Below are positions 1-64,000 of a stretch of 64,000 bases of DNA, in pieces (positions within the stretch are counted from its first letter, which is position 1; the number at the start of each line of letters is the position of its first letter). The translations under genes were made by a program, and so were the position numbers. Source of the stretch: a virus. The stretch spans positions 100,447 through 164,446 of IMG/VR virus record IMGVR_UViG_3300031772_000002. The stretch is one strand, 5' to 3'. A model generated the notes under the pieces. It made no database searches, was not told the origin of the DNA, and was given only the letters and a program-made list of their open reading frames with translations.

Positions 1-1
1 T

Positions 2-196
2 ATGTATGCATGCCCAGGAATGGATAACATAGTTTATGGTTTACTTAATAGATATTTATTAAATGAATCTCATCAAGGAGCAACTGCAAGTGGAGCAAGT
101 TTCATAAAAGATTGTGGACCTTCACAAATTAATATGACACCGGCAAATTCTCCTGAATATACAGGTAGTCGAATAAGAACAAGAAAATTTTTATAA
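2..196 (+). CDS. 3' end of an upstream gene (partial, hypothetical)
   Basis: Open from the window edge; stops just before the AAGGA RBS of 212. Confidence 0.6.
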   Translation: MYACPGMDNIVYGLLNRYLLNESHQGATASGASFIKDCGPSQINMTPANSPEYTGSRIRTRKFL

Positions 197-211
197 GAAA
201 AGGAATTAAAA

Positions 212-2044
212 ATGGCGACAGTATTGCATCGAACTAATAAAGAAGTTTTGTATAGTGTAAACACTCCTGATTATTCAGACGTTGATTGGATAATTAATCC
301 TGATTTAGTATATGTTTTAGGTGTTCCAAAAAAATATTGGAAAATCACAGGAGACGTTGTATCAGAAATGAACCAATCTGAAAAAGATATTGTCGATGCA
401 GCGTTGCTTCCACAAACAAAAATTGACAGGAAAAACTTTTTACGAACTTCAGCTGATAATTTAATTATTAATCAAGGTTATACAATTGAAAAACAATTAA
501 CATTAAATACTCTATATGCAAATAGTACTCAAATTAAAAGTAATAGATATAAGTATATTAATGATTGGGCACTCTGGATTGAACTAATTAATCAGGAAGT
601 TAAAACTAAACAGGATCTTGTTGATGCTCAAACAACAATTGATGATGTAAATTCAATAATACTTGATTCTTCAACATTAATAGCAGCAGATCCAGGGGTT
701 ACCTTAAAAGAAACTATTGAAACTACAGATGATATGGATTTAGCTTCATTCTTGGATTCCAATGCAATAGTTGAAGATACACCAACAGGTATTATTGGGC
801 CTTTTTATTTAATGCAAATTTTAATGAATAGAAGAGAATTATTCAATGATACAGAAAATCCCTTATATCACTCAAGTGTAACTCCTATACTTGGAGACGA
901 TGGTTACTTAGTAGACCATGCCAATAGAATAAATAATGTTGAAATAATACATGGAAAATTAGGTTGGCATAATCAACAACTGCAACAAGCATTATACAAA
1001 CAACCTAAAGATTTACTTATTTATTATGGATGGTTGAATTCATTTAATTCAGCCACAAATGGTTGGAATAACGAATTAGTTGCTCAGGAAATGGCTAAAT
1101 ATCAAATTATTGTTATGGGTGATGGTATAGAAAATCCTACTCACGGAGATTATGCAAATTCACAAATAATAATCGCAAGAATAAAAGTCCTAAATCCATC
1201 CACGCTAATTTTTGGTTATGTTGCTGCAGCTCAAACATTCGTGAGTTTTGAAGCAAAGGTAGATCAATGGAACACTCTTGCAGTTCATGGAATTTTTATT
1301 GATGAAGCAGGGTATGATTATGGTAAAACAAGAGCAGAATTTAATACAATGGTAGATTATGTTCATAGTAAAACAAATTCAAAAATATGTTTTGCCAATT
1401 CTTGGAATACTGATCACATACTAGGAATAGCTAATGATGTTAGTTTTCCAAACTCAACATTTAATAATCCTATAGTTGAATCAAAACTTAATAATACCGA
1501 TTGGATATTATTGGAAAGTTTTCCAATAAATACCACAGCTTATTCAGGAAATAATGGATATGAATCTAAAGGTGATTGGATTATTAGAGGAAATAAAGCT
1601 GTAGCTTTAAGATATACTTATGGCGTGAACTTCGCAGCCTGTGGAATTATTAATGATGGCAATGCCTCTGAAGTTAATCTTTTTAAATTTGGATTTATAT
1701 CATTGTTAATGTTTTCTTTGGAGTCGTTTGGAACATCAGATGTAGGGTATGGTGCAGGATCAGCTAAAACTAAATTAATAACCAGACCTGATGTTTCTAA
1801 TATTGGTATTGTATGGTATATATATCCATCAGTAGTTAATAATACAGCGGATACAGATAAATATTATAGGTATCTTGAAAGTGCAAGATTGGAATTGGAT
1901 TTTTCAACAGGAGCACAAACAAGTTTAATAAGAACAACAAGTAAATTAAGCACTATAGTGGATGCAGATGGAACATTGGCAGATGCTACTATTAAAATAA
2001 ATATTATTATAGATAAATTACAGGAATTAGGATTAATTGAATAA
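212..2044 (+). CDS. Virion-associated protein: N-terminal tail-fibre-assembly-like region plus GH114/spherulin-4-like TIM-barrel glycoside hydrolase domain
   Basis: Motifs LLIYYGW, TLIFGYV, VHGIFIDEAGYDYG, ICFANSWN; RBS AAGGA. Confidence 0.6.
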   Translation: MATVLHRTNKEVLYSVNTPDYSDVDWIINPDLVYVLGVPKKYWKITGDVVSEMNQSEKDIVDAALLPQTKIDRKNFLRTSADNLIINQGYTIEKQLTLNTLYANSTQIKSNRYKYINDWALWIELINQEVKTKQDLVDAQTTIDDVNSIILDSSTLIAADPGVTLKETIETTDDMDLASFLDSNAIVEDTPTGIIGPFYLMQILMNRRELFNDTENPLYHSSVTPILGDDGYLVDHANRINNVEIIHGKLGWHNQQLQQALYKQPKDLLIYYGWLNSFNSATNGWNNELVAQEMAKYQIIVMGDGIENPTHGDYANSQIIIARIKVLNPSTLIFGYVAAAQTFVSFEAKVDQWNTLAVHGIFIDEAGYDYGKTRAEFNTMVDYVHSKTNSKICFANSWNTDHILGIANDVSFPNSTFNNPIVESKLNNTDWILLESFPINTTAYSGNNGYESKGDWIIRGNKAVALRYTYGVNFAACGIINDGNASEVNLFKFGFISLLMFSLESFGTSDVGYGAGSAKTKLITRPDVSNIGIVWYIYPSVVNNTADTDKYYRYLESARLELDFSTGAQTSLIRTTSKLSTIVDADGTLADATIKINIIIDKLQELGLIE

Positions 2045-2053
2045 AGAATAATT

Positions 2054-2473
2054 ATGTCAACATTATATTCAAATTTTGTTTGGGAAGGATTATCAGCTGA
2101 AACAAAACCAACCTATGTACAAGGCGCAAGAGATGGTCATTTATTTAAAGAATTAGATAAAGGATTAACTTATATAAGACGATTGGGTATATGGGAATCA
2201 ATGGGTGTAGGTTTGTCTTTTATTATGGCTACTAAATCTGGAAAAATAACAACAAATTCAAGCGGATACTTTGATGTAATATTCAATACTCCATTTTCTG
2301 ATAATCAATATATAGTTAATCTTACTTGTGAATATTCTACAACTAAAACATCAATTACTACATTTGGTAGTATCACTGCAAATGGTTTTAGAATTTGGAC
2401 TAAAAAAACTAATGGAAGTATAGAATCAGGTGTAGTAGTTTCATGGCTTGTAACTAGAAATTATAATCCTTAA
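2054..2473 (+). CDS. Small tail-fibre-like / H-type-lectin-like protein
   Basis: DVIFNTPFS...YIVNLT...ITANGFRI...VSWLV pattern. Confidence 0.5.
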   Translation: MSTLYSNFVWEGLSAETKPTYVQGARDGHLFKELDKGLTYIRRLGIWESMGVGLSFIMATKSGKITTNSSGYFDVIFNTPFSDNQYIVNLTCEYSTTKTSITTFGSITANGFRIWTKKTNGSIESGVVVSWLVTRNYNP

Positions 2474-2496
2474 TTAATTTACAGAATGGAGTATGA

Positions 2497-2886
2497 ATGG
2501 GTTGGATTAAAACTGGATGGATTGATGTAATAGGAACTGAACTTTTAAAAGTTATAGTAGGACCATCAAGTTCAGATTCAGAAGATGTATCAACATATAA
2601 CGAAATTACTATTAGAGCAAGCATTACTTTTGGTGGAAGTTCACCTAAAGGAAATGCTATAATTAATGTATACAATATAAATACATCAAGCGGTGGGTCG
2701 GATACTCCTGATACAGAGCCAATATTAAGTAGAATTATTAAAAAAGAATTATCATCAGAAGTAATAATTACTATTCCAAATATTAAAACAACAACATTAG
2801 ATAGTTTAAAAATTGAAATTGTTAATGAAGATGTTAATGACAATATATCCGTATGGATATCAATTATGCATTCTTATGCTGAATAA
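2497..2886 (+). CDS. Hypothetical structural protein
   Basis: GGAG RBS, tightly packed in operon. Confidence 0.6.
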   Translation: MGWIKTGWIDVIGTELLKVIVGPSSSDSEDVSTYNEITIRASITFGGSSPKGNAIINVYNINTSSGGSDTPDTEPILSRIIKKELSSEVIITIPNIKTTTLDSLKIEIVNEDVNDNISVWISIMHSYAE

Positions 2887-2888
2887 TT

Positions 2889-3683
2889 ATGAAAATTAAT
2901 AGATCAAATGAAATTAATTTTGCTAAGTCAATTACACAATTTATAATTGGCGCCTGGGTATGTATTGAAAACTCTGGTAAAATTTTATTTGATTATTCTA
3001 AAAATTCAGTTGATGGAATTCTTGATGGAAATACATTATTTGATTCAGATATATTCGGTTCTGTTTTAAAATTTTCGGGAAACTCAAGTGTTATTATTGA
3101 TAGTTCTAAATTTGTATTTCCTCAAGAAGTTTTTTCATTATTAACAAGAGTTAAATTTAATAATATTGGAAATATAGAAACAATTTGGTCTGCTTATGAT
3201 GGCGCCGCTGATATTCATAGCCATTTATATAAAGACGATTTTGAAATTATTCACATATCTTTAGGAGACGGCGCATCGGTTGTTGATAAAACATTTTCTA
3301 CAATTGTTAATGCAAATGAATGGATTGATATAGGAATTGCATGGAATTCTGAATCTAATATAATTAAAGGTTATATTAATGGTATTGAAGATTTTTCAGA
3401 TACTATAAATTTAACATTAAAAAGTTCATTAATAGAAAATATATTAATTGGAAAAAAACCTGGATTAGTAGATAATCAATTTGATGGAAATATTACTTTT
3501 TTTTATGTATGGAATAGATGTGTTAATAATACTGAATTTAAAATATTAAATATTGATCCGTATTTTATATTTAAAAATGATCAATTAATTAATATTTTAC
3601 TTTCAGATTTAAAAGAAGAAATATTATTATCTCGTGCTATTTGTAGAGGCGTTGGAGAAGGTGTTATGGTTGGAATCGGATAA
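2889..3683 (+). CDS. LamG/concanavalin A-like domain protein
   Basis: NEWIDIGIAW...IKGYING...ILIG...FDGNI...VWNR pattern. Confidence 0.75.
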   Translation: MKINRSNEINFAKSITQFIIGAWVCIENSGKILFDYSKNSVDGILDGNTLFDSDIFGSVLKFSGNSSVIIDSSKFVFPQEVFSLLTRVKFNNIGNIETIWSAYDGAADIHSHLYKDDFEIIHISLGDGASVVDKTFSTIVNANEWIDIGIAWNSESNIIKGYINGIEDFSDTINLTLKSSLIENILIGKKPGLVDNQFDGNITFFYVWNRCVNNTEFKILNIDPYFIFKNDQLINILLSDLKEEILLSRAICRGVGEGVMVGIG

Positions 3684-3697
3684 TTTAAGGAGAAAAT

Positions 3698-5530
3698 ATG
3701 GAAATTTTTAGAGAATCTGAAGTTGCATCAATATTTACTGTTCCATTAATTGATGCATCAAAAAGACCTAGTTATAAAGCAAATCCAACTCTTGAAGCTG
3801 GTGATGTAAAAGTAATAAGACATACCGGTGGGGCATGGGATGTTTCAAATATTGCATCATTGCCATCAGCAATTGTTGGCGCGACATCAAATGTTTTAGT
3901 GTCTTTAACTGATACTGAATTAACATCTGATGATTTAAAATATCCAATTATTGTACAGTTTATAGATCAAACCGCCATAAACGAATGGGACAATCAAACT
4001 GTTATAATATGGACTCAAGTTTTAAATGTTGATCTTCTTAAAATTAATCATGAATCTATTAGTGGAAATGATGCAATATTAAATTTAAAACAATTAAATA
4101 TTGTATGCGATTCAGGAAAAGCGGTTAATATTGAATCTTTAGATAATATAGGAATTGATATTAAGGGCGGAGAAACGTATGAAGGAGTAAAAATAGAAGG
4201 TGGCGATGATGGGAATGGTTTAACAATATCAGCAGGTGAATCAGCTCATGGTATAGAAATAAATGCAGGTACTAACGGGGGCTATGCAGTTAAAATTCGT
4301 AATGATTATAGTGGGCCTGCTGTTTCAATACAAGCTATTGATGGGGCAGGGTTAGATTGTTCTGGTAAAACTGCTGGAATAAAAACAATAGCAACTGAAG
4401 GGGCTGGAATATTAATAGAAGGTGGTGGCGGACCTGGTATTGAAGTTATTGGTGATGATGGATTTTCTGGAATCTTAGCAAAAACTGTTGATAATGGATG
4501 CGGGATTGAAGTTATAGGCTCTTCTGACCAGCCAGGAATTAAAGTAACTGGTGGTCTTACTGGAGATGGTATGCGCATAGAAGCTGGTCCTAATGGCAAT
4601 GGAAACGGTTTAGCCGTACAAGGACAATCTGATGGAATATATGCGTATAGTCAGGACGGAGCTAATGGCATGTATTTACAAGGTGACGGGGAAGGGTCAG
4701 GTTTGTATATAGCAGGAGGAATTGAAGGAAATGGTATAGATGTTGATTCCGGTCCTACTACAGGAAATGGTATAAATATTTTAAGCGATGTTGGAATTGG
4801 AATAAATGTACAAGGTGGATTGGATAAGCCTGGAATTAAAGTGTCAGGAGGAATTACAGGAAATGCCATAGAAATTGTTGGTGGGGCTACATCTGGAAAT
4901 GGAATTGATATATCTACCATTGAAGGTTTAGGGATTAAAATTATTGCTGGTGGTACTGAAAAAGATGGAATATCAATTCAAGGATCTCCTGATGGCAATG
5001 GTATTAAAATTGATGGATTCGGAATAGGGCATGGTATTAAAATTGCTGCAGGAATTGAAGGGAGTGGTATTGTAGTGTATGGAGGATCTGATCTTGAACT
5101 TGGAGGACCTGCTATAGATTTAATTGGATCAAATACAAATACATATGCTGTTCAAATTCATGGAGGCATGTCAATGGTATCAAATACTGCTCTTCCTGGA
5201 TTGTTAATTACAGGAGATAGTGAATCTCCTGGAGTGTCTATTGCGGGTGGTTCATCTGGAAATGGCATTGATATTGTTGGGGCAGTTGGGCCTTCATTCT
5301 ATGATATTAACGCTAAAGAAGTAATAGGGCTTACACATTTAGATAGTGAAATTGATACTGTTCCTATATCTGAAGTTCTTGAACTTGTTATGGCTATGGT
5401 GAATGGTCGATTTGTAAAAGACGATCCTGAACCTGGACAAATTACATTTTATAAACGCGACGATGTGACTCCATTATTTACTGTAGCAGTAACTGAAACA
5501 GAACGTGAGCGTACTGATATTCCTGAGTAA
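3698..5530 (+). CDS. Glycine-rich repeat (beta-helix/beta-roll-like) virion protein
   Basis: Many G(N)GI-x-I-x-G repeats over residues ~140-530; AAGGAG RBS. Confidence 0.7.
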   Translation: MEIFRESEVASIFTVPLIDASKRPSYKANPTLEAGDVKVIRHTGGAWDVSNIASLPSAIVGATSNVLVSLTDTELTSDDLKYPIIVQFIDQTAINEWDNQTVIIWTQVLNVDLLKINHESISGNDAILNLKQLNIVCDSGKAVNIESLDNIGIDIKGGETYEGVKIEGGDDGNGLTISAGESAHGIEINAGTNGGYAVKIRNDYSGPAVSIQAIDGAGLDCSGKTAGIKTIATEGAGILIEGGGGPGIEVIGDDGFSGILAKTVDNGCGIEVIGSSDQPGIKVTGGLTGDGMRIEAGPNGNGNGLAVQGQSDGIYAYSQDGANGMYLQGDGEGSGLYIAGGIEGNGIDVDSGPTTGNGINILSDVGIGINVQGGLDKPGIKVSGGITGNAIEIVGGATSGNGIDISTIEGLGIKIIAGGTEKDGISIQGSPDGNGIKIDGFGIGHGIKIAAGIEGSGIVVYGGSDLELGGPAIDLIGSNTNTYAVQIHGGMSMVSNTALPGLLITGDSESPGVSIAGGSSGNGIDIVGAVGPSFYDINAKEVIGLTHLDSEIDTVPISEVLELVMAMVNGRFVKDDPEPGQITFYKRDDVTPLFTVAVTETERERTDIPE

Positions 5531-5544
5531 TACGAAAGATTGAA

Positions 5545-7596
5545 ATGGAAACAATTTTAACAACTGTAGATAATATATCCGTATATGGATTCAAATATCA
5601 AGGATCTAATATATTATTAGCAACATATGGATATCTTGATATTGATGATGCAAGACCTATTCCAAGTTTACCAGCAAGAATTGATGAATCTCCTTCTGAA
5701 TATGTTAATATTGAAGAAATGACAGGTCTTGTTTTTTGGAATTATATTTCTACTTTTTGGAATTATTTAACAGAAAAAGATCGTGATATTTTTGAAAATT
5801 TTTGGGATGGATTAACAAAAGCTAGTTATAGTTTATATGATAAATCTAAACGTTTTTTTAATTTAACAAATCCTGAAAATACAAATATTAACATTAGTGA
5901 ATATTATTATGATGTTTTAATCGGACCACTTAATTCTATACCTACTAATCTCGATCCAACTTCAAAAAATCCTAATTATATAATTCGTCCTATTAATAAA
6001 ATACTTATTGAACCTGAATATGATTCAAATGAAAATCCAATATATAATGATTTAATAGAAATAGAACGTAACGATTATTATAAAATAAGAGATATTGGAA
6101 TAGGGCAATATATTATTATTAAATTAAATGATGAAAATATTAATAATAAATATTTTAAAATTATAGACTTACTTTCATCAGAAGAAATTGACAATCGTTA
6201 CTATCCAGCATCAAGTAAAATTATAGTTAATGATGAATTGGTTGATGCCAAACCATCATTTAAATATATAATTAAAATAGATGGAGATTTATCATATATT
6301 AAAGACAACACATTTACTATATATTTAACTACTGGATTGTCTTATCAAATTGACAATTATATAACAGATCTTCCTGTATTGAAAAGTTTTATAAGTCAAC
6401 AATATGGAACTTCATTTTATGAAAATGTAGATTATTTATTTTATAATCATACTGTTGAATTTATTAATAATATTTTTAGTAATGGAAATCTTGAATTCGA
6501 TACTTATTTATATTGTCCTAATTCAAAATCAATTGAATACATGTTATATGAAACATATGGAACTCTTGTTGATTTGAGTGATTGGGAGTCTTATGGACAT
6601 GATGTTATTTCCGGCAAGGCGTCAATAAATTCACTATTATTATCTATCCAAAATTCTAACACTCTTTCATATTATAATAGGGCTTTAAATATCTATTATG
6701 GAATGCCTGTTGCTCCTGAAGATGCTACAGTAATAGGATTGTATGAATCGTATGCGTATGAAGTTTTATCAAAATCAGAATCTTATATTACTATTAAACT
6801 TAAATCAGGATCTTCAATGCATCCATTTATCCAGAATGGAACAGTTTTACTTGTTGAAGGAAAATCTGAAATAATGGTATATTCTGTTATTAACAGATTA
6901 ACTGGAGAATTAAGATTGTACGAAAGTAATAATGTAGCTGTTGGGGATTTTGTATATGTAAAACTTAATAATAAATATGGTATTAATGGTTTTAGAAAAG
7001 AAGTTGGTGAATTGCCAGGATCAATAGATATTCAAACTGAGTATGATGCAGATAAAATACAACATATTATTGATATTATTCAATATTTAACAGATAATAA
7101 ACAATATCCTGAAATTTTAGTATATGGAACAGAATTATTAGAGTATAATTATAATGGTATCTACCATATAACTAAATCTGAAAAAGTATTTTATGATACT
7201 AGATTAAAAATTTATCTTAAATCAAATAATGATAGTACTATATATAATGATTTTATTGTAAAAGGAGACTCTCGATTACATGGAGGATTTGTTCATATTC
7301 CATGGCCAACTCATAAATTTTTATATTTATATCTTAAATCAAAAAGATACTATAAGGTGTATATAGATACATCCCTTGATACTATATATGATACCGGAGA
7401 TGAAGTTAAAAAATATGACGTTATCACTCGAAACGTTTCTGCTGTTGATAATGAAATGTTTAAAGGTTGGGTTGAATTTGATCAATTTAGAAGATATAAT
7501 GGATTAAATATAGAATCTAATCATATTGAGTTAACAAGTACAATGCCAATGGCAAAATTTGGAGAATATTTTCCTGGAAGCGTTTTGTTAAAATAA
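5545..7596 (+). CDS. Putative baseplate/structural protein
   Basis: 683-aa ORF in structural operon; function inferred from context only. Confidence 0.45.
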   Translation: METILTTVDNISVYGFKYQGSNILLATYGYLDIDDARPIPSLPARIDESPSEYVNIEEMTGLVFWNYISTFWNYLTEKDRDIFENFWDGLTKASYSLYDKSKRFFNLTNPENTNINISEYYYDVLIGPLNSIPTNLDPTSKNPNYIIRPINKILIEPEYDSNENPIYNDLIEIERNDYYKIRDIGIGQYIIIKLNDENINNKYFKIIDLLSSEEIDNRYYPASSKIIVNDELVDAKPSFKYIIKIDGDLSYIKDNTFTIYLTTGLSYQIDNYITDLPVLKSFISQQYGTSFYENVDYLFYNHTVEFINNIFSNGNLEFDTYLYCPNSKSIEYMLYETYGTLVDLSDWESYGHDVISGKASINSLLLSIQNSNTLSYYNRALNIYYGMPVAPEDATVIGLYESYAYEVLSKSESYITIKLKSGSSMHPFIQNGTVLLVEGKSEIMVYSVINRLTGELRLYESNNVAVGDFVYVKLNNKYGINGFRKEVGELPGSIDIQTEYDADKIQHIIDIIQYLTDNKQYPEILVYGTELLEYNYNGIYHITKSEKVFYDTRLKIYLKSNNDSTIYNDFIVKGDSRLHGGFVHIPWPTHKFLYLYLKSKRYYKVYIDTSLDTIYDTGDEVKKYDVITRNVSAVDNEMFKGWVEFDQFRRYNGLNIESNHIELTSTMPMAKFGEYFPGSVLLK

Positions 7597-7612
7597 TTTA
7601 AAAGGATTTTCA

Positions 7613-8017
7613 ATGAATATTATTCCATTAGTTAGAAATAAAATGCTTACTATTGCTAAAGATGCAATTCTTCATGAAGATATAATAATTAAACAAATTA
7701 CATTTTTAGATAATTCATCGCTTGTTTTAGCTAATATGCCATTTTATGATTTAGTATATCTTGGAAGTCAAACTCAATTAAAATTTTATTCTATAGGAGG
7801 AGGAACTGTACTGCGAACATCAATTATATTATCAGGAACTCCTGTAAGATTTGAAATTTTAGGAAAACCGGAAGGTGAAGACGATCCATTAATAGTATTA
7901 TCAGGAACTGTTGGATCTATTAATACTAAATCAGATATAAAGTTTAATAGAATAAATTGGATTAGTGGAGGAATATTAACTTTAAATAATCTTGTATTGA
8001 TTTTACCTAATTCTTAA
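7613..8017 (+). CDS. Hypothetical structural protein
   Basis: AAGGA RBS, operon context. Confidence 0.6.
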   Translation: MNIIPLVRNKMLTIAKDAILHEDIIIKQITFLDNSSLVLANMPFYDLVYLGSQTQLKFYSIGGGTVLRTSIILSGTPVRFEILGKPEGEDDPLIVLSGTVGSINTKSDIKFNRINWISGGILTLNNLVLILPNS

Positions 8018-8036
8018 TTTACAAAAGGTAATATTT

Positions 8037-9365
8037 ATGAATACGTATGTATATCGTGAAATTTTAGATAAGTCAATTGTCGGTGAAAAAATTTATCTTG
8101 GAACAATAGATTATATTTTAGGTTTATATACCGATAAATTAATTGTTCCTCACAATCCATTTGGTGACGATCCTCATGGGACAGGATCAATTGATGGATC
8201 AACATTTAAAATTGGACAAGTTGAAGCTATAGAATTAGTTAAATCTGAAGAAATTATTGCTAAAAAGAAATTCAGATTATTAGGAGATTCATTAAGTGAA
8301 ACAGTAATATTAACAGGAACTTCAACATTAAATGATGCTGGACAATTGGAATTATATAATAAAGTTAATTTAGAAAATAAATTAGTTATAAAATTAACTG
8401 CTCATGATAATGTTGCTCAATATAGTTATATTAATAAAAAACTAGTTATTGGTAGTGGTTATGAAAAAGCATCTAAATACATTTTTGAAATAGACTCTCC
8501 AAATTTATCGTATATTGATAACTGTTCAGGAGATAGTTTAAATTATGTTGATGCATTTATACAAAATATTTCTTTTTTAGATGGTTTAGGAGATACAAGA
8601 AGATTAATAGATATAACAGATACCGTTGATAATTTAACAGATTTATTTTTTGACCATCCAATAATGACTAAACATATGGCTGCTGAATTAATGAATATTG
8701 GAAGTTCTCATGTATCATCTTCAGCGTGGGGTTATCTTAATTCAATAAATCAATCTCTTGGAAAAACAAGTAATGTTGAATTTAATAATGTTACAATAGT
8801 AAATGATTTAATTGTTAATGGAAGTTTATCATTAGATAGTATATCAATAGCTAATGAATGTTTATCTGGATATTATAAAGAAAATCAATATAGTGTTTAC
8901 ATGGGATATCCAGAAGATGTTAAATTAAAATTTACAATTAAATTATGGAAAAGTTTAATATCTTCCAGAACATTGGTATACACCACAGATTATTCATTAT
9001 ATTGTAGAGCTGAATATAGTGGTATTAGAACAACTTTATTTGGACATTTAGATATAATACTTAAAGCTGGAGATACTCCTACTTTAAAAGTAACAATGGA
9101 AGTTACAGATCCTGGAAATGATAAAAGATTATGTCCTGATGGAAACGTTGCTGGAGAAATTGGATGTGGAACTGTATTTTTTGAAGGTTCAGGAAATAAA
9201 TATACAGGAATAGCATTATTAGCTTATAATACTGAAACTATTGAGTTTTATGCAAATGGTATAAATTCTCTTCCAGCATGGCCAAATACAAATATAAAAT
9301 TATATTTTAATGTAAGTTATTTTAATAATATTGAATTTTCAGCTCCGGCCCCAGGAGAGTCTTAA
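8037..9365 (+). CDS. Hypothetical tail-fibre-like protein
   Basis: 442-aa ORF; INQSLGKTSNVEFNNVT resembles a phage fibre repeat. Confidence 0.5.
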   Translation: MNTYVYREILDKSIVGEKIYLGTIDYILGLYTDKLIVPHNPFGDDPHGTGSIDGSTFKIGQVEAIELVKSEEIIAKKKFRLLGDSLSETVILTGTSTLNDAGQLELYNKVNLENKLVIKLTAHDNVAQYSYINKKLVIGSGYEKASKYIFEIDSPNLSYIDNCSGDSLNYVDAFIQNISFLDGLGDTRRLIDITDTVDNLTDLFFDHPIMTKHMAAELMNIGSSHVSSSAWGYLNSINQSLGKTSNVEFNNVTIVNDLIVNGSLSLDSISIANECLSGYYKENQYSVYMGYPEDVKLKFTIKLWKSLISSRTLVYTTDYSLYCRAEYSGIRTTLFGHLDIILKAGDTPTLKVTMEVTDPGNDKRLCPDGNVAGEIGCGTVFFEGSGNKYTGIALLAYNTETIEFYANGINSLPAWPNTNIKLYFNVSYFNNIEFSAPAPGES

Positions 9366-9391
9366 TTAAAAATTTAACCTAAAGGTGTTTT

Positions 9392-9940
9392 ATGATTAGT
9401 CCTCAAGTAATAAATATGAATAGAGATAGCGTTATGGCTTTCATTGGATATGATGTTATTAATAATACTACACAAATTCCTATTAGTGAAGAGTCTGTAA
9501 TATCTTTATTTGTTGATATAAGATTGTATAACTTAATAACTGGTTCAAATGATGTTATAGAAAAAATTACTATGTCGTTTCAAGATGTGGGCTTTTGGAC
9601 TATTAATATTAACGATATTATTAGCATATTAAGTGATCGTAATAAATATGTTGGAAAAATTTCTAAAAATTCTGATGAAACCGTAGATCTAAGAACATTT
9701 TATATTCCAGAATTTGCCGTTGATAATGATTCGTTTGAAAATGTCCTTATGAGAATGCCTTATGAAATAATTATTGCAGAAGGAAGTGCATATTTTTATT
9801 GGTATGATATTGGACATCAAGGGGAGCCATCATATATAAGATATGTAGCTTCTGCATATGAAGGAGGATCAGGAACTAATTATGCTACGGATCCAAGTAG
9901 AGTAACTCACCGTGGTGAAATAACTGAATACTTAGTTTAA
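9392..9940 (+). CDS. Hypothetical structural protein
   Basis: AAGGTG RBS, operon context. Confidence 0.6.
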   Translation: MISPQVINMNRDSVMAFIGYDVINNTTQIPISEESVISLFVDIRLYNLITGSNDVIEKITMSFQDVGFWTININDIISILSDRNKYVGKISKNSDETVDLRTFYIPEFAVDNDSFENVLMRMPYEIIIAEGSAYFYWYDIGHQGEPSYIRYVASAYEGGSGTNYATDPSRVTHRGEITEYLV

Positions 9941-9961
9941 CTATAAGGATTGTGTTAAGCA

Positions 9962-10897
9962 ATGCATCCATTTACTTCAAGTCTTTTTGCGAATCCTAAT
10001 CTTAATTCTGCATTTTCAAGTTATGGATCCAAACCATATATTTCAAAAATTGTATTTTCTGTAGGAACTAAAGCTTTATCAGACGATCAATATGTTATTA
10101 AAAATAAAGATGGATCAATGCCATCCGCTTCAATTAATAATGGATTATTAACATTTTCTACACAACAATATCATCCTTATGTTGGAATTGGAGATGAGGT
10201 GTCTTTAAGTAATGACATAACAGTATATTTAAATGAAAAAATATCTTTATATCAATGGAGAGTACTTGATGCGTATGGAAATCTTCCTCTTAGTTTTACA
10301 AATGCTACTGTTGTAAAAATAGATAAAACATTTAATAGTTTATATGATGCAATATCAGGAAATACTCCTGAAATATATTCAAAACTTGGAAACAATTTCG
10401 ATCTTATATCAAAAAGAGCTCAGTTATGTATAGCATGTTATAAAATGACTGAGGATATGGCGGGAAATAGCATTACATTTAGTGAAAGTTGGATTCTTGA
10501 TGAAGAATGTAATATTAAAATATTTTCTCCTATAGATATAAGTCATGAATGCAATTCAATACAAAGAAGTAAAATAAGAGGATCATCAACAGATGGATTT
10601 GTATTATATTCATCAGATGGATCAGGCTCTGTTCCTACAATACATATGTCCCCTTATATTTCAGTAAGCGGATTAATAATAGGAGATGACGATGGTATTG
10701 TTGGAAATATGGCTAGATATGGCTTTTTATATGATTCAATTTATACAGAGGCAGAACTTACTATGGAAATATTTGATAATGTTATAGTAAACGTATACAA
10801 TGCAATAGATTTAAGAACACAACCTATAAATAGCAATATCTATAATAATATTATAAAAAGATGCGTTTTTGGAATAGTTGTTGAAAACCTTACTTAA
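9962..10897 (+). CDS. N-terminal part of the beta-helix repeat adhesin (first repeat unit)
   Basis: FSVG...LTFS...VGIGD...YLNEKIS..QWRVLD.YG unit homologous to the repeats in 10904..17320. Confidence 0.75.
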   Translation: MHPFTSSLFANPNLNSAFSSYGSKPYISKIVFSVGTKALSDDQYVIKNKDGSMPSASINNGLLTFSTQQYHPYVGIGDEVSLSNDITVYLNEKISLYQWRVLDAYGNLPLSFTNATVVKIDKTFNSLYDAISGNTPEIYSKLGNNFDLISKRAQLCIACYKMTEDMAGNSITFSESWILDEECNIKIFSPIDISHECNSIQRSKIRGSSTDGFVLYSSDGSGSVPTIHMSPYISVSGLIIGDDDGIVGNMARYGFLYDSIYTEAELTMEIFDNVIVNVYNAIDLRTQPINSNIYNNIIKRCVFGIVVENLT

Positions 10898-10903
10898 AAA
10901 ATT

Positions 10904-13900
10904 ATGAATAACATTTTTAATAATCTAATAATTAACTGCTCAACTGTCGGAATTTATTACGGAAGTCCGATTGGTTTTGAGTATGATAATAATATTATTC
11001 AGGATTGTGGGTCAGGATGTGTAAATAGTAGTAGTTCAGAAACTAATTGTTTTCATAATTGTATTACTGATGATGCAACGATTCCTGGTGGAATAAATTG
11101 TCATCAAAATACAGAATTAATTTTTGAAGATAAAGTTAATGAAGATTATCGTTTGCATATAAGTGATATAGTTGCATATAGAAATAATGCAGGTATTGAC
11201 AAATCAGAATTATATAATTATGATATAAATGGAGATATCATTGATAACTCATGGTGCATAGGTCCATTTCATAAAACTCCTGAAATTACATTTAGTGTTG
11301 GAGACGATGTTAGTACAGATTTAAAAACAGGAAGTCCTACATATTCAATTACTAATTCAATTTTAACATTTAGTGTGCCACAAACTAATGAATTTTTATG
11401 TGCTGGATGCATTATAAACAGAGTTGGTCCTGATCCATATGTTTTACTTAAAAGAAAGATTGACAATAGTAATTGGGAAGTTGTCAATTCAGATGGAACA
11501 ATAGTTGCAAATAATTCAGGTCCTGTTACTATTAATACAATAAACTTTTTTACTAATGATGTAAATAATTTAGTATATAATGTTGCACATTCAGATCATA
11601 TCACTCAATATTTAGATTCAGACAATTTAACTTCCATGGATATTAAAATTAAAATAGCTTGTGCGAATGGAAGTTCTCCTGATGGATTTTATATAAGAGA
11701 TTTTACATGTGATAGATATAGAAATATTGAAATATTTGTTCCTGATATGTCTGATGATGATTATATTGAATCAAATTCAAATAGAAAGCATAATGGTGTT
11801 TGGGATTTACTTGATCATGTTCCAGATAAAGACAATTATCCAAATCAAACAGTTGGAGGAAATGTTAATTATACACCATATGTAGTATATGGAGGAGAAT
11901 TTGATGAGTCTAATTGTATTAATATAGCAGTTGATTGGTGTGTAATTAATGGATTACAAATAAGCGGTGGACAGTATGGAATATATGTTATAAATTCAAA
12001 TAATCCAGTTATTAAAAATAATATTATTAAAGATTGTATTGTTGATGCTGTTCATTTTGTCGATAAATGTTTAGATGGAATAGATTATTACGAATCCATA
12101 ATTACTAAAAATTTAATTTATAATTGTGGAGAAAATGGAATTAGATTAAATTATGGAAGATTTATTTCATATGATATAACAGCAGATTTTATTACTTTTT
12201 CTATTAACAATATAGAAAATTTTGATATTGACATTCATGAATTATTTAATAAATATACAGTTGAACTTAAACAATCAAGTTATGACACTATAATATGGTC
12301 TCCAGGAAAATTAACAATTAATTTTCAAGATGGAAATACAATGAGTGATGTATTATTATCTGATAAAATTTATGGAGAACCATGGGGAGTTATAACTGCA
12401 GGATCTGGAGTTTTAAGTGAACTAGAAACAACTAAAATGGATGAAGCTGATTCTTATGTAACAAATACTTCTGGAGATTTTAGAAAAAATCAAATTAAAA
12501 TTTATCATAACACAATTATTAAATGCAATCATGGAATTTATATAGAAACAGTTGACGATAGCAATACTAATGTTATAGCTTTGCTAAAAAATAATTTAAT
12601 AACTCAATGTATTAAAGAATGTTACTACACTTCTTTTGTAAATCCATCTTCAGTTTTAATAAATCATTGCGCGTCCGACGATTCATCTCTTGATAATTTT
12701 GTCGGAATGAATAATATTAACGATATAAATATTCAATTTGTAAATATATCAAATCATGATTATCGATTAACTTTAAATGATACTATTGATATGTATGGAT
12801 ACCATACATTATCAGACGAATGTTATCAAGTTGAATATGATAATGTATTTACTGAATATGAATCTATAAACAATTTAGTATTTGGATCAAATACATGGAA
12901 ATCAAGAAATAAAGAAATAAATTTTTCAATTGGAGCTAATACTGAAAATCTTGATGAAAATCCTGATGATAGAAAATTAACTATTACTAATGGAATTCTT
13001 ACTTTTACCGGAGATGGGATTAGTGATAATATAGGAATTGGAGATAAGATAACTTACGAAAACGGAGGAACAAAATATTGTTACCTAGCTGAACGAGGAA
13101 ATAATTATAATTGGCATGTTTTAGATGTTGATGGAAATGAAATATCCGATACATTAGAATCTGAAGTAACAAGTATTAAAAGAGTGTTTAACTCGTTAGC
13201 CTTTGCAATTTCAGATAGTGGTATAATAGTAGAATTTCCATATATAAGTGATAAAGATATTAATTCTAAAGAATTAAATCTATATGGTTGGTGTTATAAT
13301 GATAACGATACAGTAGATACTGGGGATATTATTATAAATGGATGGCTAACCCATCCTTTGTATAAATTTTATATTCAATCACCCGATAATATCAAAACCC
13401 AGTGCTCTACAATTCAATCTCATTCAGGAGTATGGGGAGGATATCGAATATCCTCATCTGATGCTGGAGGGTCTCCCAAGTGTCTTACAATTGATAACAA
13501 CTTCATTGTCATTAAAAGATTATCTTTAGAACGATACGATAATACCGGAGACGTTATTAATGCAGTTGGGAATGGTATTATTTTAGAAAATAATATTATT
13601 AGAAACGGAGATCGTGGAATTCTTTTAAATGGAAGTGATGTTGATAATTTAAATATTGCTTTTGGAAATATAGTGTATGATTCCGAATCTGTTGGCATTG
13701 ATTTAATATATACAAAATCTATTAATAATACAATAGTTAACTGTGGTATTGGAGTAAGATTAAATGATGTTGCCTGCAAAGCTATAAATAATATATCACA
13801 TGAAGATGACGGGGTTTGTTATAGCGGAAAACTTGATGGTGTAGAATCATGCTTAAGTAATGATGATACTGCAGGAACTTCTAATAATAATATGTCCAAT

Positions 13901-16900
13901 GTAACTATTGAGTTTAATGATAAAAATTTAAAAGATTTTCATATTAAAAGAAAAGATTGGTACGCAATAAACAATGGAGTTAATTTTGGATCTCTATGTT
14001 CACTTATTGTAAAAGATGGATACTTATATGAACAACCATTTTATTATAATATTGATGGTGAATTAATTAGTGATAATACGTGGTGCAGAGGGGCCGATAC
14101 AATTGAAGACATAGAAACTATTAATTTATATTTTTCTGCAAATAACGATACTTCTAATTTTATAACATTGGATCATGGAACAAATGGATATGTATCAATA
14201 GATCAAAGCATAGCAACATTTTCAACATCACAAATTGATGATCGTATTGGAGTTGGAGATAAATTAATATATACTGACGATGACGGTGAGCATATTTGCT
14301 ATTTATATGAAAAAATTTCAGATTTACAATGGATAGTAAAAGATTTATTTGGATTAGAAGTTACAAATTCCAGTAATGCAAATCTTAATAGTATAACAAG
14401 AGCATTTGTATCATCATGGTCAAATTTATTTTTAGCGTCATCAAATGAAAGTGTGCAGCAATTACTTGGAACAAGTGATAATCCTTTTATTTATTTAACA
14501 AAAGCAATGTATTGTATAAATATAGCTTTATATAAATATGACATAATTAATAGTTCAATTGTAATTTCTGGATTTATAACTGATATTAATCATTATATAA
14601 AATTATTTACTCCAGTTGATTTAAGAAAGCATTGTAATGCAAGTCAATCCCATCGAGGGTCAATAAAATACGAAAATCCTGCCAGAATACATTCAGAAGA
14701 TTCTAATGGAATATCCATTGAATGCAATTATACTATTATTGATGGAATAATTTGTTCAGCTATAGGATATGATGCGATATCTTTAATAGGTGTAACCGGA
14801 TGTGTTATTATAAATAATATATTATTCAATAGTAATAATGGCATAACATCTGATGAAAGTTGTATTCAAAATATTATTATTAATAACACTATATATAATA
14901 TTGTTTTTGATGGAATTAAAAGTGGAGTAAATGATATTATATTTAATAACACAGTAGATTCATGTGGATCTAAATGTTTTAATAATTATCCAAGAGATTT
15001 ATTAATTAATAATATAGGACAAAGGGCGGGAGATGTATGTTTTAATTATGGATATACTGAAAATTGTATAGCTTCAGATTTATCTTTAGTTAATTTTAAC
15101 AATAACATAAATGAACTTGAAGTATTATTTATTGGACGATATGGAGAAAGTGATCCTAATGAAGAAGATTATCATTTAACTCAAGATAATTATTTAGTAA
15201 AATGTGCCGGAAAAAGACTTGATGGCAATTCTTATTATAAATTTAATATAGATGGATCTTATAATTCAAGATCAACATGGTGGGACATAGGATCTCTTGA
15301 ATTTCAATCTAAACGTATTGTTTATTCGATTGGAATATCAACAGAAGATTTACAAACTAAATATTTAGGAAATAATACCCATTACACTATTACAGTAAAA
15401 AATGAAATAAGTTTTATAGAGTTTTCTAATCCACAAATAAATATTCATTTAGGTATAGGAGATAGAGTTTTTGACGATCATGGAACTTTTGAAAATGGAT
15501 GTTTCCTGATAGAAAAAATAACTGAATCAAAATGGATAGTGTATGATATTTTTGGAAATTCATTATCAGAATCATCAGGGATAATTGAAAAAATCAATAG
15601 AGTCTTTCCAACAATACGTGATGCATGTAATAATGAAACTGGATTTCCTTCAAACGAATTTTTAAATTCGTTAAGTTTATATGATTTGAATGTTAACGTT
15701 ACTCTCGCATGTTACAATGATGAAGGTGATTTCTTTTCATACCCTGGTGCATATATATACGATATAATTACTGAAGCGCACAATAACCTTAGAATAATTG
15801 TTCCTAATAATATAATAACTCAATGTAATAAAACACAAAGACATGATGGGGTATACGGGTATGGCAACAAAGGATTTAAAACTGAATTAACTATAATTGA
15901 TGGATCGTCAGATTCTGTTATACAAGCGTTCGGAATTAAATATTTAGAAATTGAAGGTTTACAAATAAAAGGACTTCATCAACTTTCTCATGGAATACAT
16001 ATTACTCAATGTAAACCATTTTATATTGGATACAATATAATACAAGGAATTTATGGAAATGGAATATTATGCCAAGATAGCGATAAAAAAAATATTATCG
16101 TCAACAATTTAATATATGATTGTAATGATGATGGAATAGGAATAGAATTTCTTAATACAGGTAATGGCTTAGACATTGATATTAATAACAATACAATAGT
16201 TAATTGCAGGCGAGGAGTTTACTTAAATAAAATAAATGATCCTTATATTACCGGATTGTCAGTTCGTCTAAAAAATAACTTATGTCAAGATTCAGAATAT
16301 AAAGATTATGTCGCTGAATATGAAAATCATTTTGGACATTTCTCTCTTAGTAAATGCATAAGCGGAGATGAAACAGCTTCAAATTTTGCCGGAACAATGA
16401 ATATAAGAAATAGATTTATTAATTTTATTGATCGAGATGGAAAAAATTTTAATCTTAATAATTTACTTGATGGTATAGCTGTTAATAATGCTCTGGATTT
16501 AAGCGGCGATAATGTTTTTCCATTCACAGACGATATTACCGGAACTATTAGAGATGTTGGAGAATATGATATAGGCGCGTTTGAAGTGGTTTTAATTTTT
16601 GGTTATGGAGAACTAATAGTAGGTCCAACTATTATTAGTGGAATAGGAATCATTGGAGAAGGATTTCCTGTTATTGATTTATACTTAAGAGGATTAGATG
16701 AATTTGATGAACCAGATTATATACCTTATATTGATCCAAAATATCAATTTATAAACATTGAAGGGTCAGACCCTGTATACGATTTAAATGCTTTTATTGA
16801 TAGGCTTGAATCGATTTATAGTTTAGTTATTCATGCCCAAGGCGGTGAAAAATTTCCAGGAATGTTTTCGTTTAATGTAAGGCCGGAAAATACTATTGTT

Positions 16901-17320
16901 GTTAAAACATATGAACCAGAATTAATACCACACGGACCAGCATCATTTGTTTATATTAATAATATAATTGATGATGAAAGTTCTCATTCTTTATTAACAT
17001 TTAAAAATTTAAAAATATACAGCAATGATAGTGGTGATACTTATAGTTTATTTAGTCCGTTTTGTCCAGTCACAGGAATTAGATTTGAAAACTGTATAAT
17101 TCAGGTAAATAATGATTGTATATCTCAGGCGCCTCATTCAACAATACAATCAATAAATAGTATTTTAATATTTAGAAATGATTCACAAGAAAATATATTT
17201 TGTTTAGTAAAAGATGGACCTGTAATACCAGTCGATGTTGAAAATTTAATAGCAAATTCAATTATATTAACAGGTTGTACTGATTTCGATGTAACGTTTG
17301 TAATAAACAAACTATCTTAA
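10904..17320 (+). CDS. Giant right-handed parallel beta-helix (pectin-lyase-like) repeat protein; tail spike/adhesin
   Basis: Four large repeated units (FSVG/FSIG/FSAN/YSIG...GIGD...W.V.D..G) each followed by NNxI/NCxxG beta-helix and DY.L...DIG motifs. Confidence 0.8.
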   Translation: MNNIFNNLIINCSTVGIYYGSPIGFEYDNNIIQDCGSGCVNSSSSETNCFHNCITDDATIPGGINCHQNTELIFEDKVNEDYRLHISDIVAYRNNAGIDKSELYNYDINGDIIDNSWCIGPFHKTPEITFSVGDDVSTDLKTGSPTYSITNSILTFSVPQTNEFLCAGCIINRVGPDPYVLLKRKIDNSNWEVVNSDGTIVANNSGPVTINTINFFTNDVNNLVYNVAHSDHITQYLDSDNLTSMDIKIKIACANGSSPDGFYIRDFTCDRYRNIEIFVPDMSDDDYIESNSNRKHNGVWDLLDHVPDKDNYPNQTVGGNVNYTPYVVYGGEFDESNCINIAVDWCVINGLQISGGQYGIYVINSNNPVIKNNIIKDCIVDAVHFVDKCLDGIDYYESIITKNLIYNCGENGIRLNYGRFISYDITADFITFSINNIENFDIDIHELFNKYTVELKQSSYDTIIWSPGKLTINFQDGNTMSDVLLSDKIYGEPWGVITAGSGVLSELETTKMDEADSYVTNTSGDFRKNQIKIYHNTIIKCNHGIYIETVDDSNTNVIALLKNNLITQCIKECYYTSFVNPSSVLINHCASDDSSLDNFVGMNNINDINIQFVNISNHDYRLTLNDTIDMYGYHTLSDECYQVEYDNVFTEYESINNLVFGSNTWKSRNKEINFSIGANTENLDENPDDRKLTITNGILTFTGDGISDNIGIGDKITYENGGTKYCYLAERGNNYNWHVLDVDGNEISDTLESEVTSIKRVFNSLAFAISDSGIIVEFPYISDKDINSKELNLYGWCYNDNDTVDTGDIIINGWLTHPLYKFYIQSPDNIKTQCSTIQSHSGVWGGYRISSSDAGGSPKCLTIDNNFIVIKRLSLERYDNTGDVINAVGNGIILENNIIRNGDRGILLNGSDVDNLNIAFGNIVYDSESVGIDLIYTKSINNTIVNCGIGVRLNDVACKAINNISHEDDGVCYSGKLDGVESCLSNDDTAGTSNNNMSNVTIEFNDKNLKDFHIKRKDWYAINNGVNFGSLCSLIVKDGYLYEQPFYYNIDGELISDNTWCRGADTIEDIETINLYFSANNDTSNFITLDHGTNGYVSIDQSIATFSTSQIDDRIGVGDKLIYTDDDGEHICYLYEKISDLQWIVKDLFGLEVTNSSNANLNSITRAFVSSWSNLFLASSNESVQQLLGTSDNPFIYLTKAMYCINIALYKYDIINSSIVISGFITDINHYIKLFTPVDLRKHCNASQSHRGSIKYENPARIHSEDSNGISIECNYTIIDGIICSAIGYDAISLIGVTGCVIINNILFNSNNGITSDESCIQNIIINNTIYNIVFDGIKSGVNDIIFNNTVDSCGSKCFNNYPRDLLINNIGQRAGDVCFNYGYTENCIASDLSLVNFNNNINELEVLFIGRYGESDPNEEDYHLTQDNYLVKCAGKRLDGNSYYKFNIDGSYNSRSTWWDIGSLEFQSKRIVYSIGISTEDLQTKYLGNNTHYTITVKNEISFIEFSNPQINIHLGIGDRVFDDHGTFENGCFLIEKITESKWIVYDIFGNSLSESSGIIEKINRVFPTIRDACNNETGFPSNEFLNSLSLYDLNVNVTLACYNDEGDFFSYPGAYIYDIITEAHNNLRIIVPNNIITQCNKTQRHDGVYGYGNKGFKTELTIIDGSSDSVIQAFGIKYLEIEGLQIKGLHQLSHGIHITQCKPFYIGYNIIQGIYGNGILCQDSDKKNIIVNNLIYDCNDDGIGIEFLNTGNGLDIDINNNTIVNCRRGVYLNKINDPYITGLSVRLKNNLCQDSEYKDYVAEYENHFGHFSLSKCISGDETASNFAGTMNIRNRFINFIDRDGKNFNLNNLLDGIAVNNALDLSGDNVFPFTDDITGTIRDVGEYDIGAFEVVLIFGYGELIVGPTIISGIGIIGEGFPVIDLYLRGLDEFDEPDYIPYIDPKYQFINIEGSDPVYDLNAFIDRLESIYSLVIHAQGGEKFPGMFSFNVRPENTIVVKTYEPELIPHGPASFVYINNIIDDESSHSLLTFKNLKIYSNDSGDTYSLFSPFCPVTGIRFENCIIQVNNDCISQAPHSTIQSINSILIFRNDSQENIFCLVKDGPVIPVDVENLIANSIILTGCTDFDVTFVINKLS

Positions 17321-17336
17321 AATTAGGATACTTTAA

Positions 17337-20300
17337 ATGACTGCACGATGGGATTTATTAAATTCTGTTCCATACGCTTCAGATATATCAAATTTTTATT
17401 TTACATGTTATTGTGAATTTGAAGGTGAAATTTATTTTGGATCATATTTTTGGAATAATAATTTTGCTACTGGAGATTATGGAACATTATATAAATTTAA
17501 TATTGGTACAGAAATTATATCTGCAGTTTGTACTTTACCAATTGTAGAATTAAGTCCAGGAGATGGGGTTGGTCAATATTTAATAACATCATTAGTGGTT
17601 TTTAATAACAGATTATATTTAATGTCTGGAAGTGCAATTTATGGTAACGATCCTCAAGAATCAAAAATTCTTGGCACAAGATTATATATACTAAATTCAA
17701 CTAAAGATGGAATAACAGAAGTTACAGATACTCCTCATGAAGTAGGAGAAAGAAAATTAATAGTTTTTGATGGAAATCTTTATTCAATTGATGTTTGGAG
17801 AAATTTGCCTGGAATGATTCCAGCCCCAGGAAGATTATATAAACTTGATGGATTTATATGGAATGTTGTAGCAACTTGGCCAGATTCTATTTGCTGGCCT
17901 GAAGATATAATTGTATTTGAAGATGAATTATATGTAATTGATAGCGCTAATTTATATAAATGGAATGGAGTTGATGCTTTTATTTTTGTAGCAAACGCAC
18001 CGTCATTTACTCCATTTGACGACTCAACTATATCTTATTTTAATATCTTACATTATCCTAGAACAACTTTATCAATTAATAATTCAAGATTGTATGCCGG
18101 AGGAAATATACAAGATGAAGAAAATCCATTATATTTTTGGGGATCAATTGTAAAATTAAATCTTGCTAAAGATTCTTTTGATATTGTTGGAATATATCCA
18201 CTAACAAGTTCTTATAAAGAAGGATTTATATCAAGTGTTTTATATAGAAATGAATTATTATTAGCAGGAACAGGGCAAGTAGGAACATATCCAGTTCCTG
18301 GTATTATTTATAAAGTTAATAATTTAGAAACTGGAATAGATTTTTCTTGTGATTTTAATAAATATAAATATGGAAATGTATTTGATCCTAATGATGAATG
18401 TAGAGATTGTTTTCCATTTATAAGAATAAACAAACTTGAATTTTTATATAAAATAATATCTTCTCCAAGTGATGCAATTAAAAATATTCAATGTCTTAAT
18501 AATACTATTTACATTGTTAATTTATATTCAGGACTAATGGCATATAGTTTTACTGAAGGTGCTGTAACTCCATTTACATTATTATACAATTCAACTAAAC
18601 CAACCTATACTATAACTTATGATGGTAATGGCAATACTGGAGGAACTGTTCCAGTTGATTCAACCATTTATAAAGAAAAAGATATAGAAACTGTAACTGT
18701 TTTAGGAAATACAGGAAGTCTTGTTAAAGTTGGATATACTTTTATAGGTTGGAACACAGCAGCGAATGGAAGTGGTACAAGTTATACTGGAGGAACTTTT
18801 TTTATAATTAGTTCAGCAAGTATAATACTTTATGCTCAATGGACTCTCAATGCTACATATACTATAACTTACAACGGAAATCTTAATACAGGTGGATCTA
18901 TACCAGTAGATTCAAATAATTATATATCAGGGGCCACGGCAACTGTTTTAGATAATGTTAATGATTTAATCAGAACCGGTAGAAGTTTTGTTGGATGGAA
19001 TACTGCGGCAAATGGAAGTGGAACAAATTATGCTCCCAGATCAACGTTTACTATTTCAGCAAATTTATTACTTTACGCTAAATGGACATCCAGTACAACT
19101 TATACAGTAACCTATGTAGCTTATGTTCCAACCGGACCTATTACAGGATCAGTACCAGTTGACAAAGTAAAATACACTTCTGGATCTACTGTAACGGTAA
19201 TGAAAAATGTTGGAAATTTAGTTATATCAAATTCATCAATATTTATTGGATGGAGTAAAACTCCCACAGCATCTACTATTTATGCACCTGGAACAACTTT
19301 TGCTATAAGTTCCTCTAATGTTACACTTTATTCCCGTTTTATTACTAATGAAAATTGGAATTCCTGGAGTGATGGAACTTATGTTTATGTAGCTGCTGGT
19401 TATCAAGGGTTGTATGCATTTGATGCCATTACAGGTGTAATGGTTGGATACGTAAATGCTGGTTATCCTAAAATTTATACAGTTTTTCATACTAATAGAT
19501 GCACAGGAGTATGGAGTGATGGTGTAAATGTATTTACAGCAGATACTATATCAGGTGGATTTTCTGGAATAAGAGCTTGGTCAATAAATCCTCTTAACCC
19601 ACCTTCTACATTTTTCAGTGTAGCTGGAAGTATCAATATATTAACAGGAGGCGGTGCAAATAATATAAGACCTTATGGATCTTATATTATCGCTTGTTGC
19701 TATACCGGATTATATGCTTATTCGTACAGTGCTGGAGTCTTTACTCCATTAGGAAGTATTGATCCTGGTGGAGAATCTTTAGATATATTTATATCACATC
19801 CTTATATTTTTGTTGCTAACGGTGCTGATGGAACAAGAGTGTATACTTTTAATGGAACTACTTTTATTCAAGTTGGATATCAGGCAAATGAAATTGGAGG
19901 CAATGCTTATAAAATATATTCAGATGGAACTAATGTTTTTGTTGCTGAAGGAAATTCTTTAAGAGTATTTGAATTGGATTTTGTAGGCCCCAACTTAATC
20001 ACTCCTATTGAAAGAATTTCAAATCCAGTAACTTATTATTCAGTAGCAGGTGATGGAAATTGTATTTTTACAGGCAATGGAACTTTTTATATACCAGATC
20101 TATTAACTTATAAATTTATACCTGAAGAAAGAGTAATATTTCCTAATGTTGAATCAGATCCTGAAAATGCAATGGTTGGAAGTCCAACATTTTCAATTTT
20201 ATATAATCATCCATATTATTCTATTTTAACATTTAGTATACCTCAACCAATTTTAGAACCAAATTCATTAGTATTTGTACCTGAAGGAATTAATCCTGAA

Positions 20301-21389
20301 ATTTATGAAGATGGTATTATATTACTTATGAAAATAGATGATTCAAATTGGTATGTTAAGACTGAAAATATTACTTTTTTACCAACTGATATTGGGCCTG
20401 TTGAAATATATTCAATATGGCAATTTCCTACAAATCCTAAAAATAGAGCAGTAATTTCTGAATTATTTTTATCTTTAGGTATTGATTATATAGAAAATTA
20501 TTCTGGAAGAATTTTTAATGTTTATGGTACAGAATTTAGTACTATAGATTTAACTGCAACATATTTAGATTCTGATACTATTTTACATTCCTGTTCAATT
20601 GAAACAGGATATTCAAATGTTCTAGCAACAATAACAATTCCTCCTGAAGCTTCATTTGGAATTGGAACTTTAACATTAACAAATAGATTTAGTTCAAGTG
20701 ATAACATTGAATTAACACTTTCCCCACTTATTATTGATTTCGTATTTTTATATTATGATAGAATTTATGACATTTATGGATCTAAATTTGGAACTTCAGG
20801 ATTAGTAGCAACTTATTTAGATTCAAATTCAATTTTACATTCATGTCAAATAACTCCAGATTATTATGATTCTTATGCTCAAATAACTATTCCTCCTGAA
20901 GCATATATTGGAATTGGAACTTTAACATTAACAAATTCAGAAAACTCAAGCGATAGTGAACCATTAGAACTTCCTAAATTTTTACATATAGAATCTGCAG
21001 ATGTTGTTTCCGGTAGAACTTATGATATTGAAGGTGAATGGTTTGGAACTCACGATCTGGTAGCACTATTTACAGATTCAAACAATGATGAATATCCATG
21101 TAGTATAAAGTCTGGATATATTGAAACTTATGCACAAATTACCATTCCATTAGAAGCTAAACATGGAGTTGGTTCTCTTAAATTAATAAACTCAGATTTA
21201 AGTGAAGATTCAATAGAAATTGAAATTATACCAATAATTTCTGGTAAAACTGTTTATAATACATTAACATATAATTATGGAACTGGTAATTTAAATTTTC
21301 ATGAAACAGAAATTACTCAAGTTAATTGTAAAGAAAATACTAATCCAGAATTTAAAGATGAATCAATTGGAAGAAATCTTTTAGAATAG
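17337..21389 (+). CDS. Multidomain surface/virion protein: beta-propeller, three Listeria-Bacteroides (InlB B-type) repeats, LVIVD-like repeats, three IPT/TIG-like repeats
   Basis: TYTITYDGNGNTGG.VP...F.GWNT.ANGSGT.Y repeats; YG..FG...L.A.Y.DS...ITIPPEA..GIGTLTLTN x3. Confidence 0.8.
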   Translation: MTARWDLLNSVPYASDISNFYFTCYCEFEGEIYFGSYFWNNNFATGDYGTLYKFNIGTEIISAVCTLPIVELSPGDGVGQYLITSLVVFNNRLYLMSGSAIYGNDPQESKILGTRLYILNSTKDGITEVTDTPHEVGERKLIVFDGNLYSIDVWRNLPGMIPAPGRLYKLDGFIWNVVATWPDSICWPEDIIVFEDELYVIDSANLYKWNGVDAFIFVANAPSFTPFDDSTISYFNILHYPRTTLSINNSRLYAGGNIQDEENPLYFWGSIVKLNLAKDSFDIVGIYPLTSSYKEGFISSVLYRNELLLAGTGQVGTYPVPGIIYKVNNLETGIDFSCDFNKYKYGNVFDPNDECRDCFPFIRINKLEFLYKIISSPSDAIKNIQCLNNTIYIVNLYSGLMAYSFTEGAVTPFTLLYNSTKPTYTITYDGNGNTGGTVPVDSTIYKEKDIETVTVLGNTGSLVKVGYTFIGWNTAANGSGTSYTGGTFFIISSASIILYAQWTLNATYTITYNGNLNTGGSIPVDSNNYISGATATVLDNVNDLIRTGRSFVGWNTAANGSGTNYAPRSTFTISANLLLYAKWTSSTTYTVTYVAYVPTGPITGSVPVDKVKYTSGSTVTVMKNVGNLVISNSSIFIGWSKTPTASTIYAPGTTFAISSSNVTLYSRFITNENWNSWSDGTYVYVAAGYQGLYAFDAITGVMVGYVNAGYPKIYTVFHTNRCTGVWSDGVNVFTADTISGGFSGIRAWSINPLNPPSTFFSVAGSINILTGGGANNIRPYGSYIIACCYTGLYAYSYSAGVFTPLGSIDPGGESLDIFISHPYIFVANGADGTRVYTFNGTTFIQVGYQANEIGGNAYKIYSDGTNVFVAEGNSLRVFELDFVGPNLITPIERISNPVTYYSVAGDGNCIFTGNGTFYIPDLLTYKFIPEERVIFPNVESDPENAMVGSPTFSILYNHPYYSILTFSIPQPILEPNSLVFVPEGINPEIYEDGIILLMKIDDSNWYVKTENITFLPTDIGPVEIYSIWQFPTNPKNRAVISELFLSLGIDYIENYSGRIFNVYGTEFSTIDLTATYLDSDTILHSCSIETGYSNVLATITIPPEASFGIGTLTLTNRFSSSDNIELTLSPLIIDFVFLYYDRIYDIYGSKFGTSGLVATYLDSNSILHSCQITPDYYDSYAQITIPPEAYIGIGTLTLTNSENSSDSEPLELPKFLHIESADVVSGRTYDIEGEWFGTHDLVALFTDSNNDEYPCSIKSGYIETYAQITIPLEAKHGVGSLKLINSDLSEDSIEIEIIPIISGKTVYNTLTYNYGTGNLNFHETEITQVNCKENTNPEFKDESIGRNLLE

Positions 21390-21400
21390 TAAACTAAATT

Positions 21401-21838
21401 ATGGCAAAATTAACAAAATTATATACAACAAAAGATCATCTTACTTTAGGTGTATGGGATGGTGCTGCTGAGTCATGCATGTGGTGTAATAATGATTTTT
21501 TAGTAATAGGTTGTGGTTGGAATATTGCTACTGAAAATTATGATTTAGGTATATCAGTTTTTGCTATAAATTCAAATGGCTCATTAACTCTTAAATATCA
21601 AGACACTTCTTTACTTAAGGTAACAGCTTTATGCCATGATGGAAGATTTCTTTATGTAGGTATTATAGATCCAAATTATTCTACATTCAATGAAGTTAAA
21701 ATTTATAAATTAGAAGTAGATGGCTCATTAACTCTTAAAGATACTATTTTAATAACTGATGGTTATGTTACAGGAATTAAAAGCGATGGAAGGTTTATTT
21801 ATATAAGTACTACTTATGGAACTCCATGGGAAACTTAA
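21401..21838 (+). CDS. Beta-propeller fragment 1
   Basis: DGRFLYV / GSLTLK blade repeats. Confidence 0.7.
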   Translation: MAKLTKLYTTKDHLTLGVWDGAAESCMWCNNDFLVIGCGWNIATENYDLGISVFAINSNGSLTLKYQDTSLLKVTALCHDGRFLYVGIIDPNYSTFNEVKIYKLEVDGSLTLKDTILITDGYVTGIKSDGRFIYISTTYGTPWET

Positions 21839-21850
21839 TATAGGATTTTT

Positions 21851-22303
21851 ATGTCATTATTTTCATATGAAGTAGACGTCAATGGTACTCCAACTTATAA
21901 AGATAGTTTTACAATTGGAGGGAATGAGATAGGAACACAAAGTAATATAGCTTGTGATGAAAATTTTGTATATTTCATAGACGATCCTGATTTTTATCAT
22001 AATGAAGGAACTCTTCGCGTTTTATCTGTAGATGAAAATGGATTGCCGACTCAAGTATATGAATTGTCAAGTATGTGGAATATTTGTTATAAAGTTTTTC
22101 GATTGGGAGATTTTCTTTATACATCTAACTATCTACAACATCCTACTTATAGAGAAGGTAGATTGTATAGATATAGTATATCAGTAGAAGGAGTATTAAC
22201 ATTACTTGACTATGTTGAAACTGGATTCGTTGTTAACGATATGTCTATTGATGATGAAGGTGTAATTTATACAGCTCTTGATGGCGCTGCATCTTTTACT
22301 TAA
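21851..22303 (+). CDS. Beta-propeller fragment 2
   Basis: Continues the same blade repeat (Y.V..DG..T..D). Confidence 0.7.
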   Translation: MSLFSYEVDVNGTPTYKDSFTIGGNEIGTQSNIACDENFVYFIDDPDFYHNEGTLRVLSVDENGLPTQVYELSSMWNICYKVFRLGDFLYTSNYLQHPTYREGRLYRYSISVEGVLTLLDYVETGFVVNDMSIDDEGVIYTALDGAASFT

Positions 22304-22319
22304 TTATTGGTAATAAATT

Positions 22320-23174
22320 ATGTCAGCTGGAATGAACTCTTTTCATATAGTTGATGGTGTACTAACACTTCTTGATGAATATACAGAAGCCACTTCTCAA
22401 TGGGGAACTTCTATTTGCGGGAATTCTAATTATGTATTTTTATCAGAATACGGTTATCCAGCTTATGACCCTGCTTATTATACTCAAGGATTGATTACTT
22501 ATGGAGAATATAATATTTCATGCCTATGTTTTAATGAAGTTACTATGGAAAAATCATTTCTTCCTAAACTAACTTCACCATTAGTAAATAATGGAGATAA
22601 TAGTTTTGTTGAAAATATTGATTTGGATATAGTTGGTAATCCACGTATATTTATGGGAGAAACTGTAGATATAGGTCCTTATGAAGTTCCATTACATATT
22701 TTTACATTAACTTCAGATAAATTACAATCAGTACATCAAAATATTTTAACTTTAGATGAAACTAATGAATTATTTATTTCACAAAATCCTATTATTATTT
22801 ATAAAGATTTATGGAATCAATTCGACAATTTAACAGATAGAAAAGAATTTATTCGTGGAGCTAAAATAATATTAAAATTCAAAATTATAGATCCTCCTAT
22901 AAAATTATTTAATGATAAAGAAGATATTTATTTAACTGAATTTGAAGCATATTTAGATGCAAAGAATTTATCTATTATATTTACTAAAACACAACAAAAT
23001 TTAGGTTATTTTCTTAGTACAATATTTGATGACGGTCGTTATATTTTTAAGTTTGATGAATCAATACATAAATTGTATGTTTATATAAATTATACATATA
23101 ACAAAGGTAAGTCAGGAAAAAACAATATTGTAAATGAAGTAAGAATTGGTGGATCTTCAATTATTAATTGGTGA
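22320..23174 (+). CDS. Last propeller blade, choice-of-anchor-Q-like motif and C-terminal domain
   Basis: SPLVNNG...DIVGNPR...VDIGPYE. Confidence 0.7.
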   Translation: MSAGMNSFHIVDGVLTLLDEYTEATSQWGTSICGNSNYVFLSEYGYPAYDPAYYTQGLITYGEYNISCLCFNEVTMEKSFLPKLTSPLVNNGDNSFVENIDLDIVGNPRIFMGETVDIGPYEVPLHIFTLTSDKLQSVHQNILTLDETNELFISQNPIIIYKDLWNQFDNLTDRKEFIRGAKIILKFKIIDPPIKLFNDKEDIYLTEFEAYLDAKNLSIIFTKTQQNLGYFLSTIFDDGRYIFKFDESIHKLYVYINYTYNKGKSGKNNIVNEVRIGGSSIINW

Positions 23175-23178
23175 AAAA

Positions 23179-26100
23179 ATGAAAAGATTTATTAATCCAA
23201 AGCGTCAAACTATACATAATAAAGCAATTACTGACTTTACTAAAAATACTCATGTAATTACTTCTGGATTTGTCAAAGGATACTCATCAAATAAATTTTC
23301 ATGGATTGCCGATTATTTGTTCAAACATAAAGGCAATGTTTCTATAAAACCTCATACCTGTTATACGGGATTTTTTAGTGAACGTGATATCTTACAAAAC
23401 GAATATGGAAATGTATTTGATTTATATAATCGATATCCTTTTTTAAGTGATTATAATTATTCCATTTTTCCTAAAAATTATTTTGAATTATCTACAAAAC
23501 AATATTTTAAAATAGGTCAAAAACTATCAGAATATGATACTATTGAATTTATAAATTTTTCAAATATAGATGATCCAATTCCTGATGATTTAATTGTTGA
23601 CTATTTACCAACTTATAACATATCGCATAACTATTACAGAGTTCCGGCTTTTTATGCTCAAGGATATAAATTAGATCTCGATCAAGCTATTGAAGGAAAT
23701 GATTTTAAAGATTGGACTTACTATTATCGTTATGTATTTACAAATAAATCTTTTATAACTAATTACACCGTAAACGTTAATAATTTCATTATTACATTAC
23801 TTGAATCTGAAGAAGATATTTATAAAATTTATAATGGTATGATTAATGAAACAATGCAAGCAATATTTGAAGATCAAGATCCTGAAAGAATATTTAACTA
23901 TAATGGATCACTTGATTCTGAATTTTTTTATTTTAACGAATCTTTAATGCATTGGTCAATTAACAATAATAATATAATGGCTGGAACGGAAAAATATTAT
24001 CCATATTTTGGATTTGTACAAAAGTTTAATGAAAATATGGAATATATAATTGATCCTTATGAATCACCATCTTTAGATTTATTCTTTCCAGAAGTTTGTA
24101 AAAATGGAGCCATTGAACCTTCTAAAATTATAATAAATTGGAATAACGAACAAAAAGGATCTCTGGCATATAATCCATGCATACATATGGGATTATTTAA
24201 TGATCAATCTCGTATGGTATATAATGTATGTAAACATATGTTAAGAAGGATTGGCCCAGAAGATCCTGTAACATTAAAATCATTATTTGAACTTAAAAAG
24301 AATGGAGAATATACAACCGATATAATACTTTATGGCATTGACACTGAAACTGAAAGAAATAGAAGAAATTCTGCAGTTGTTACTACCGAACCTTATATGA
24401 TAGCAAAGCCAATAGCAGATGGGCAATTTGTAAATATATCATTTATAAATTATAACGGAACTCCTATTTGTAGAACTGAGGATATGGAATTTTTAAGAGA
24501 TCCAGCTATTTACTTAAAAATAAAAGCATCTTCATCATTTTTTAAAGATTTAAATTATTATTTATCTCTCAATGATTATAATACAGATATTATAAATACT
24601 ATTTTTATAAAAAATCCACGAGCACATAGTTCAAATTTTAACTCTGCAGATGAACATCATTCTTATGAAGACTTCGGATCTGATCCTTATTCACTCCTTA
24701 TGCGTCAAGAATATTGTCTTGATGATTTTGTTTATGGATATATAGGAACAGAATCTGAAGATAATGATAAAGGAATACATATTGAATTTTGGATTGATCC
24801 CGTTGGAAATCAAATATATAATTATAGCAATTCTAAAATAAAAGTAAATGGAGCAGGATTCTATTGCAATACAATTATTGATGGTGATAAAAAAATATTG
24901 CCTGAACATAACGAATATCTTGTTTTGTATTGTTCCAATTATTCTCCAACAAGTTCTCCTCATAAAAATGATAATACTCAAACTCCTATTCCAAATACAT
25001 TAATTAAATTATTTACAGATTCTGAAACATCAATAATTTCAAAAATTTCTGAAAATGAAAAATTTAAACCAATGATTAAACTTCCTGGAATCAACGGTTA
25101 TATTAAAATATTAGAACAAAATAATCATTTTAAAATATCAAGAGCGTCGGACGGGGACTATGAAATAATTTATAATGTAGAATTTCCATTTTGTCCAGGA
25201 TCGTATATTGAACGCCTTACTATGCGTTTCAATGATGATCATCCATATATACCATTACAAGTATTATATAAAGCAAATTATATTAATGCAGGATCATGCA
25301 AATCAACGGTAGAAGAGGGAAGCACATACGATTCAACAAATGAACGATATGCTCCAATTGCTGATGATTGTTTTGTTCCTCATCAAATTTTTAGAAACCA
25401 TCAATTTTCAATATACGGAAAAGATATTGATTTGGATAGTAATATAATAAGCAATTCTTATTTCCCAGATTTAAGCGATATTGAAACATTCATACATCAT
25501 GACGAAGATGCTTCTTATGTATTTCCATATGGAAAGCCCGAACCATCATATACAAATGATTCTATTGTATATATCAACGAAAAGGTATTATATCCCGAAC
25601 ATGCTATATTAAAATCTATTGATGAAGAATTAATGACAATAGTAAAACCTGATTATGAAAATTATAAACATCATGGAATGTATACATTAATTCTTTCTGA
25701 GAATGGAAATAATGAAAAATTTACTCTTCCATTCTTTTCAAGTGATATAAAAATATTATTACAAGTAAGTAATGCTGTATGGAAATTTAATAATAATTAT
25801 ATTTCTTATATTGGAAATGAATATCCAGCTAATATTTTTAAAATTAATGTTTCAACTATTTTTAAAGATTTCACTACATACCAAAAGGACCATGGAGCAA
25901 TCCCTGATGCCAAAAGGTGGCTATATTCCTATTTCAAAGGATTTGCTTACATGGCCTCTATTGTTGATAACCCTCAATCAAATCAAAATTATACCAATAT
26001 TAATAATGAAAATTTATTAGCAACATATGATTCAAATTCAAATATAGTTATTGAAATATGGGATTCAAAATCAAATATAGGCAATGATAAAAAAGGAAAT

Positions 26101-26877
26101 TGGAGACCATTATCTATTGTTATTACCGATAATAAGAAAAAATTTGGAGAATTAATTATTGACAATTTAATAATACTAAATAATATTACTCCTGCATTAG
26201 TTGAAGGGGCTTTAGATGTATGGAAGGTTTATGCAACATATTGTAACAATCCTATATGGTTTATACCATCGGATATTAATAACTATATAAATGGAAAAAA
26301 TAATTTAGTACTATATAATCCAATTTCTAATGTAAATGAAACTAATTTTCATATAGCTTATGTTGAAAGTAGCATTGTTTCAGATGTTAATACAATTACT
26401 TTATATGTACGATACGATGGAGATTTAATAACAGATTGGGCTGATGTAATTTATTCAATAGAAAATATTCCAAGCTATGGAAGTCTTTCTATTTATAAAC
26501 CATTAACAAATATTAGTAAAAATCCTGACTTTATTATAAAATCAAATAAAATGTTTAATGCTGAAAATGTTATTCGATATCTTGATATGAGATCATTAAT
26601 AGGATTAAATGGATTTTCAGATTTTGATAGATATGTTCAGGATGATTTTATATTTTTTAGAACTAGAATCCGTAGAACTAACGATTACCCAGCAAGTTAT
26701 ATTGATGAAGATTATAGTGAAATACAATATATTGGTAATCCCAATCCTCCAAATACAAGATATAGTCCATGGTATAAAGATGGTGATTTCGATAATGTTT
26801 TTACATGGAGTAAATTAAAATTTAGTGAATATATTAATAAATTTGGAATGTCTTATTTTAAATGTGCATCAAAATAG
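23179..26877 (+). CDS. Large hypothetical structural protein
   Basis: Long ORF; ATG at 23179 preferred over the overlapping start at 23146. Confidence 0.7.
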   Translation: MKRFINPKRQTIHNKAITDFTKNTHVITSGFVKGYSSNKFSWIADYLFKHKGNVSIKPHTCYTGFFSERDILQNEYGNVFDLYNRYPFLSDYNYSIFPKNYFELSTKQYFKIGQKLSEYDTIEFINFSNIDDPIPDDLIVDYLPTYNISHNYYRVPAFYAQGYKLDLDQAIEGNDFKDWTYYYRYVFTNKSFITNYTVNVNNFIITLLESEEDIYKIYNGMINETMQAIFEDQDPERIFNYNGSLDSEFFYFNESLMHWSINNNNIMAGTEKYYPYFGFVQKFNENMEYIIDPYESPSLDLFFPEVCKNGAIEPSKIIINWNNEQKGSLAYNPCIHMGLFNDQSRMVYNVCKHMLRRIGPEDPVTLKSLFELKKNGEYTTDIILYGIDTETERNRRNSAVVTTEPYMIAKPIADGQFVNISFINYNGTPICRTEDMEFLRDPAIYLKIKASSSFFKDLNYYLSLNDYNTDIINTIFIKNPRAHSSNFNSADEHHSYEDFGSDPYSLLMRQEYCLDDFVYGYIGTESEDNDKGIHIEFWIDPVGNQIYNYSNSKIKVNGAGFYCNTIIDGDKKILPEHNEYLVLYCSNYSPTSSPHKNDNTQTPIPNTLIKLFTDSETSIISKISENEKFKPMIKLPGINGYIKILEQNNHFKISRASDGDYEIIYNVEFPFCPGSYIERLTMRFNDDHPYIPLQVLYKANYINAGSCKSTVEEGSTYDSTNERYAPIADDCFVPHQIFRNHQFSIYGKDIDLDSNIISNSYFPDLSDIETFIHHDEDASYVFPYGKPEPSYTNDSIVYINEKVLYPEHAILKSIDEELMTIVKPDYENYKHHGMYTLILSENGNNEKFTLPFFSSDIKILLQVSNAVWKFNNNYISYIGNEYPANIFKINVSTIFKDFTTYQKDHGAIPDAKRWLYSYFKGFAYMASIVDNPQSNQNYTNINNENLLATYDSNSNIVIEIWDSKSNIGNDKKGNWRPLSIVITDNKKKFGELIIDNLIILNNITPALVEGALDVWKVYATYCNNPIWFIPSDINNYINGKNNLVLYNPISNVNETNFHIAYVESSIVSDVNTITLYVRYDGDLITDWADVIYSIENIPSYGSLSIYKPLTNISKNPDFIIKSNKMFNAENVIRYLDMRSLIGLNGFSDFDRYVQDDFIFFRTRIRRTNDYPASYIDEDYSEIQYIGNPNPPNTRYSPWYKDGDFDNVFTWSKLKFSEYINKFGMSYFKCASK

Positions 26878-26909
26878 AATTGTTAAAATGAAATAAATAT
26901 TGTATATTT

Positions 26910-27135
26910 GTTAATGGAGCCTATATCAGATAGTTGACAAGCTATAAGAATTTATAAAATCTTTATAAGTTCAAGGCTTCGAGGATCAGTTGGCGAGTAA
27001 GCCCGTCTGCTTCGGGTGAAGTCCAACTACGTTAGCCAACACAAAGAACGTCAGGATGTGTTCAGTCCTGAATAATTCGTTGGCGACATTTCCGAGGACA
27101 CCAATGACAGGGAAACCTGTTTAAACCTTAAATGG
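26910..27135 (+). ncRNA. omega-RNA (HEARO/OMEGA) scaffold
   Basis: GC-richer structured leader with CTACGTT, CAGGATG...CAGTCCTG and ACATT.CCGAGG motifs, directly 5' of an RRXRR ORF. Confidence 0.7.
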
Positions 27136-27142
27136 GAGTTTT

Positions 27143-28072
27143 ATGAAAGTATTTGTAATCGATCACGAAGGAAGTCCATGCCTTCCAACCAAGCCTCGAA
27201 GAGCAAGGCAGTTACTTGATCAGGGAAAGGCGAGAGTTAAGCAGGTAGTACCATTTGTTATTCAACTCACTCGAAAGATTGATAATCCTATTGGATCTTT
27301 TGAAATGGGTGTAGACGATGGATCTAAACATGTGGGAATTGCCATCAAGAATACAAAAACTGATGAAATTGTTTTCAGAGCACAACTTGACCATAGGCAA
27401 GATGTAAGTAGAAAAATTGAACAAAAGAAGAATTATCGCAAGGCTCGAAGATTCAGACTGAGGTGCAGAAAACCAAGATTTGATAATCGGACGGCAAAAG
27501 ACAAGTTGGCACCAAGTATAAGGCAGAAGAAAGAAACTGTTATTCGAGTTATTAAGGATATGCGTAAAAGATTGAATATTGTTAAGATTACTGTTGAAGA
27601 AATTTTTTTTAATCATGCTAAACATAATTATGGAAAGTTCTTTTCTTTGGTAGAAATAGGTAAAAAATATTTAAGAAAACAAATTGAGTCCATGGGTTTA
27701 GTTTATGAATACACTAAAGGTTTTATCACTAAAGAATCCCGTATTGTTTTGGGATTAAGCAAAAAACACAGCAATGATGCATGTGCTATTTTAAAAAGTA
27801 ATAAAATAAATTGTATAGAGTATTTTATTAAACCCAGAAGAACTAAGATTTGGGAATTAAATCCTACTAAAATTTGTATGGAAAAGAATGGATTCAGACA
27901 TTACGATCTTGTTAAAACTATCCACATAACAAGAGGTGTTGTTATAGGATCTGTAAGAAGTTTGAAAGCAAAATGTCTTACAGTAAGAACCAGATTTAAT
28001 GATAATTTTTCTGTTTCTTATAACAAGAGCAGTGTATTACAAAGGTTTTGTGGATTAATTTATACTTATTAG
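27143..28072 (+). CDS. isrB: IsrB (HNH-less IscB homologue; RRXRR domain RNA-guided nickase)
   Basis: PCLPT (PLMP-like), RuvC-I GVDDGSK, Arg-rich bridge helix RKARRFRLRCRKPRFDNR, RuvC-II VEE, RuvC-III HSNDA; no HNH; 309 aa. Confidence 0.85.
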   Translation: MKVFVIDHEGSPCLPTKPRRARQLLDQGKARVKQVVPFVIQLTRKIDNPIGSFEMGVDDGSKHVGIAIKNTKTDEIVFRAQLDHRQDVSRKIEQKKNYRKARRFRLRCRKPRFDNRTAKDKLAPSIRQKKETVIRVIKDMRKRLNIVKITVEEIFFNHAKHNYGKFFSLVEIGKKYLRKQIESMGLVYEYTKGFITKESRIVLGLSKKHSNDACAILKSNKINCIEYFIKPRRTKIWELNPTKICMEKNGFRHYDLVKTIHITRGVVIGSVRSLKAKCLTVRTRFNDNFSVSYNKSSVLQRFCGLIYTY

Positions 28073-28088
28073 GAGCCAAAAGGACTCC

Positions 28089-29201
28089 TTGATAAGTTTT
28101 TATAACTTATCTAAACAAAGTATTGTGTCAAATATTAGAGCAAAATCAATAGAAGGCCATATTACAGATAGTGCAGGTAATGTTTTAAGAAACGCTTCAA
28201 TAGTAATAAAACTTGCAACTCCTGTTACCGGTTCAATAGTTGTTGACACTATAATTTCTGATGAAGATGGTTATTTTAAATCAACCCCACTTCAAAATGG
28301 TGTATATGATATATACGAATCTGGAATTAATATATCAAAATTAATACATATAGCATGCCCAGGATCTATACCCTGTTTTAAACCTAATATTTATAATTAT
28401 ATTCAAACATTAATAAAAAATTTCACATTACTTGCTTCAGAACAAAAATTATATGAATTTAAATATTTTATTCAAATAGAACCTGAAGAAACTGATGTAG
28501 AAACTCTAGGAAATACTTATCCAATATATAACCATGATATTGTTGATGAAGTAACTGAAGATTTATATTCTTTATCAAAATTTTTTCAATTTACATCTGA
28601 AAGTAGAATTACAACTACACGATTTGATATTGAATATTTTTCACCAATAACTGCGTCTTCTAAATCATATAAAAGAATACGATGGGCAGGAGTTCCTGGA
28701 ATAAGATTTTTTAATGATTCAAAAATTGTTGTTCCTATTGATTACTTATCAATAGTTCCAAGCTTACCAAAATATTTTTTTAACTATGAGGATGAAATTA
28801 TAAATATAGATTATGAAGGTTTAGGATTAATTTTAGAACCTTCAGGAGAGATAACTCAATTTTCAGTCGATGTTCAAAATATATTTATCGGAGATATAAT
28901 TAAAGTAATAAATGATGACATTGATAATACATATGTATATTGTATTGTAGATGATGTTTTCAAAGGAGAAAGTGAACAATCTGTTATATTGGAAAAATTA
29001 AAATCATCTCGATTTACAAGTACATATACTCCTGAAATGAATGAAGTTAGAATTAAATCTATAGAAGTATTTGATGGAATATTTCAAGGAATTACAGAAA
29101 TTAACGATGGTGTAAACGAAAAATTTTGTGTTGTAGAAAATACTTACGCACAAAATAATAATACTGAATTATATAATTATAATGCAGTACCATTAATTTA
29201 A
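28089..29201 (+). CDS. Carboxypeptidase-regulatory-like (transthyretin-fold) domain protein
   Basis: IEGHITDSAGNVLRNASI...SDEDGYF...LQNGVYDI; true start may be GTG 28125. Confidence 0.65.
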   Translation: MISFYNLSKQSIVSNIRAKSIEGHITDSAGNVLRNASIVIKLATPVTGSIVVDTIISDEDGYFKSTPLQNGVYDIYESGINISKLIHIACPGSIPCFKPNIYNYIQTLIKNFTLLASEQKLYEFKYFIQIEPEETDVETLGNTYPIYNHDIVDEVTEDLYSLSKFFQFTSESRITTTRFDIEYFSPITASSKSYKRIRWAGVPGIRFFNDSKIVVPIDYLSIVPSLPKYFFNYEDEIINIDYEGLGLILEPSGEITQFSVDVQNIFIGDIIKVINDDIDNTYVYCIVDDVFKGESEQSVILEKLKSSRFTSTYTPEMNEVRIKSIEVFDGIFQGITEINDGVNEKFCVVENTYAQNNNTELYNYNAVPLI

Positions 29202-29219
29202 TCTCATAAATAATGAAGG

Positions 29220-29600
29220 GTGGATCTAATGATACAAGAGCAGATTAGTAAAAATATGGCTATTTCCTATTTATTAAAACATAGTGAGTTACGGCCTGAT
29301 GCAACTAAAAAATTATTTGAACGTCTTGAGCAATGCGACAAAGTTGCTTCAAATATTAATCAAGCATACGAAAATGCTGAAAAAACAATAACTGAACTTG
29401 GAAATCAACTTTTAACTGTTAAAGGATCAATACAAGCAATCGTTGGAATAATTGGTGACACAATTGATAAAAATTTATTAACTGAATTATCAAAAAAATA
29501 TATTGAAGAAAAGAAATTAAATAACGATTCCATTCAACCAGAAGTAAATAATAAAAACGAAGTTCTGGACATTGCAGGCAGTACTTTAAAATCAAAATAA
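29220..29600 (+). CDS. Coiled-coil hypothetical protein
   Basis: Heptad-rich ORF in operon. Confidence 0.6.
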   Translation: MDLMIQEQISKNMAISYLLKHSELRPDATKKLFERLEQCDKVASNINQAYENAEKTITELGNQLLTVKGSIQAIVGIIGDTIDKNLLTELSKKYIEEKKLNNDSIQPEVNNKNEVLDIAGSTLKSK

Positions 29601-29619
29601 TTTAAGAACTGGATTAATT

Positions 29620-30417
29620 ATGAAACGTGTTAACATACGTAATGGGCTTAATCAAAGAATGCATGAGATTCTTGGAACTGATTATGAAACTATAGAAAAT
29701 AGTCAAAATATTCCTAATATAACTCCATGGTCTATACAGGCCGCAATGATTTCCAATATGCGTAGAATAGTTTCTGCTATTGTTGGAAGTATTCCTGGGA
29801 GAGCAATGTATGGATTATTTATGACTAAAACAACATCAAATTCAATATTAATAAGTTCCGGTTATGGATTTACTCAAAATGGAAATATTATTGTTTTGGA
29901 AACTCCAATAAATTTTACTATTGATGAAAGTGTTAATACAAAACATGTTTACTTAAAACATATTATGTCTTTTATTGATGGAGATGTATATAATGATGGT
30001 AAAAAAACTGGTTTTTATAACAAACCAGGATTAGAAGATATTGTTTATGATGATTTGGCAGCTTCTAAAAAAAGTGATGTAAATAGTGTAGCTAATAGCA
30101 TAGTAGAAATAACAGACAGTAGCACTAATACAAACTATGATGTAGTATATCTTGGAAGTTTAACATTTACAGATAATGTAATTACAACAGTTTATAATTC
30201 AGAACTTAGGGGATTTGAACCAAATAATATTTATGGAGATCTTTTTCAAGTTAAAAAATTTAATTGTAATCAGGAAGCGTTCTTTAATGGGAACGCTTCA
30301 TTTTATGGAGGCATATCAATTTTAGACGCTACATCATGTGAATTAAAAGTCTTAGATATTGAAGAAAATGAAAAAACATTAACATTTGTAAATGGTATAT
30401 TAATGTCTATAGAATAA
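29620..30417 (+). CDS. Hypothetical baseplate/tail-associated protein
   Basis: GL.....ILISSGYGF..NG..I.L pattern; context. Confidence 0.5.
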   Translation: MKRVNIRNGLNQRMHEILGTDYETIENSQNIPNITPWSIQAAMISNMRRIVSAIVGSIPGRAMYGLFMTKTTSNSILISSGYGFTQNGNIIVLETPINFTIDESVNTKHVYLKHIMSFIDGDVYNDGKKTGFYNKPGLEDIVYDDLAASKKSDVNSVANSIVEITDSSTNTNYDVVYLGSLTFTDNVITTVYNSELRGFEPNNIYGDLFQVKKFNCNQEAFFNGNASFYGGISILDATSCELKVLDIEENEKTLTFVNGILMSIE

Positions 30418-30435
30418 TTTTTACAGGAGATACTT

Positions 30436-31113
30436 ATGCATTTTGCATTACACGACAAATATCCAATTGAAACAAAAGAACATGTTAAAACTGCTATGGA
30501 TTATTTTAGCAAATACATGTCAAGATTTGATCACAATGATAGAGTTGAATTTTCTTGTAATATAGAAAAAAGAGCAAATGAATTAAATATTCCAGTTGAT
30601 AAAGATTGGATTAATAATTATACTCGTATATTAAATAAAAATGCAGCCCTATCTCCAGATTTTAAAAATAATATTAATAAAAGAAAAACAATTTGTAAAA
30701 GTAGTGGAAAGCATATAAAAACAGCTTCAGGAAAAATTGATGCATGTGAAATCCTTGATAAGATAGCTGAAATTGGAAATAAAGTTTCTCCAATAGCTTT
30801 AATTAAAACTATTGAAGAATTCGATAAAAAAGCAGGATTGCAATATGAATATGATAAAACCATTCTCGATCCTGTTATGACAGTGTGCGGAAGCCTTATT
30901 AATTCAGAATATGATGCAGTTAAAATTGCAGGAGATATTACAGATTATAAAATATTTAAACTATCAAAAAATTCAGAAGCTATACAAAAATTAGCAAGTG
31001 CATTTGGAGATAAGTTTATTAATGAATTTAAAAACAATCCAATTGAAACTATTATTAACTTAAATGATATTGAAAAAGAACATTTTGTTAATAATATTTC
31101 GAGATTTTTATGA
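30436..31113 (+). CDS. Hypothetical head-associated protein
   Basis: AGGAG RBS; KTA/KIA/KLA tripeptides; close to portal. Confidence 0.55.
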   Translation: MHFALHDKYPIETKEHVKTAMDYFSKYMSRFDHNDRVEFSCNIEKRANELNIPVDKDWINNYTRILNKNAALSPDFKNNINKRKTICKSSGKHIKTASGKIDACEILDKIAEIGNKVSPIALIKTIEEFDKKAGLQYEYDKTILDPVMTVCGSLINSEYDAVKIAGDITDYKIFKLSKNSEAIQKLASAFGDKFINEFKNNPIETIINLNDIEKEHFVNNISRFL

Positions 31114-31595
31114 TTAAAATTTCTGAAATTACAGGTCTAAAGTTGATAAGTTGGAGTTGGCCGGATTCACAGCCACTTGTAAATAATTTATTTATTTTGG
31201 ATAAAATACACGAATATCAGATTAAATTAATTTTACAAGATAAAAGTTATATAGTTATTCTTACCATACCTGATAAATTTTTACATGATAAACGTTCAAC
31301 TCCTAAATTATTATGGTTTACTCGTCCACGTGATGGAAGATCGGAAGTTGCTGCATTAATACATGATTTATTATATCGAACAAAAGGAATGACAAAAAAT
31401 CTTGATATTGGAGGAAGTTGTACATGCGAAGGAGAGATTATAACTTTTAATCGTAAAGCTTGTGATCAAATATATAAGTATGTGTACCAAGAAACTGCTC
31501 CTGAAAAATCTAGCGAAGCAAGCAGAGATTACTTTTGGCTACGAGTATTTGGAGCACAGCATTTTGGGAGACGAACTCCTCCAGCAGCAAAATAA
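31110..31595 (+). CDS. DUF1353-like protein
   Basis: IP..F..D..S.P......AALIHDLLY...RK.CD. Confidence 0.75.
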   Translation: MIKISEITGLKLISWSWPDSQPLVNNLFILDKIHEYQIKLILQDKSYIVILTIPDKFLHDKRSTPKLLWFTRPRDGRSEVAALIHDLLYRTKGMTKNLDIGGSCTCEGEIITFNRKACDQIYKYVYQETAPEKSSEASRDYFWLRVFGAQHFGRRTPPAAK

Positions 31596-31632
31596 ATCGA
31601 TTATTAATAAGTTAAAAGTGATATAGCGCATT

Positions 31633-32379
31633 ATGACATGTAAACTATCAGAACAACTTCATACTGCTACCCTACTTAACGATCAAAAAACAATTGATCG
31701 TATACATGAAGAAATTAATTCAATAGAATGCTTAAAAAAAGAATCATCCGATATTTCCTCATGGAAAATAAATACTGTATTAAATAACGATAAATCTTCA
31801 GCTTTAAAAGTTTATGATTTTTTAAATAAATCATTAGGTAATGATTGGTGGGAATGGGAAATAGAAACTATAGATAGAATATTATTTATCAATTATGCGA
31901 CAGTCCTTGAAGATATTAACAGGGATAAAGTTCTCGCAATTAGACATTTATGCAGGAATGATGCAGCATTTTTTGATTGGTATGAATTTAATCAATTGGC
32001 TTTAGCTTTTTCAAGTTGTATTGCTGATTTTGATTTTTTAAGATATCCATCACCAGGCATGATAATTAATACCATATTTTGTATGAATGGTATTCGTCCT
32101 GATAGAAATGGAGATTTTGGAATAGATGTAAAAAAATATATATGTATTATATTAATAAATGATGGTATATATACCCCTCCACCATCTATTTTTAAATTAA
32201 TAAAAGATATAATGAAAAATATGGTATCAAATGAAGTATCAAATTTATGGATAAATATTCTCGAACAGTACAATAAATTTATTGATAAAGATTATGAAAA
32301 TATTAATGAAGATATTATTACAATTCAAGCTCAAAGAATTTTAAAAGCTGAATTATCAGCACGAGAATATGGCATTTAA
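31633..32379 (+). CDS. Hypothetical protein adjacent to portal
   Basis: 248-aa ORF in operon. Confidence 0.65.
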   Translation: MTCKLSEQLHTATLLNDQKTIDRIHEEINSIECLKKESSDISSWKINTVLNNDKSSALKVYDFLNKSLGNDWWEWEIETIDRILFINYATVLEDINRDKVLAIRHLCRNDAAFFDWYEFNQLALAFSSCIADFDFLRYPSPGMIINTIFCMNGIRPDRNGDFGIDVKKYICIILINDGIYTPPPSIFKLIKDIMKNMVSNEVSNLWINILEQYNKFIDKDYENINEDIITIQAQRILKAELSAREYGI

Positions 32380-32396
32380 TATAAGGAATAAAATTT

Positions 32397-34481
32397 ATGG
32401 CGAATGAAGGATTAGTTGGACCTGGAATAAAACCTCAAGGAGGCACAAGTCCGGCAGCATCTACATTTAATCGCGGATCTGTTCAATACGATACTCCATT
32501 TCTCGATATGACAAGTACATATATTCCAAAAACAATTAAAGGAATATTAAAATTTATTGCTGCATTTCTTTTTGGAGATAGTATAATATCTCAATGCGTA
32601 ATAAAATTATCAGAATATCCTATTACATCATTAATTTATAATGACGATAATGAACTAATACTTAAAAATGATAAAACTATTGAATTTTGGAAAGACTTTC
32701 TTGAAAATAAATTAAAAATTATTAACTCAATGAAACAGTCTGGAATGGATTTTTGGGGTTATGGAAATTCAATTATATCAATACACTATCCATTCAAAAG
32801 ATTTTTTGAATGTCCTAATTGTAAAGAAGATTTTCCATCAGATAGTGTAAAATATAAATTTGCAAATTATCAATTTGAAGGAAAATGCGTAAAATGCGAT
32901 AAAGAAGTTAAATTTAAAGCTTATGATAAAAACACTTCAGAAATTGAAAAATTTAATTTAATACATTGGGATTTATTATATATCGATATTAAATTTAATT
33001 GTATATCAGGAGATCATTTTTATTATTATACAATTCCTCAATATTTATCCAATGCTATTAAAAGTGGAGATATGGACATTGTTAAAACAACAAGACTCGA
33101 AATAATTAAATCAGTAGAAACAAACAAACCTTTAAAATTAATGAATGACAATGTCTTTCATATGAAAAGACTTGGCCCTCAATATATGTATCCATCAGAA
33201 CGAGGATGGGGAATTCCTGTTGTTATGCCTGTTATTAAAGACGCATTTCATAATAAAATATTAAAAAAAGCAAATGAAATGATAGCCTTCGATCATATAT
33301 TACCTTTAAGAATTTTATTTCCATTAGGTACTGGAGATATAAGTCCTCATGCAATAATAAATCTCTCTACATGGAAAAATAAAATAGAGCAAGAAATTGT
33401 TAAATGGAAAAGTGATAATAATTATATATCAATAGTTCCTTTACCAATTGGTATGGTTAATTTTAGTGGAGATGCTAAAGCATTGATGGTTACTCCTGAA
33501 ATTAAAGCTACTGAAGATACAATTATTACAGGAATTGGAGTTATTCCTGAAATAATAAAAGGAGGGGCTTCATGGTCAGGAAGTAATGTTTCTCTTAGAA
33601 TAGTTGAAAATACATTTATTAATCATAGAAAAGGTGAAGACGATTTATTACAATGGGTTATAAAAAAAATATCAACATATATTAATAAAGTTCCATGTAA
33701 AGTAAAAATGTCTGATTTTAAAATGGCAGATGATTTACAAAAAAAACAAATGTTATTACAATCAGCTATGGGATCACCATCGACTACATTAATATCAAAA
33801 TCAACAATGACAAAAGAGTTAGGGTATGAACCTCAAAAAGAATATGAATTAAAATTAAAAGAACTCGTTCAAAATATTGAATTACTTATTCGTGAAAGTG
33901 AAGGAAATGCTGAATCTCAGGGAGCAGCGACTGTTATTGGAGCTATGTATAATGCAAATGCTCAAATAGCTGAAAAAGAACGACTTGAATCAAAAGAAAG
34001 AGAAATGCAGACCAAACGTAATAAAGAAGACCAAATAAGAAATGCTGAGAGTGCCGATGTTGTTGCTCAAGAAATAGATACTATAGGTTATGAAAAAGGT
34101 TATCCGCCAGGAATAATAGAGTTGCCTCAATTAATAATGTTAATTACGCAACGTTTTGTTAATCTTATTAAAGCAGATATAAATGAATTTAAATTACGTA
34201 TGTTAACTATGAAAAATTCAATGCCTGCATTGTATGAAATAATTTATAATAATTTAAAAGAAATGAATCTTATAACTGCAGATTTAATTCCAGATTTAGG
34301 TGTAGCTCAAAAATATACTCCTGGAGAGATTCCTACGTATATACAGGGCGATACTTATGCATCAAGTGAACCAAACCCTGTTGAAATGGGATTGTCTCCT
34401 GGTGAAGCTAATACAAGCATTAAATACAATAAGCCACTTCCTGAAGCTAGACCTCCAGTTTCACCAAACGCTCCTATTTAA
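32397..34481 (+). CDS. Probable portal protein with Zn-ribbon insertion
   Basis: DFWGYGNS, VFHMKR, GWGIP...PLRIL, IITGIGV.PEII.G, V.M.DFKM.DD; CPNC/CVKC insert. Confidence 0.7.
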   Translation: MANEGLVGPGIKPQGGTSPAASTFNRGSVQYDTPFLDMTSTYIPKTIKGILKFIAAFLFGDSIISQCVIKLSEYPITSLIYNDDNELILKNDKTIEFWKDFLENKLKIINSMKQSGMDFWGYGNSIISIHYPFKRFFECPNCKEDFPSDSVKYKFANYQFEGKCVKCDKEVKFKAYDKNTSEIEKFNLIHWDLLYIDIKFNCISGDHFYYYTIPQYLSNAIKSGDMDIVKTTRLEIIKSVETNKPLKLMNDNVFHMKRLGPQYMYPSERGWGIPVVMPVIKDAFHNKILKKANEMIAFDHILPLRILFPLGTGDISPHAIINLSTWKNKIEQEIVKWKSDNNYISIVPLPIGMVNFSGDAKALMVTPEIKATEDTIITGIGVIPEIIKGGASWSGSNVSLRIVENTFINHRKGEDDLLQWVIKKISTYINKVPCKVKMSDFKMADDLQKKQMLLQSAMGSPSTTLISKSTMTKELGYEPQKEYELKLKELVQNIELLIRESEGNAESQGAATVIGAMYNANAQIAEKERLESKEREMQTKRNKEDQIRNAESADVVAQEIDTIGYEKGYPPGIIELPQLIMLITQRFVNLIKADINEFKLRMLTMKNSMPALYEIIYNNLKEMNLITADLIPDLGVAQKYTPGEIPTYIQGDTYASSEPNPVEMGLSPGEANTSIKYNKPLPEARPPVSPNAPI

Positions 34482-34492
34482 TAAAATCTCTC

Positions 34493-34577
34493 TTTTTTTT
34501 AGTTATTAACCGTTATTATCTGGTATAACTATAATGTTAATGGAATTTACCATTAACAATTCAAGGAGTAGATTATG
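34493..34577 (+). promoter_or_regulatory. Repeated hairpin-promoter/RBS cassette, copy 1
   Basis: TTTTTTTAGTTATTAA..TTATTATCTGGTATAACT..TGTTAATGG-N6-CCATTAACA..AGGAGTAGATTATG; near-identical copies on - at ~62633-62718 and ~63327-63412. Confidence 0.75.
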
Positions 34578-34961
34578 AGATATAGGGCATATCGCATATT
34601 GAATGGAAGTCAAGAGTCTGAGTCAATAATATTTGATTCTAAAGAGAAAATGGTAGAGTATTTTGATGGCGTTTCCACCGCGGCGTGGGATTATGAAAAA
34701 GTGGAAGAAAAGAACGGTTTTGAGAAATTCAAAATTGAACGAATCCCATACACGTTCAAATTCTCCCCATCACGGGGAGAAAAGTTATACCAGGATATAC
34801 CTCACATGGGGGAGTGGTGGCCTGTAGTGCCTAATAGTACATTTGAGGGAGCAGGTGGTAGCATTCTCTTTAGTCGGTGCCGGCACGCTGTCGTTGTGGA
34901 CAGTGATGGGCAATGGATTTACATTGCCACTGGTTTGTGCAACTTTATATCAGTTGCATAA
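34575..34961 (+). CDS. Hypothetical cassette gene
   Basis: Own promoter cassette, RBS and terminator; higher GC than its neighbours. Confidence 0.75.
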   Translation: MRYRAYRILNGSQESESIIFDSKEKMVEYFDGVSTAAWDYEKVEEKNGFEKFKIERIPYTFKFSPSRGEKLYQDIPHMGEWWPVVPNSTFEGAGGSILFSRCRHAVVVDSDGQWIYIATGLCNFISVA

Positions 34962-34964
34962 ACC

Positions 34965-34995
34965 AAAAGCGTATTAACAAATACGCTTTTTTTTT
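34965..34995 (+). terminator. Rho-independent terminator
   Basis: AAAAGCGTATT-AACA-AATACGCTTTT plus T run. Confidence 0.8.
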
Positions 34996-35222
34996 ACCTA
35001 TCAAATCTTATAACTAAAAAAAATCTATTAGGTAAAAAACAGCCCCAACAGGGGCTTCTACTAATTTGTATAAGTTATTTTTTTTTTTTAAATAAACGGA
35101 AAACTAACTTGAATATGATGGTATTTTTCACTTTTTACTCCTTTCATTTTTTTTAAAAGTAAAAAAATATGTTAGCTTTCCAGCATTAAAAATATTTAAA
35201 ATATTTTAATGCGGGCTTAAAC

Positions 35223-35257
35223 AAAAAAAAGAGTCAATCGTATTGATTGACTCTTTT
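35223..35257 (-). terminator. Rho-independent terminator of the Ubl operon
   Basis: AAAAGAGTCAATC-GTATT-GATTGACTCTTTT with poly-U on the - strand. Confidence 0.8.
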
Positions 35258-35276
35258 GTTATCAAATTATAAACTA

Positions 35277-35774
35277 TTATTTTTTATTTCTATTACCTTT
35301 CATTGACTGAGAAAGTATTAACCGAACCATACCTTCACCTTCATTTGGATAGATTATCTCATTACTGTTCATAGGATTTCCACCCGTTGATTTTCTATAT
35401 TCATACGCATCTTTTCCATCGGCTTTAAAATATTGACCTTTTTTTTCTTCTGGTAATAGATCAATAATTTGTTTGATTGACATGCCAACATTAGCATTTA
35501 CAGTATCAAAATTTGGAACTCCCAATCTGATTAACTGAACTTGAAAATCATTTCCATTACCCTTTACATTCTCACCAATGATAACTGTATCGCCATCTTT
35601 CAATTGGGTATTATTATTAATTCTTTCTCCGCTCCTTGTTATCGTTTCACTACTTTTAATTTTTTTATTTGCCACTTCAAGCAAGAATTCTACTTTAGGA
35701 TTAGACGAAACCTCATACGATTTAACATCAGCACCTAAAGAAACTAAAGTAACGATTATTGGACTACCATTCAT
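35277..35774 (-). CDS. Tandem ubiquitin-like (beta-grasp) protein
   Basis: Two related halves (V.L..LG...), LKDGDTVII motif, each half ending KGN; follows the E1 gene. Confidence 0.75.
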   Translation of the reverse strand: MNGSPIIVTLVSLGADVKSYEVSSNPKVEFLLEVANKKIKSSETITRSGERINNNTQLKDGDTVIIGENVKGNGNDFQVQLIRLGVPNFDTVNANVGMSIKQIIDLLPEEKKGQYFKADGKDAYEYRKSTGGNPMNSNEIIYPNEGEGMVRLILSQSMKGNRNKK

Positions 35775-35784
35775 AAAAAAACTC

Positions 35785-36522
35785 CTATACTTTTAATAAT
35801 GTTTCACTGTCATTAAATCTTCTCATAAAAAAAGATTCAGGATATAAAGTAAAAATATATTCATTCCACATTTTTACTTCTGGTTGATCACAATACTTTT
35901 GAACAAAATGTTGAATCATTTTAGAACATGCAACACTGGCAATATATGTAGCTGTTATTATAATTGATTGGCTGGTTCCGCACAAGGACACATCAGCTTC
36001 CTCATCTGTACATAATGTTTTTTTCCACGCATCTACTTCTTCACCGATATGAGGATTAAACGCATAGATTCGACCTCCACGCAATCCCATTCTTGTTTCT
36101 ATTACCATATCGGTATTGAAGCTATATTTTATGCAGTTCTCAAATATTTCTTTACGACTCTTCATCGTATCTGTCAATAAGAAAACGTAAGTTGATTGAA
36201 CATCTTTGTCTTCAGTAACTATCATTCGATTGAATGTTTGTACTGAAAAATTACACTTACGTTTTATAATATCGTTCATAGCTTCTACTTTTGGCTTACC
36301 AACATCTTGTGGATAAAAAGATTGATTTGCCAAATTATGCTCTTCAACAATATCACCATCAAATAATTTAAGAACTCCTTGTTCATTATTACTATCTCCC
36401 CACCCTAATTGGGCAAGCATTAAAGCAATGGCACTTCCAGTAGCTCCGACCCCTACCAAAGAAATACTTTTATTTCTAATCATTTTTGGATTAATTAATT
36501 TTGATTGTCTACTATAATTCAT
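35785..36522 (-). CDS. ThiF/MoeB-family E1-like adenylyltransferase
   Basis: VGVGATGS nucleotide loop, DGDIVEEHNLANQ, GKPKV, TDTMKSR, candidate catalytic Cys in SLCG. Confidence 0.9.
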   Translation of the reverse strand: MNYSRQSKLINPKMIRNKSISLVGVGATGSAIALMLAQLGWGDSNNEQGVLKLFDGDIVEEHNLANQSFYPQDVGKPKVEAMNDIIKRKCNFSVQTFNRMIVTEDKDVQSTYVFLLTDTMKSRKEIFENCIKYSFNTDMVIETRMGLRGGRIYAFNPHIGEEVDAWKKTLCTDEEADVSLCGTSQSIIITATYIASVACSKMIQHFVQKYCDQPEVKMWNEYIFTLYPESFFMRRFNDSETLLKV

Positions 36523-37550
36523 AATAATTCCTTAAATTCATTATTATTATTATTATTAGATTTTAATTTATCTAATAATTCTATATATTCATTTAATTGA
36601 ATTATTTTATTATCTTCATAAAATACCACTTGTCTTTTTCCATCAACAAATTCAATTTTGCTACTTAAATTTTTTTTTTTATTATTGTTATATTTATGTC
36701 TCATATCAAAATTATCATATTCATGAAAATCATTATTATTATTTATATAACCATTTCTATTATCAAACAAAGACTGTTGCTTATTAAAATTTATATCAGT
36801 TTTAATATTAATTTCTTTTAATTTCAAAACCTTATTTACTATTTTATTATAAATAGATGAATCTGATATTGCTTTTGAAATTTTATCTACAACTTCGTTA
36901 ACTGATATTTCTTCTTGATCATATTTATTTATTATAATTTTTATTTCATTTATTTTTTTCAAATTAAGTTCTTCGTCTTCTTTTTCAATTTCCCATTTAA
37001 TATTATCAAATCTGATATTTTTAAATGGATCAAAAAAAGACACTGACATTTCTTTATCATCACATATTACTCTTATTAAATAAGAATTTGTACTTTTAAT
37101 TCGATCAATAGTCTGACTTTCATCCTGGTTGCTTGGACTAGTACCAGACATGTGTTTGTGTCCCCAAAGTTTTATTTTTCCTATTTCTTCCATTTTATTA
37201 TTATTAATCATGTACTGAATTAACTCAATTTCTCCATCGGAACTAATAGTACATGTTCCAGTATTAGCCTCTGAGTGTTTTGGATAATAGACATTTTTAA
37301 TATAAAATTTATAATCACCAATTTCTTCTACAGTTGCATAAAATCCAACTTCATGATTATGATTTTCAATAATAGCACCAATCCACATCATAGACTTTTT
37401 ACTGAAAATAATAATTGGAGAAATTTTATGTTCAGGAATTAACTGGCTATAAGTGGTATTTATATTTCTTTTGCTAAAACTTCTCATAGTTAACCTTTCA
37501 TGTTTTTTACACAAGGATACCATGCCCCTTGTGGCCATGGTAGTTTGCAA
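36519..37550 (-). CDS. JAB/MPN+ metallopeptidase (deubiquitinase-like)
   Basis: HEVG ... WGHKHMSGTSPSNQD (E...HxH...SxxD). Confidence 0.8.
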   Translation of the reverse strand: MQTTMATRGMVSLCKKHERLTMRSFSKRNINTTYSQLIPEHKISPIIIFSKKSMMWIGAIIENHNHEVGFYATVEEIGDYKFYIKNVYYPKHSEANTGTCTISSDGEIELIQYMINNNKMEEIGKIKLWGHKHMSGTSPSNQDESQTIDRIKSTNSYLIRVICDDKEMSVSFFDPFKNIRFDNIKWEIEKEDEELNLKKINEIKIIINKYDQEEISVNEVVDKISKAISDSSIYNKIVNKVLKLKEINIKTDINFNKQQSLFDNRNGYINNNNDFHEYDNFDMRHKYNNNKKKNLSSKIEFVDGKRQVVFYEDNKIIQLNEYIELLDKLKSNNNNNNEFKELL

Positions 37551-37556
37551 AATCTC

Positions 37557-38663
37557 TTATATTACATTAGGAAAAAACTTAATAAATACACCTAATTCAT
37601 CATTCATATTAGGTTGAGTAATAAACCTTATTATAATATCAAATATCATAGAGATATTTTTTAAAGCAAATGCTTTAATTAATGATTCCGTTACTACGTC
37701 CCCTAAACACATTGTTTCATTTCTAAAAACATGACCACACTCCAAAATTCTTCCTGAATAACTATCATAAAATCCTCTACTCATATTATGAATAGTTATA
37801 AAATTAGTAACTGTTCCTAATTCTCCAAAAAATAGTAAAATGTTGACTCCTATTCTCATTCTACCTATTTTTTTAAAAAATAACTCTCCATCATTTTCTT
37901 CTTTATAATCAAATACTTTTTCTTGTGTAATCAACTCTTTAGTAATGATTACAATTTCATCCTTAGTAAAACCTATTTCTTCTATATTATCATTAATTTT
38001 TAATTTATCAATATCATTGACAAATTTATCAATAAATTTATTATTATTAATACATACAAAACAATCATGAATTGATTGTTCTAACATAATTAATTCAGTA
38101 ATTAATCTTTTCTTTTTATTTTCCAAATCTTCAAGACGTTTTGAAGTATTAATTGTTTCTTTAAATATTTTTGAAATATAAGTTTTTAATTTATCATTAA
38201 AAAGAATGAATACTGAATTAGATCTAAACCAAAGATCAGATTTATCAGTATTTTCTTTATACCCTTCTTCATAATTAATTTCTTTATCTTCTTCTAAAAT
38301 TTCTAAAAATTTCTGATCTTCATTAGAAGTAATTTCTTCAACACAATCATCTTCAATATTAGAAATAATTTCATCAACACAATCTTCTTTATCTCCTACA
38401 GAATTAGCATTATTTGGAATTAAATTTTTTATACAAATTTCATCTGGATAATTATTATCAATAATATTAAGATTGTCAAATATCTTTTTTATTTCAGGAT
38501 TATAATTAATTAATAAATCTATAAATTCCTTCATTTTTTCTTTATCTACAGATACTAATGCTGCATCACTTGTATAACTTAAAATAGTAGAAATTTTAAA
38601 AATATCTTGAGATACTTTAAAAAAATCCACTATTTCATTTAATATAGTAACAATAATTTTCAT
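37557..38663 (-). CDS. Coiled-coil plus prokaryotic E2-like domain protein
   Basis: GHVFRNETMCLGD followed by an amphipathic helix; paralogous to the C-terminus of 38682..40787. Confidence 0.6.
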   Translation of the reverse strand: MKIIVTILNEIVDFFKVSQDIFKISTILSYTSDAALVSVDKEKMKEFIDLLINYNPEIKKIFDNLNIIDNNYPDEICIKNLIPNNANSVGDKEDCVDEIISNIEDDCVEEITSNEDQKFLEILEEDKEINYEEGYKENTDKSDLWFRSNSVFILFNDKLKTYISKIFKETINTSKRLEDLENKKKRLITELIMLEQSIHDCFVCINNNKFIDKFVNDIDKLKINDNIEEIGFTKDEIVIITKELITQEKVFDYKEENDGELFFKKIGRMRIGVNILLFFGELGTVTNFITIHNMSRGFYDSYSGRILECGHVFRNETMCLGDVVTESLIKAFALKNISMIFDIIIRFITQPNMNDELGVFIKFFPNVI

Positions 38664-38681
38664 AAAAAACCTTTCTTAAAT

Positions 38682-40787
38682 TTAAATTTTTATAGGTATA
38701 AAATCTCTTATTTTATCATCAAAAACTTTTTCCTTTTCAGAAATTTTGTACATAGTATTATAATCTAGCAAATCATCATCCTTTAATGCAATTTCTTTAG
38801 TAACTTCTGGCCAATTCACTACATGCTTACCAGCCGCATCACTTGTATTTACAGATTCAAGAAATATAATAATTTGATAAACTAGAGAATAAAGATCTCT
38901 ATTTCTATAAGAAGTTATCAATTGATTTCCAAGATTTCCATGGCAAATTCTACCATCACTAAAAACATGAGGGGCATTCATGTTATTCTCGTAACCATTA
39001 ATAGTATGTTTAGTATTGATAATCTTAATTGTATTATTTTCATCATATTTATTCGAATTAATTCCTATTGTTATTAGAAAAGTTCCAATATCATACCATT
39101 TATCACCAACATTAACATATAAATTTTTAGTATTAACATTAACAGTATCGTTTTTCAGTGATATAGATAAAACTTTTTTTAAATTTAAACATTCATCGTA
39201 TGATGATAAAGCTTTTTCTTTTTGTTTAACTATAAAGTCATTAAAATCAAAATGACTTATTTTTTCCATAGTTCTATCCATAAGTTTTGAATATTCCAAT
39301 ACTTCATTATAACTTTTTAAATATTTTGATCTATATTCATTATAAATTTCTTTTAAATCTGAAATATATTTTGTACTATTATCTATAACGTACTCAACAT
39401 ATTTTTCTCTATCTATAATATTTTTAGACAATATATAATTTTTATCAATTTCAAAAATTTCTTTTAATGTATATTTTTTTAAATATCTATTTGAAAATTC
39501 TTTAAAAATTAATTTCATACATAAATTATGATTTTCTTTTAACAATTTATCACTTTGTAAAATAGCTACATTACTAACAATTGGTATCATAAAAAATACC
39601 ATATTTTCTTTTTGAATTCCCCATATTAGGTTGGAAATATGATCCTTATAAACCATATTAAAATTATTAAATGATGAAGTTTCTTTTGATTTATTTTTTA
39701 ATACGAATATACTATATAATTCGTAACCAAAACAATTTATATTAACATTTCTACGTTCAACACAGTCAAATCCAATAGTATTATAATTAAATGCATATAA
39801 AGGATAGTTCATTCTTTCAATAAAAAAAAATAAAATATTTTTTTTTATTTCTTGAACTATATTTATATCAAAATTATTATTTAAATATGTTGCTATATCA
39901 TGTATAAATCTAAATTCAATAATAATAATATGTTTTTTAATATTTTCAGCAATAGATTTTATTTCATAAAAAAAATCTTTTAAATATTCAGAATCTACTT
40001 TAGTTAAAAAATATGTAACTAAATATGAAGAATCTTCATAATTTCCAATATTTTTTTCATCAACAGAGTATTGTTTTTTATATAAATGAATAAGTAAATA
40101 GTTATTTATATATTTTAATACTTCAGATTTAAAATTTATTATTTTAATTTCTTCATCATCAACTGGAAGTATTGATGAATTTTCATCTTTAGCAATTATA
40201 TTTTCATTTATAGATGAAGCCTCAATACTATCAAAATGCTGTGCGCTAACTAATTTACTTTTATCTAAAACACTATCTAATTCATCTAAAATTTGATCTA
40301 ACTGTTCATTATGTATAACTTCAGTTTGATGTTCTTGTTCAGACGCTATATTTGGTAAACTTTGCTCTATTGGAGTTATTAATCTCTTGATTTCCAGTAC
40401 AACATCATCAAATATAAATCTATTACCACTATTATTTAAGCATATAAAATTATATAACTCTTCATTTAAATTTGAAGGAGTTAATTCAAATAATATATTA
40501 TCATTAATCCAAAATGGATGTAATATTATTTTCACACCACTTATATTTGAATTGACTGTTTGTATTTTAATATCGTATACTTTTTCATAATCCTTACATG
40601 ATGAAAGTTTATCCTTTATTTTATTACAATTAAAAATTTCTTTAATAATATTTATAATTTTTAATGTATCAGTTCTACTAACTATCGCTATTTCTTCATT
40701 TGAATTAAGTGTATATGGAACATAGTCAACACCAATATTTTGAGCTAGCCATTTTTCACAAAAAGCAAACATATTATCACATTCCAT
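38682..40787 (-). CDS. Large protein with C-terminal prokaryotic E2 (UBC-fold) domain
   Basis: APHVFSDGRICHGN (PHV..G.IC.G E2 signature) after a coiled coil. Confidence 0.7.
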   Translation of the reverse strand: MECDNMFAFCEKWLAQNIGVDYVPYTLNSNEEIAIVSRTDTLKIINIIKEIFNCNKIKDKLSSCKDYEKVYDIKIQTVNSNISGVKIILHPFWINDNILFELTPSNLNEELYNFICLNNSGNRFIFDDVVLEIKRLITPIEQSLPNIASEQEHQTEVIHNEQLDQILDELDSVLDKSKLVSAQHFDSIEASSINENIIAKDENSSILPVDDEEIKIINFKSEVLKYINNYLLIHLYKKQYSVDEKNIGNYEDSSYLVTYFLTKVDSEYLKDFFYEIKSIAENIKKHIIIIEFRFIHDIATYLNNNFDINIVQEIKKNILFFFIERMNYPLYAFNYNTIGFDCVERRNVNINCFGYELYSIFVLKNKSKETSSFNNFNMVYKDHISNLIWGIQKENMVFFMIPIVSNVAILQSDKLLKENHNLCMKLIFKEFSNRYLKKYTLKEIFEIDKNYILSKNIIDREKYVEYVIDNSTKYISDLKEIYNEYRSKYLKSYNEVLEYSKLMDRTMEKISHFDFNDFIVKQKEKALSSYDECLNLKKVLSISLKNDTVNVNTKNLYVNVGDKWYDIGTFLITIGINSNKYDENNTIKIINTKHTINGYENNMNAPHVFSDGRICHGNLGNQLITSYRNRDLYSLVYQIIIFLESVNTSDAAGKHVVNWPEVTKEIALKDDDLLDYNTMYKISEKEKVFDDKIRDFIPIKI

Positions 40788-40886
40788 ACTAATACTATCT
40801 CCTTATTTAAAAAAAAATAAATTTTCATTACATTATTATTACATAAAATTATAATAAATCACACGTTATAATGAATTTTTATTAAT

Positions 40887-41192
40887 TTACTTTAGAGAAT
40901 TTAAAAAATTAAGCCCAAGAGAGATTTTAATATTATTCCACCTATCGATGGAATCACATGAAAAAGCTTTAGATCCGCAATCATTTAACTTTTTTATTTT
41001 ATATTCCTGTAATTTACTTGGAACCTTTCCTGGCTTTTTTACTTCAATAAATACCGCCCCGGTAATTTTTGTAGTAAAGAAAATATCCAATTCACCGGAA
41101 TCACTTGACTTTATTAATTTAAAACATTCACAATATTTTCCATAAGATCGTAAATCTTTTAAAATAATATCCTGAATTTTTTTTTCTTTCAT
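40887..41192 (-). CDS. VRR-NUC domain nuclease
   Basis: MKEKKIQ...G..D...FIEVKKPG...S.LQ. Confidence 0.85.
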   Translation of the reverse strand: MKEKKIQDIILKDLRSYGKYCECFKLIKSSDSGELDIFFTTKITGAVFIEVKKPGKVPSKLQEYKIKKLNDCGSKAFSCDSIDRWNNIKISLGLNFLNSLK

Positions 41193-41198
41193 AGTTTT

Positions 41199-41555
41199 TT
41201 AACTTGGAACAAAAACCATTGAATGACTATTACCTTTACTGGATATTATATAACCTTTATTAACACAGGTTATATTAAAATATCTATTAAAACGAATTGT
41301 TTCTCCAATTTTCATTTTAGAAATTTTTTTTTCAATATCTATTGGATCCATATTAAATTTTTCATTTTTTTTTCTGGAAATTTCAATATAATTATTTATT
41401 TTATTTTCTATCAAGCTGGATCTATCTATTACATGTAAATTTCCAGTTTTTTCATTTTCTAAATCAACCAAATCCGTTACTGCATATATAAGAGCACAAT
41501 TCAATTCTTCATTTGTCATAAATTTTTCCTTATTAATAATTATAATAAATCCCAA
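41199..41555 (-). CDS. Hypothetical protein
   Basis: ORF in - strand cluster; likely start at the internal Met (41519). Confidence 0.55.
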   Translation of the reverse strand: MGFIIIINKEKFMTNEELNCALIYAVTDLVDLENEKTGNLHVIDRSSLIENKINNYIEISRKKNEKFNMDPIDIEKKISKMKIGETIRFNRYFNITCVNKGYIISSKGNSHSMVFVPS

Positions 41556-41776
41556 AAATTATCATTTAAAATGCTAATATATTTTTTAGGTATATCTATT
41601 TGATTTTCAATAAACTGATTAAATTTTTCTTTAATATCTTTTTCTATATTTGTATCATTTAAAATATTGCGACTTCTAATTTCAGAAAATAAACTATCTC
41701 TATATTTGCTTTTAGAAATTGAAATAGCCCTTTCTATCAGGGCTAATTCTTCTTCAGAAATTAAATAATATTTCAT
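41540..41776 (-). CDS. Hypothetical protein
   Basis: AAGGA RBS upstream. Confidence 0.55.
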   Translation of the reverse strand: MKYYLISEEELALIERAISISKSKYRDSLFSEIRSRNILNDTNIEKDIKEKFNQFIENQIDIPKKYISILNDNFWDLL

Positions 41777-41781
41777 TTTAT

Positions 41782-41831
41782 AATCCTTGCGAGAGAAAAC
41801 CCCGACCCTTGTGGTCGGGGATGAATCGAGC
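41782..41831 (+). mobile_element. Isolated IS200/IS605 left-end-like hairpin
   Basis: TTAT|AATCCTTG...AAAACCCCGACC-CTTGT-GGTCGGGGATGA. Confidence 0.5.
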
Positions 41832-41958
41832 CATTATTATGTTAAATAAATTGATCCTGTGTGAAACACTTTATCCACCTTCTTAATATTAAAATTCTTT
41901 CCCACACATAATACCCACATACCTAAATTAAAACACCCTTTAACTGTATATCTCTTAT

Positions 41959-42004
41959 CCAATAGCCCGTAAAACCTCGTCCTTCAGGGCGGGGAGGATG
42001 TCAA
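41959..42004 (+). mobile_element. 46-bp PATE-like mini-element (fused LE/RE of the IS605 at 45302-47088)
   Basis: First 30 nt identical to the LE, last 30 nt identical to the RE; preceded by TTAT, ends in TCAA. Confidence 0.9.
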
Positions 42005-42024
42005 ATAATTTGCTTTCATTTGCA

Positions 42025-42192
42025 TCAATATTCTTCAGCGCAATCAAATGCCTGACCATAATATGCATCACGTTCCTCTGGTGAAAGATCAAAAAAAATA
42101 TCGGCACCAACCCAATCATATTCCTCTTCCATCTTATAAGCTGCAGCGAGATCTTCTGCTGATAAATCAAAAAAATTACCATCACTACTCAT
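42025..42192 (-). CDS. 55-aa highly acidic protein (absent from the ORF track)
   Basis: AAGGAG RBS; MSSDGNFFDLSAEDLAAAYKMEEEYDWVGADIFFDLSPEERDAYYGQAFDCAEEY. Confidence 0.65.
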   Translation of the reverse strand: MSSDGNFFDLSAEDLAAAYKMEEEYDWVGADIFFDLSPEERDAYYGQAFDCAEEY

Positions 42193-42241
42193 ATTTTCAT
42201 CTCCTTATGCCAATTATAAATATCAACACGATTTATTTCTG

Positions 42242-42505
42242 TCAACGTTTCACTAACAATATTTTTTTTCTATCAAAACCTAAACTTTTTGAAATTTCAG
42301 GAGTAAACCAGCCCTTTTCTTTAAATACTTTTTCAAAATAATCACCAGTATCACCTTGTAAAAGTGGATCACCACATTTCGAAAATCTCCATCTATATGC
42401 CATATCATATTGGGACATGGCATCTATTTGTTTTTTCTGTTCATCTGTCATTAAATTCTCCTTATAAAACATTCGCCCATTTAGATAAAGTAAAAGATAA
42501 ATCAA
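42242..42505 (-). CDS. Small phage hypothetical protein
   Basis: ID.M....M...WRF...G.P..QG..G.YF...F...G..TPEISK.LG; likely start MTDEQ after AAGGAG. Confidence 0.65.
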   Translation of the reverse strand: MIYLLLYLNGRMFYKENLMTDEQKKQIDAMSQYDMAYRWRFSKCGDPLLQGDTGDYFEKVFKEKGWFTPEISKSLGFDRKKILLVKR

Positions 42506-44219
42506 TTTTATTTTTTATAGCTTTTAAAATTATTTCATCTATTGTTCCAGATACAGTCAAATCAATAACTGTAACATTATTCTTTTGACCTTGCCTATAT
42601 TGCCTTCCTTCGGCTTGATCCCTTTCAATATATGAATAAGAGTTAGTTACAAATACAGAATAATTTGAAAATTGAATATTATGACCGGCTCCCATTTTTT
42701 TCTGATTTGCTATCAAAAATCTATATTTATTATCTTTAAACTTTTGAATAGTATCAAAAACATCTTGATCTTGATAACATGTTAATAATTTTTCTACACC
42801 AAAAGCTTGTGAAAGTTTTTCAACAATAATTTCAATACCATATGTATAGTTACACCAAATAATAACTTTACAATCTTTATTGATATTATTAAGTATTTGA
42901 ACCAATAATTCCAATTTTGGATTCTCTTTAATTTTAATAATATTTCTTTTTTCTATTTTCTTTCCATTACTATCTATTTCAATACGTGTATTAATATAAA
43001 ATCCAAATGATATCTGCTGCAATTTTCTTAATAAAACTAATGCATTCTTTGCAATTAATGAATTTTCACAAGAATTATTGCAATTATTTTTACATGTACA
43101 ACTTTCGCACATATTATTAATAGTTACTATTAATTCTTTTTTTAACTCATTGTAAATTCTTTCTTGTTCAGTTCCCATTGAGCAAGAATATGTTTCATAT
43201 ATTAATTCAGGAAGATCTATGCATTCTTCTTTTTTAAATCTAACAGCCAGATCACCAATTATTTTTGATACCTTATCAACAGATCCTTTGTTAGGAACCA
43301 ATATATATTGATTAATATCCACCGGATGCATAAAATTTCCACGAAATTCACTATACTTGGCAAAAGGAACAGTATCAGGGCCAAGAAATCTATATGGCAT
43401 AAAAAATGACATAAGATTATTAGCTGTAAGTGTTGCGGTAATAATATATTTATATTTACATGATTCAAAAAAATCTACGATAGCCCTGGTTTGATGTGAA
43501 GAAGGACTTCCTATTCTATGTGCTTCATCAAGTATTACCATATTAAAAAATTCTTTTGGAATTATTTCTATTAATGAATTCATTGATTCATAATTTGCTA
43601 TATAAATATCATAATCCACATTCTTTTTATTATCTTTATATTTTTTATTAATTATAGAATCAGATTTACTTTTATTAGAAAGAATTACCCCTTTTAAATG
43701 AGGAACTTGAATTTTCATCTCTTCAAAAACATTTTTCTTTAAATTTGAAAGAGTAATTATAATAGCTCTTTTAATTTTTTTTAGTTGTATTTTTTTATCT
43801 ATAGCCCATAAATAAGGACCCGTTTTACACGTCCCCGTGTCCGCTAAAATGGCCGAAGCGTCAGGATATACTATCATATTAAAAATTATTTTTTGATGCT
43901 TCATGACGCTATAACAGCCCCTATATTCATAATCAAATTTGATATCTTCACTATTATATTGAGATTTTATTTTTTTAATAACTTCTTTACGCTTTTGAAT
44001 ATTTAATTCAACTAATCTAATAATTGATCTAACCTCATCTGAACACTCTATTTTATAATCAGTAAAATAATTTAACTTAGTACTTGATTTATTAGGAATA
44101 ATAATTTTATTTACATTTCTAACTTTACGTCCATCCATTGTTGCCTGCATTTGCTCAAGAAGAACTTTATCATTGCATCCTACAATTAACTGGTTCTTAT
44201 TATATATTTCAACTTTCAA
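42462..44219 (-). CDS. SNF2-family (SF2) helicase/ATPase
   Basis: DTGTCKT, ILDEAH, TATLTAN, LLRKLQQI, GAGHNIQ, QAEGRQYRQGQ. Confidence 0.9.
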   Translation of the reverse strand: MKVEIYNKNQLIVGCNDKVLLEQMQATMDGRKVRNVNKIIIPNKSSTKLNYFTDYKIECSDEVRSIIRLVELNIQKRKEVIKKIKSQYNSEDIKFDYEYRGCYSVMKHQKIIFNMIVYPDASAILADTGTCKTGPYLWAIDKKIQLKKIKRAIIITLSNLKKNVFEEMKIQVPHLKGVILSNKSKSDSIINKKYKDNKKNVDYDIYIANYESMNSLIEIIPKEFFNMVILDEAHRIGSPSSHQTRAIVDFFESCKYKYIITATLTANNLMSFFMPYRFLGPDTVPFAKYSEFRGNFMHPVDINQYILVPNKGSVDKVSKIIGDLAVRFKKEECIDLPELIYETYSCSMGTEQERIYNELKKELIVTINNMCESCTCKNNCNNSCENSLIAKNALVLLRKLQQISFGFYINTRIEIDSNGKKIEKRNIIKIKENPKLELLVQILNNINKDCKVIIWCNYTYGIEIIVEKLSQAFGVEKLLTCYQDQDVFDTIQKFKDNKYRFLIANQKKMGAGHNIQFSNYSVFVTNSYSYIERDQAEGRQYRQGQKNNVTVIDLTVSGTIDEIILKAIKNKIDLSFTLSKWANVL

Positions 44220-44232
44220 TTGATCCGCCTTT

Positions 44233-44712
44233 CTATATCCAGTTAAAGTAACCAGTCTTAATCACATTATTTTCTACTATACAAACAAATTGTAAACTTC
44301 TTTTATCATCACTCCACTTTTTAACATCAACAGTAAATTTAAATTCACTACCTCCACTTTTTGAAGGAGCCTTTATAAATTTATTATCCTTTCTAGCTTT
44401 TGCTATAGTTGTGATAATAAATGATTTAATATTCGAAGCTAGAAGTAGTGAATCGTTAAGAGAATCTGGAGAAAATATATCTTTAAATATAATATCACTT
44501 TCAAAAGCCAACACCTCCAATCGTTCCAGTATTTGTTTGAAAGCATGATCGGACATATCGATACCAAATCCTCCATCCCCTTCAACTATTTGAGATCTTA
44601 ATTCCTCAAGATCTCTTTTTTTTTTAAATAAATCTTTTTCTTCATTTATAATTTCATTTAATAATTCTGAATAGCATATATACGTATTCACATCTTCATC
44701 TAAATTTTCCAT
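44233..44712 (-). CDS. Hypothetical protein, possible RNase-fold C-terminus
   Basis: SDHAFKQILER...FVCIVENNVIKT. Confidence 0.55.
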   Translation of the reverse strand: MENLDEDVNTYICYSELLNEIINEEKDLFKKKRDLEELRSQIVEGDGGFGIDMSDHAFKQILERLEVLAFESDIIFKDIFSPDSLNDSLLLASNIKSFIITTIAKARKDNKFIKAPSKSGGSEFKFTVDVKKWSDDKRSLQFVCIVENNVIKTGYFNWI

Positions 44713-44770
44713 TCCAATTCCTTTAATTAGTAAACTTAAATATTCAAAAAAATATATCTATTTAAATAGA

Positions 44771-45187
44771 TTATAAACAACATCTATTTTTAAGAATTGT
44801 AATTGCATTAATTAAATAATTAATATCTTTTATTTGATTATTAAGAAATAATTCAATCATAGACAATTCTCCATTAGTTGCAACTTCTATCTTTGTATTT
44901 TGTTTTTGTACTTCACAATAACTGTTATCAACTACCAATTGTCTAAGAACTGGTTTAAAAATTGTATCCAAATTGTCAATATCACTTTTTAATCTATTAG
45001 TATTAGATTTAATTTCATCAAGTAAAAATTCAAAATTACTTTTTTTCATCGTTTTAGAATCCGAACTAATAACTTCAAATTCATTAATACCCTCTTTAGA
45101 AAGCATAACCAATACCCTTTCATTATTAATAACTTCAAAAACTATTCCATCTTTATTATATAAAATCTTAGACATCGCCAACCTCAT
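44771..45187 (-). CDS. Hypothetical protein
   Basis: ORF overlapping the stop of the interrupted upstream gene. Confidence 0.55.
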   Translation of the reverse strand: MRLAMSKILYNKDGIVFEVINNERVLVMLSKEGINEFEVISSDSKTMKKSNFEFLLDEIKSNTNRLKSDIDNLDTIFKPVLRQLVVDNSYCEVQKQNTKIEVATNGELSMIELFLNNQIKDINYLINAITILKNRCCL

Positions 45188-45346
45188 TTTTTACTTTATT
45201 AACAAATTCCATAGATTCCTTAGTGTCCAGCGCAGATTGATCCATAAATGTCTCGTGCTCATCAGCCCAAAACTGGTCAGATACCTGCAACAACTTTTTA
45301 TCCAATAGCCCGTAAAACCTCGTCCTTCAGGTCGGGGATATAAGGG

Positions 45347-45760
45347 CTAATCTGGTTTATTCTGATTCTGTATGTATGCTTTAATGATCTCTAACGCAGC
45401 TCCTCCACAGGATACTGCACAATAACTTGGTGACCATAATACATCTTTAAAATAATTTTTTACAATTGAAGGATATTGTTTTCTAAGTTTTCGAGATGAT
45501 GCACCTTTTAAACTGTTTACTAATTTTGCTACAGCTACCTTGGGAGGATATTTTACCAGGCAATGAATATGCTCTTTTTCTCCGTTAAACTCTAGTAATT
45601 CAGATTCGAAGTCTAAGCATACTTTTTTGAAATATTCCTTTAGTAGTTTTAATGCCTTTTCATTAAATATATCTTTACGGTATTTGGGAACAAAGACTAA
45701 ATGAACATAAAGTTCAAAAACGCAATGTCTGCCTGTTCTAATATTTCTTCTTGTACTCAT
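45347..45760 (-). CDS. tnpA: IS200/IS605 Y1 HUH transposase
   Basis: HLVFVPKYR, EHIH (HUH), LKGASSR, WSPSY, YIQNQ. Confidence 0.95.
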   Translation of the reverse strand: MSTRRNIRTGRHCVFELYVHLVFVPKYRKDIFNEKALKLLKEYFKKVCLDFESELLEFNGEKEHIHCLVKYPPKVAVAKLVNSLKGASSRKLRKQYPSIVKNYFKDVLWSPSYCAVSCGGAALEIIKAYIQNQNKPD

Positions 45761-45835
45761 AGACCAAATATAATTAATTAATTTTATTATGTCAAATATC
45801 TTGACAGAATAATTGCAATATTATATATTTAATAC

Positions 45836-47047
45836 ATGCTATTTAAAAAGTCATTTAAGTTTCAATTAAAGCTCAATCACGAACAACTTCAGCACTGCTC
45901 CCGTTTTGCAGGATGCTGCAGATTTGTCTGGAATAAGAGTCTTGCTCTTAAAAAAACTCTTTGGGAAAATACTAAATCTTCTATTTCTCAGTTTGAACTT
46001 AATAATCTACTCGTTCAATGGAAAAAAGAGTTTCCCTGGCTTAATGATGCTCCATCTCAGGCTCTTCAACAGGTTAATAAAGATTTAGACCAGGCATATA
46101 AAAATTTCTTTCGGCATGGAGGATTTCCTCAATTCAAGAAAAAAGGAAAGCATGATTCTTTCAGGCTACCTCAGGGAATTAATATTCTTTCTGATTTAAA
46201 TCATAAAACTGGTGTTGTCCAGCTTCCTAAAATCGGAAATGTTCAGTTCATTAAAACCAGAGCTATTGAAGGCACTGTTAAGAATGCTACAATATCCAGG
46301 AATGCAGGTAAATGGTATATAAGCTTTAATTGTGATGCCGTTGATATTCAGCACGATAATAAAGGTCGTGAACCTGTTGGAATAGATCGGGGTGTATCTG
46401 TATTTGCAATGATCTCAAATGGTGATAAAATTGAAGCTAAAAATCCTTTAAAAAGTAATATAAAAAAGCTTAAAAAGATTCAAAGAAAGCTTTCACGGAA
46501 AAAGAAATTTTCAAAAAACTGGAATAAGCAGCGTTTAAAGATTTCACGTTTTCATAATCACATTTCTAATATTCGAAAGGATGTTTTGCATAAATCATCC
46601 ACTTCAATTGCCAAAAACCACGGTACAATTGTGATGGAAGATTTGAAAACATCAAATATGATACGCTCAGCTAAGGGAACTACTGAGAATCCCGGAAAAA
46701 ATGTTAAGGCAAAATCCGGGTTAAACAGAGCAATTCTTGACCAGGGCTGGCATATGTTCAAAGTCATGCTTGAGTATAAATCTAAATGGTATGGCAGCAT
46801 ATTAATTTTAGTTAACCCACAGTACACAAGTCAGAAGTGTTTTGCTTGCGGCTATACTGATTCAGAGAATAGAAAGACTCAAGAACTTTTTGAATGTATT
46901 AAATGTGGTCACAGTGAAAACGCTGATATAAATGCTGCAAAGAATATATTGGCTGCGGGACTCGCAGTGTCCGCCTGTGGAGAAGCTCCGTTAGGGGCTC
47001 CTGTGAAGCAGGAACCTGAAGTACGAAAAGTAGCACTCGCTGCATAA
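45836..47047 (+). CDS. tnpB: TnpB RNA-guided endonuclease
   Basis: RuvC GIDRG / VMEDL / NADINAA present; Zn finger CFAC...CIKC. Confidence 0.95.
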   Translation: MLFKKSFKFQLKLNHEQLQHCSRFAGCCRFVWNKSLALKKTLWENTKSSISQFELNNLLVQWKKEFPWLNDAPSQALQQVNKDLDQAYKNFFRHGGFPQFKKKGKHDSFRLPQGINILSDLNHKTGVVQLPKIGNVQFIKTRAIEGTVKNATISRNAGKWYISFNCDAVDIQHDNKGREPVGIDRGVSVFAMISNGDKIEAKNPLKSNIKKLKKIQRKLSRKKKFSKNWNKQRLKISRFHNHISNIRKDVLHKSSTSIAKNHGTIVMEDLKTSNMIRSAKGTTENPGKNVKAKSGLNRAILDQGWHMFKVMLEYKSKWYGSILILVNPQYTSQKCFACGYTDSENRKTQELFECIKCGHSENADINAAKNILAAGLAVSACGEAPLGAPVKQEPEVRKVALAA

Positions 47048-47108
47048 GTATCAGGAATCCTCGTCCTTCAGGGCGGGGAGGATGTCAACAGCAGGCTTTC
47101 GTTCGTAA
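46950..47108 (+). ncRNA. Predicted TnpB reRNA; guide is the right flank CAGCAGGCTTTCGTTCGTAA
   Basis: Established TnpB architecture; GC-rich 3' end overlapping the RE; 5' boundary approximate. Confidence 0.55.
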
Positions 47109-47224
47109 CCACAAGCTTTTGCCATGCCATCAAGCTATTCTTCAGACTTTGCTACAACCACACACTTTACAAGATCACCCAACCATATTAAAGACATTTT
47201 TATCCTCCATTTTTTATAATAATC

Positions 47225-47431
47225 CTAACATCTCTGTAAAAACCATACATTAGTACCAAAAGATTTTCGTCTCTTTTGACATTCAAAAATATATCCAACT
47301 TTTGCAACTTTACACAATGATTCATTGGAAATACTTTTAATAACTTTCAATGTATATCTTTCAAAATATTCGTTACTATTATTTTTTAATACTTCAACTT
47401 CAAAAACCATTCCATCTTCATGATATAACAT
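47225..47431 (-). CDS. Hypothetical protein
   Basis: AGGAG RBS. Confidence 0.6.
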   Translation of the reverse strand: MLYHEDGMVFEVEVLKNNSNEYFERYTLKVIKSISNESLCKVAKVGYIFECQKRRKSFGTNVWFLQRC

Positions 47432-47483
47432 TGTGTCTCCTATTTATTTCTTTTTTTTCTTCTATTATTATTAATTATTTAAA

Positions 47484-47810
47484 TTACCAATTAAAAAATT
47501 CTAAATCTTCATATTGAATAGCGTCACGATCAAGAAGAATATAAATACAATTATTTTTTCTTCCTATTTCTAAAATATTTAAAAAATTATTAGAATAACC
47601 GTACGCTAAAATAGTCTGATCTTGATATATATCAGGAATAAAAATTAGATAACCTTCCTGAAATTTATGGGCAATAATAGGACAATCATCATCACTAAAT
47701 TCTCCACTATAACAAGTTCCATTTTGAAGTAAATTTATATCTTCACCTGTTATGTGTCCTATATTTATATCAAGACATTTAACTATTACAGGATTATCAA
47801 AAACTTTCAT
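47484..47810 (-). CDS. DUF5983-like protein
   Basis: LDI...HIT..D...GY.I......S......L......C.YILLD.DA. Confidence 0.6.
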   Translation of the reverse strand: MKVFDNPVIVKCLDINIGHITGEDINLLQNGTCYSGEFSDDDCPIIAHKFQEGYLIFIPDIYQDQTILAYGYSNNFLNILEIGRKNNCIYILLDRDAIQYEDLEFFNW

Positions 47811-47826
47811 AAAATATTCCTTTTTG

Positions 47827-48069
47827 TTAATTTCGATTTATTTCGTAATTAATTTCTTTTCCATCATTATCAGCATAATTTATAATAATTTTTTTAATAT
47901 ATCTAGGTATTGAATTAACGGCATCATCTACTGTTTTAAATTTTCCATAAAAAGTTCTTGAAACGGAATCTGCCCACCTAAAATTATAATTCCAATCTTT
48001 GTCGTAACATCCATCCACAACAGCATAGGTATCTTTTTTAAATTTTCTTATTTTTTTTATTTTATTCAC
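47827..48069 (-). CDS. Hypothetical protein
   Basis: GAGGTG RBS. Confidence 0.55.
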   Translation of the reverse strand: MNKIKKIRKFKKDTYAVVDGCYDKDWNYNFRWADSVSRTFYGKFKTVDDAVNSIPRYIKKIIINYADNDGKEINYEINRN

Positions 48070-48086
48070 AATAACACCTCTAACTT

Positions 48087-48335
48087 TTATTTATTCTTTA
48101 TTACAATGTACATATTTTCCCAAGGAAAGTATTGTATATTTTTTGGTTTTGACCATATAGAAATTGCACAAGCATAATCACCAATTCCAATAATAGAATA
48201 GCAATTATCACATTTAAAATCTGAAAGTGCATTGCCAACAACAAACTTTATATTTTCTCCAGGATAAGGTGATTCTACCGGAAAAAGTTTACGTTGTTCA
48301 GTTTCACAATTTTTACAAACAATTAATCGTTTCAT
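48087..48335 (-). CDS. Small Zn-finger-like protein
   Basis: CKNC...CDNC. Confidence 0.6.
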   Translation of the reverse strand: MKRLIVCKNCETEQRKLFPVESPYPGENIKFVVGNALSDFKCDNCYSIIGIGDYACAISIWSKPKNIQYFPWENMYIVIKNK

Positions 48336-48453
48336 TTTGATCCCTTATTATTATTTACATAAATAGAATTTTGTAATGAATTTTGTAGGAATAGTATAAA
48401 TCAAGTTTTATTTTTCCTACAAAATTCAATACCAAATTTTGTTTCAATTTCAT

Positions 48454-48500
48454 AATTCTTGTTAAAGGAAACCACGACCCTTATGGCCGGGGTAGTTGAC
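48454..48500 (+). mobile_element. 47-bp PATE-like mini-element with IscB-type right end
   Basis: TCAT|AATTCTTG...AAACCACGACC-CTTAT-GGCCGGGGTAGTTGAC; related to 41782-41831. Confidence 0.55.
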
Positions 48501-48535
48501 AATATCACCGTTTTTTTAACAACATAAAACCTCCG

Positions 48536-48868
48536 TTAGAGTACACATCGATCTTTATAACTTTGAATACGTTTAATACATGATTTAACAGCTGATATCT
48601 GTTCAATAACCCACACTTCAAGGGCAGCCCGCGTTGGTTGCAGCTGTTCGCATTCTTCACAAGATTTAACATCTTCATCACGAAGAACAAGAGCAAAAAT
48701 GACGTTCAAATTCGCAATTTCCTCTACAAGCTGGACAATTGCACTTTCAAAATCATCGGACAGAATTTTAAATCTTCTCTCCTTTTGACAATTCTCAATC
48801 GTTCCATCTTCTAAAATTGGCAACTTAGTTTTGGGAAATTTTGTGACTAAAACTTCTTTTCTGTACAT
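48536..48868 (-). CDS. Hypothetical protein
   Basis: AAGGGTG RBS. Confidence 0.6.
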   Translation of the reverse strand: MYRKEVLVTKFPKTKLPILEDGTIENCQKERRFKILSDDFESAIVQLVEEIANLNVIFALVLRDEDVKSCEECEQLQPTRAALEVWVIEQISAVKSCIKRIQSYKDRCVL

Positions 48869-48997
48869 AACACCCTTTCTTTATAGTAATTTAAATTATA
48901 TTTCATCTACAAACCATATAAAATAAAGTAAAACGCCCGGTCTATAATGCCGAGTGTCATTTATTTTGAAAACTATTTTCTGTTTATTTTTTTTCTT

Positions 48998-49330
48998 CTA
49001 TTCTGTTGACAATTCTGGAGATTCTGGTAATGACATCCAATACACAATACCATCTGTAGGAGCGGGCTTTCCACCTGCATCATACCATACCACCCCACGT
49101 CTCATACCATAAAAAGATCCAGCGCTACATGTTTCAGTTTCCTTTGTAGAAACAAATACCCATTTATCATTATCTGGAAGCCTATCTTTTATATTTACCC
49201 ACGGATAATAAATCTTTTTTAAAATTTCATTTCTTGCATCCCATGCTTCTCTCGCTATACTTTTACCATAAACTTTATTTTTACCATATTTATTTAAAAA
49301 CCATTTATCAAAATCATCCATCATATACAA
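48998..49330 (-). CDS. DUF551-like phage protein
   Basis: WV.IKDRLP...V.YWM.LPE.P; GGAGG RBS. Confidence 0.75.
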   Translation of the reverse strand: MYMMDDFDKWFLNKYGKNKVYGKSIAREAWDARNEILKKIYYPWVNIKDRLPDNDKWVFVSTKETETCSAGSFYGMRRGVVWYDAGGKPAPTDGIVYWMSLPESPELSTE

Positions 49331-49581
49331 CCTCCAAATTTTTATAAATAATTAATTGCCTTTTTTTTTATTATTTTTAATTTCATTTTTAAATTTTTCT
49401 ATTAATTTCTCAAAAACACTTTCAACTTGAGAAATTATAATTGTTTTTGCAAGTAAGTAAACATTAGTTGATAAAAAAAAAATAAATATAAACGTTCCCA
49501 CAAGTCACCCTTTCTTTTAAAAGTTTCGGGTAGGACTAATAAAAGAATTAACATTATTTGAACGTTTATATTTTTTTTAAA

Positions 49582-51624
49582 TTATTCTTCAATATTATCA
49601 TTTTTATCGATACGAGCATCAAACTTAGTAACAGTTTTTTCATCTGAAATATTTTTAATTTCTTCTTCAGTAAATTTTATATTTTTATTATTACATATCT
49701 TTTCAAATGAATCTTCTGTTATACTATAATATGGTATTATCTCATTAAGAGTTATATCTTTTTCTCTTAATGCAATAACTGTTTTAAGAGGATCGTAAGA
49801 TCGAGAATTTATAGTATAAAAATCCAATACTGCTTTTTCGTCAATAAATATTGTTGAATCACATTGATTTACAAATGATTTACACATTTTTAATAATTTA
49901 GTATTTTCTGATTTATTGCATTCTATTTTTTTCCATGCCTTAATACATGTATCAATATTGGTTATAGAATTAATATTAATATCTTCAGAATTTTGTTTAT
50001 TAAATAATGGACATATTCCATCTTCTCCCAAATAACATGTATGACAATATTCATTTCGAATAGGTTCAAAAGATTTGTTTTCTTCTTTATTTACTTCTAA
50101 TTTAAGATCTTTAATTGCATCGTTAACCCATTCAAGTGCCTCATCGACAATTTGTTTTACATTATCAATTTGATATTCAATTGATTTATTAAAACGTATA
50201 TATTCTATTCTAAAAATAATACTTTGATAAGAATCTTTTGGAAGAAAATAATATACAAGCAAAACATACATTTTCATTTGCATATCATTCTTTAATTGAT
50301 CAACAGTCATCATTTTTCGAGAAGTTTTGTAATCTGTAATAATAACAAATGGACATAAATATGATAAAATATCAATAATACCTCTAATAAAAACTTTATT
50401 AGAATAAAAATCACTTAATATTGATAAATTTTTATCTAATGCTATTTTTAATTCAGTTAATATTATTTCATCATCTAATAAATTAAAACTTTTTTGTTCA
50501 TAGTATTTCCACATAATATAATTAACATCTTTTATAATATTAAAATCAGTACATTTATAAAACATAATAGCTTTTTTTATAATATTAGAAAATGTTAAAT
50601 TATCAGGAATTGAAGGTCTTTCATATGAATCTTTATCAACAGTTTCATTTACTGATTTTATTAATGAAGTCATATCTTTGATATTATCAAATATTGAATC
50701 GATTATATTATTATACTTATATATATAATATGCAAAAAATTTATAATCAACATTAAAAGGTTCTACCCTAAATTCTTTAGATATTTTTTCACGATATAAA
50801 TCAGTTATTATTATATTTTTTAATTCACAATATTTAATAAACTTATTAGCAAACAATTCTCTATATACCCATTCCCCAGACCATTCGGCAATCTTATGAC
50901 AAATATTACCGCAAGTTAAATAATCCCTTTGCGGCTCTTTTATATTCTTTATATAAGTCATAAACCATTTAAATCCACATTGTCTAAATAAATTTATTCG
51001 GCTAAACGAGTACGACTGAGTTTCTATAATATCAATTAAATTTTTATCTATCTTTTTATCTATCTTTTTGTCAACTTGTTTTTTTTCAGAACTTGACTCA
51101 AATAATGTAATTTCTAAATTTTTATTTTCTTTATCGTCAAGATCTTTTAACTTGACAAATAATTCAATTGTTTTTTCAACGTCATAACCAGATCTATGGC
51201 CTAAATTTTCTTCCCATTTAATTCCCATTCTCGTACACGCTAACTTAAGCCTATTTCCTCCGGTATATCTTTTTCTACAAATTTTTAAAGTATCGTAAGT
51301 TGACTTAGGTGTTATTTTTAAAAAACCTAAATCAAAATCATCTATATTATGACCTACCAACACTCTATCTCCAACAAATTTAGCAATTAATTCCCGTACA
51401 CTTTCCAGGTAAATAGGTTTGTCTTTAACCATATCGTATGTTATTTTATTTATTTTTGAGACCTCGATAGGAATAAAGCCAGCCATAGGTTTACATAGAG
51501 TACTTATTGAATTTCCTTTTATTCCTAATCTATTGAATTCTATAGCTGTTACCTCAACAACTTCATCGTTTTGAGGATTAAGTCCGGTTGTCTCTACATC
51601 AATGCATACATAATTATATTCCAT
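49582..51624 (-). CDS. DEDDh (DnaQ-like) 3'-5' exonuclease fused to a PD-(D/E)XK Cas4/AddB-like nuclease
   Basis: IDVETTG, GHNIDDFD, HRSGYD; SFSRINLFRQC, GNICH, RGIID, DYKTS, CHTC...ICP. Confidence 0.85.
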   Translation of the reverse strand: MEYNYVCIDVETTGLNPQNDEVVEVTAIEFNRLGIKGNSISTLCKPMAGFIPIEVSKINKITYDMVKDKPIYLESVRELIAKFVGDRVLVGHNIDDFDLGFLKITPKSTYDTLKICRKRYTGGNRLKLACTRMGIKWEENLGHRSGYDVEKTIELFVKLKDLDDKENKNLEITLFESSSEKKQVDKKIDKKIDKNLIDIIETQSYSFSRINLFRQCGFKWFMTYIKNIKEPQRDYLTCGNICHKIAEWSGEWVYRELFANKFIKYCELKNIIITDLYREKISKEFRVEPFNVDYKFFAYYIYKYNNIIDSIFDNIKDMTSLIKSVNETVDKDSYERPSIPDNLTFSNIIKKAIMFYKCTDFNIIKDVNYIMWKYYEQKSFNLLDDEIILTELKIALDKNLSILSDFYSNKVFIRGIIDILSYLCPFVIITDYKTSRKMMTVDQLKNDMQMKMYVLLVYYFLPKDSYQSIIFRIEYIRFNKSIEYQIDNVKQIVDEALEWVNDAIKDLKLEVNKEENKSFEPIRNEYCHTCYLGEDGICPLFNKQNSEDININSITNIDTCIKAWKKIECNKSENTKLLKMCKSFVNQCDSTIFIDEKAVLDFYTINSRSYDPLKTVIALREKDITLNEIIPYYSITEDSFEKICNNKNIKFTEEEIKNISDEKTVTKFDARIDKNDNIEE

Positions 51625-52000
51625 TTTCTTCTCCTAAAGAATCTATTGTATTAGAAATTTTTTTTATTAAATCAAGAAAAAATTGTATATCAAAATTATT
51701 TTTTGTATTAGGAATTAATTTTTCAATACCACTAAGTATACAAATTAATTCCAACTTTGTAAAATTCACATTTGTAATATTATTAATTTCTCTTACCTTG
51801 ACTCCAAACGAAGTCTCTATGCCATTTTCTAATTCTTCAATCCTGGTCAATAAATTTTTATTTTCACCAGCTATACAGTTTAATTCATTAACTGTTTTTT
51901 CATTTTTTAAATATAATTTCTTATATTTTTTTTTATTATTAATTGTAAATAATATTAATAAACATAACAATAAAAAATTAATTGTTATTATAGTTATCAT
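51614..52000 (-). CDS. Membrane-anchored coiled-coil protein
   Basis: N-terminal hydrophobic helix followed by a Lys-rich stretch; GGAGG RBS. Confidence 0.65.
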   Translation of the reverse strand: MITIITINFLLLCLLILFTINNKKKYKKLYLKNEKTVNELNCIAGENKNLLTRIEELENGIETSFGVKVREINNITNVNFTKLELICILSGIEKLIPNTKNNFDIQFFLDLIKKISNTIDSLGEENGI

Positions 52001-52087
52001 AACGGTCCTCCCATTTTATTATAAGTTAAAAAAAATAATTTATTTATTATATGAAATCTTTTTGAGTATTTTAAAAAATAATAACAT

Positions 52088-52230
52088 TATAACTTAATTT
52101 AGAATCGTTCATTAGAACGACTTATTAAATTTTCTGGGGGGTAGAAATTTTGTACTCAGGACACAAATTTCTACCGCAAAAGAAAATTTAATATCTACCT
52201 ATAAAGGGTTGAGGAGAAACTCCTCATAGT
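52088..52230. ncRNA. Structured repeat, copy A
   Basis: TATAACT..TTAGAATCGTT-loop-AACGA, long interrupted stem, ACCT-ATAAA-GGGT, TGAGGAG-AAA-CTCCTCA. Confidence 0.65.
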
Positions 52231-52254
52231 TTTTCTCTTATAATGTATTTTTTC

Positions 52255-52431
52255 TCAATATAATAATTTTTTTTATCCCTTTTCTTTTTTACAAATTGTA
52301 CATCTGAGTTTTCCAGCCTTTGTATAATTATGAAGTCTTATACCCTTTCCATAAGTTAAATCTTGAAAATCAGAAAAACAATCACACTTAATTTTTGATG
52401 TTCCCGATTTCATAACAACGTTCTGTTTCAA
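52255..52431 (-). CDS. 58-aa Zn-binding phage protein (absent from the ORF track)
   Basis: GGAGG RBS, TTG start; KCDC..DFQD..YGKG.RLHN......RCTIC. Confidence 0.6.
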
Positions 52432-52452
52432 AATATCCTCCAAACATTAAGT

Positions 52453-52650
52453 TTATTGCAATGAATAATAACATCCAATATGAACTTTGTTATAATAAAG
52501 TACTTGTTGATGTTCAGTCAAAGAATCCTCCCCAAGTCTATCCACTCGACAAAGCATATCTTCATATATTTCTTTTATTTTTATCCAATTTTTTTTTTTA
52601 TTAATAATTTTTCCGCAAACTACACAAATATTTTTATTCACCATTATCAC
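52453..52650 (-). CDS. Small Zn-finger-like protein
   Basis: CVVC...HIGC. Confidence 0.55.
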   Translation of the reverse strand: MIMVNKNICVVCGKIINKKKNWIKIKEIYEDMLCRVDRLGEDSLTEHQQVLYYNKVHIGCYYSLQ

Positions 52651-52961
52651 TCCAATTGCAAATAGTGAGAAGCTTCATTTTCTGAATTTTTAATTCGTTT
52701 TTGTTCTGCATTATATAGTATATTATAAGATATTATAATAGCTTCTTTTCTTGAGATTTTCTTTCCAATATTTATTTTATTTTTTCTTTTAATACATTCT
52801 TTTGTTTTCACTTATAACTCCTAAAATTAGTCACAACTAAAATTGAACAGTGCTTAAACTAAGGAAACTACTACTCCCTACTGGGTATATTTTAAATAAA
52901 CAAAATATACCCATATTAAAAATTTAAATTTAAATTTATTGCGAATCGCAATAACATTTCT

Positions 52962-53120
52962 TGTAACTAAAATTAGAAATAGTTCATAAACATGAACTAT
53001 TGATTTTTCCAATAGTTCACTACAATATTCTTCAGCTTCGTAGAACGAGCTGAAGAATATTGCATGAACATTTGGAAAAAAACCTTTTTTTTAAAAGGCT
53101 CAAGGAGAAACTCCTTGATT
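52962..53120. ncRNA. Structured repeat, copy D (divergent)
   Basis: TAACTAAAATTAGAA, hairpin, long stem, CCTTT/AAAGG, TCAAGGAG-AAA-CTCCTTGA. Confidence 0.55.
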
Positions 53121-53150
53121 ATAACTTACATAATAAATACTTTTAATCTA

Positions 53151-53471
53151 TTAATTTTTTTTTTTTTTAAATCTTTTCTTGTCAATTTTAAATTTATTCA
53201 TATCCACCTTAAATCTTTCTTTGTTCCACTCACTTTTTTCTTCTTCTCTTAAATTTTTGAGTTCAATATTCCAACCCTGTGTGTGAGAAATAGGCCCATT
53301 AGATAAACATATAGGAGAAGAAGAACCTTTTGGCTCGGCTCTAGTAATATCCGAACTCAATAAAATACTGGCATCACAAGGACATATAGTTTGAGAAGAT
53401 TCCATTGGAGTAGACAAAGTATATATCTTATTTTTACAATCTTCATTAAATTGTAATTTTTTCTTTATCAT
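53151..53471 (-). CDS. Hypothetical protein between structured repeats
   Basis: AGGAGTGG RBS. Confidence 0.45.
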   Translation of the reverse strand: MIKKKLQFNEDCKNKIYTLSTPMESSQTICPCDASILLSSDITRAEPKGSSSPICLSNGPISHTQGWNIELKNLREEEKSEWNKERFKVDMNKFKIDKKRFKKKKN

Positions 53472-53519
53472 ACCACTCCTAAATCATAAGTGTCTAAGTA
53501 ACTGATAATAAATATTTTC

Positions 53520-53669
53520 TATAACTAAATTTAGAATCGTTGATAACAACGATATAAATACAATTCTGGTACAATAAACTTTGTAGCCTTTCCCAAAGGC
53601 ATAAAAGTTTATTGCGAAAAGAATTGTTTATACTTACCTATAAAAGGTTGAGGAGAAACTCCTCATAGT
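53520..53669. ncRNA. Structured repeat, copy B
   Basis: Same architecture as copy A with a different central stem sequence. Confidence 0.65.
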
Positions 53670-53692
53670 ATATTCGCTTAAAGAAAATTATT

Positions 53693-53854
53693 TATAACTA
53701 ATTAGAATCGTTTTTATATAACGATTTTAAAATTTTCGTTGTGCAAAAATTTTGGATGCCATTCGTGATGTAACCAGAATGGCTACAAAATTTTTGCGAC
53801 TGAGAAAATTTTTGACTTATCTTTAAAAAAGATTGTGGAGAAACTCCACACAGT
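53693..53854. ncRNA. Structured repeat, copy C
   Basis: Same architecture; compensatory TGTGGAG-AAA-CTCCACA. Confidence 0.65.
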
Positions 53855-53868
53855 CAATCTCTTATAAA

Positions 53869-54960
53869 TTATATATTTTTCTTTTCCAATTCTCCTGATA
53901 GTAATTTTACAGCTTCATCAATCGATGATTTGTTTTCTTTTTTTATTTTATTTACCGGCAACTCATCATCACCAATTATTTTATCTGCATCAATACCAAA
54001 TTCTATTGCAGAATTTTTTCCCATTTCAATATCATCATCGCTTCCATCTATATCAGTAATATTGGTTAAACCTAACAATTCCTCTTCAACATTACCAATT
54101 AAAGAAAAAGATTCGGATGAATTTATTACATTTGAATTTTTTGCATTGAATTCTATACCCCTTTTAATAGGGTCCATTATCATAGTTATACACTCAGGAG
54201 TAGGAGAAATTTCTGTTATAAAAACATCTTTACCTCCTGATTTTATTTTTTTATGTACCATAAATAATTTTATTCCAAAAAATCCTTCAAATGGAAATTC
54301 TTTTTGTGCTTCTCTTTTTTTTACAATATAAGCTACTTTTAATAATTCAAACAATTGAAGAAGACTTGACTCTATCCCCATAATAGAATTTATAGATCTT
54401 GTTTCAAATCTATAAGGATTTGGACTAAAATCTATTGTAGGAAAACACTTAAACATTCCTTGTTGTTTACATGCCTTTGATTTAAAATCAGGACATTCTT
54501 TATATAAACATCCCTTTTTACCATCAAACTCCCTACTGATCCATTTTCTATTTCCACCACTATCAAACGTTAAGTATTTAGCTTCAGTTCCTTTTCCATG
54601 GCTCTTACATATTAAACCATCTGATGAAGAAAACATAGATAAAGAACTATCCCACATTTCATCTATACTCTTATATAGACATACAATTTCTATTCTCCTT
54701 GGAGTCTTACTATTATTATTAATTTTCTCCAAAGCTTCCTGCACTTCTTTATTAAGAATCCAATCTCTTGTTACAATCGTATTCGATCCAACTCTTTTTG
54801 TATTTGTAACTTCTTTTAGCATTCTAAAATATCCTGCAGGTTTTGGATAATTATTATTATTTGGCGGTTCGTTAGGCATGAACCCAGTAGAAATTTTTCC
54901 ACCATATTTTATTATCATGTTAGGAATTTTTTCATCCATATGAGTTAATCCAATTATCAT
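53869..54960 (-). CDS. Gp3-like / recombination-directionality-factor-like protein
   Basis: GKI.TG...YP....YF...LICKSHG...C...ECP......CK..G...YRFET.S.NS. Confidence 0.65.
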   Translation of the reverse strand: MIIGLTHMDEKIPNMIIKYGGKISTGFMPNEPPNNNNYPKPAGYFRMLKEVTNTKRVGSNTIVTRDWILNKEVQEALEKINNNSKTPRRIEIVCLYKSIDEMWDSSLSMFSSSDGLICKSHGKGTEAKYLTFDSGGNRKWISREFDGKKGCLYKECPDFKSKACKQQGMFKCFPTIDFSPNPYRFETRSINSIMGIESSLLQLFELLKVAYIVKKREAQKEFPFEGFFGIKLFMVHKKIKSGGKDVFITEISPTPECITMIMDPIKRGIEFNAKNSNVINSSESFSLIGNVEEELLGLTNITDIDGSDDDIEMGKNSAIEFGIDADKIIGDDELPVNKIKKENKSSIDEAVKLLSGELEKKNI

Positions 54961-54979
54961 TATTTTCCTTTCTTAATTA

Positions 54980-55012
54980 AAAAACTCCCCACCGTTAAAG
55001 TGGGGAAGTCAA
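54980..55012 (-). terminator. Probable terminator hairpin
   Basis: CCCCAC-CGTTAAA-GTGGGG with U run on the - strand. Confidence 0.55.
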
Positions 55013-55026
55013 ACACTTTCAAAAAT

Positions 55027-55752
55027 TTAAAAAGGTTCTGTTGCTATAACATCATCATCAACAACCCCTGAAGGCCCAATCCCTATAACTGGATCGATAT
55101 CAGATTCCTGAAAATCCATACCTTTATCAACAACACTAATAGGAACAGTATTAGACTGAGATTTATCATTCGCTAATGCCATTCTAATAGAACCTCCATT
55201 AACTTGTACCTTTGGTGAATTGTTATACCATCCATCAATAATATCTACCATTACTTCATTTTTCATAATGTGATCTTTAGTAATGGTAAATTTTCCATTT
55301 TCATTTATATATGAAAATGTTAATTCTTTAATAGTTTTTTGAGGATTAGATAAATCCAAATCCTTACATCCAGTTAAAGCAAACAGTTGAGGCTTTACCA
55401 TTTTTGCAGTATTTAAATACAATTCATTTGACGAACCTTCTCTTGGAACTAAAGCAAGATTATGTAAAATTGTAGATCCCTGCGAAACTGTATCTGTAGA
55501 ATCAACAGTTTCTAACATTATAGTTAAAATAAGTGAACCTTTCTTGGGTGACACGTATAACTTTGGATAAATAATCAATTGCTCATTTTTTAGAGCAATA
55601 AAGTTTTTAACCCTCATTCTGTACTTACCTGAAATTGTAAGACGAACATTTTGTGTCGAGCTGGCGATACTAAAAGATGTACTTATTTTTTCAACATCTT
55701 CTTTAGTCTGCCTTCCGTAGAAATCCTGAATTAACCTATCATTCTCTTGCAT
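55027..55752 (-). CDS. Putative single-stranded DNA-binding protein (DUF669-like OB fold)
   Basis: GKYRMRV N-terminal strand, acidic tail ending DDDVIATEPF, next to the recombination gene. Confidence 0.5.
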   Translation of the reverse strand: MQENDRLIQDFYGRQTKEDVEKISTSFSIASSTQNVRLTISGKYRMRVKNFIALKNEQLIIYPKLYVSPKKGSLILTIMLETVDSTDTVSQGSTILHNLALVPREGSSNELYLNTAKMVKPQLFALTGCKDLDLSNPQKTIKELTFSYINENGKFTITKDHIMKNEVMVDIIDGWYNNSPKVQVNGGSIRMALANDKSQSNTVPISVVDKGMDFQESDIDPVIGIGPSGVVDDDVIATEPF

Positions 55753-55823
55753 ACAAACCCCTTCTTTGATTAAATGATTAAACTACACACTATTATTATT
55801 CCAATAAAATTCAATCAATAACA

Positions 55824-56111
55824 TTACACATAAATGTGTCTTTCAAAAAATTCAATCGGATTTATCTCTTTTATACTATCAACTTTTATCAAAATACCAG
55901 ATTCATATTCAATATAATCACTATCTGTTTGTTGATAATACGTATCCTCTTCAAACCATTCATGAGAAATTTTATCTGCTTTTTTTTCAGCATCATTAAT
56001 ATCATCAGCTTGAACAATAACATCAATATATGTTTCCTGTTCTCCATATATTTCTTTAATAACAATAAGAAAATATTTTAATTCTGGATTGTAGATATTT
56101 ATTTTTTCCAT
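55824..56111 (-). CDS. Small acidic hypothetical protein
   Basis: IVQADDINDAEKKA motif; AAGGA RBS. Confidence 0.6.
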   Translation of the reverse strand: MEKINIYNPELKYFLIVIKEIYGEQETYIDVIVQADDINDAEKKADKISHEWFEEDTYYQQTDSDYIEYESGILIKVDSIKEINPIEFFERHIYV

Positions 56112-56127
56112 GAATTTCCTTTCTAAA

Positions 56128-56550
56128 TTAACTATAAATTTTTTTAAAATTCAATTCATTAAGTTTTTTATTAAATTTTTCTTTAAAAATTTTAAAACAA
56201 AAAATATTTCCTAAACAAATTTTTGAATTTTCCAATTCATCTTTATCCATTTTAAGTATTTTTTCAATTAAAATTATTGTTTTTTTCATAAAGAATATAT
56301 TTTTTTCAATATCATTGTTAAAATTAGAAATTATTATATTATTTTTACTTTTTTCTTCACTTTCTTCAATAAAATTTATTAATTTTTCTACACTAAAATC
56401 TACTAAATTAGAAAGATTTTCCATATTTAAATCCATAGCGCATACTAAACAAAAACTATAATTAATTTTTTCATGATTATAAATACATTTTAATTCATTC
56501 ATTTTTTTTATTTCCTTTATTTTTGAATTATTTTTTATAATAAATACCAA
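56128..56550 (-). CDS. Hypothetical protein
   Basis: ORF in - strand cluster. Confidence 0.5.
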   Translation of the reverse strand: MVFIIKNNSKIKEIKKMNELKCIYNHEKINYSFCLVCAMDLNMENLSNLVDFSVEKLINFIEESEEKSKNNIIISNFNNDIEKNIFFMKKTIILIEKILKMDKDELENSKICLGNIFCFKIFKEKFNKKLNELNFKKIYS

Positions 56551-57080
56551 AAATTATCAATATAATTTATTTGTCTTTTTTTTGGATAATCTAATATTTT
56601 TTTTAAAAACTCAACATCTTCCTTTTCTTTATTAATCGAATCTGTGATAAGATTTTTAATTATATCACCAAACTCTTCCTTTATATTTATATAAGAACAA
56701 CAATTTGTTTTGTAAGATATACTAACTATAGTATAAAAATTAAACAAAAATTCTTTTTTTTTCTCAAGTTCAAATATATATATAGGTATATTAATTCCAT
56801 GCAATTTTGGAGCAAGTTGTTCAATCTTAGTATAAATATCCTGAATACACTGACCTTCTATAAAAACCTCATGTATCTTTGGATATAATTTGCCAATTTT
56901 ATGTATTTTCCCCGGTTCATATTTCACTACAGTAGGCAGTATTGGCTTCCTTTTAATTATTAATCGAATCAATTCTGTGATAGTATTTTTGATTATATCA
57001 CCAAATTTTTTCTTTGTATTGATATATGTTAATTCTAATTGTTTAGGTACAAAATCAATTCCACATTTCCATATTTTCAT
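56535..57080 (-). CDS. Hypothetical protein
   Basis: AGGAG RBS; internal repeat YIN.K..FGDIIKN.IT. Confidence 0.6.
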   Translation of the reverse strand: MKIWKCGIDFVPKQLELTYINTKKKFGDIIKNTITELIRLIIKRKPILPTVVKYEPGKIHKIGKLYPKIHEVFIEGQCIQDIYTKIEQLAPKLHGINIPIYIFELEKKKEFLFNFYTIVSISYKTNCCSYINIKEEFGDIIKNLITDSINKEKEDVEFLKKILDYPKKRQINYIDNFWYLL

Positions 57081-57104
57081 TAAAATCTCCTAACAAGAAT
57101 AAAA

Positions 57105-57830
57105 TTAAAAAGGAACTTCATCATCTTCAAAATTAGTTGAACATTCAATAGTTTCAAATTTATTAATATATTCAGATACATTAATTTTTTTTAAAACTGG
57201 AAAATTCCATAACTCATATTCAACTACAATTGGATCTAATCTTCTTTGATAAGAAATTTCATCTCCAAATTCATTAATAAAAACAGAATCAATATAATTA
57301 TCAAATCCGTATAATACTTTGATTGGATATTTATCAAATCCTAATTGTTTAGGATTAAATATTTTTAATTTATTCATAAGTTCTAAAGGAATGGCTTTAA
57401 CATTATACAAATTTAAAAGTTCATCTTTTGATAGTCTTAATTTTTTAATCATATACATTTTAAACCAATCAACATTTATAATATTTATTTCTTTAATTGG
57501 TAACGAATGTATAATCAAAAATTTTAACATGTCTTTATTATTATCAAAAAAATTATTGAGATAATCGATTTTATTATTTTCAATAGATTTAAATCTTTCT
57601 AAAAATAAAGAATATTGATCCTTTAAATTATTAATTTTTGTACATTCATTTAAACTTATTAAAGCGTTTAAATGATTTTCTACAATTTTAGTAATTCTAT
57701 TATTCCAATCAATTTTTTCATCTTTTTTAATTTTATTTGATATTAAATATATCATTTTAAAATCCCTTAAAGCTTTAACAATAAGATTTAAAGATTGAAT
57801 TTTCATAAGAATTGAAAAAATTTCACGCAT
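57105..57830 (-). CDS. Hypothetical protein with SSB-like acidic tail
   Basis: Ends FEDDEVPF; AGGA RBS. Confidence 0.6.
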   Translation of the reverse strand: MREIFSILMKIQSLNLIVKALRDFKMIYLISNKIKKDEKIDWNNRITKIVENHLNALISLNECTKINNLKDQYSLFLERFKSIENNKIDYLNNFFDNNKDMLKFLIIHSLPIKEINIINVDWFKMYMIKKLRLSKDELLNLYNVKAIPLELMNKLKIFNPKQLGFDKYPIKVLYGFDNYIDSVFINEFGDEISYQRRLDPIVVEYELWNFPVLKKINVSEYINKFETIECSTNFEDDEVPF

Positions 57831-57839
57831 AAATTGTCC

Positions 57840-58595
57840 TGATAATAATTGTTTATATTGTTTGTGAACAAAGTTATCTTTTTTTAAAAAATATAACTAC
57901 AAAAAAATATTACTAATATCACTTAATATAACTAATTATATGAATAATTTATCAATAATATAACTTATTATATAACTAATTTATTCAATATTTTCCTGAT
58001 TTAAAAAGATAACAATGTTTATAAACAATATTGACTTTACAAAATGTTGTTCTAAAAAATACTAGAAATTTTATAAAAAAGTATTGTTTATAAACATTGT
58101 TATCTTTTTTTATTTTTATCACAAATTATAGTAATATCAAGAATATTACAGGTATATAACTACTTTTAGTTATAAAAAATGAATTATTTTTTTTTTTTAA
58201 GGTTATAAAATTTTGTAACCTGTATATATATACGTCCCAATATATTTTTTTTTTTACTTATAAGTTATTAATTTAATTATATTTATAATTTAAATGTTGA
58301 AAATATACTTTTTTTTCAATTTCACTATATATATACACACTTCATCTCATCTATCTCATCTTAAACTTTTATGTTATTATAGAGAGTAAGAATTAATGAT
58401 TTTTAATAGATGAATAAGATGAGATAGATATATATATATATATATAAATAAATAATATATATATATATATAATATGTAAGTCATCTATGAAAATCAATGA
58501 GTTACGAATTTATTTTTTCTATAATTATTCTATACTTATTATTAATAAATTATAACTATATAAATATCAATAAGTTACATTATAATACATATTTT
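57840..58595. other. AT-rich non-coding region, candidate replication origin
   Basis: 28-bp perfect inverted repeat 58003-58030/58082-58109, degenerate third copy 57856-57883, 14-bp IR 58349-58362/58416-58429, (TA)n tracts; adjacent to the primase-helicase gene. Confidence 0.5.
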
Positions 58596-58598
58596 TTT

Positions 58599-61500
58599 TT
58601 AATCAATATCCTCATCATCATTTTGTTCTTTGTTTGAAACAATTGTATCAATTGGAATTGTTATTGCCTTTTCTGCATTAGATTTTTTTATAAATATTAT
58701 TAATTTATCTTCTGCTCCAGGCAATCTTTTTAAAATATGTTTCCAATTTCGTGACCATGGAGTATTTGATAATATTTTAGCTAGTTGTATATTAGAATTA
58801 GAAATTGCCAATTTTATTATTCCTTCATAAAGTCTTATTCCATTTCTACGTAAAATATTATCATATTCACATTCATGGGTTCCTTTAGAGTTTAAAGATT
58901 CTAACATTATACTTGAACCTTTTGATTTATTCTCATTTATAGATTTATAAAAATCAATATTTTTAATAATAATTTCTCCGATTGAAAGATTTTTATTATC
59001 TAAATATTCATGAACTGGTAACAAGGTATGCAAAATATGATTTAATAATTTAAATTCATCTTTGCTTTCATTTTCATTTTCATTTTCATTTTCATATTCA
59101 TTAAATTTTAAACTTTTAATCCATGATTTTGCATGATCATACGAAATATAGTCATAATATTTTAAAATATAATAACTCACAAGAAGTGTTCCTAATTGAT
59201 CTCCACCTCTTTTGCTTCCATATAATTCTGCAATGATATCGCTTAAAATCTTTTGATATTTTAAAATTAATGGTATTAACTGTTTCATTGTTTTTTCTAA
59301 TCCAATAATAAATTCATCAGTTAAAGTTTCTTTAACTTCTTTTATAAGTTTTTCAAAATTGGATTTGCTTTTCTTTTCTTCAATCAAACTTAAAATACTG
59401 AATCTTGATACATCAGCTTTAAGTAATTGCATAACCCCAATACTCGCAAAGCAGAATGATGATTTTATAGAAAAAGAAGAAGCAATCCCTCCTTTTGTTC
59501 CTTTAACAATGCTAGATTCATCATCAGAACTTGCCTGACGAGCTAACTCTATAATTCTTTGAATATTATTTTGTGAACTATAACTTTCCCCTTCAGCTTC
59601 ATCAAATAAAACGGGTCTAGCATCATGTTTTAATGTTTGACGAATACCAGCTTCAGTACTATTTGAAGTAACATGAAGGCACGTATTGCCTACTATTTTT
59701 TTAATGATATTATCTATTATCCAGGTTTTTCCTACACCAGAAGATCCTGTAATTTGAATATGAGCTCTCCATGGAAGTATTCCACATAAGTTTGCCGTAA
59801 TTGTCCATCCAAAACATAGTATTGCATCTATAGAACTTTCCCATGGCAACAACTCAAATATTTCTATTAATTTTTTACATTCATCTATTGGTAAAGGATC
59901 TATTCTTTTAGTTAATTCATTCAATTTTTTATTATAATTTGTTGATGCTTCGTATATATATTCTGATTTAAAATCATCAGATAAAAATATTTCTTCTTTA
60001 TAAATTTTTTCTTCTTCATCAAATTCAAGGCATATAATATTTTTTACACCATCAAATGTTACAATCCTTTTATTATCAAAATATGTTCCAACTCCACGGA
60101 TCCTGTTAAGTGTAAAATATCCTTTACTATGACATCTTTTAATTAATTCATTTACAATGAATTTCCAGCATGGGCCATCTTCGTTTCCACAATATTCCTG
60201 AAACCATTCAAGTGGGGCTAATTGTAAAAGATGTAATGCTTTATGTTTCTCAGGAGTTAGATCAACGACTTGTTTTTTTATTTTAGAATAATAAAAATAC
60301 ACATCATTATTAAATCCCAAACAATTAAATGGAAACTCTAATCCTGATTTTGGTTTTAAATTATGATCTAAGTTAGAATCTGAATAAGTAAATAGTTCTA
60401 ATTTTTTCTGTTCAGATTCTTGTTTTATAGTTTCATAATTTTTAATAACGTATACCGGGGTATCATCTATTAATTTTTTAAATCTTTCTCCTGCAGTTTC
60501 ATTAAATCCATTTTTAAATAAAAAATCAGTTAGATCTTTTTCTGATCTTTTGGTCTTTCTTACCAAATTAACTTCAAATTCTTTAATTAACGACGGATCA
60601 AGACCGTAAGGATTGGTATCTGATTTATCCAAGTTTATTATCTTTATGTCTTTTGTATATTTATAAATATTAAAAGCAAGTTCTTTTGAACTTTCGTATC
60701 CTGTTTTATCTGAATCAGATACAATAACAATAGTTTTATCTTTAAAAATTTTAGAAACATTTGGTCCAAAAATCTTATCGATATCAGTATTTTTTTCAGA
60801 ACCTAACGAAACAGCATTCTTAAACCCATGTGCTATAGCACAATACATGTCAGGTTCACCTGAACATATCATCAAAGGATTATTATAAAAATTTTTGTAT
60901 AATGAAAAACATCTTCCCTTTCCTTTATGAAGAACTGACCATTTATATGCCAGATTGCCACTTAAAGGGTTGTAGACCTTAAAATTTACCAGATCGTCTT
61001 TTTCATTAGTCATAGGGAAGATAAACTGTTGCTTGCCTTTAAGCCCTATCCTAAGCTCTTTAATCATGTCTACAGTAATTCTTCTGGTTTCATATAAATA
61101 ATTAATCATTTCATCAGAGTTAAGAAGATTTTTAACATAAACATTTAATTCATTTATAATAAATTCTTGAGATTCATTATTTACTATTGCCTCTACATCT
61201 GGCGGCAATATATATTCTTCATTACCATTTTCTGAATTTAAACGTTTAACTGTAGCATGAAGTTCTTTTAATTGATCGCAGTACTTATCCATGTTAGGAT
61301 CTTCTGCGTTAGTAGAAAAATTAACATAATTTGAAACGTTTAATTTAAGAAAATCGATTATAAAATCTGAATAATGTTCGCCAAAAGATCTATTTTTTAA
61401 GTACTCTTTCCAGTAAGACTGAAAATTTCCTTTAATTCCACAAGCGTGACAATAAAACATTCCGGTTTTATTGTCTACAGTCAGGGAGGCGTTTGAATCA

Positions 61501-61667
61501 GCACCGTCAGAATGTCCTCCCGGATTTATACAAAAGAAATTTTTGTTAGCTTTAGATTGTTTCCAACCTAAATTTTTATATATTTCATGATACCGATTTT
61601 CCATTTGCATTCCAGCCAATGAAAAAAGAATTTTTAACTGAGGTTTACCCAGTATATATTTATGCAT
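58599..61667 (-). CDS. Primase-helicase (Zn finger, TOPRIM, P-loop ATPase)
   Basis: C....H.D...S......FYCHACG; CSGEPD; DSDKTG; GSSGVGKT; VLFDEAE. Confidence 0.85.
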   Translation of the reverse strand: MHKYILGKPQLKILFSLAGMQMENRYHEIYKNLGWKQSKANKNFFCINPGGHSDGADSNASLTVDNKTGMFYCHACGIKGNFQSYWKEYLKNRSFGEHYSDFIIDFLKLNVSNYVNFSTNAEDPNMDKYCDQLKELHATVKRLNSENGNEEYILPPDVEAIVNNESQEFIINELNVYVKNLLNSDEMINYLYETRRITVDMIKELRIGLKGKQQFIFPMTNEKDDLVNFKVYNPLSGNLAYKWSVLHKGKGRCFSLYKNFYNNPLMICSGEPDMYCAIAHGFKNAVSLGSEKNTDIDKIFGPNVSKIFKDKTIVIVSDSDKTGYESSKELAFNIYKYTKDIKIINLDKSDTNPYGLDPSLIKEFEVNLVRKTKRSEKDLTDFLFKNGFNETAGERFKKLIDDTPVYVIKNYETIKQESEQKKLELFTYSDSNLDHNLKPKSGLEFPFNCLGFNNDVYFYYSKIKKQVVDLTPEKHKALHLLQLAPLEWFQEYCGNEDGPCWKFIVNELIKRCHSKGYFTLNRIRGVGTYFDNKRIVTFDGVKNIICLEFDEEEKIYKEEIFLSDDFKSEYIYEASTNYNKKLNELTKRIDPLPIDECKKLIEIFELLPWESSIDAILCFGWTITANLCGILPWRAHIQITGSSGVGKTWIIDNIIKKIVGNTCLHVTSNSTEAGIRQTLKHDARPVLFDEAEGESYSSQNNIQRIIELARQASSDDESSIVKGTKGGIASSFSIKSSFCFASIGVMQLLKADVSRFSILSLIEEKKSKSNFEKLIKEVKETLTDEFIIGLEKTMKQLIPLILKYQKILSDIIAELYGSKRGGDQLGTLLVSYYILKYYDYISYDHAKSWIKSLKFNEYENENENENESKDEFKLLNHILHTLLPVHEYLDNKNLSIGEIIIKNIDFYKSINENKSKGSSIMLESLNSKGTHECEYDNILRRNGIRLYEGIIKLAISNSNIQLAKILSNTPWSRNWKHILKRLPGAEDKLIIFIKKSNAEKAITIPIDTIVSNKEQNDDEDID

Positions 61668-61741
61668 AAAAATCCTATCTGTAAAATTTTTTTTAATTAT
61701 CCACGGATTAATCCGTGGATATTTACAATTGGTTATTTTTT

Positions 61742-61999
61742 TTATTGCACAATATCTGCAAGGGTGGGGGCAGATTTTTCTTGAGGATTTTTAGTGATAA
61801 TTTTTGTCATTTTGTTAGTTAATGATGGTTTTATGCAAATAATATTTTCTTTTCTTTTGTCAACCATATAACTTGCTATAAGTTGATCGTTTGTAAACAA
61901 TGCGAATTCAGAAGTCTTTGCAAATCCGGGATTTTCCCTGATTTCAATCTGAATTCCGCTTGTCAAGTTAATTTTTGCTAACGACTGATCGTTTGACAT
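61742..61999 (-). CDS. Hypothetical protein
   Basis: AAGGAG RBS. Confidence 0.6.
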   Translation of the reverse strand: MSNDQSLAKINLTSGIQIEIRENPGFAKTSEFALFTNDQLIASYMVDKRKENIICIKPSLTNKMTKIITKNPQEKSAPTLADIVQ

Positions 62000-62327
62000 A
62001 AAGGCTCCTTCTGAAAAAAAAAAGATTAATGGAAAAGAACATCTATTAAGATAACATCTTTAAATATATAAATCAATCCATAGATGTAGTATATAAATAA
62101 AAAAATTAAAATTTATTTTATTAATTAATACAATATTTAAACGATTAAAATCTATATAGTGTATTATTTTTAATTTTATATCTATATATTCCATACTATA
62201 AGTTGTGCATATATAAAAAAGAGTATTTTTTTTAAAATGAATGTTGTTATCGTTGTTAATATTTTTAATCTATAATAGTTATTTCATATTTTATCTTTAA
62301 ATAACTAAAAAATAAATGGTAGGTAGG

Positions 62328-62357
62328 TGGATACAACCTTTGTTAAGATTGTATCCA
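62328..62357 (-). terminator. Hairpin downstream of 62363..62635
   Basis: TGGATACAA...TTGTATCCA; no adjacent U run. Confidence 0.45.
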
Positions 62358-62362
62358 GAAAC

Positions 62363-62635
62363 TTATGAAATACGATTATATTTTACACATGGACGATCCA
62401 ATCTTCCGTTTGGGTATTCAATTAATTTAATTGGTTCATTGCCCTTATCATTTAATATAATTTCGTATTCCACTTTTTGATTTAGTTCAATTCCAAAATC
62501 CTTTTTGGCAAGAATCTCTGCTTCAGGAAGTTTCCTAACTTTACTTGCCATATCAGTTCTATCATTTTCATTAAACGTCCCAATTATCCATGTTTGGGCT
62601 CCAATATCAAACCCTAAAAAATTTCTTTCTATCAT
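62363..62635 (-). CDS. Hypothetical cassette gene
   Basis: Preceded by a promoter cassette and GAGGAG RBS. Confidence 0.7.
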   Translation of the reverse strand: MIERNFLGFDIGAQTWIIGTFNENDRTDMASKVRKLPEAEILAKKDFGIELNQKVEYEIILNDKGNEPIKLIEYPNGRLDRPCVKYNRIS

Positions 62636-62742
62636 AATCTACTCCTCTAAATTGTTAATGGTGAATTCCATTAACATCATAGTTATACCAGATAATAAGG
62701 ATTAATAACTAAAAAAAATGAGCACAATTAAGTGCTCATTAA
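62633..62742 (-). promoter_or_regulatory. Terminator hairpin plus hairpin-promoter cassette, copy 2
   Basis: AATGAGCAC-N6-GTGCTCATT + T run, then the same promoter motif as 34493. Confidence 0.75.
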
Positions 62743-62750
62743 TCAAATAG

Positions 62751-63329
62751 TCAATTTAAATCCCTAACCAACCTCACTGAAAAACCACAACTCTCGTAGT
62801 AGTTGTACCTGCCAAGGTAGTCGTTGCCGTCGTTGCCGCAGTAGAGGTAACGGTACCAGCAGTAGAGGTGACGGTACCATGCGTAGGCCGCACCGTTCTC
62901 CGTAGCACTCCACCAGTAACCGTTGTTACTCTGGTAGTTGAAATTACCATCGTTGCTACGATAACCGCCCGGAAGGGCAGAAAAATCACCTTTATATAAA
63001 CATACCTTATTTATTCTATTGGCATGGTCTACTAATATACTAGCCAAGGTATTCCATTCCTCATCGGTTGGAACATGCCATCCTATTGGTGCTAGTTTTT
63101 TAGTATCTACTGCATACCAATTATACAATGCACCATACTTTTCTTTATTGGCAATATCATTATTATACCAACAATATGCTGGTGTTTTAATATTTTTCCA
63201 CTTATTATTACCTTCTACTAAAGGTATATTTAAGCCATCATTATATTTCGTTACCTTTAGATTCTCCACCATCCATTCCTGAGTGCCAATTTTAACTGTA
63301 TTATAAACATTTCCTTCAATGTCTTCCAT
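62751..63329 (-). CDS. Fib_succ_major (FISUMP; CLec-like fold) protein, DGR target with C-terminal VR
   Basis: DIEGNVY.TVKIG.Q.WM.ENL, YG.LYNW, P.GWHVPT..EW, ALPGGYR, WWSATE, GFSVRLVRD. Confidence 0.9.
   Translation of the reverse strand: MEDIEGNVYNTVKIGTQEWMVENLKVTKYNDGLNIPLVEGNNKWKNIKTPAYCWYNNDIANKEKYGALYNWYAVDTKKLAPIGWHVPTDEEWNTLASILVDHANRINKVCLYKGDFSALPGGYRSNDGNFNYQSNNGYWWSATENGAAYAWYRHLYCWYRYLYCGNDGNDYLGRYNYYESCGFSVRLVRDLN
62760..62979 (-). repeat. DGR variable region VR1
   Basis: Homologous to 63471-63660; mismatches concentrated in positions 1-2 of NNC/NNT codons. Confidence 0.8.
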
Positions 63330-63436
63330 AAAATTTCCTTAAGAATTGTTAATGGTGAATTCCATTAACATTATAATTATACCAGATAATAAGGATTAAT
63401 AACTAAAAAAAATGAGCACAATTAAGTGCTCATTAA
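63327..63436 (-). promoter_or_regulatory. Terminator hairpin plus hairpin-promoter cassette, copy 3
   Basis: Near-identical to 62650-62742. Confidence 0.75.
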
Positions 63437-63467
63437 CAAATAGTCAAATAGACAAATTGTCAAAAAA

Positions 63468-64000
63468 TCAATCCCTCAACAACCTCACTGAAAAACCACA
63501 ACTCTTGTAGTCGTAGCTCCTGCCAAGGTAGTCGAGGTCGTAGCTGAGGAAACGGGAGTATGCGATTGCTGCATCGTACTCCGTAGCACTCCACCAGTTA
63601 CCGTTGTTACTCTGGTAGTTGAAATTACCACCGACGCTACGATAACCGCCCGGAAGGGCCAAAAAACCACTTTTGTTGTTCTTTGTCAAATCATTGCCGA
63701 TTGTACCTGGAATTGTTGATGAACGCCAATCCGTCTTCGATGAAAGTGATTTTGCTATCTTATTATCTTTTATTGTTCCATCATAATTATACTCATTAGC
63801 AATCAAAAAGTTTTTTAAAATTTCCCATTTATCATTGGTTGGAATATGCCAGCCTATCGGTGCTAGTTTTTTAGTATCTACTGCATACCAATTATACAAT
63901 GCACCATACTTTTCTTTATTGGCAATATCATTATTATACCAACAATATGCTGGTGTTTTAATATTTTTCCACTTATTATTACCTTCTACTAAAGGTATAT
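63468..64000 (-). CDS. Second Fib_succ_major protein (5' end beyond the window), DGR target
   Basis: Frame open to the window edge; ~140 nt identical to the first paralogue; same VR scaffold. Confidence 0.85.
   Translation of the reverse strand, partial: IPLVEGNNKWKNIKTPAYCWYNNDIANKEKYGALYNWYAVDTKKLAPIGWHIPTNDKWEILKNFLIANEYNYDGTIKDNKIAKSLSSKTDWRSSTIPGTIGNDLTKNNKSGFLALPGGYRSVGGNFNYQSNNGNWWSATEYDAAIAYSRFLSYDLDYLGRSYDYKSCGFSVRLLRD
63471..63660 (-). repeat. DGR variable region VR2
   Basis: Homologous to VR1 with the same codon-position mismatch bias. Confidence 0.8.

Follow-up and report, generated by a model that had tools for sequence, protein, structure and literature searches.

The window, a 64,000-nt stretch of viral DNA (IMG/VR record IMGVR_UViG_3300031772_000002, positions 100,447 to 164,446), was analyzed around a tail-fiber/adhesin operon of a 164-kb phage, whose features are listed in Table 1. 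This sediment phage uses the standard genetic code: among 172 ORFs, TAA, TAG, and TGA are the stops of 122, 28, and 22, respectively, and 89.5% of the genome is coding under code 11, so that stop-codon reassignment was rejected. Re-reading of the sequence reproduced the positions and letters of all four junctions given in the initial annotation. At junction 1, ACT TAA (10892-10897) is separated by 6 nt from the ATG at 10904 in the same frame; at the A/B junction, ACT TAA ends at 21838 and the ATG at 21851 follows after 12 nt, also in frame; and at the B/P0003 junction, ACT TAA ends at 22303 and the ATG at 22320 follows after 16 nt in the +1 frame. The stop thus stands directly after ACT at 10897, 21838, and 22303, and the spacers are AAAATT, TATAGGATTTTT, and TTATTGGTAATAAATT. 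At the remaining junction, TCT TAA ends at 17320 and the next ATG, 16 nt downstream at 17337, lies in another frame.

Table 1. Genes and junction of the fiber module (positions are those of the window)
Feature	Position	Strand	Description
P0001, 311 aa	9962..10897	+	Fiber N-terminal domain and first beta-helix rungs of repeat unit 1; ends ACT TAA
Junction 1: TAA, 6-nt spacer (AAA ATT), ATG	10895..10906	+	In frame; sites are coding in intact units and fused orthologues
P0002, 2138 aa	10904..17320	+	Rest of unit 1, units 2-5, C-terminal domain
P0004, 1350 aa	17337..21389	+	Second large fiber protein: propeller-like, Listeria-Bacteroides, and Ig-like repeats; ends TAG TAA
Propeller piece A, 145 aa	21401..21838	+	Ends ACT TAA; from translation and relatives
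Propeller piece B, 150 aa	21851..22303	+	Paralogue of A; AGGA 5 nt before ATG; ends ACT TAA
P0003, 284 aa	22320..23174	+	Residues 1-71, last propeller part; residues 72-284, conserved C-terminal domain

The split proteins recurred on other contigs. The exact P0001 protein was found on 5 contigs and 312-aa variants of it on others, while P0002-type proteins of 2138-2142 aa, 92-99.8% identical and all beginning with MNNIFNN, were found on at least six; the two types came from three source collections. Furthermore, contigs of other sequencing runs span 10897, 17320, and 21838 (records 17, 5, 20, and 7); the one across junction 1 (record 17) belongs to a strain with 96% identity (its protein, P0025). 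Since the split proteins lie on several independent contigs and other-run contigs bridge three junctions, the cuts are real and assembly error is not the source of the stops. The window does come from a metagenome-assembled viral genome, and repeat-rich genes are prone to assembly error; nevertheless, the reading that the stops arose through misassembly, sequencing error, or recent nonsense mutation of genes being lost is already contradicted by the contig, variant, and relative evidence and has next to no chance of being right. Besides the bridging by independent runs, the split was seen in several collections, including in 92-97% identical variants, and the cuts are kept at 33-59% protein identity with intact, full-length flanks on both sides.

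P0001 and P0002 make up a giant beta-helix fiber. Unit alignment determined that each P0002 unit comprises an N-domain and a right-handed beta-helix, and that the fiber has five repeat units, the first of which is cut in its beta-helix at 10897. Residues 1635-1783 of P0002 matched Pfam NosD (PF05048) at 33.6 bits (gathering cut-off 23.6) and Beta_helix (PF13229) at 28.8 bits (gathering cut-off 25.9); the remaining units, including the cut unit 1, were called beta-helix by alignment to this Pfam-matched unit. Unit 1 modelled through the stop gave a pLDDT of 23-44 at residues 311-440, a poor model past the cut that counts against the explanation favored below and makes beta-helix continuity a result of the alignment.

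In two distant phages, L006 and L007, a single uninterrupted ORF (at least 2301 aa in L006 and at least 2310 aa in L007) covers P0001 and P0002 collinearly. In these fused ORFs, P0001 corresponds to residues 12-299 and 21-310, P0002 residues 5-1315 are collinear with residues 310-1617 and 321-1622, and four upstream genes are syntenic between the window and both phages. An uninterrupted collinear ORF in relatives together with conserved synteny, which we took as the mark of fission, was therefore found at junction 1, and the comparison with fused homologues proposed in the initial annotation returned a junction that is coding throughout. As judged from these uninterrupted orthologues, the P0001/P0002 junction derives from a once-fused gene. 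The fused-ORF residues T-I-G-G align to the T-stop-K-I-M of the window, and the fused orthologues have ACA/ACT opposite the Thr codon at 10892, which makes this Thr ancestral. Read-through of the stop, AAA ATT, and ATG aligned without gaps to the intact unit U5 (14/14 columns) and with one gap to the fused orthologues, indicating that the spacer occupies former codons; this is the opposite of the earlier proposal that the gene was split here without losing residues. Two P0001 relatives of 314 aa (P0040 and P0041, 57-59% identity) end 2 residues later than P0001. The 17320 junction, listed as the fourth in the initial annotation, does not interrupt a repeat and is a native gene end, because the C-terminal domain of the fused orthologue stops ~45 residues before the end of P0002.

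Downstream of the fiber gene, P0004 carries a Pfam Flg_new match, and its last 48 residues match the N-terminal part of a 300-aa protein of relatives (E 4e-5; E 1e-9). In G001 and G002, this one 300-aa protein holds the P0004 tail and the P0003 C-terminal domain side by side with no propeller between them, and a search of both genomes found neither A nor B (0/2 each). In L009, residues ~88-300 of the 300-aa protein share 44% identity with the P0003 C-terminal domain. Four 285-aa relatives of P0003 are near-invariant over residues 72-284 and variable over 1-71, and the N-terminal part of P0003 is homologous to the N terminus of P0006 (E 1e-10), a relative of A.

The blade repeat is interrupted at one and the same phase by both propeller cuts (21838 and 22303). 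A and B are 26% identical (E 5e-5) and can be aligned over their whole length, beginning and finishing in the same phase. Among relatives of A, P0013 (133 aa) and P0014 (150 aa) start with MAKLTKLY and end where A ends; P0006-8 (213-216 aa) keep the same end (5/5 relatives in all), A being fused there to an upstream blade with its start Met replaced (D-K-I-P-K-L-Y). The relatives of B, P0010 (154 aa), P0011 (151 aa), and P0015 (138 aa), keep both the start (M-S/P-L/I-F/L-S-Y-E) and the end (3/3). Relatives of A and B reach down to 33-48% identity, all of them small proteins, and the Met starts are conserved among A-type and B-type relatives. No Pfam family was found in P0001, A, B, or P0003, also at E <= 10.

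The A/B read-through (A-X-B) was clearly predicted as a beta-propeller fold (pLDDT 75, pTM 0.79). The best Foldseek matches of this model were 7-bladed lactonases (TM 0.56-0.60), and the best VIA-align match was 6-bladed NHL domains (Z 22.9, rmsd 3.1, 240 residues aligned), so the modelled ring would be 7-bladed by the former and 6-bladed by the latter, a disagreement that counts against the explanation favored below. The A-B junction is spanned only by distant single-chain propellers, 7 of the 9 tested carrying Pfam Lactonase (PF10282). At E <= 10, that family matched neither the single pieces (A, B, and P0003) nor the A-X-B read-through; sub-threshold scores of 14.7 and 12.8 bits (cut-off 21.7) came from two relatives. 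Counting on the piece translations with self-chosen anchors, we found intact loops of 12, 11, 9, and 12 residues, direct joins of 9 (A/B) and 11 (B/P0003), and 14 for A/B read-through. The earlier argument that direct joining restores loops of near-intact length thus holds qualitatively for the propeller, but its figures (12-13 for joins, 13-14 for intact blades, and 18 for read-through) were recounted as 9-11, 9-12, and 14. No fused A-B protein occurred among 15 matches from 1.84 billion representatives, and an uninterrupted ORF in relatives was found at none of the A/B, B/P0003, and P0004/A junctions. Because no fused A-B ancestor was found, "fission" is unproven for the propeller, a further point against the favored explanation.

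An alternative is that the propeller was never one gene. A and B could be paralogous three-blade subunits from a tandem duplication that close a ring by oligomerization (heterodimer, homodimers, or trimers), with the N-terminal blade of P0003 as an adaptor; the propeller would then have been amplified at the gene level with no fission. The end-to-end alignment of A and B in one phase suits this reading, as do the sizes of close and mid-distance relatives (all 133-216 aa), the lack of a fused A-B among the representatives searched, the VIA-align preference for six-bladed NHL propellers, and engineered 3-blade fragments giving dimeric or trimeric propellers (PMC6805158). However, the propeller lies exactly between the halves of the ancestral protein and, through its last part, still shares a chain with the C-terminal domain, suggesting a once-continuous inserted domain, and A and B, despite only 26% identity, are each conserved as their own type, suggesting fixed heteromeric roles. 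Moreover, that study was unable to obtain hetero-oligomers from fragments, so this reading also needs something unusual. We consider it unlikely.

The same layout could reflect a natural hetero-oligomeric propeller, in which three separately translated chains close one ring inserted between the halves of an older fiber protein; this we advance tentatively, as a substantial chance that falls somewhat short of even. About 2.5, 3, and 1.5 blades would come from the respective chains, all cut at a single phase of the repeat, and the propeller would serve as a non-covalent clasp for P0004, A, B, and P0003 at the fiber tip. Such a layout would be conserved in the phage clade, some relatives being circularly permuted with a P0003-type blade before A. 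Relatives with P0006-8 also encode a full P0003-like protein and so possess more blade material than a single ring requires, which counts against the favored explanation.

The ACT TAA motif and the spacers were then compared with the genome background. A "T ATG" occurs at 96/172 gene starts, gaps of 0-30 nt make up 41% of 152 same-strand neighbor pairs (median same-strand gap, 26 nt), and TAA-NN-ATG junctions are common, so the 6-16 nt spacers resemble what commonly separates genes in this genome. The enrichment of CT-TAA that the initial annotation had put forward for a genome-wide check did not emerge: NCT is the last codon of 9/172 genes against a codon frequency of 8.4%, which leaves the motif weak. 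ACT ends 3/172 genes (~4.2 expected from 2.45% usage), exactly the three flagged. This coincidence is odd, counts against the favored explanation, and is only partly explained by ancestry, namely, by the A/B paralogy and the ancestral Thr at 10892. In relatives, the terminal residue is also Y, C, D, F, L, or S.

Programmed recoding, that is, TAA read-through at 10895 and 21836 and hopping over 22301-22319, would yield fused proteins beside or in place of the pieces. Two junctions are indeed in frame behind one stop, the junction 1 spacer retains the ancestral frame and length, ACT TAA ends all three upstream pieces, and 3/4 internal starts (10904, 21401, and 22320) have no SD-like 4-mer upstream, against 60/172 genome-wide, which also counts against the favored explanation; AGGA precedes the starts at 21851 and 17337. 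Nevertheless, in-frame short-gap neighbors number 22/62 genome-wide, the third expected by chance, the stop is shifted by two codons in P0040/P0041, terminal residues differ among relatives, the Met starts are conserved, and none of the spacers contains an ACT landing codon. Local RNA folding at the junctions (z -0.9 to -1.9, including -0.94, -1.12, and -1.71) was unexceptional against two control junctions (+1.06 and -2.11), and an Rfam scan of the whole window gave 0 matches at the gathering score. Recoding is thus quite improbable, although a low-level read-through product at the two in-frame single TAAs is possible from the sequence and is counted against the favored explanation.

Other routes to a joined product fared no better. 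For bypassing of the T4 gene 60 type, ACT is a take-off candidate, but no ACN landing codon occurs in any of the three spacers. A self-splicing group I or II intron was rejected because the spacers are 6-16 nt with no structured RNA, and a split intein or other protein ligation because the pieces contain no intein or extra domain; repeat sequence fills them from residue ~2 to the terminus and leaves no room for intein halves. Elsewhere in this genome, a real LAGLIDADG intein is present. Simple -1/+1 frameshifting cannot fuse the pieces at 22303/22320 or 21389/21401, because stops occur in both frames: the B frame stops at 22301 and the downstream frame has TAA at 22314-22316, while P0004 closes with TAG TAA and a TAA at 21395-21397 interrupts the A frame. 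Hence, ribosomal bypass, micro-intron removal, and protein ligation, all offered in the initial annotation, failed in the sequence tests run, and its remaining option, functional fission with self-assembly, is favored, the cuts being reproducible, kept over 33-59% identity, flanked by conserved Met starts, and in one case accompanied by uninterrupted orthologues.

The cuts look like ordinary gene fission rather than exotic rejoining, and stable fission with coupled translation and non-covalent reassembly is the explanation that we hold to be probable. A once-continuous giant beta-helix fiber gene would have become the two ORFs P0001 and P0002. Further downstream, a lactonase-like propeller, encoded by A, B, and the first ~71 residues of P0003, would have come to lie between the halves of an ancestral protein, which relatives still encode as one 300-aa chain, the upstream half becoming the C-terminal tail of P0004. 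Translation of each piece would end at that piece's stop and begin anew 6-16 nt further on, at the ATG of the next piece, probably under tight translational coupling, which would result in near-equal amounts of the pieces. These may then reassemble with no covalent link, beta-helix rungs stacking over the first cut and propeller blades closing the ring over the propeller cuts.

Several known systems resemble parts of this arrangement. In phage T4 gene 60, as in the window, the final sense codon before the gap is immediately followed by a stop; however, its gap is 50 nt with a take-off codon and a cognate landing codon (10.1101/2024.12.09.627546, PMC5462505), compared with gaps of 6-16 nt and no matching ACT/ACN landing codon here. 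Phage gene calls can also be fragmented when a small indel introduces a premature stop followed by a new start (Rephine.r, PMC8351571); such calls share with junction 1 the stop, few nucleotides, new ATG, and collinear intact homologue. Those fragments are treated as annotation noise in single genomes, whereas four junctions cluster in one fiber module of the window and persist over 33-59% protein divergence. The fragmented nrdA of a T4-like phage is assembled from two polypeptides (PMC3045599); there, too, the split is evolutionarily stable and separate polypeptides reassemble to a working protein, as they would here. In nrdA, however, a mobile endonuclease gene in the split supplies interaction domains, while the window has no element inserted at its gaps of 6-16 nt, and its pieces are divided within structural repeats.

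For the propeller, Sec13 with Nup145C or Sec31 and Seh1 with Nup85 (PMC3115789) have a blade donated in trans, the ring being completed by strands of another polypeptide, the role proposed for P0003 residues 1-71. Those examples come from eukaryotic coat proteins, where a single donated blade is added to six, whereas up to three chains would contribute 1.5-3 blades each here. The Lactonase family (PF10282) is alike in supplying the best Foldseek matches of A-X-B and most of the distant sequence relatives tested, and in length (A + B + P0003 residues 1-71, 366 aa; family model, 344), but its members are single chains, whereas the pieces in the window are separate and have no Pfam match. Finally, oligomeric beta-propellers have been engineered from 2-5-blade fragments (PMC6805158), and three-blade fragments can fold to closed oligomeric propellers; these are homo-oligomers, whereas the window has natural, diverged, adjacent genes. 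If the hetero-oligomeric reading is true, A, B, and P0003 would be the natural counterpart of these engineered propellers, in the heteromeric form that was unobtainable in vitro.

The split genes are situated in a long same-strand late operon of a complete viral genome (164,446 bp, direct terminal repeats, G+C 28%), of which the window represents bases 100447-164446 and which is contained in runs labelled as sediment metagenomes. Re-reading of the sequence reproduced all ORF and junction coordinates of the initial annotation exactly. The ORF set used for the junction statistics comprised 172 ORFs (ATG start, length 60 aa or more), covering 89.5% of the genome, of which 122 ended with TAA, 28 with TAG and 22 with TGA. 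The genome uses the standard genetic code, and TAA reassignment is excluded. A megablast search of window positions 9000-24000 against the phage collection returned no match.

Coordinates of the split genes and their surroundings in the operon
Feature	Coordinates	Strand	Description
Upstream operon genes			baseplate-J-like gene; tail-fibre gene; glycosyltransferases; RCC1-propeller/lectin protein
P0001	9962-10897	+	311 aa; same frame as P0002
P0002	10904-17320	+	2138 aa; TAA AAA ATT between P0001 and its ATG
P0004	17337-21389	+	1350 aa; frame differs from that of both neighbours
A	21401-21838	+	145 aa; same frame as B
B	21851-22303	+	150 aa
P0003	22320-23174	+	284 aa; +1 frame
Downstream operon genes			DUF1353/tail-assembly-chaperone-like gene and others

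P0001, the first piece of the giant beta-helix fibre, occurred letter for letter on 5 contigs, and 312-aa variants (92.6-96.2% identical) were found on 4 further contigs; proteins of the type of P0002, the second piece, were 2138-2142 aa long and 91.8-99.8% identical on at least 6 contigs. Their ends were constant, all P0001 types finishing with ...VVENLT and all P0002 types starting with MNNIFNN. Position 10897 was bridged by a contig of another run, from a strain with 64 differences across 1.8 kb, 17320 by contigs from two other runs, and both 21389 and 21838 by one run, while no piece among the listed contigs from other runs bridged 22303-22320. The read and contig comparison reports the best-supported differences (361 further ones exist), and a junction without a reported change may still vary. 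Given that the split proteins recur on several contigs and that contigs from other runs bridge the cuts, assembly error, for which the initial annotation had advised read mapping, and recent damage are excluded for at least three junctions. The DNA of the relatives P0006-8 (of A), P0010/11 (of B) and P0040/41 (of P0001) was sought with B, P0001, P0007 and an alignment in viral contigs, and also in metagenome contigs, with no match.

P0001 and P0002 together form five repeat units, in each of which a right-handed beta-helix follows an N-terminal domain, and they end in a C-terminal domain; Pfam NosD/Beta_helix matched unit 4, and the unit alignment placed the P0001 stop within the beta-helix of unit 1. 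Comparison with fused homologues, as had been recommended, revealed uninterrupted orthologues in two distant phages, G001 (186 kb, locus L006) and G002 (208 kb, locus L007), as single ORFs of at least 2301 and at least 2310 aa, respectively, both open at the locus end. Four syntenic genes precede the fused ORF in both loci, and the ORF is collinear with P0001 at 41-43% identity and then with P0002 at 40-41% over 1.3 kb of protein. At junction 1 (10897/10904), G-I-V-V-E-N-L-T-stop-K-I-M-N-N aligned with G-I-M-L-(gap)-N-D-A-Q-T-I-G-G-A-C in L006 and with G-I-I-L-(gap)-N-P-S-S-T-I-G-G-V-C in L007. In the codon alignment, the Thr before the break was ACA/ACT in the fused genes and the ATG of P0002 lay opposite GGT/GGC, and unit 1 read through the stop showed no gap against the intact unit 5 across this stretch. 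Thus, judging from these alignments, the stop, spacer and start of junction 1 are on former codons. No residue was lost here, and joining the pieces directly would remove three positions. Furthermore, P0040 and P0041 (314 aa, 57-59% identity to P0001) stop two residues later, with Ser replacing Thr; going by these ends, the cut therefore predates that divergence, and the exact place of its stop has drifted. A structure model of unit 1 through the stop was confident up to the cut only and does not inform on beta-helix continuity.

The propeller pieces A, B and residues 1 to ~71 of P0003 consist of a single ~48-residue repeat type, and its phase is the same at the A|B cut as at B|P0003. Pfam gave no match on these pieces at E <= 10. 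A model of the A-B read-through (A-X-B) was a propeller (pLDDT 75, pTM 0.79), with A residues 1-19 lacking confident placement; its best structural matches were 7-bladed lactonases by Foldseek (TM 0.56-0.60) but 6-bladed NHL domains by VIA-align (Z 22.9), leaving the blade number unsettled. All relatives of A and B, near or far, were small proteins. Among the A-type proteins, MAKLTKLY opens P0013 (133 aa) and P0014 (150 aa), and P0006-8 are extended at the N terminus (213-216 aa); all five stop at the end of A. The B-type P0010, P0011 and P0015 (154, 151 and 138 aa; 58-33% identity) agree in their Met start as well as in their end. When 1.84 billion representatives were searched in full with HMMER, none of the 15 matches was a fused A-B protein, and the single-chain propellers that align over A|B were all distant (Pfam Lactonase in 7 of the 9 tested). 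A and B are paralogous to each other (26% identity, E 5e-5). The main rival to fission, which concerns the propeller only, is an origin by duplication of three-blade genes, in which the propeller never was a single gene; we consider this origin unlikely.

G001 and G002 carry a 300-aa protein instead of A and B, each of which was found in 0/2 of these phages, an empty answer that is weak evidence. Residues 39-86 of this protein gave a gap-free alignment with the final 48 of P0004, up to the very C terminus of P0004 (E 4e-5 and E 1e-9, with a third, independent find), and residues ~88-300 are the counterpart of the C-terminal domain of P0003 (44% identity, E 1e-68). By this alignment, the propeller (A, B and P0003 1-71) is therefore precisely between the two halves of one protein of G001/G002, which makes P0004|A a fourth internal junction; 17320 is a native gene end. 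The three breaks described as falling in mid-repeat, 10897, A|B and B|P0003, do so, and 17320 does not. P0006-8 carry a P0003-type N-terminal copy fused ahead of A (E 1e-10), suggestive of a circularly permuted form of the same ring; contigs with P0006-8 also retain a P0003-like protein, which we could not reconcile with a single ring.

A and B diverge much faster (46-74% identity) than the nearly invariant P0003 C-terminal domain, and among co-occurring strains the propeller pieces seem to behave as a hypervariable cassette. Within P0003, residues 72-284 were almost invariant and 1-71 variable in the four relatives P0035-P0038, a sharp mosaic boundary within one gene. On a 2.6-kb contig of run X8, unlike sequence replaces 21660-22087 (445 letters for 426) and 22220-22375 (165 for 154), with matching flanks; the simplest account of an X8 joint from 17930 to 21416 (side 29, 80% likeness) is that a P0004 blade resembles the P0008-type gene over a short stretch. 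In G001, a protein with S-T-D-x-I-N-W repeats, a different propeller-like type, is encoded at L008:2947-3633, ahead of the genes for the 173-aa and 300-aa proteins. The relatives seem to have other repeat modules where P0004 and the split propeller are located in this phage.

The junctions were mostly not special. Gaps of 0-30 nt separated 41% of 152 same-strand neighbour pairs, with TAA-NN-ATG frequent, and 22 of 62 short-gap pairs were in frame; T ATG preceded 96 of the 172 starts and AAATTATG preceded 6. An SD-like 4-mer stood before 112/172 starts versus 12.6% of random positions: AGGA at 17337 and 21851, and none at 10904, 21401 and 22320. The one oddity was ACT as the last codon, which occurred in exactly the three flagged genes among 172 (~4.2 expected from codon usage); the motif, for which a test of CT-TAA enrichment had been proposed, was not enriched genome-wide but was concentrated at these genes. 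Because A and B share ancestry, the junction 1 Thr is ancestral and the relatives' termini are varied, what remains of this concentration is a single coincidence at the level of a few per cent.

Rejoining of the pieces, the other proposal of the initial annotation, was not supported by the tests of its mechanisms. Bypassing depends on a landing codon that matches the take-off codon, as described in 10.1101/2024.12.09.627546, and the junctions contain none; a micro-intron is contradicted by gaps of 6-16 nt, no Rfam match and ordinary folding, and intein-mediated ligation by pieces with neither an intein domain nor room for one. At 22303 and 21389, stops in both frames preclude frameshifting, and the single in-frame TAAs may be read through at a low level. 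The finding opens no new recoding mechanism. A link between the CTTAA/TTAC strings at the cuts and the window's TnpB gene of the IS605 family was rejected, TTAC being present at only 2 of 3 cuts; we know of no mechanism by which such a TnpB would leave these footprints.

That OrfB/TnpB gene (45836-47047; OrfB_IS605, Cas12f1-like TNB and HTH domains) is encoded on the opposite strand from its neighbours. A free-standing RRXRR/HNH endonuclease gene (27143-28072; Pfam E 4e-43; PHROG HNH endonuclease) follows a 266-nt gap in the structural operon, and the minus strand encodes a Fibrobacter succinogenes major domain protein (62751-63329, E 2e-34) and a ThiF-family protein (35785-36522, E 4.5e-21). 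Within the baseplate/tail-fibre operon, G000:C1:95878-100642 (L005) of the same genome encodes a methyltransferase, a GT8 + GT9 double-glycosyltransferase protein and an 848-aa RCC1-propeller + ConA-lectin protein. Outside the window, a 2641-aa ORF (G000:C1:2332-10257; L002:33-7958) combines RNA polymerase beta-like (Rpb2) and beta'-like (Rpb1) parts in a single frame, with a LAGLIDADG/intein insertion at about residues 1514-1944, and is followed after 6 nt by an in-frame 456-aa ORF without family.

The likeliest reading, and probably the correct one, is that the genes underwent stable fission, with their translation coupled and their products reassembling non-covalently. The upstream piece would end at its stop, coupled translation would lead to the next piece, and the separate pieces would reassemble non-covalently. 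Of the functional fission with self-assembly suggested initially, the fission is favoured by the conserved, real cuts and by the fused orthologues at junction 1, whereas the assembly itself is what we infer. For annotation, short ORFs in series within giant phage fibre genes are conserved units here and should be checked before being merged or discarded as errors. A receptor-binding module in small cassettes may ease module exchange. The beta-helix cut between rungs and the three-gene propeller, both stable over large divergence, would provide natural evidence that repeat folds tolerate repeat-internal fission.

Small changes making a stop and a new start are described in PMC8351571 as a source of fragmented phage genes, and ribosomes are known to slide and re-initiate on polycistronic mRNAs (PMC11194080). 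Propellers, as described in PMC6805158, are almost always single-chain; a three-gene propeller together with a cut beta-helix would be natural evidence that repeat folds can function as heteromers.

Follow-up and report, generated by a model that had tools for sequence, protein, structure and literature searches.

A five-gene cassette for E1, E2-like, JAB-type and tandem ubiquitin-like proteins in the genome of a large tailed phage

Layout, origin and divergence of the cassette

The window, a stretch of 64,000 nucleotides from an IMG/VR virus record, carries five densely packed ORFs on its minus strand between 40787 and 35277, at the positions given in a preliminary description made from the sequence alone (Table 1). 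They encode two proteins with E2-like domains (E2L-long and E2L-short), a candidate JAB/JAMM-type metallopeptidase, a minimal E1 and a tandem ubiquitin-like (Ubl) precursor. Intergenic gaps measure 18, 6–69 and 10 nt, and the JAB and E1 genes overlap by 4 nt; the range of the second gap reflects the choice of JAB start between a TTG at 37550 (343 aa) and an ATG at 37487 (322 aa), the latter favoured by homologues and by the ESM Atlas record. An AAGGAG ribosome-binding site (RBS) precedes the E2L-long start at 40787, and a strong hairpin (13-bp stem, 5-nt loop, T8 run) lies 20 nt past the Ubl stop codon, in a region with seven terminator-like sites observed against 1.0 expected. With this RBS, overlapping or closely spaced genes and a terminator, the cassette genes have the layout of an operon, and the five packed, co-directional genes closed by a terminator were all found as described.

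Table 1. Coordinates of the cassette genes and of the elements at its boundaries, in window positions
Feature	Position	Strand	Basis
AT-rich intergenic region 5' of cassette	40788..40886	-	AAGGAG RBS; possible promoter (sequence reading only)
E2L-long, 701 aa	38682..40787	-	ORF list; RBS upstream
E2L-short, 368 aa	37557..38663	-	ORF list; AF2 model
JAB/JAMM-type metallopeptidase candidate, 322 aa	36519..37487	-	Motif and ESM Atlas
E1/ThiF adenylating enzyme, minimal, single-domain, 245 aa	35785..36522	-	Pfam, PHROG, PADLOC and PDB matches
Tandem ubiquitin-like (di-β-grasp) precursor, 165 aa	35277..35774	-	AF2 and Foldseek
Intrinsic terminator, cassette end	35227..35257	-	Hairpin and T-run

The source record represents a virus genome in full (164,446 bp, terminal repeats, 100% complete), which upholds the claim that the pathway is virus-borne, and phage replication genes flank the cassette. 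The same five genes recur in the same order in 14 of the 15 related IMG/VR contigs with enough flanking sequence, and also in JGI contigs of up to 208 kb; it is missing from this position in one member of the lineage (L037). The cassette is nearly universal in the phage lineage. When 185,579 cellular genomes were scanned once, with two short peptide patterns from the E1 as seeds, no close relative of the cassette appeared, only four distant relatives of the E1.

Against the related phage L006, the flanks are 98–100% identical, whereas two blocks with sharp edges fall to 46–90% (35200–38600) and 33–79% identity (40000–40800). In one pair of phages that share only 64–86% identity in their cassettes, the neighbouring 694-aa and 248-aa proteins agree at 99.6%. 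Whole cassette blocks have been exchanged, or have diverged, between near-identical phages.

Family and fold assignments of the five proteins

The E1 is firmly placed, matching ThiF in Pfam (4.5e-21), PHROG 15670 (2e-20), the PADLOC E1-E2 model (1.8e-12) and, over its Rossmann part only, BilD (1e-4). In the PDB it scores best against the active adenylation domains of UBA6 and UBA1 (6e-8), with MccB, PaaA and ThiF ranked lower (4e-6 to 7e-5). It carries the motif GVGATGS and, in the crossover-loop region, a candidate catalytic Cys181 (codon 35980–35982); none of the 12 related cassettes departs from GxGxxG, D55/D57, K78, D118, R123 or C181. The proposed ThiF/E1 with a candidate catalytic Cys is therefore sound, although the N-L-x-R-Q motif reads NLANQ, and the missing Arg counts against a role in conjugation.

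The 165-aa product was modelled by AF2 as a tandem β-grasp protein (pLDDT 81.9) with a disordered KGN linker, its domains spanning residues 7–68 and 76–156 and each closing in K-G-N (G72, G160), the last followed by a four-residue tail, RNKK. Foldseek matches in the PDB are linear di-ubiquitin, ISG15, FAT10 and polyubiquitin (E 1e-7 to 1e-5, probability 1.0), the first three being the top matches at about 1e-7, so that the double β-grasp claim held in the fold comparison. Among relatives, K-G-(N) closes both domains without exception, and the chain ends exactly in KGN in 8 of 14, the residues past KG ranging from a single Asn to about 30. This arrangement, KGN with a variable tail, resembles capped polyubiquitin.

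The two remaining large proteins carry the motifs HVFRNETMCLG (E2L-short; H311 and C319, codon 37707–37709) and HVFSDGRICHG (E2L-long; H607 and C615, codon 38943–38945). E2L-short consists of an N-terminal α/β domain (1–78), an acidic disordered linker (81–150), long helices (171–222) and a UBC/RWD-like domain at about residues 208–367 (nt 37563–38042). Its AF2 model, built from a 41-sequence alignment, has a pLDDT of 80.8, above 90 in the C-terminal domain. Most fold matches of this domain are E2/UBC chains or the related RWD folds. VIA-align aligns it with E2S (Z 6.6, rmsd 3.6, 120 aa), UbcH10 (6.4), UBE2D2 (6.2), CdnG-E2 (5.7) and Cap2 (5.0), and dozens of E2/UBC chains, bacterial CBASS E2 included, align at Z 5–6.9; the top Foldseek match is UbcH8 (E 0.2). 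The claimed UBC fold thus found support, yet at modest scores (Z below 8, Foldseek E at least 0.2), and non-catalytic RWD domains align as well as E2s in VIA. The E2/UBC-like C-terminal domain of E2L-long (about residues 540–665, nt 38793–39170) is a paralogue of that of E2L-short (BLASTP E 3e-4, in agreement with a joint profile), which supports the second E2-type protein. For the rest of E2L-long (about residues 1–535) the searches tried gave no fold match, the ESM Atlas returned nothing for residues 200–535, and the protein falls in no Pfam, PHROG, PADLOC or PDB family.

Conservation of the motif is strong. T241, G267, H311, C319, G321 and D355 of E2L-short are invariant, a joint E2L profile search yielded 956 cluster representatives, and over 154 domain copies the His of H-x7-C-x-G is kept in 98%, its Cys in 99%, Gly in 98% and Asp in 98%; in three relatives two E2-like domains are fused in one protein. 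Read by eye, a helix and the xPNxxDxxG after it recall the UBC helix-2/PNxxxP region; the H-V-F motif, in place of H-P-N, counts against the E2 reading. That C319 corresponds to the E2 catalytic Cys is an inference from the order of secondary-structure elements alone, because no residue-level superposition is available. We read the two proteins as a new E2-like family.

The JAB assignment is the weakest, resting on a motif and the ESM Atlas only, since HMMER searches against Pfam and PDB were negative. The motif (EVGFY...HKHMSGTSPSNQD) is present as claimed, and all 12 related cassettes keep E46, H110-x-H112, S119 and D122 (322-aa numbering) unchanged, within an N-terminal catalytic domain followed by a poorly conserved tail. 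In the ESM Atlas the protein has a feature score of 0.95 to viral clusters with Prok-JAB in 22–29% of members, and a structural TM of 0.73 to a JAB cluster. The metallopeptidase claim is accordingly upheld in its motif and left without a family model. Taken across the E2L pair, the JAB candidate, the E1 and the Ubl, the motifs exceed chance, as they are invariant in 12 non-redundant cassettes and the E2L His and Cys are kept in 98–99% of 154 domains.

Comparison with known conjugation and cleavage systems

The Bil set comprises an E1, an E2, an ISG15-like Ubl of two domains and a JAB peptidase, which exposes the C terminus of that Ubl (PMC11601596); Bil tags a phage tail protein. The cassette shares these four functions and a setting of phage–host conflict. 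However, Bil is host-encoded and its E1 has an IAD-AAD-CYS architecture, whereas the cassette is virus-encoded, with an E1 of a single adenylation domain, two E2-like proteins with large extra regions and a Ubl that terminates in K-G-N; the PADLOC models BilA, BilB and BilC found no match. Type II CBASS is approached through the E1-E2 models, the alignments of the E2L fold to CdnG-E2 and Cap2, and a JAB partner (compare Cap3). Yet the whole 164-kb genome contains no CD-NTase, there is no E1–E2 fusion such as Cap2, and the cassette has a dedicated Ubl where CBASS conjugates the cyclase itself. The Bub systems (BubAB, BubCD) have diverged E1, E2 and Ubl proteins and a peptidase that processes the pre-Ubl after a conserved Gly, and share the homodimer-type single adenylation domain (PMC11601596). 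They use Tyr/Ser oxyesters without a catalytic Cys, whereas Cys is invariant in the cassette E1 and both E2-like domains, and a Pfam scan found no DUF6527 serine protease among the five proteins.

Iyer, Burroughs and Aravind described in 2006 operons with E1-like, UBC-like and JAB proteins and two to three tandem Ubl repeats, RWD-like forms of the E2 occurring in some (PMC1779556). Those operons sit in bacterial chromosomes and mobile elements, unlike the viral cassette, and Prok-E2, Prok-JAB and Multiubiquitin, the Pfam families that derive from them, miss the cassette proteins even with E allowed up to 1. For the cassette E2, JAB and Ubl, nothing among the sequence models of Pfam, PADLOC or PDB matched. 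Judged by sequence or architecture, no cassette member fits the Bil, Bub or CBASS families.

Among phages, the only established use of a JAB–Ubl pair is that of lambda and T1, in which the JAB domain of gpK (TAPK, JAB plus NlpC) cleaves gpI (TAPI) after the C-terminal Gly of its Ubl domain, in lambda during tail-tip assembly (PMC1779556; PMC12908700). The lambda pair lacks E1 and E2, and its Ubl lies in the tail module, joined to a structural domain; the cassette Ubl is free-standing, tandem and accompanied by a full activation and conjugation set. Relatives of the E1 (26–31% identity, tblastn 1e-9 to 5e-16, 76 phage records) occur in crAss-like Steigviridae (crAss001, cr85_1, DAC15), Flavobacterium phage FpV4 and Xanthomonas phage PhiXhv-15, always in the replication module, annotated only as 'thiamine biosynthesis protein' or 'metalloprotease domain'. 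In cr85_1 and FpV4 the gene beside ThiF gives a weak Prok-JAB match, and PhiXhv-15 has only ThiF and a protein with a C-L-G motif. By eye, cr85_1 and FpV4 also show an N terminus that looks like a Ubl and closes in KSG(G), as well as a YMHSH...C-x-G protein. Profiles of the cassette E2L, JAB and Ubl found nothing in these genomes, and hhalign gave a probability of 0.2% between E2L and their candidate E2 family; on the sequence evidence, a link is supported for the E1 only. We found no comparable phage cassette in the searchable literature.

A proposed conjugation pathway and its alternatives

We consider it probable that this large tailed phage encodes a self-contained Ubl protein-conjugation pathway, with no biochemistry for any step. 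Direct support exists for the virus origin, the fold and family of the proteins, their conserved residues, the shared gene order and the mosaic pattern; cleavage, thioester transfer, targets and purpose are inferred. The JAB would trim the di-Ubl precursor after the Gly of K-G|N at its C-terminal cap, and possibly also cut the inter-domain junction, freeing two modifiers. The minimal ThiF-type E1, probably a homodimer, would adenylate the exposed Gly and hold the activated Ubl as a thioester on Cys181, from which it would pass to the conserved Cys of both UBC-like proteins (C319, C615). Their long, unrelated N-terminal regions may select targets, so that the pair would act as E2/E3 hybrids, and the two may work together, as some relatives fuse both domains; the JAB may also reverse the tag. 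No E3 or conjugation target is identifiable.

The cassette could instead serve virion assembly or maturation, the Ubl serving the phage's own structural proteins as a chaperone or tag that can be removed, in a lambda-like scheme elaborated with E1 and E2 to attach it in trans. We hold this to be unlikely, though not negligible. The phage precedent of a JAB–Ubl pair in assembly (PMC1779556; PMC12908700), the near-core status of the cassette and its position, convergent to the structural module beside a conserved 694-aa gene in every relative, all fit. The genes nevertheless run collinear with an SNF2 helicase and a nuclease on the strand of the replication module, an NlpC/P60 domain is absent, as is any fusion joining the Ubl to a structural domain, and cassettes so much more divergent than their neighbours are hard to square with co-evolving structural partners. 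Quite unlikely, too, is a superinfection-exclusion or defence module that aims the same chemistry at competing phages, as Bil does: the shared parts list (ISG15-like di-Ubl, E2, JAB, E1; PMC11601596), the weak PADLOC matches of the E1 to BilD and Cap2 and the fast-evolving mosaic blocks typical of conflict genes speak for it, but most defence cargo is sporadic and the cassette is fixed at one position in 14 of 15 relatives, and the unmatched BilA–C models and the return of only four distant E1 relatives from the cellular scan with two short E1 patterns also count against it.

Least credible, and in our view very unlikely, is a sulfur-carrier or other adenylation pathway, in which the E1 thiocarboxylates the β-grasp protein in the manner of ThiS/MoaD, yielding a thio-modified nucleotide or cofactor, or acts on a peptide like MccB/PaaA. 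The UBC-like proteins, with their Cys, would then relay sulfur or be inert scaffolds. The size of the E1, one ThiF-type domain comparable to ThiF/MoeB, the lower-ranked PDB matches of the E1 and the known bacterial clusters of JAB, ThiS/MoaD and E1 (PMC1779556) allow it. The carrier, however, is tandem and ubiquitin/ISG15-like, not a single ThiS/MoaD, two UBC-like domains keep a near-invariant His and Cys, and the best E1 scores go to ubiquitin E1s; the reported absence of adjacent sulfur-transfer genes extends to the whole genome, which has no rhodanese, cysteine desulfurase or PP-loop ATPase.

Returning to protein conjugation, the cassette is near-universal in its lineage and yet its blocks are exchanged or diverged, so we infer that its targets are host or rival-phage proteins, not housekeeping ones, with takeover, counter-defence or exclusion as the purpose. 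The three purposes put forward in the preliminary description, namely tagging of host or phage proteins, countering of host Ubl defence and exclusion of rival phages, are likewise inferences. E1–E2–JAB–Ubl machinery has so far been described as bacterial anti-phage defence and not as equipment of a virus; this phage probably carries such a set.

Cassette layout, genome setting and distribution

The five cassette genes lie tightly packed on the minus strand and are closed, after the last stop codon, by a 13-bp hairpin and a T8 run, in agreement with the preliminary description. An AAGGAG site lies ahead of the first ATG, beyond an AT-rich gap of about 95 nt, the genes for the JAB candidate and the E1 overlap by 4 nt, and the E1 and the E2-like proteins are encoded by separate genes. 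Genes for a VRR-NUC-type nuclease and an SNF2 helicase are located upstream, and plus-strand genes, among them that of a conserved 694-aa protein, converge on the cassette. Pfam, PHROGs and PADLOC returned no match for four of the five cassette proteins.

The virus record spans 164,446 bp, of which the window covers bases 100447–164446, has direct terminal repeats and carries a completeness rating of 100%. Fib_succ_major and CarboxypepD_reg domains in structural genes nearby, together with a GC content of about 27%, point weakly to a host among the Bacteroidota or Fibrobacterota, an assignment that is not established. Elsewhere in the window, an IS605-type transposase gene (PHROG 506, E = 1e-116) breaks up the minus-strand replication module. 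A 128-aa gene without any family match sits between the 694-aa gene and the cassette, flanked by terminator-like hairpins; gaps in pairwise alignments mark it as an insertion, missing from a phage that is 98–100% identical on either side.

Features of the window, with identity to L006, a related locus with near-identical flanks
Feature	Position	Strand	Product or remark	Identity to L006
E2L-long	40787-38682	-	701 aa ORF	83%
E2L-short	38663-37557	-	368 aa ORF	64%
JAB candidate	TTG start 37550; ATG start 37487	-	343 aa (TTG) or 322 aa (ATG); homologs and ESM Atlas record use ATG	64%
E1	36522-35785	-	245 aa ORF	86%
Ubl precursor	35774-35277	-	165 aa ORF	70%
694-aa gene	32397-34481	+	conserved neighbour	
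128-aa gene	34575-34961	+	insertion	
Terminator-like hairpins	34535-34558; 34965-34990		flank 128-aa gene	
IS605-type transposase gene	45836-47047	+	PHROG 506	
Divergent block	35200-38600		Ubl, E1, JAB, E2L-short	46-90% (nucleotide)
Divergent block	40000-40800		first ~260 residues of E2L-long	33-79% (nucleotide)

JGI metagenome contigs of 12–208 kb have all five genes in unchanged order beside the same 694-aa gene. A survey of the operon in phage databases, as the preliminary description had proposed, extended this: scanning IMG/VR with the 694-aa protein yielded 21 contigs (47–100% identity), and of the 15 with at least 5 kb of downstream flank, to which the count is limited, 14 have the complete cassette, likewise convergent. 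This synteny, together with residues that are invariant across the relatives, rules out chance open reading frames. No match was found among 50,697 GenBank phages, either by blastn with the cassette or by tblastn with both E2-like domains, and a scan of 185,579 bacterial and archaeal species (one genome each) with the E1 alignment revealed no cassette, only four distant E1 relatives with 31–39% identity over about 100 aa. Using the E1, the 701-aa protein or the C-terminal domain of the latter as seed for IMG/VR scans gave nothing useful, because the peptide patterns chosen for these scans were poor.

The single exception, L037 (IMGVR_UViG_3300028920_000061, positions 11000–19980), encodes the 694-aa protein at 55% identity. 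The 9 kb downstream of that gene contain only small ORFs and not one of the five cassette genes, which makes L037 a naturally cassette-free member of the lineage, of use for comparison. The 694-aa protein is a reliable lineage marker, yet belongs to no Pfam or PHROG family. In another related locus (L016, 10781–11947), an OrfB_IS605/Cas12f-like TnpB gene is inserted between the cassette and the 694-aa gene.

Adenylating enzyme, Ubl precursor and candidate peptidase

The E1 is the cassette protein with a clear family assignment, matching ThiF (PF00899) over residues 13–217 at 75.5 bits (gathering cut-off 28.1, E = 4.5e-21), a match also recovered on the genome. It further matches PHROG 15670 and, across its Rossmann part, the Cap2-type E1–E2 models of PADLOC. 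Across 12 non-redundant related cassettes, G24/G26/G29, D55/D57, K78, D118 and R123 are invariant, so that the GxGxxG nucleotide loop, the Asp pair, the Lys and the Mg-binding Asp of the TD motif are all kept. The N-L-x-R-Q motif lacks its Arg, reading NLANQ against NLNRQ of UBA6 in the printed alignment, with N66 invariant in the 12 cassettes; the Arg is also missing from the phage E1s of cr85_1, FpV4 and PhiXhv-15. The candidate catalytic Cys proposed at the outset, C181 (DEEAxVSxCG), is present in 12/12 cassettes, whereas the neighbouring C171 is variable. That C181 lies before the helix at the position corresponding to ThiF C184 is our own reading, as the PDB alignments ended short of it. 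The cassette E1 is among the smallest E1s that still look thioester-competent.

When a profile of five E1 orthologs was searched against the PDB, the best matches were the active adenylation domains of human UBA6 and of yeast and human UBA1 (6e-8), followed by MccB, PaaA, UBA5 and ThiF. The best solved relatives by this search are therefore eukaryotic active adenylation domains and not ThiF/MoeB. In the same alignment, the segment LGWGDSNNEQGVLKLFD stands opposite LGVGTS-KEKGMITVTD of UBA6.

No family model matches the 165-aa Ubl. An AlphaFold2 model built on an alignment of nine sequences (pLDDT 81.9) predicts two beta-grasp units, residues 7–68 and 76–156, each with a beta-beta-alpha-beta-beta order and with a disordered K-G-N between them. 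Foldseek matched this model to linear di-ubiquitin, ISG15, FAT10 and polyubiquitin in the PDB at E values of 1e-7 to 1e-5 (probability 1.0), with 116 matches at E up to 1e-3, which supports the earlier proposal of a double beta-grasp protein. The K-G-(N) is invariant at both unit ends. In 8 of 14 relatives the protein stops exactly at KGN, and the remainder have tails of 1–30 residues; G160 is invariant yet never terminal, with one or more residues after it, in most cases an Asn first. Processing would be needed to make this Gly available for adenylation. Eukaryotic polyubiquitin genes encode a capped precursor, and by analogy the KGN ends and tails of the phage protein are a capped-precursor pattern.

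The JAB metallopeptidase of the preliminary description is the weakest call among the cassette proteins. What stands is its set of metal-binding and catalytic residues: E46, H110-x-H112, S119 and D122, which make up the E...HxH-x(n)-S-xx-D set, are invariant in 12/12 related cassettes, with a loop length off the canonical spacing by 1–2 residues. Support from family models is absent, however. The JAB/JAMM models PF14464 and PF01398 do not match the window protein (HMMER, Pfam), the Prok-JAB model run straight on the genome found nothing, a profile search of the PDB was negative, and only one of 12 homologs matched Prok-JAB, at E = 0.2. The ESM Atlas places the JAB domain near viral clusters in which 22–29% of members carry Prok-JAB (feature score 0.95), and its own model of the protein has a TM score of 0.73 to a cluster with Prok-JAB in 23% of members.

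The E2-like proteins

Neither E2L-long nor E2L-short has a Pfam, PHROG, PADLOC or PDB sequence match, and the UBC (PF00179) and Prok-E2 Pfam models detect neither them nor any of 41 homologs at E up to 1. Profile searches of the PDB matched the E2-like proteins in a coiled-coil region only, with nothing relevant for the 701-aa family, and the ESM Atlas held no usable match for residues 200–535 of E2L-long. The C-terminal ~130 residues of the two proteins are paralogous (BLASTP E = 3e-4, supported by a joint alignment), and, out of 1.84 billion representatives, a joint profile recovered 956 proteins with E values of 1e-3 or below, 263 of them at E up to 1e-10. These fall into two length classes, of about 340–370 aa and 600–700 aa; three of the more diverse matches, when looked up, were on 2-kb contigs only. 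With 956 cluster representatives at 50% identity, and none of the 41 tested members matched by a Pfam model, this is an undescribed E2-like domain family. In three metagenome proteins of ~650 aa (P0110, P0128 and P0130), both E2-like domains are fused, at residues ~305–428 and ~520–648, which suggests that the two proteins work together.

Among 154 instances of the domain, the family signature T...IG...H-x7-C-x-G...F...N-x-x-D-x-x-G...WP has its His conserved at 98%, Cys at 99%, Gly at 98% and Asp at 98%. An AlphaFold2 model of E2L-short, with 41 homologs in the alignment, has a pLDDT of 80.8. From a small N-terminal domain, a disordered acidic linker and then long helices lead on to the C-terminal domain, in which the pLDDT exceeds 90, with a helix at 209–222, strands across 227–293 and helices at 322–363. 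A Foldseek search of the PDB ranked UbcH8 best, followed by many E2s, all at E of 0.2 or higher. With VIA-align, about 30 of the best 50 rows were E2s (Z 5.0–6.6, 106–130 residues aligned, rmsd 3.1–4.8), including E2S (Z 6.6), UbcH10 (6.4), UBE2D2 (6.2), Ubc13 (5.9), the bacterial CdnG-E2 (5.7) and Cap2 (5.0). Z values below 8 can reflect a merely common arrangement, and RWD domains score like E2s (Knl1, for example, at Z 6.9). The modelled C-terminal domain may thus be called UBC-like in fold, with the caveat that scores are modest and equalled by RWD domains.

The E2 reading rests on these consistent fold matches, on the near-invariant His and Cys between the beta-meander and the helices, and on the E1, Ubl and JAB neighbours. 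Of the original E2 claim, the H-[VI]-x-x5-C-x-G motif stands and the fold gains modest support; the Pro and Asn of HPN are missing, and no UBC or Prok-E2 sequence match backs it. No residue-level superposition was obtained, and that C319 of E2L-short and C615 of E2L-long are the equivalents of the E2 active-site Cys is inferred.

Relation to known systems and possible role

We regard it as fairly probable that the cassette is a working Ubl conjugation pathway. In such a pathway, the JAB would expose the Gly of the Ubl, the E1 would adenylate it and hold the Ubl on C181, the conserved Cys of both UBC-like proteins would take the Ubl over from the E1, and their divergent N-terminal parts would bring it to targets. 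A fuller scenario, in which a polyubiquitin-style precursor of this phage lineage is cut between KG and N into two distinct modifiers, each passed by the minimal E1 to its own E2-like enzyme, with swappable N-terminal regions directing the tag to targets in host defence or takeover, is speculative and in our judgement unlikely.

Bacterial conjugation systems offer the nearest comparisons. The parts list of the cassette equals that of Bil, and a phage-carried exclusion system of the Bil type (PMC11601596) is one rival explanation. The BilD model matches the E1 weakly (E = 1.1e-4, residues 18–106). The BilA, BilB and BilC models of PADLOC are unmatched at E up to 1, and BilD has an IAD–AAD–CYS architecture whereas the cassette E1 is a single 245-aa domain, which rules out membership of Bil. 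The parts lists of CBASS (Cap2/Cap3) and Bub are partly equal. Type II CBASS is rejected as the genome has no CD-NTase (SMODS) and no E1–E2 fusion. The E1 and E2 of Bub lack a catalytic Cys, using Tyr/Ser oxyesters; the invariant Cys kept in the cassette E1 and E2-like domains, and the lack of the Bub serine protease DUF6527 from the cassette in a Pfam scan, exclude it likewise.

The cassette could instead be an assembly device of the lambda gpI/gpK type, and the lambda JAB–Ubl tail pair is indeed a precedent in viruses of prokaryotes (PMC1779556, PMC12908700). Within the conjugation reading, we think a use directed at the host or at rivals more likely than virion assembly. The preliminary description is supported in its identification of the components, and the purposes it proposed are inference only. 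A sulfur-carrier or peptide-adenylation pathway is the remaining alternative; its sulfur-relay form is rejected for want of partner genes, since rhodanese, cysteine desulfurase and PP-loop ATPase are absent from the whole genome, which extends the earlier observation that no sulfur-transfer genes adjoin the cassette.

Circumstantial evidence for the biological role comes from a comparison with the phage to which L006 belongs. Its SNF2 helicase, nuclease, 694-aa and 248-aa proteins are 97.6–100% identical to those of the window, and nucleotide divergence is restricted to two sharp-edged blocks in genomes that are otherwise 97–100% identical; between the blocks, the middle of E2L-long and its E2-like domain are 97–99% identical. 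The block edges fall inside genes: for E2L-long, identity is 52% over the first 200 residues and 98% over the final 166. This looks like recombinational allele replacement of a co-adapted set and a separate replacement of a putative targeting module, a pattern typical of conflict or host-interaction genes.

Relatives of the E1 at 26–31% identity occur in 76 GenBank phage records, including crAss-like Steigviridae (among them crAss001, which can be cultured), Flavobacterium FpV4-like phages and Xanthomonas jumbo phages. In cr85_1 and FpV4, the ThiF gene adjoins that of a 'metalloprotease' with a weak Prok-JAB match. By eye, these neighbourhoods (L002 of cr85_1, 2981–7337; L001 of FpV4, 2616–7718) also encode a YMHSH...C-x-G protein and a protein with an N-terminus that looks like a Ubl and ends in KSG(G); in L003 of the Xanthomonas phage PhiXhv-15 (3238–6612), a C-L-G-motif protein is all that was seen beside ThiF. 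In the crAss-like and FpV4-like phages, the gene annotated 'thiamine biosynthesis protein' (ThiF) belongs to the replication module. HMM searches of those genomes with the window E2-like, JAB and Ubl profiles were empty, and hhalign of the window E2-like family against their candidate E2 family gave a probability of 0.2%; the link is therefore a lead on the E1 alone. These neighbourhoods may be an analogous unrecognised pathway, of which only the E1 is tied to the window by sequence.

For bacteria, the general idea was already covered by a 2006 survey of prokaryotic E1/E2/JAB/poly-Ubl operons (PMC1779556). For viruses of prokaryotes, few precedents were found: besides the lambda tail pair, E1-like genes of an Asgard virus and JAMM peptidases of Borgs. 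A 2021 overview of jumbo phages mentions no E1, JAB or Ubl genes. We found no description of a phage E1–E2–JAB–Ubl set in the literature, in a search that did not cover most subscription journals, such that an earlier description is not excluded. New here are the virus-borne set, the E2-like family, the minimal E1 and the KGN-capped di-Ubl.

The components are small and soluble-looking, which makes direct reconstitution of the pathway feasible, and the block-wise replacement between otherwise identical phages provides natural allele sets for specificity studies. Should the two-modifier reading be true, the cassette would be the first example, among viruses of prokaryotes, of a complete ubiquitin-like conjugation cascade encoded by the virus itself; and if the ThiF–JAB neighbourhoods of crAss-like and Flavobacterium phages work analogously, such a principle would be common among phages of Bacteroidota. 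Prokaryotic Ubl conjugation (Type II CBASS, Bil and Bub) has so far been characterised as host anti-phage immunity, a picture that a phage with its own set reverses. It suggests that the tagging of proteins may serve bacterial viruses for offence or for self-organisation, much as host ubiquitin serves viruses of eukaryotes.

Follow-up and report, generated by a model that had tools for sequence, protein, structure and literature searches.

The window analysed here is a stretch of 64,000 nucleotides from IMG/VR record IMGVR_UViG_3300031772_000002, a 164-kb uncultured phage, and all coordinates below are those of the window. Its minus strand carries an operon set in a phage early/replication block. 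The gene order is E2-like, E2-like, JAB, minimal ThiF-type E1, and a ubiquitin-like protein (Ubl) last, and the order E2-like, JAB, E1, Ubl is kept in 42 viral loci (L007-L048). The last gene is a 165-amino-acid ORF (35277..35774, minus strand) encoding two different ubiquitin-like units placed head to tail. We call this gene Ubl2; its assignment as a tandem ubiquitin-like precursor draws on the ORF, an AF2 model, Foldseek matches, and 53 homologues. It has a GGAG ribosome-binding site 8 nt upstream and starts 10 nt past the E1 stop. An intrinsic-terminator-like hairpin of 13 pairs followed by a T run (35227..35257, minus strand) closes the operon.

The E1 gene (35785..36522, minus strand) encodes a minimal ThiF-type enzyme of 245 amino acids (Pfam ThiF, E 4.5e-21) with one adenylation domain. 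It contains the Rossmann motif G24-x-G26-x-x-G29, and its Mg/ATP residues include K78, D118, R123, and R144. An invariant Cys (Cys181) closes the crossover loop. In the PDB, the E1 profile (A4) matches Uba1, Uba6, Uba5, and ThiF at about 1e-15, MccB at 4e-12, and BubCD at 2e-10; PaaA is also matched. One locus collected as a relative of this E1 (L005) was discarded as spurious, being a terminase-like gene that shares one peptide pattern.

The next gene (36519..37550, minus strand) encodes a JAB/JAMM metallopeptidase with a long low-complexity C-terminal part, assigned from motifs and the ESM Atlas. Translation probably begins at the ATG at 37487, giving 322 amino acids; the database form of the protein (P0055) is 322 amino acids long. 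Glu67 (in H-E-V-G) and His131-x-His133-x6-Ser140-x2-Asp143 are invariant in 14 homologues. Pfam Prok-JAB is matched weakly, by four of these 14 (best E 0.0045), and comparison with Prok-JAB clusters in the ESM Atlas gives a features score of 0.95 and a structure TM of 0.75. The two remaining genes encode a small E2-like protein of 368 amino acids (37557..38663, minus strand; alignment A3 and motif) and a large one of 701 amino acids (38682..40787, minus strand; paralogy and motif). The C-terminal domain of the small protein contains His311-Val-Phe-x5-Cys319-x-Gly, and the large protein is its paralogue in this domain (His607-Val-Phe-x5-Cys615-x-Gly). The N-terminal 190 residues of the small protein belong to no known family, and the N-terminal 500 residues of the large one are unrelated to them. 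Across the E2-like family (50 sequences), the His is conserved in 98% and the Cys in 96%. The E2-like proteins have no match in Pfam, PADLOC, or PDB sequence searches, the last made with profile A3, and for JAB, PDB sequence searches with the protein alone and with profile A2 returned chance-level matches only. What identifies JAB and the E2-like proteins is thus their motifs, their ESM Atlas neighbors, and weak Pfam matches of homologues. For E2, the evidence is the conserved H-x(6-9)-C-x-G motif and weak Prok-E2_D leads among the ESM Atlas neighbors (score 0.87, TM 0.53).

As first noticed from the sequence, the two halves of Ubl2 end identically in KGN. The ORF translation places this triplet at residues 71-73 (...IIGENVKGNGNDFQ...) and 159-161 (...LSQSMKGNRNKK-stop). 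By the composition of the protein, 0.17 KGN triplets would be expected by chance against the two observed, and both lie exactly five residues past the last beta-grasp strand (AF2 strands 63-68 and 149-156). Unit D1 (residues 1-73; 35556..35774, minus strand) is a ThiS/SAMP2-like beta-grasp domain according to profile and structural matches and ends in ENVKGN. Its Lys71-Gly72-Asn73 (35556..35564, minus strand) is the predicted D1 end and first processing site, as judged from conservation and a dip in pLDDT. A Gly-Asn-Asp linker and unit D2 follow (residues 74-161; 35292..35555, minus strand; AF2, HMM, and VIA-align). D2, which ends in QSMKGN, is a larger, diverged beta-grasp with an insertion (ADG..YEYR), so the two units differ in both length and sequence. 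The AF2 strands and helices of D2 lie between residues 76 and 156, and residues 76-161 are also picked up by a single-unit HMM that was iterated from D1. Lys159-Gly160-Asn161 (35292..35300, minus strand) is, by conservation, the predicted mature end of D2. The remaining tail Arg-Asn-Lys-Lys (35280..35291, minus strand) is not conserved and is predicted to be trimmed. In the closest relative (P0002, 70% identity) the tail is Ile-Ser, and residues 161-165 of Ubl2 have a mean AF2 pLDDT of 55.

AF2 with the alignment gives a model (m180660377496) of two beta-grasp domains with a pLDDT of 90.6; the confident model needed the alignment, the single sequence giving a pLDDT of 35. At the D1/D2 joint (residues 71-80), the mean pLDDT is 75 versus 89-98 in the flanking blocks. 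The pTM of 0.57 suggests that the modeled domains have no fixed packing and are connected by a flexible joint. In Foldseek, linear di-ubiquitin, ISG15, and FAT10 rank highest at E about 1e-7, with a probability of 1.00 for di-ubiquitin and ISG15. VIA-align matches the model to Mth1743 (Z 9.2, rmsd 2.7, 70 aligned), SAMP1 (Z 9.0), and TtuB and MoaD (both Z 8.8). Ubl2 thus has the beta-grasp (ubiquitin-like) fold of the ThiS/MoaD/SAMP superfamily. Its homologues and family profile also carry the sequence signature of this superfamily. Pfam ThiS (PF02597) is matched by 19 of 48 homologues (best E 2.7e-7) and SAMP2 by six of the 48, and profile A1 matches SAMP2 chain 5lda_B at E 1.4e-4 and Haloferax volcanii SAMP2 at 3e-3. 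Ubl2 itself has no match in Pfam, PHROGs, or PADLOC, and its own sequence having no direct Pfam match, the ThiS/SAMP2 link comes through the homologues and the profile. A tblastn search with Ubl2 against 50,697 phage records gave no match. The C-terminal Gly-Gly of the superfamily is absent; the terminal position is Asn in about 90% of the 136 unit ends described below.

Conservation of KGN in homologues had been suggested as a check, and the motif passed it. In 78 distinct complete family proteins with 136 domain ends (78 terminal and 58 internal), KGN is found at 119 ends: 69 of the 78 terminal and 50 of the 58 internal ones. K159 is invariant in alignment A1 (48 homologues, 24-70% identity), where K71, G72, N73, G160, and N161 reach a conservation of 90% or more. 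The residues past KGN are variable in composition and number 0-37. Where the last motif residue is not Asn, it is Ala, Ser, or Gly, and the rare variants are KAN, KGS, KGG, and KGA. A Gly-Gly end is found only in the distant relative P0054. Four of the five multi-unit variant proteins carry the same variant at every end (KAN/KAN, KGS/KGS, KGG/KGG, KGA/KGA), and such joint changes indicate, at the level of sequence, that both ends meet the same machinery. The 78 relatives have one, two (52 proteins), or three (three proteins) units, with the motif at every unit end. Single-unit genes of 67-88 amino acids stand alone in sister phage operons. L012 has three near-identical units, each ending in QIKGN; near-identical units are seen only in L012 and P0051. 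D1 and D2 were not seen as separate genes among the 42 viral loci and 53 representatives. Given this, the fusion itself may matter.

A structural model links the first unit to the E1. The complex of an E1 dimer with D1 cut at Asn73 has an ipSAE of 0.70 versus 0.16 for the best of three controls; the mark applied to this score is reached by 58 of 80 solved complexes and by two of 110 mismatched pairs. Three runs share at least 85% of contacts, with a partner pLDDT of at least 80. The tail of D1 (residues 67-73) lies against the P-loop (24, 26-29), residues 116-120 including Asp118, and residues 143-151. In the model, E1-D1 docking is canonical and the D1 tail reaches the E1 active site. This pass may reflect the likeness to solved ThiF-ThiS-like complexes.

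With somewhat better than even confidence, we read Ubl2 as a precursor built like polyubiquitin, from which an E1-E2 conjugation system owned by the phage would draw two different modifiers, each ending at Asn. JAB would cut after Asn73 and Asn161, releasing D1 (about 73 amino acids) and D2 (about 88 amino acids) and removing Arg-Asn-Lys-Lys. Such release has indirect support from the single-unit genes of sister operons, the joint motif variants, the flexible joint, and the conserved JAB gene in the same operon. Each released unit would then end in Lys-Gly-Asn-COOH, with Asn in place of Gly76 of ubiquitin. The minimal, presumably homodimeric ThiF-type E1 would adenylate the C-terminus of the unit and take the unit onto Cys181, from which it would pass to Cys319 of the small or Cys615 of the large E2-like protein. 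The long, unrelated N-terminal regions of the E2-like proteins probably choose targets in place of an E3. During infection, the unit would end up attached to lysines of target proteins, either host or phage, and JAB may reverse this step. A polyubiquitin-like precursor had been proposed in the sequence-only reading, and this part is supported by the two beta-grasp domains of the AF2 model, the di-ubiquitin match, the JAB, E1, and two E2-like neighbors, and KGN at both ends.

The position of the cut is another matter. The same precursor had been expected to be cut at KG|N, leaving modifiers that end in Lys-Gly while Asn departs with the tail. Characterized Ubls are activated at a C-terminal Gly, characterized JAB/JAMM enzymes cut after Gly (PMC11601596, PMC1779556), and at least one residue follows the Gly in all 78 relatives, so that a removable cap would always be present. 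However, the residue of KGN that aligns with the terminal Gly of ThiS, MoaD, SAMP2, TtuB, and ubiquitin, by profile and by structure, is Asn and not the preceding Gly. The Pfam ThiS profile closes on the terminal Gly at position 76 of 76. In P0054 this position pairs with the second Gly of KGG, a canonical Gly-Gly in which that second Gly occupies the Asn position. By ungapped extension, the same ThiS position falls on Asn in P0014, P0031, P0046, L033, and L021, and in H. volcanii SAMP2 the end IKGG aligns with vKGN of the family. The structural ranges point to the same residue. In VIA-align, model residues 3..161 align with -2..152 of linear di-ubiquitin, residue 161 ends against residue 304 of tetra-ubiquitin, and D1 residues 2..73 align with chain residues 4..73 of Mth1743, 73 being its last. 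Since the ThiS profile end, the KGG variant, and these alignment ranges agree, Asn is the likely end. The protein stops exactly at the Asn position in 26 of the 78 relatives and at Gly in none, of the 23 single-unit genes 16 have this Asn or an Ala as their last residue, and the residue right after the Asn position is variable. Polyubiquitin genes also carry a one-residue cap, but a residue that only caps the unit would be expected to differ among relatives, as in ubiquitin-family precursors, whereas Asn here holds about 90% of the ends. A cut at KG|N is thus quite unlikely; the cut is probably one residue further, giving mature ends of Lys-Gly-Asn-COOH.

A precursor trimmed only at its tail is another reading. 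All 161 residues would then be conjugated as an uncut two-domain tag of the ISG15, FAT10, or BilA type, and the internal KGN would serve another contact. Type I Bil Ubls with two beta-grasp domains and Bub Ubls with one to three have been described intact (PMC11601603), Foldseek matches ISG15 and FAT10 besides di-ubiquitin, and D1 and D2 are fused in all 52 two-domain relatives, with no split form seen. This reading is nevertheless unlikely. The internal motif is conserved like the terminal one (50/58 vs 69/78) and co-varies with it, which is unexpected of a buried or unused site; D1 keeps KGN as strictly as D2, and the loss of the N-terminal motif seen in ISG15 and FAT10 is not found. Sister operons have single-unit and three-identical-unit forms, the model is least confident at the joint between the domains and its pTM of 0.57 suggests no fixed packing, and D1 cut at Asn73 is predicted to dock into the E1 active site. 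The units may instead take no part in protein conjugation: they could be ThiS/MoaD-like sulfur carriers, or the E1 could convert their Asn to a succinimide or a nucleotide adduct in the manner of MccB with MccA. D1-type units do match ThiS and SAMP2 profiles, MccB and PaaA are among the PDB matches of the E1, and MccB, which is of the ThiF type, acts specifically on a C-terminal Asn (PMC12250964). Yet the neighborhood contains neither genes for sulfur transfer, thiamine, or molybdopterin nor a rhodanese domain, and the operon always includes JAB and at least one protein with the E2-type His...Cys motif, for which reasons the sulfur-carrier version was set aside. Against the MccB-like version, the E1 keeps an invariant crossover-loop Cys, which is dispensable for MccB chemistry, and its 245 residues, with the Rossmann motif from residue 24, lack the N-terminal peptide-clamp of MccB and PaaA. 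The phage early/replication setting also argues against a non-conjugating role, which we regard as highly improbable.

Returning to the reading as a precursor of two conjugated modifiers, the components can be compared with known systems. Bil combines four functions in one operon (BilA Ubl, BilB E2, BilC JAB, BilD E1; Types I and II) (PMC10557695, PMC11601596, PMC11601603), of which the Ubl, JAB, and E1 are well supported in the phage and the E2 is a candidate by motif. Both Bil and the phage operon are without an E3, the E2 is presumed to pick the targets, and JAB pre-processes the tag, which in the phage is a prediction. Type I BilA has two beta-grasp domains, as does Ubl2 (PMC11601603). However, Bil belongs to bacterial defense islands, whereas this operon is carried by a phage. 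BilD consists of an inactive and an active adenylation domain with a mobile Cys domain, whereas the phage E1 is a single 245-amino-acid adenylation domain with Cys in the crossover loop. The phage tag also ends in Gly-Asn instead of Gly, keeps the motif in every unit, and is accompanied by two E2-like genes. The PADLOC Bil models gave no match for the Ubl, JAB, or either E2-like protein; the E1 matches BilD at E 1.1e-4, more weakly than it matches the CBASS E1-E2 models. In Bub (BubAB, BubCD, BubE), a Ubl precursor is likewise cut by JAB, BubAB after G229, and the E1 is minimal and homodimeric (PMC11601596). Bub forms Ser/Tyr oxyesters with an E1 and E2 that lack a catalytic Cys, whereas the phage family keeps a Cys without exception in the E1 and in 96% of the E2-like sequences. 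The Bub cut also follows Gly, where the one predicted in the phage follows Asn. No gene neighboring Ubl2 matches DUF6527 (BubE).

In the archaeal SAMP2/UbaA/JAMM system, SAMP2 is the closest solved sequence relative of D1, and this system and the phage operon both pair a minimal ThiF-type E1 with a JAMM peptidase. Unlike the phage operon, SAMP systems have no E2, and their tags are single units with a Gly-Gly end, some of which double as sulfur carriers. Polyubiquitin genes of the UBI4/UBB/UBC type share with Ubl2 head-to-tail units that each carry the conjugation motif, short variable residues last, and a dedicated peptidase, presumed in the phage. Their units are identical repeats, whereas those of Ubl2 differ and are separated by short linkers, with Lys-Gly-Asn instead of Arg-Gly-Gly and a presumed JAB metalloenzyme instead of a Cys protease. 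The three near-identical units of the relative L012 come closer to polyubiquitin. A ThiF-type adenylating enzyme that acts on a C-terminal Asn has a precedent in MccB, one of the ThiF-like RiPP enzymes, which modifies MccA in microcin C7 synthesis (PMC12250964, PMC11118369). When the Asn of MccA is swapped for Gly, MccB chemistry shifts to ubiquitin-like thioester formation (PMC12250964, PMC11118369); the Gly-to-Asn change in the phage is the reverse of this swap. MccB differs in binding a peptide of seven residues through an N-terminal clamp (RRE), in working without a catalytic Cys, E2, or JAB, and in making a peptidyl-nucleotide antibiotic. The PDB matches of the phage E1 to MccB cover the adenylation domain only (chain residues 105-197), and the phage substrate is a folded beta-grasp.

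Once activated, a C-terminal Asn is prone to cyclize to a succinimide, as in MccB (PMC11118369). By analogy, cyclization of the Asn in the tag could compete with the thioester relay. A bolder version, which we hold to be very unlikely, is that the Asn does more than replace Gly and alters the chemistry: its side-chain amide would attack after adenylation and the resulting succinimide would be opened by the Cys of the E1 or E2 or by the target Lys. The isoAsn/Asp-type linkage formed in this way would resist Gly-specific deconjugating enzymes, and the phage would have an orthogonal chemistry with two tags and two carriers.

Ubl2 would break the C-terminal-Gly rule, and its precursor holds two different tags beside two predicted carrier enzymes. 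To our knowledge, all characterized beta-grasp modifiers end in Gly, and prokaryotic ubiquitin-like conjugation has so far meant anti-phage defense (CBASS Cap2/Cap3, Bil, and Bub) or archaeal SAMPylation. Here, the full putative tagging kit is phage-owned, and the family occurs in 42 further viral contigs. In our literature searches, neither a Gly-Asn-ending Ubl nor this phage cassette was described. If the proposed reading is true, bacterial viruses tag proteins with systems of their own, a terminal Asn is a usable substrate for E1 and JAB enzymes, and precursor genes resembling polyubiquitin emerged outside the eukaryotes. For bioconjugation, the Asn-ending tag and its E1 could also make an orthogonal pair, comparable to the work on MccB tags (PMC11118369).

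The initial reading had also raised the possibility of one modifier for each E2, which the comparison supports weakly. When the pairing of units and E2 genes is read on the E1 tree, there is one clean clade transition: the clade of Ubl2 combines a two-unit tag with two Cys-bearing E2-like genes, and the sister clade combines one unit with one E2. L046 repeats the two-unit/two-E2 pattern; the exception is L042, with two units and one E2 found. One tag per E2 thus has modest comparative support, and we do not claim it because the E1 tree holds too few independent events. The E1 columns also offer a lead, and a lead only, that position 116 may covary with the last residue of the tag, although the pattern is blurred by the L035 phage, which has two E1 genes. 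Column 116 of the E1, adjacent to the active site, separates three Ala-ending lineages from 31 Asn-ending ones.

The window, with 27.5% G+C, makes up the final 64 kb of a virus record of 164,446 bp that has direct terminal repeats and is rated 100% complete. Its minus strand encodes at 35277-35774 a ubiquitin-like precursor (Ubl) of 165 amino acids, which reads ...IIGENVKGN(71-73)GNDFQ... and ...LSQSMKGN(159-161)RNKK-stop. The KGN triplet, noticed at the end of both halves by the sequence-only reading, is thus present in the reading frame at both positions, and only 0.17 such triplets are expected by chance from the composition of the protein. The structure predicted from the single sequence reaches a pLDDT of only 35. 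An exhaustive HMMER search yielded 53 relatives, from which a family alignment was built, and AlphaFold2 with this alignment gives a pLDDT of 90.6 and two beta-grasp domains (residues 7-68 and 76-156). The joint of residues 71-80 (mean pLDDT 75) and the tail (55) are modelled with lower confidence, and the pTM of 0.57 is as expected for a model of two beads on a string. In Foldseek, this model finds its top PDB matches in linear di-ubiquitin, ISG15, and FAT10 (E about 1e-7, probability 1.00). At the sequence level, SAMP2 is matched by the family profile (5lda_B, 1.4e-4; H. volcanii SAMP2, 3e-3), and 19 of 48 relatives match Pfam ThiS. Since a single-unit HMM, seeded with the first unit (D1, residues 1-73) and extended by iteration over related phage loci, detects residues 76-161 as well, the second unit (D2) is an enlarged and diverged copy of the same kind of unit.

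In the alignment, K159 is invariant, and conservation is 90% or more at K71, G72, N73, G160, and N161. Conservation of KGN, proposed earlier as a check, therefore holds at both ends, although overall identity to the window Ubl is mostly 24-40%. The family set was widened by 42 viral loci reached via the neighbouring JAB gene, giving 78 distinct complete proteins with one (n = 23), two (n = 52), or three units (n = 3). KGN closes 69 of the 78 last units and 50 of the 58 internal units. Single-unit genes encode 67-88 amino acids and occupy the operon position of Ubl in sister phages. At another locus (L012; 2264-2896, plus strand), three near-identical 69-residue units are arranged head to tail, each ending in QIKGN and the last followed by one further Asn, downstream of a single E2-like gene. 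This is a true polyubiquitin-like gene. Among the prokaryotic-virus loci seen, none resembles a polyubiquitin gene more closely. When the motif deviates in its last two residues, all ends of the protein deviate alike in four of five cases: KAN/KAN (P0024), KGS/KGS (P0047), KGG/KGG (P0054), and KGA/KGA (L035), the exception being TGN/KAN (P0053). Such concerted change within otherwise dissimilar domains is expected if both ends are read by the same enzymes. One 332-residue relative (L016; 7649-8647, plus strand) has about 140 extra N-terminal residues, then units ending in AGN and KGN, and finally a 37-residue acidic, Asp/Glu-rich C-terminal tail, an unusually long extension to trim.

The sequence-only reading had placed the JAB cut between Gly and Asn (KG|N), leaving Lys-Gly at the C-terminus. 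Four independent lines instead put Asn at the activated terminal position. The final profile position of Pfam ThiS (76 of 76), the terminal Gly of ThiS, lies directly opposite the second Gly of the KGG variant P0054 in the alignment, and by ungapped extension it falls on Asn in five other relatives (P0014, P0031, P0046, L033, and L021). H. volcanii SAMP2 (...RLIKGG) is aligned by HMMER with ...kkvKGN. Ubiquitin ends in Leu-Arg-Gly-Gly, and the hydrophobic-basic-Gly-X pattern of the tag and SAMP2 matches this end. Structural alignments end at model residue 161 with residue 152 of linear di-ubiquitin and residue 304 of tetra-ubiquitin, at 73 with the last residue of Mth1743, and at 72 with residue 80 of MoaD (81 residues). 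Natural stops occur exactly at the Asn position in 26/78 proteins, including 16/23 single-unit genes, and one residue past it in 31/78, but at Gly in 0/78. The residue following the triplet is variable in the 78 proteins (E, K, R, N, L, D, I, and others). A conserved cap would look different; the pattern is that of a terminal residue that is conserved and a tail that is optional and disposable. Based on the stops, the variable next residue, and the alignments, the mature ends are probably ...Lys-Gly-Asn-COOH rather than the products of a cut at KG|N.

The Ubl operon consists of five closely packed minus-strand genes, encoding a large E2-like protein (38682-40787, 701 amino acids), a small E2-like protein (37557-38663, 368), a JAB protein (36519-37550, 343, probably 322), an E1 (35785-36522, 245), and Ubl, and a terminator-like hairpin lies at its end (35257-35227). 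Upstream on the same strand are a VRR-NUC nuclease (40887-41192) and a helicase (42462-44219), which places the operon in the replication-side block and not with the plus-strand structural genes facing it. At least one relative, with about 36% identity in Ubl, likewise has the VRR-NUC gene next to the operon; thus, the cassette travels with the replication block. The E1 matches Pfam ThiF (4.5e-21), and its profile matches Uba1, Uba6, Uba5, and ThiF (about 1e-15), MccB (4e-12), BubCD (2e-10), and Cap2 (3e-9). Across 30 family E1s, 14 columns are invariant, including the Rossmann glycines, K78, D118, R123, R144, and Cys181 at the end of the crossover loop. The canonical E1 motif N-L-x-R-Q reads N-L-A-N-Q in the window, where the Arg conserved in Uba1, Uba6, ThiF, and MoeB is replaced by Asn66, invariant in 30/30 family E1s. 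JAB has no direct match to any library model. All 14 homologues keep its motifs (Glu67 and His131-x-His133-x6-Ser140-x2-Asp143), four JAB homologues touch Pfam Prok-JAB (best E 0.0045), and in the ESM Atlas its neighbours are Prok-JAB clusters (features 0.95, TM 0.75). The listed start is a TTG (343 residues), while the database form begins 21 residues later at ATG 37487 (322 residues), from which the homologues align onward. The C-terminal half of JAB is low-complexity, Asn- and Lys-rich, and poorly conserved.

The two E2-like proteins are alike only in a C-terminal domain of ~170 residues with the motif H-V-F-x5-C-x-G (H311/C319 and H607/C615). An iterated HMM detects an E2-like gene in almost all related loci, and the His and Cys of the motif are conserved at 98% and 96%. 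The only family lead is a weak one to Prok-E2_D. We call both proteins E2-like rather than E2. In L033, whose single-unit tag ends in VGN, a second E2-like gene (4533-5894, plus strand) has Val for the conserved Cys (APHVEL-SGYPVAG) and looks like an inactive, UEV-like E2 paired with an active one.

The nearest known system in gene content is Bil, but the operon departs from it in family models, E1 architecture, and terminal residue. The Bub relay uses oxyesters, and the Bub enzymes lack the Cys residues (PMC11601596) that are conserved in the phage E1 and E2-like proteins. SAMP2 is nearest in sequence, but it has no E2 and ends in Gly-Gly. An E1-type enzyme that acts on a C-terminal Asn has one precedent only, MccB: there, the adenylate is trapped by the Asn side chain, forming a succinimide, and Asn-to-Gly replacement in the substrate turns the reaction into ubiquitin-like thioester formation (PMC12250964, PMC11118369). 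The phage tag represents the opposite change, Gly to Asn, in a system that keeps the E1 and E2 cysteines, and this combination is the chemically interesting point. A 2006 paper already called tandem ubiquitin-like repeats of prokaryotic E1/E2/JAB operons 'reminiscent of poly-ubiquitin' (PMC1779556), so the tandem layout by itself is not new. Our literature searches found no paper on this phage cassette or a Gly-Asn-ending Ubl. New for the phage family are the precursor of two different units, each closed by the motif, the concerted variants, the evidence on the register, and the association of this precursor with two E2-like genes. All steps from cleavage through activation to transfer, and the targets of the phage tags, are putative.

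One modifier for each E2, as had been suggested, fits most cases. On the E1 tree, all members of the clade of the window (8 rows, support 100/99) pair a two-unit tag with two Cys-bearing E2-like genes. The sister clade (L044, L029) combines a single unit with a single E2. Two units and two E2s also occur, independently, in L046. In L033, a one-unit tag accompanies two E2-like genes, the second without Cys, and L012 has three identical units and one E2. L042, with two units and one E2 detected, is the exception, and the pairing rests on about two independent events.

The E1 dimer was modelled with D1 cut at Asn73, using the E1 and Ubl family alignments. The ipSAE is 0.70, and the best of three controls reaches 0.16; the ipSAE mark was reached by 58/80 solved complexes and 2/110 mismatched pairs. 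The three runs share at least 85% of their contacts, with partner pLDDT of at least 80. In the model, the D1 tail (67-73) enters the adenylation site, where Asn73 contacts P-loop residue 28 and residue 145, and Gly72 contacts Asp118. Complexes of ThiF-ThiS and MoeB-MoaD have been solved, so the docking result may stem from likeness to them. The model shows a predicted fit, rather than binding as such, of the internal unit, once freed at Asn73, to the canonical E1 binding mode. E1 residue 116, two residues before the Mg-binding Asp118, belongs to the interface modelled between E1 and tail. Leu occupies this position in 30/31 E1s with an Asn-ending tag, and Ala or Cys in the three lineages with an Ala-ending tag. 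Residue 116 may thus act as a contact that sets specificity for the last residue of the tag, a pattern blurred by L035, which has two E1 genes (regions 3-943 and 4320-7718). One of them, cut by the contig end, is followed by the two-unit KGA/KGA tag, and the other belongs to an E2-JAB-E1 block that lacks a following tag gene.
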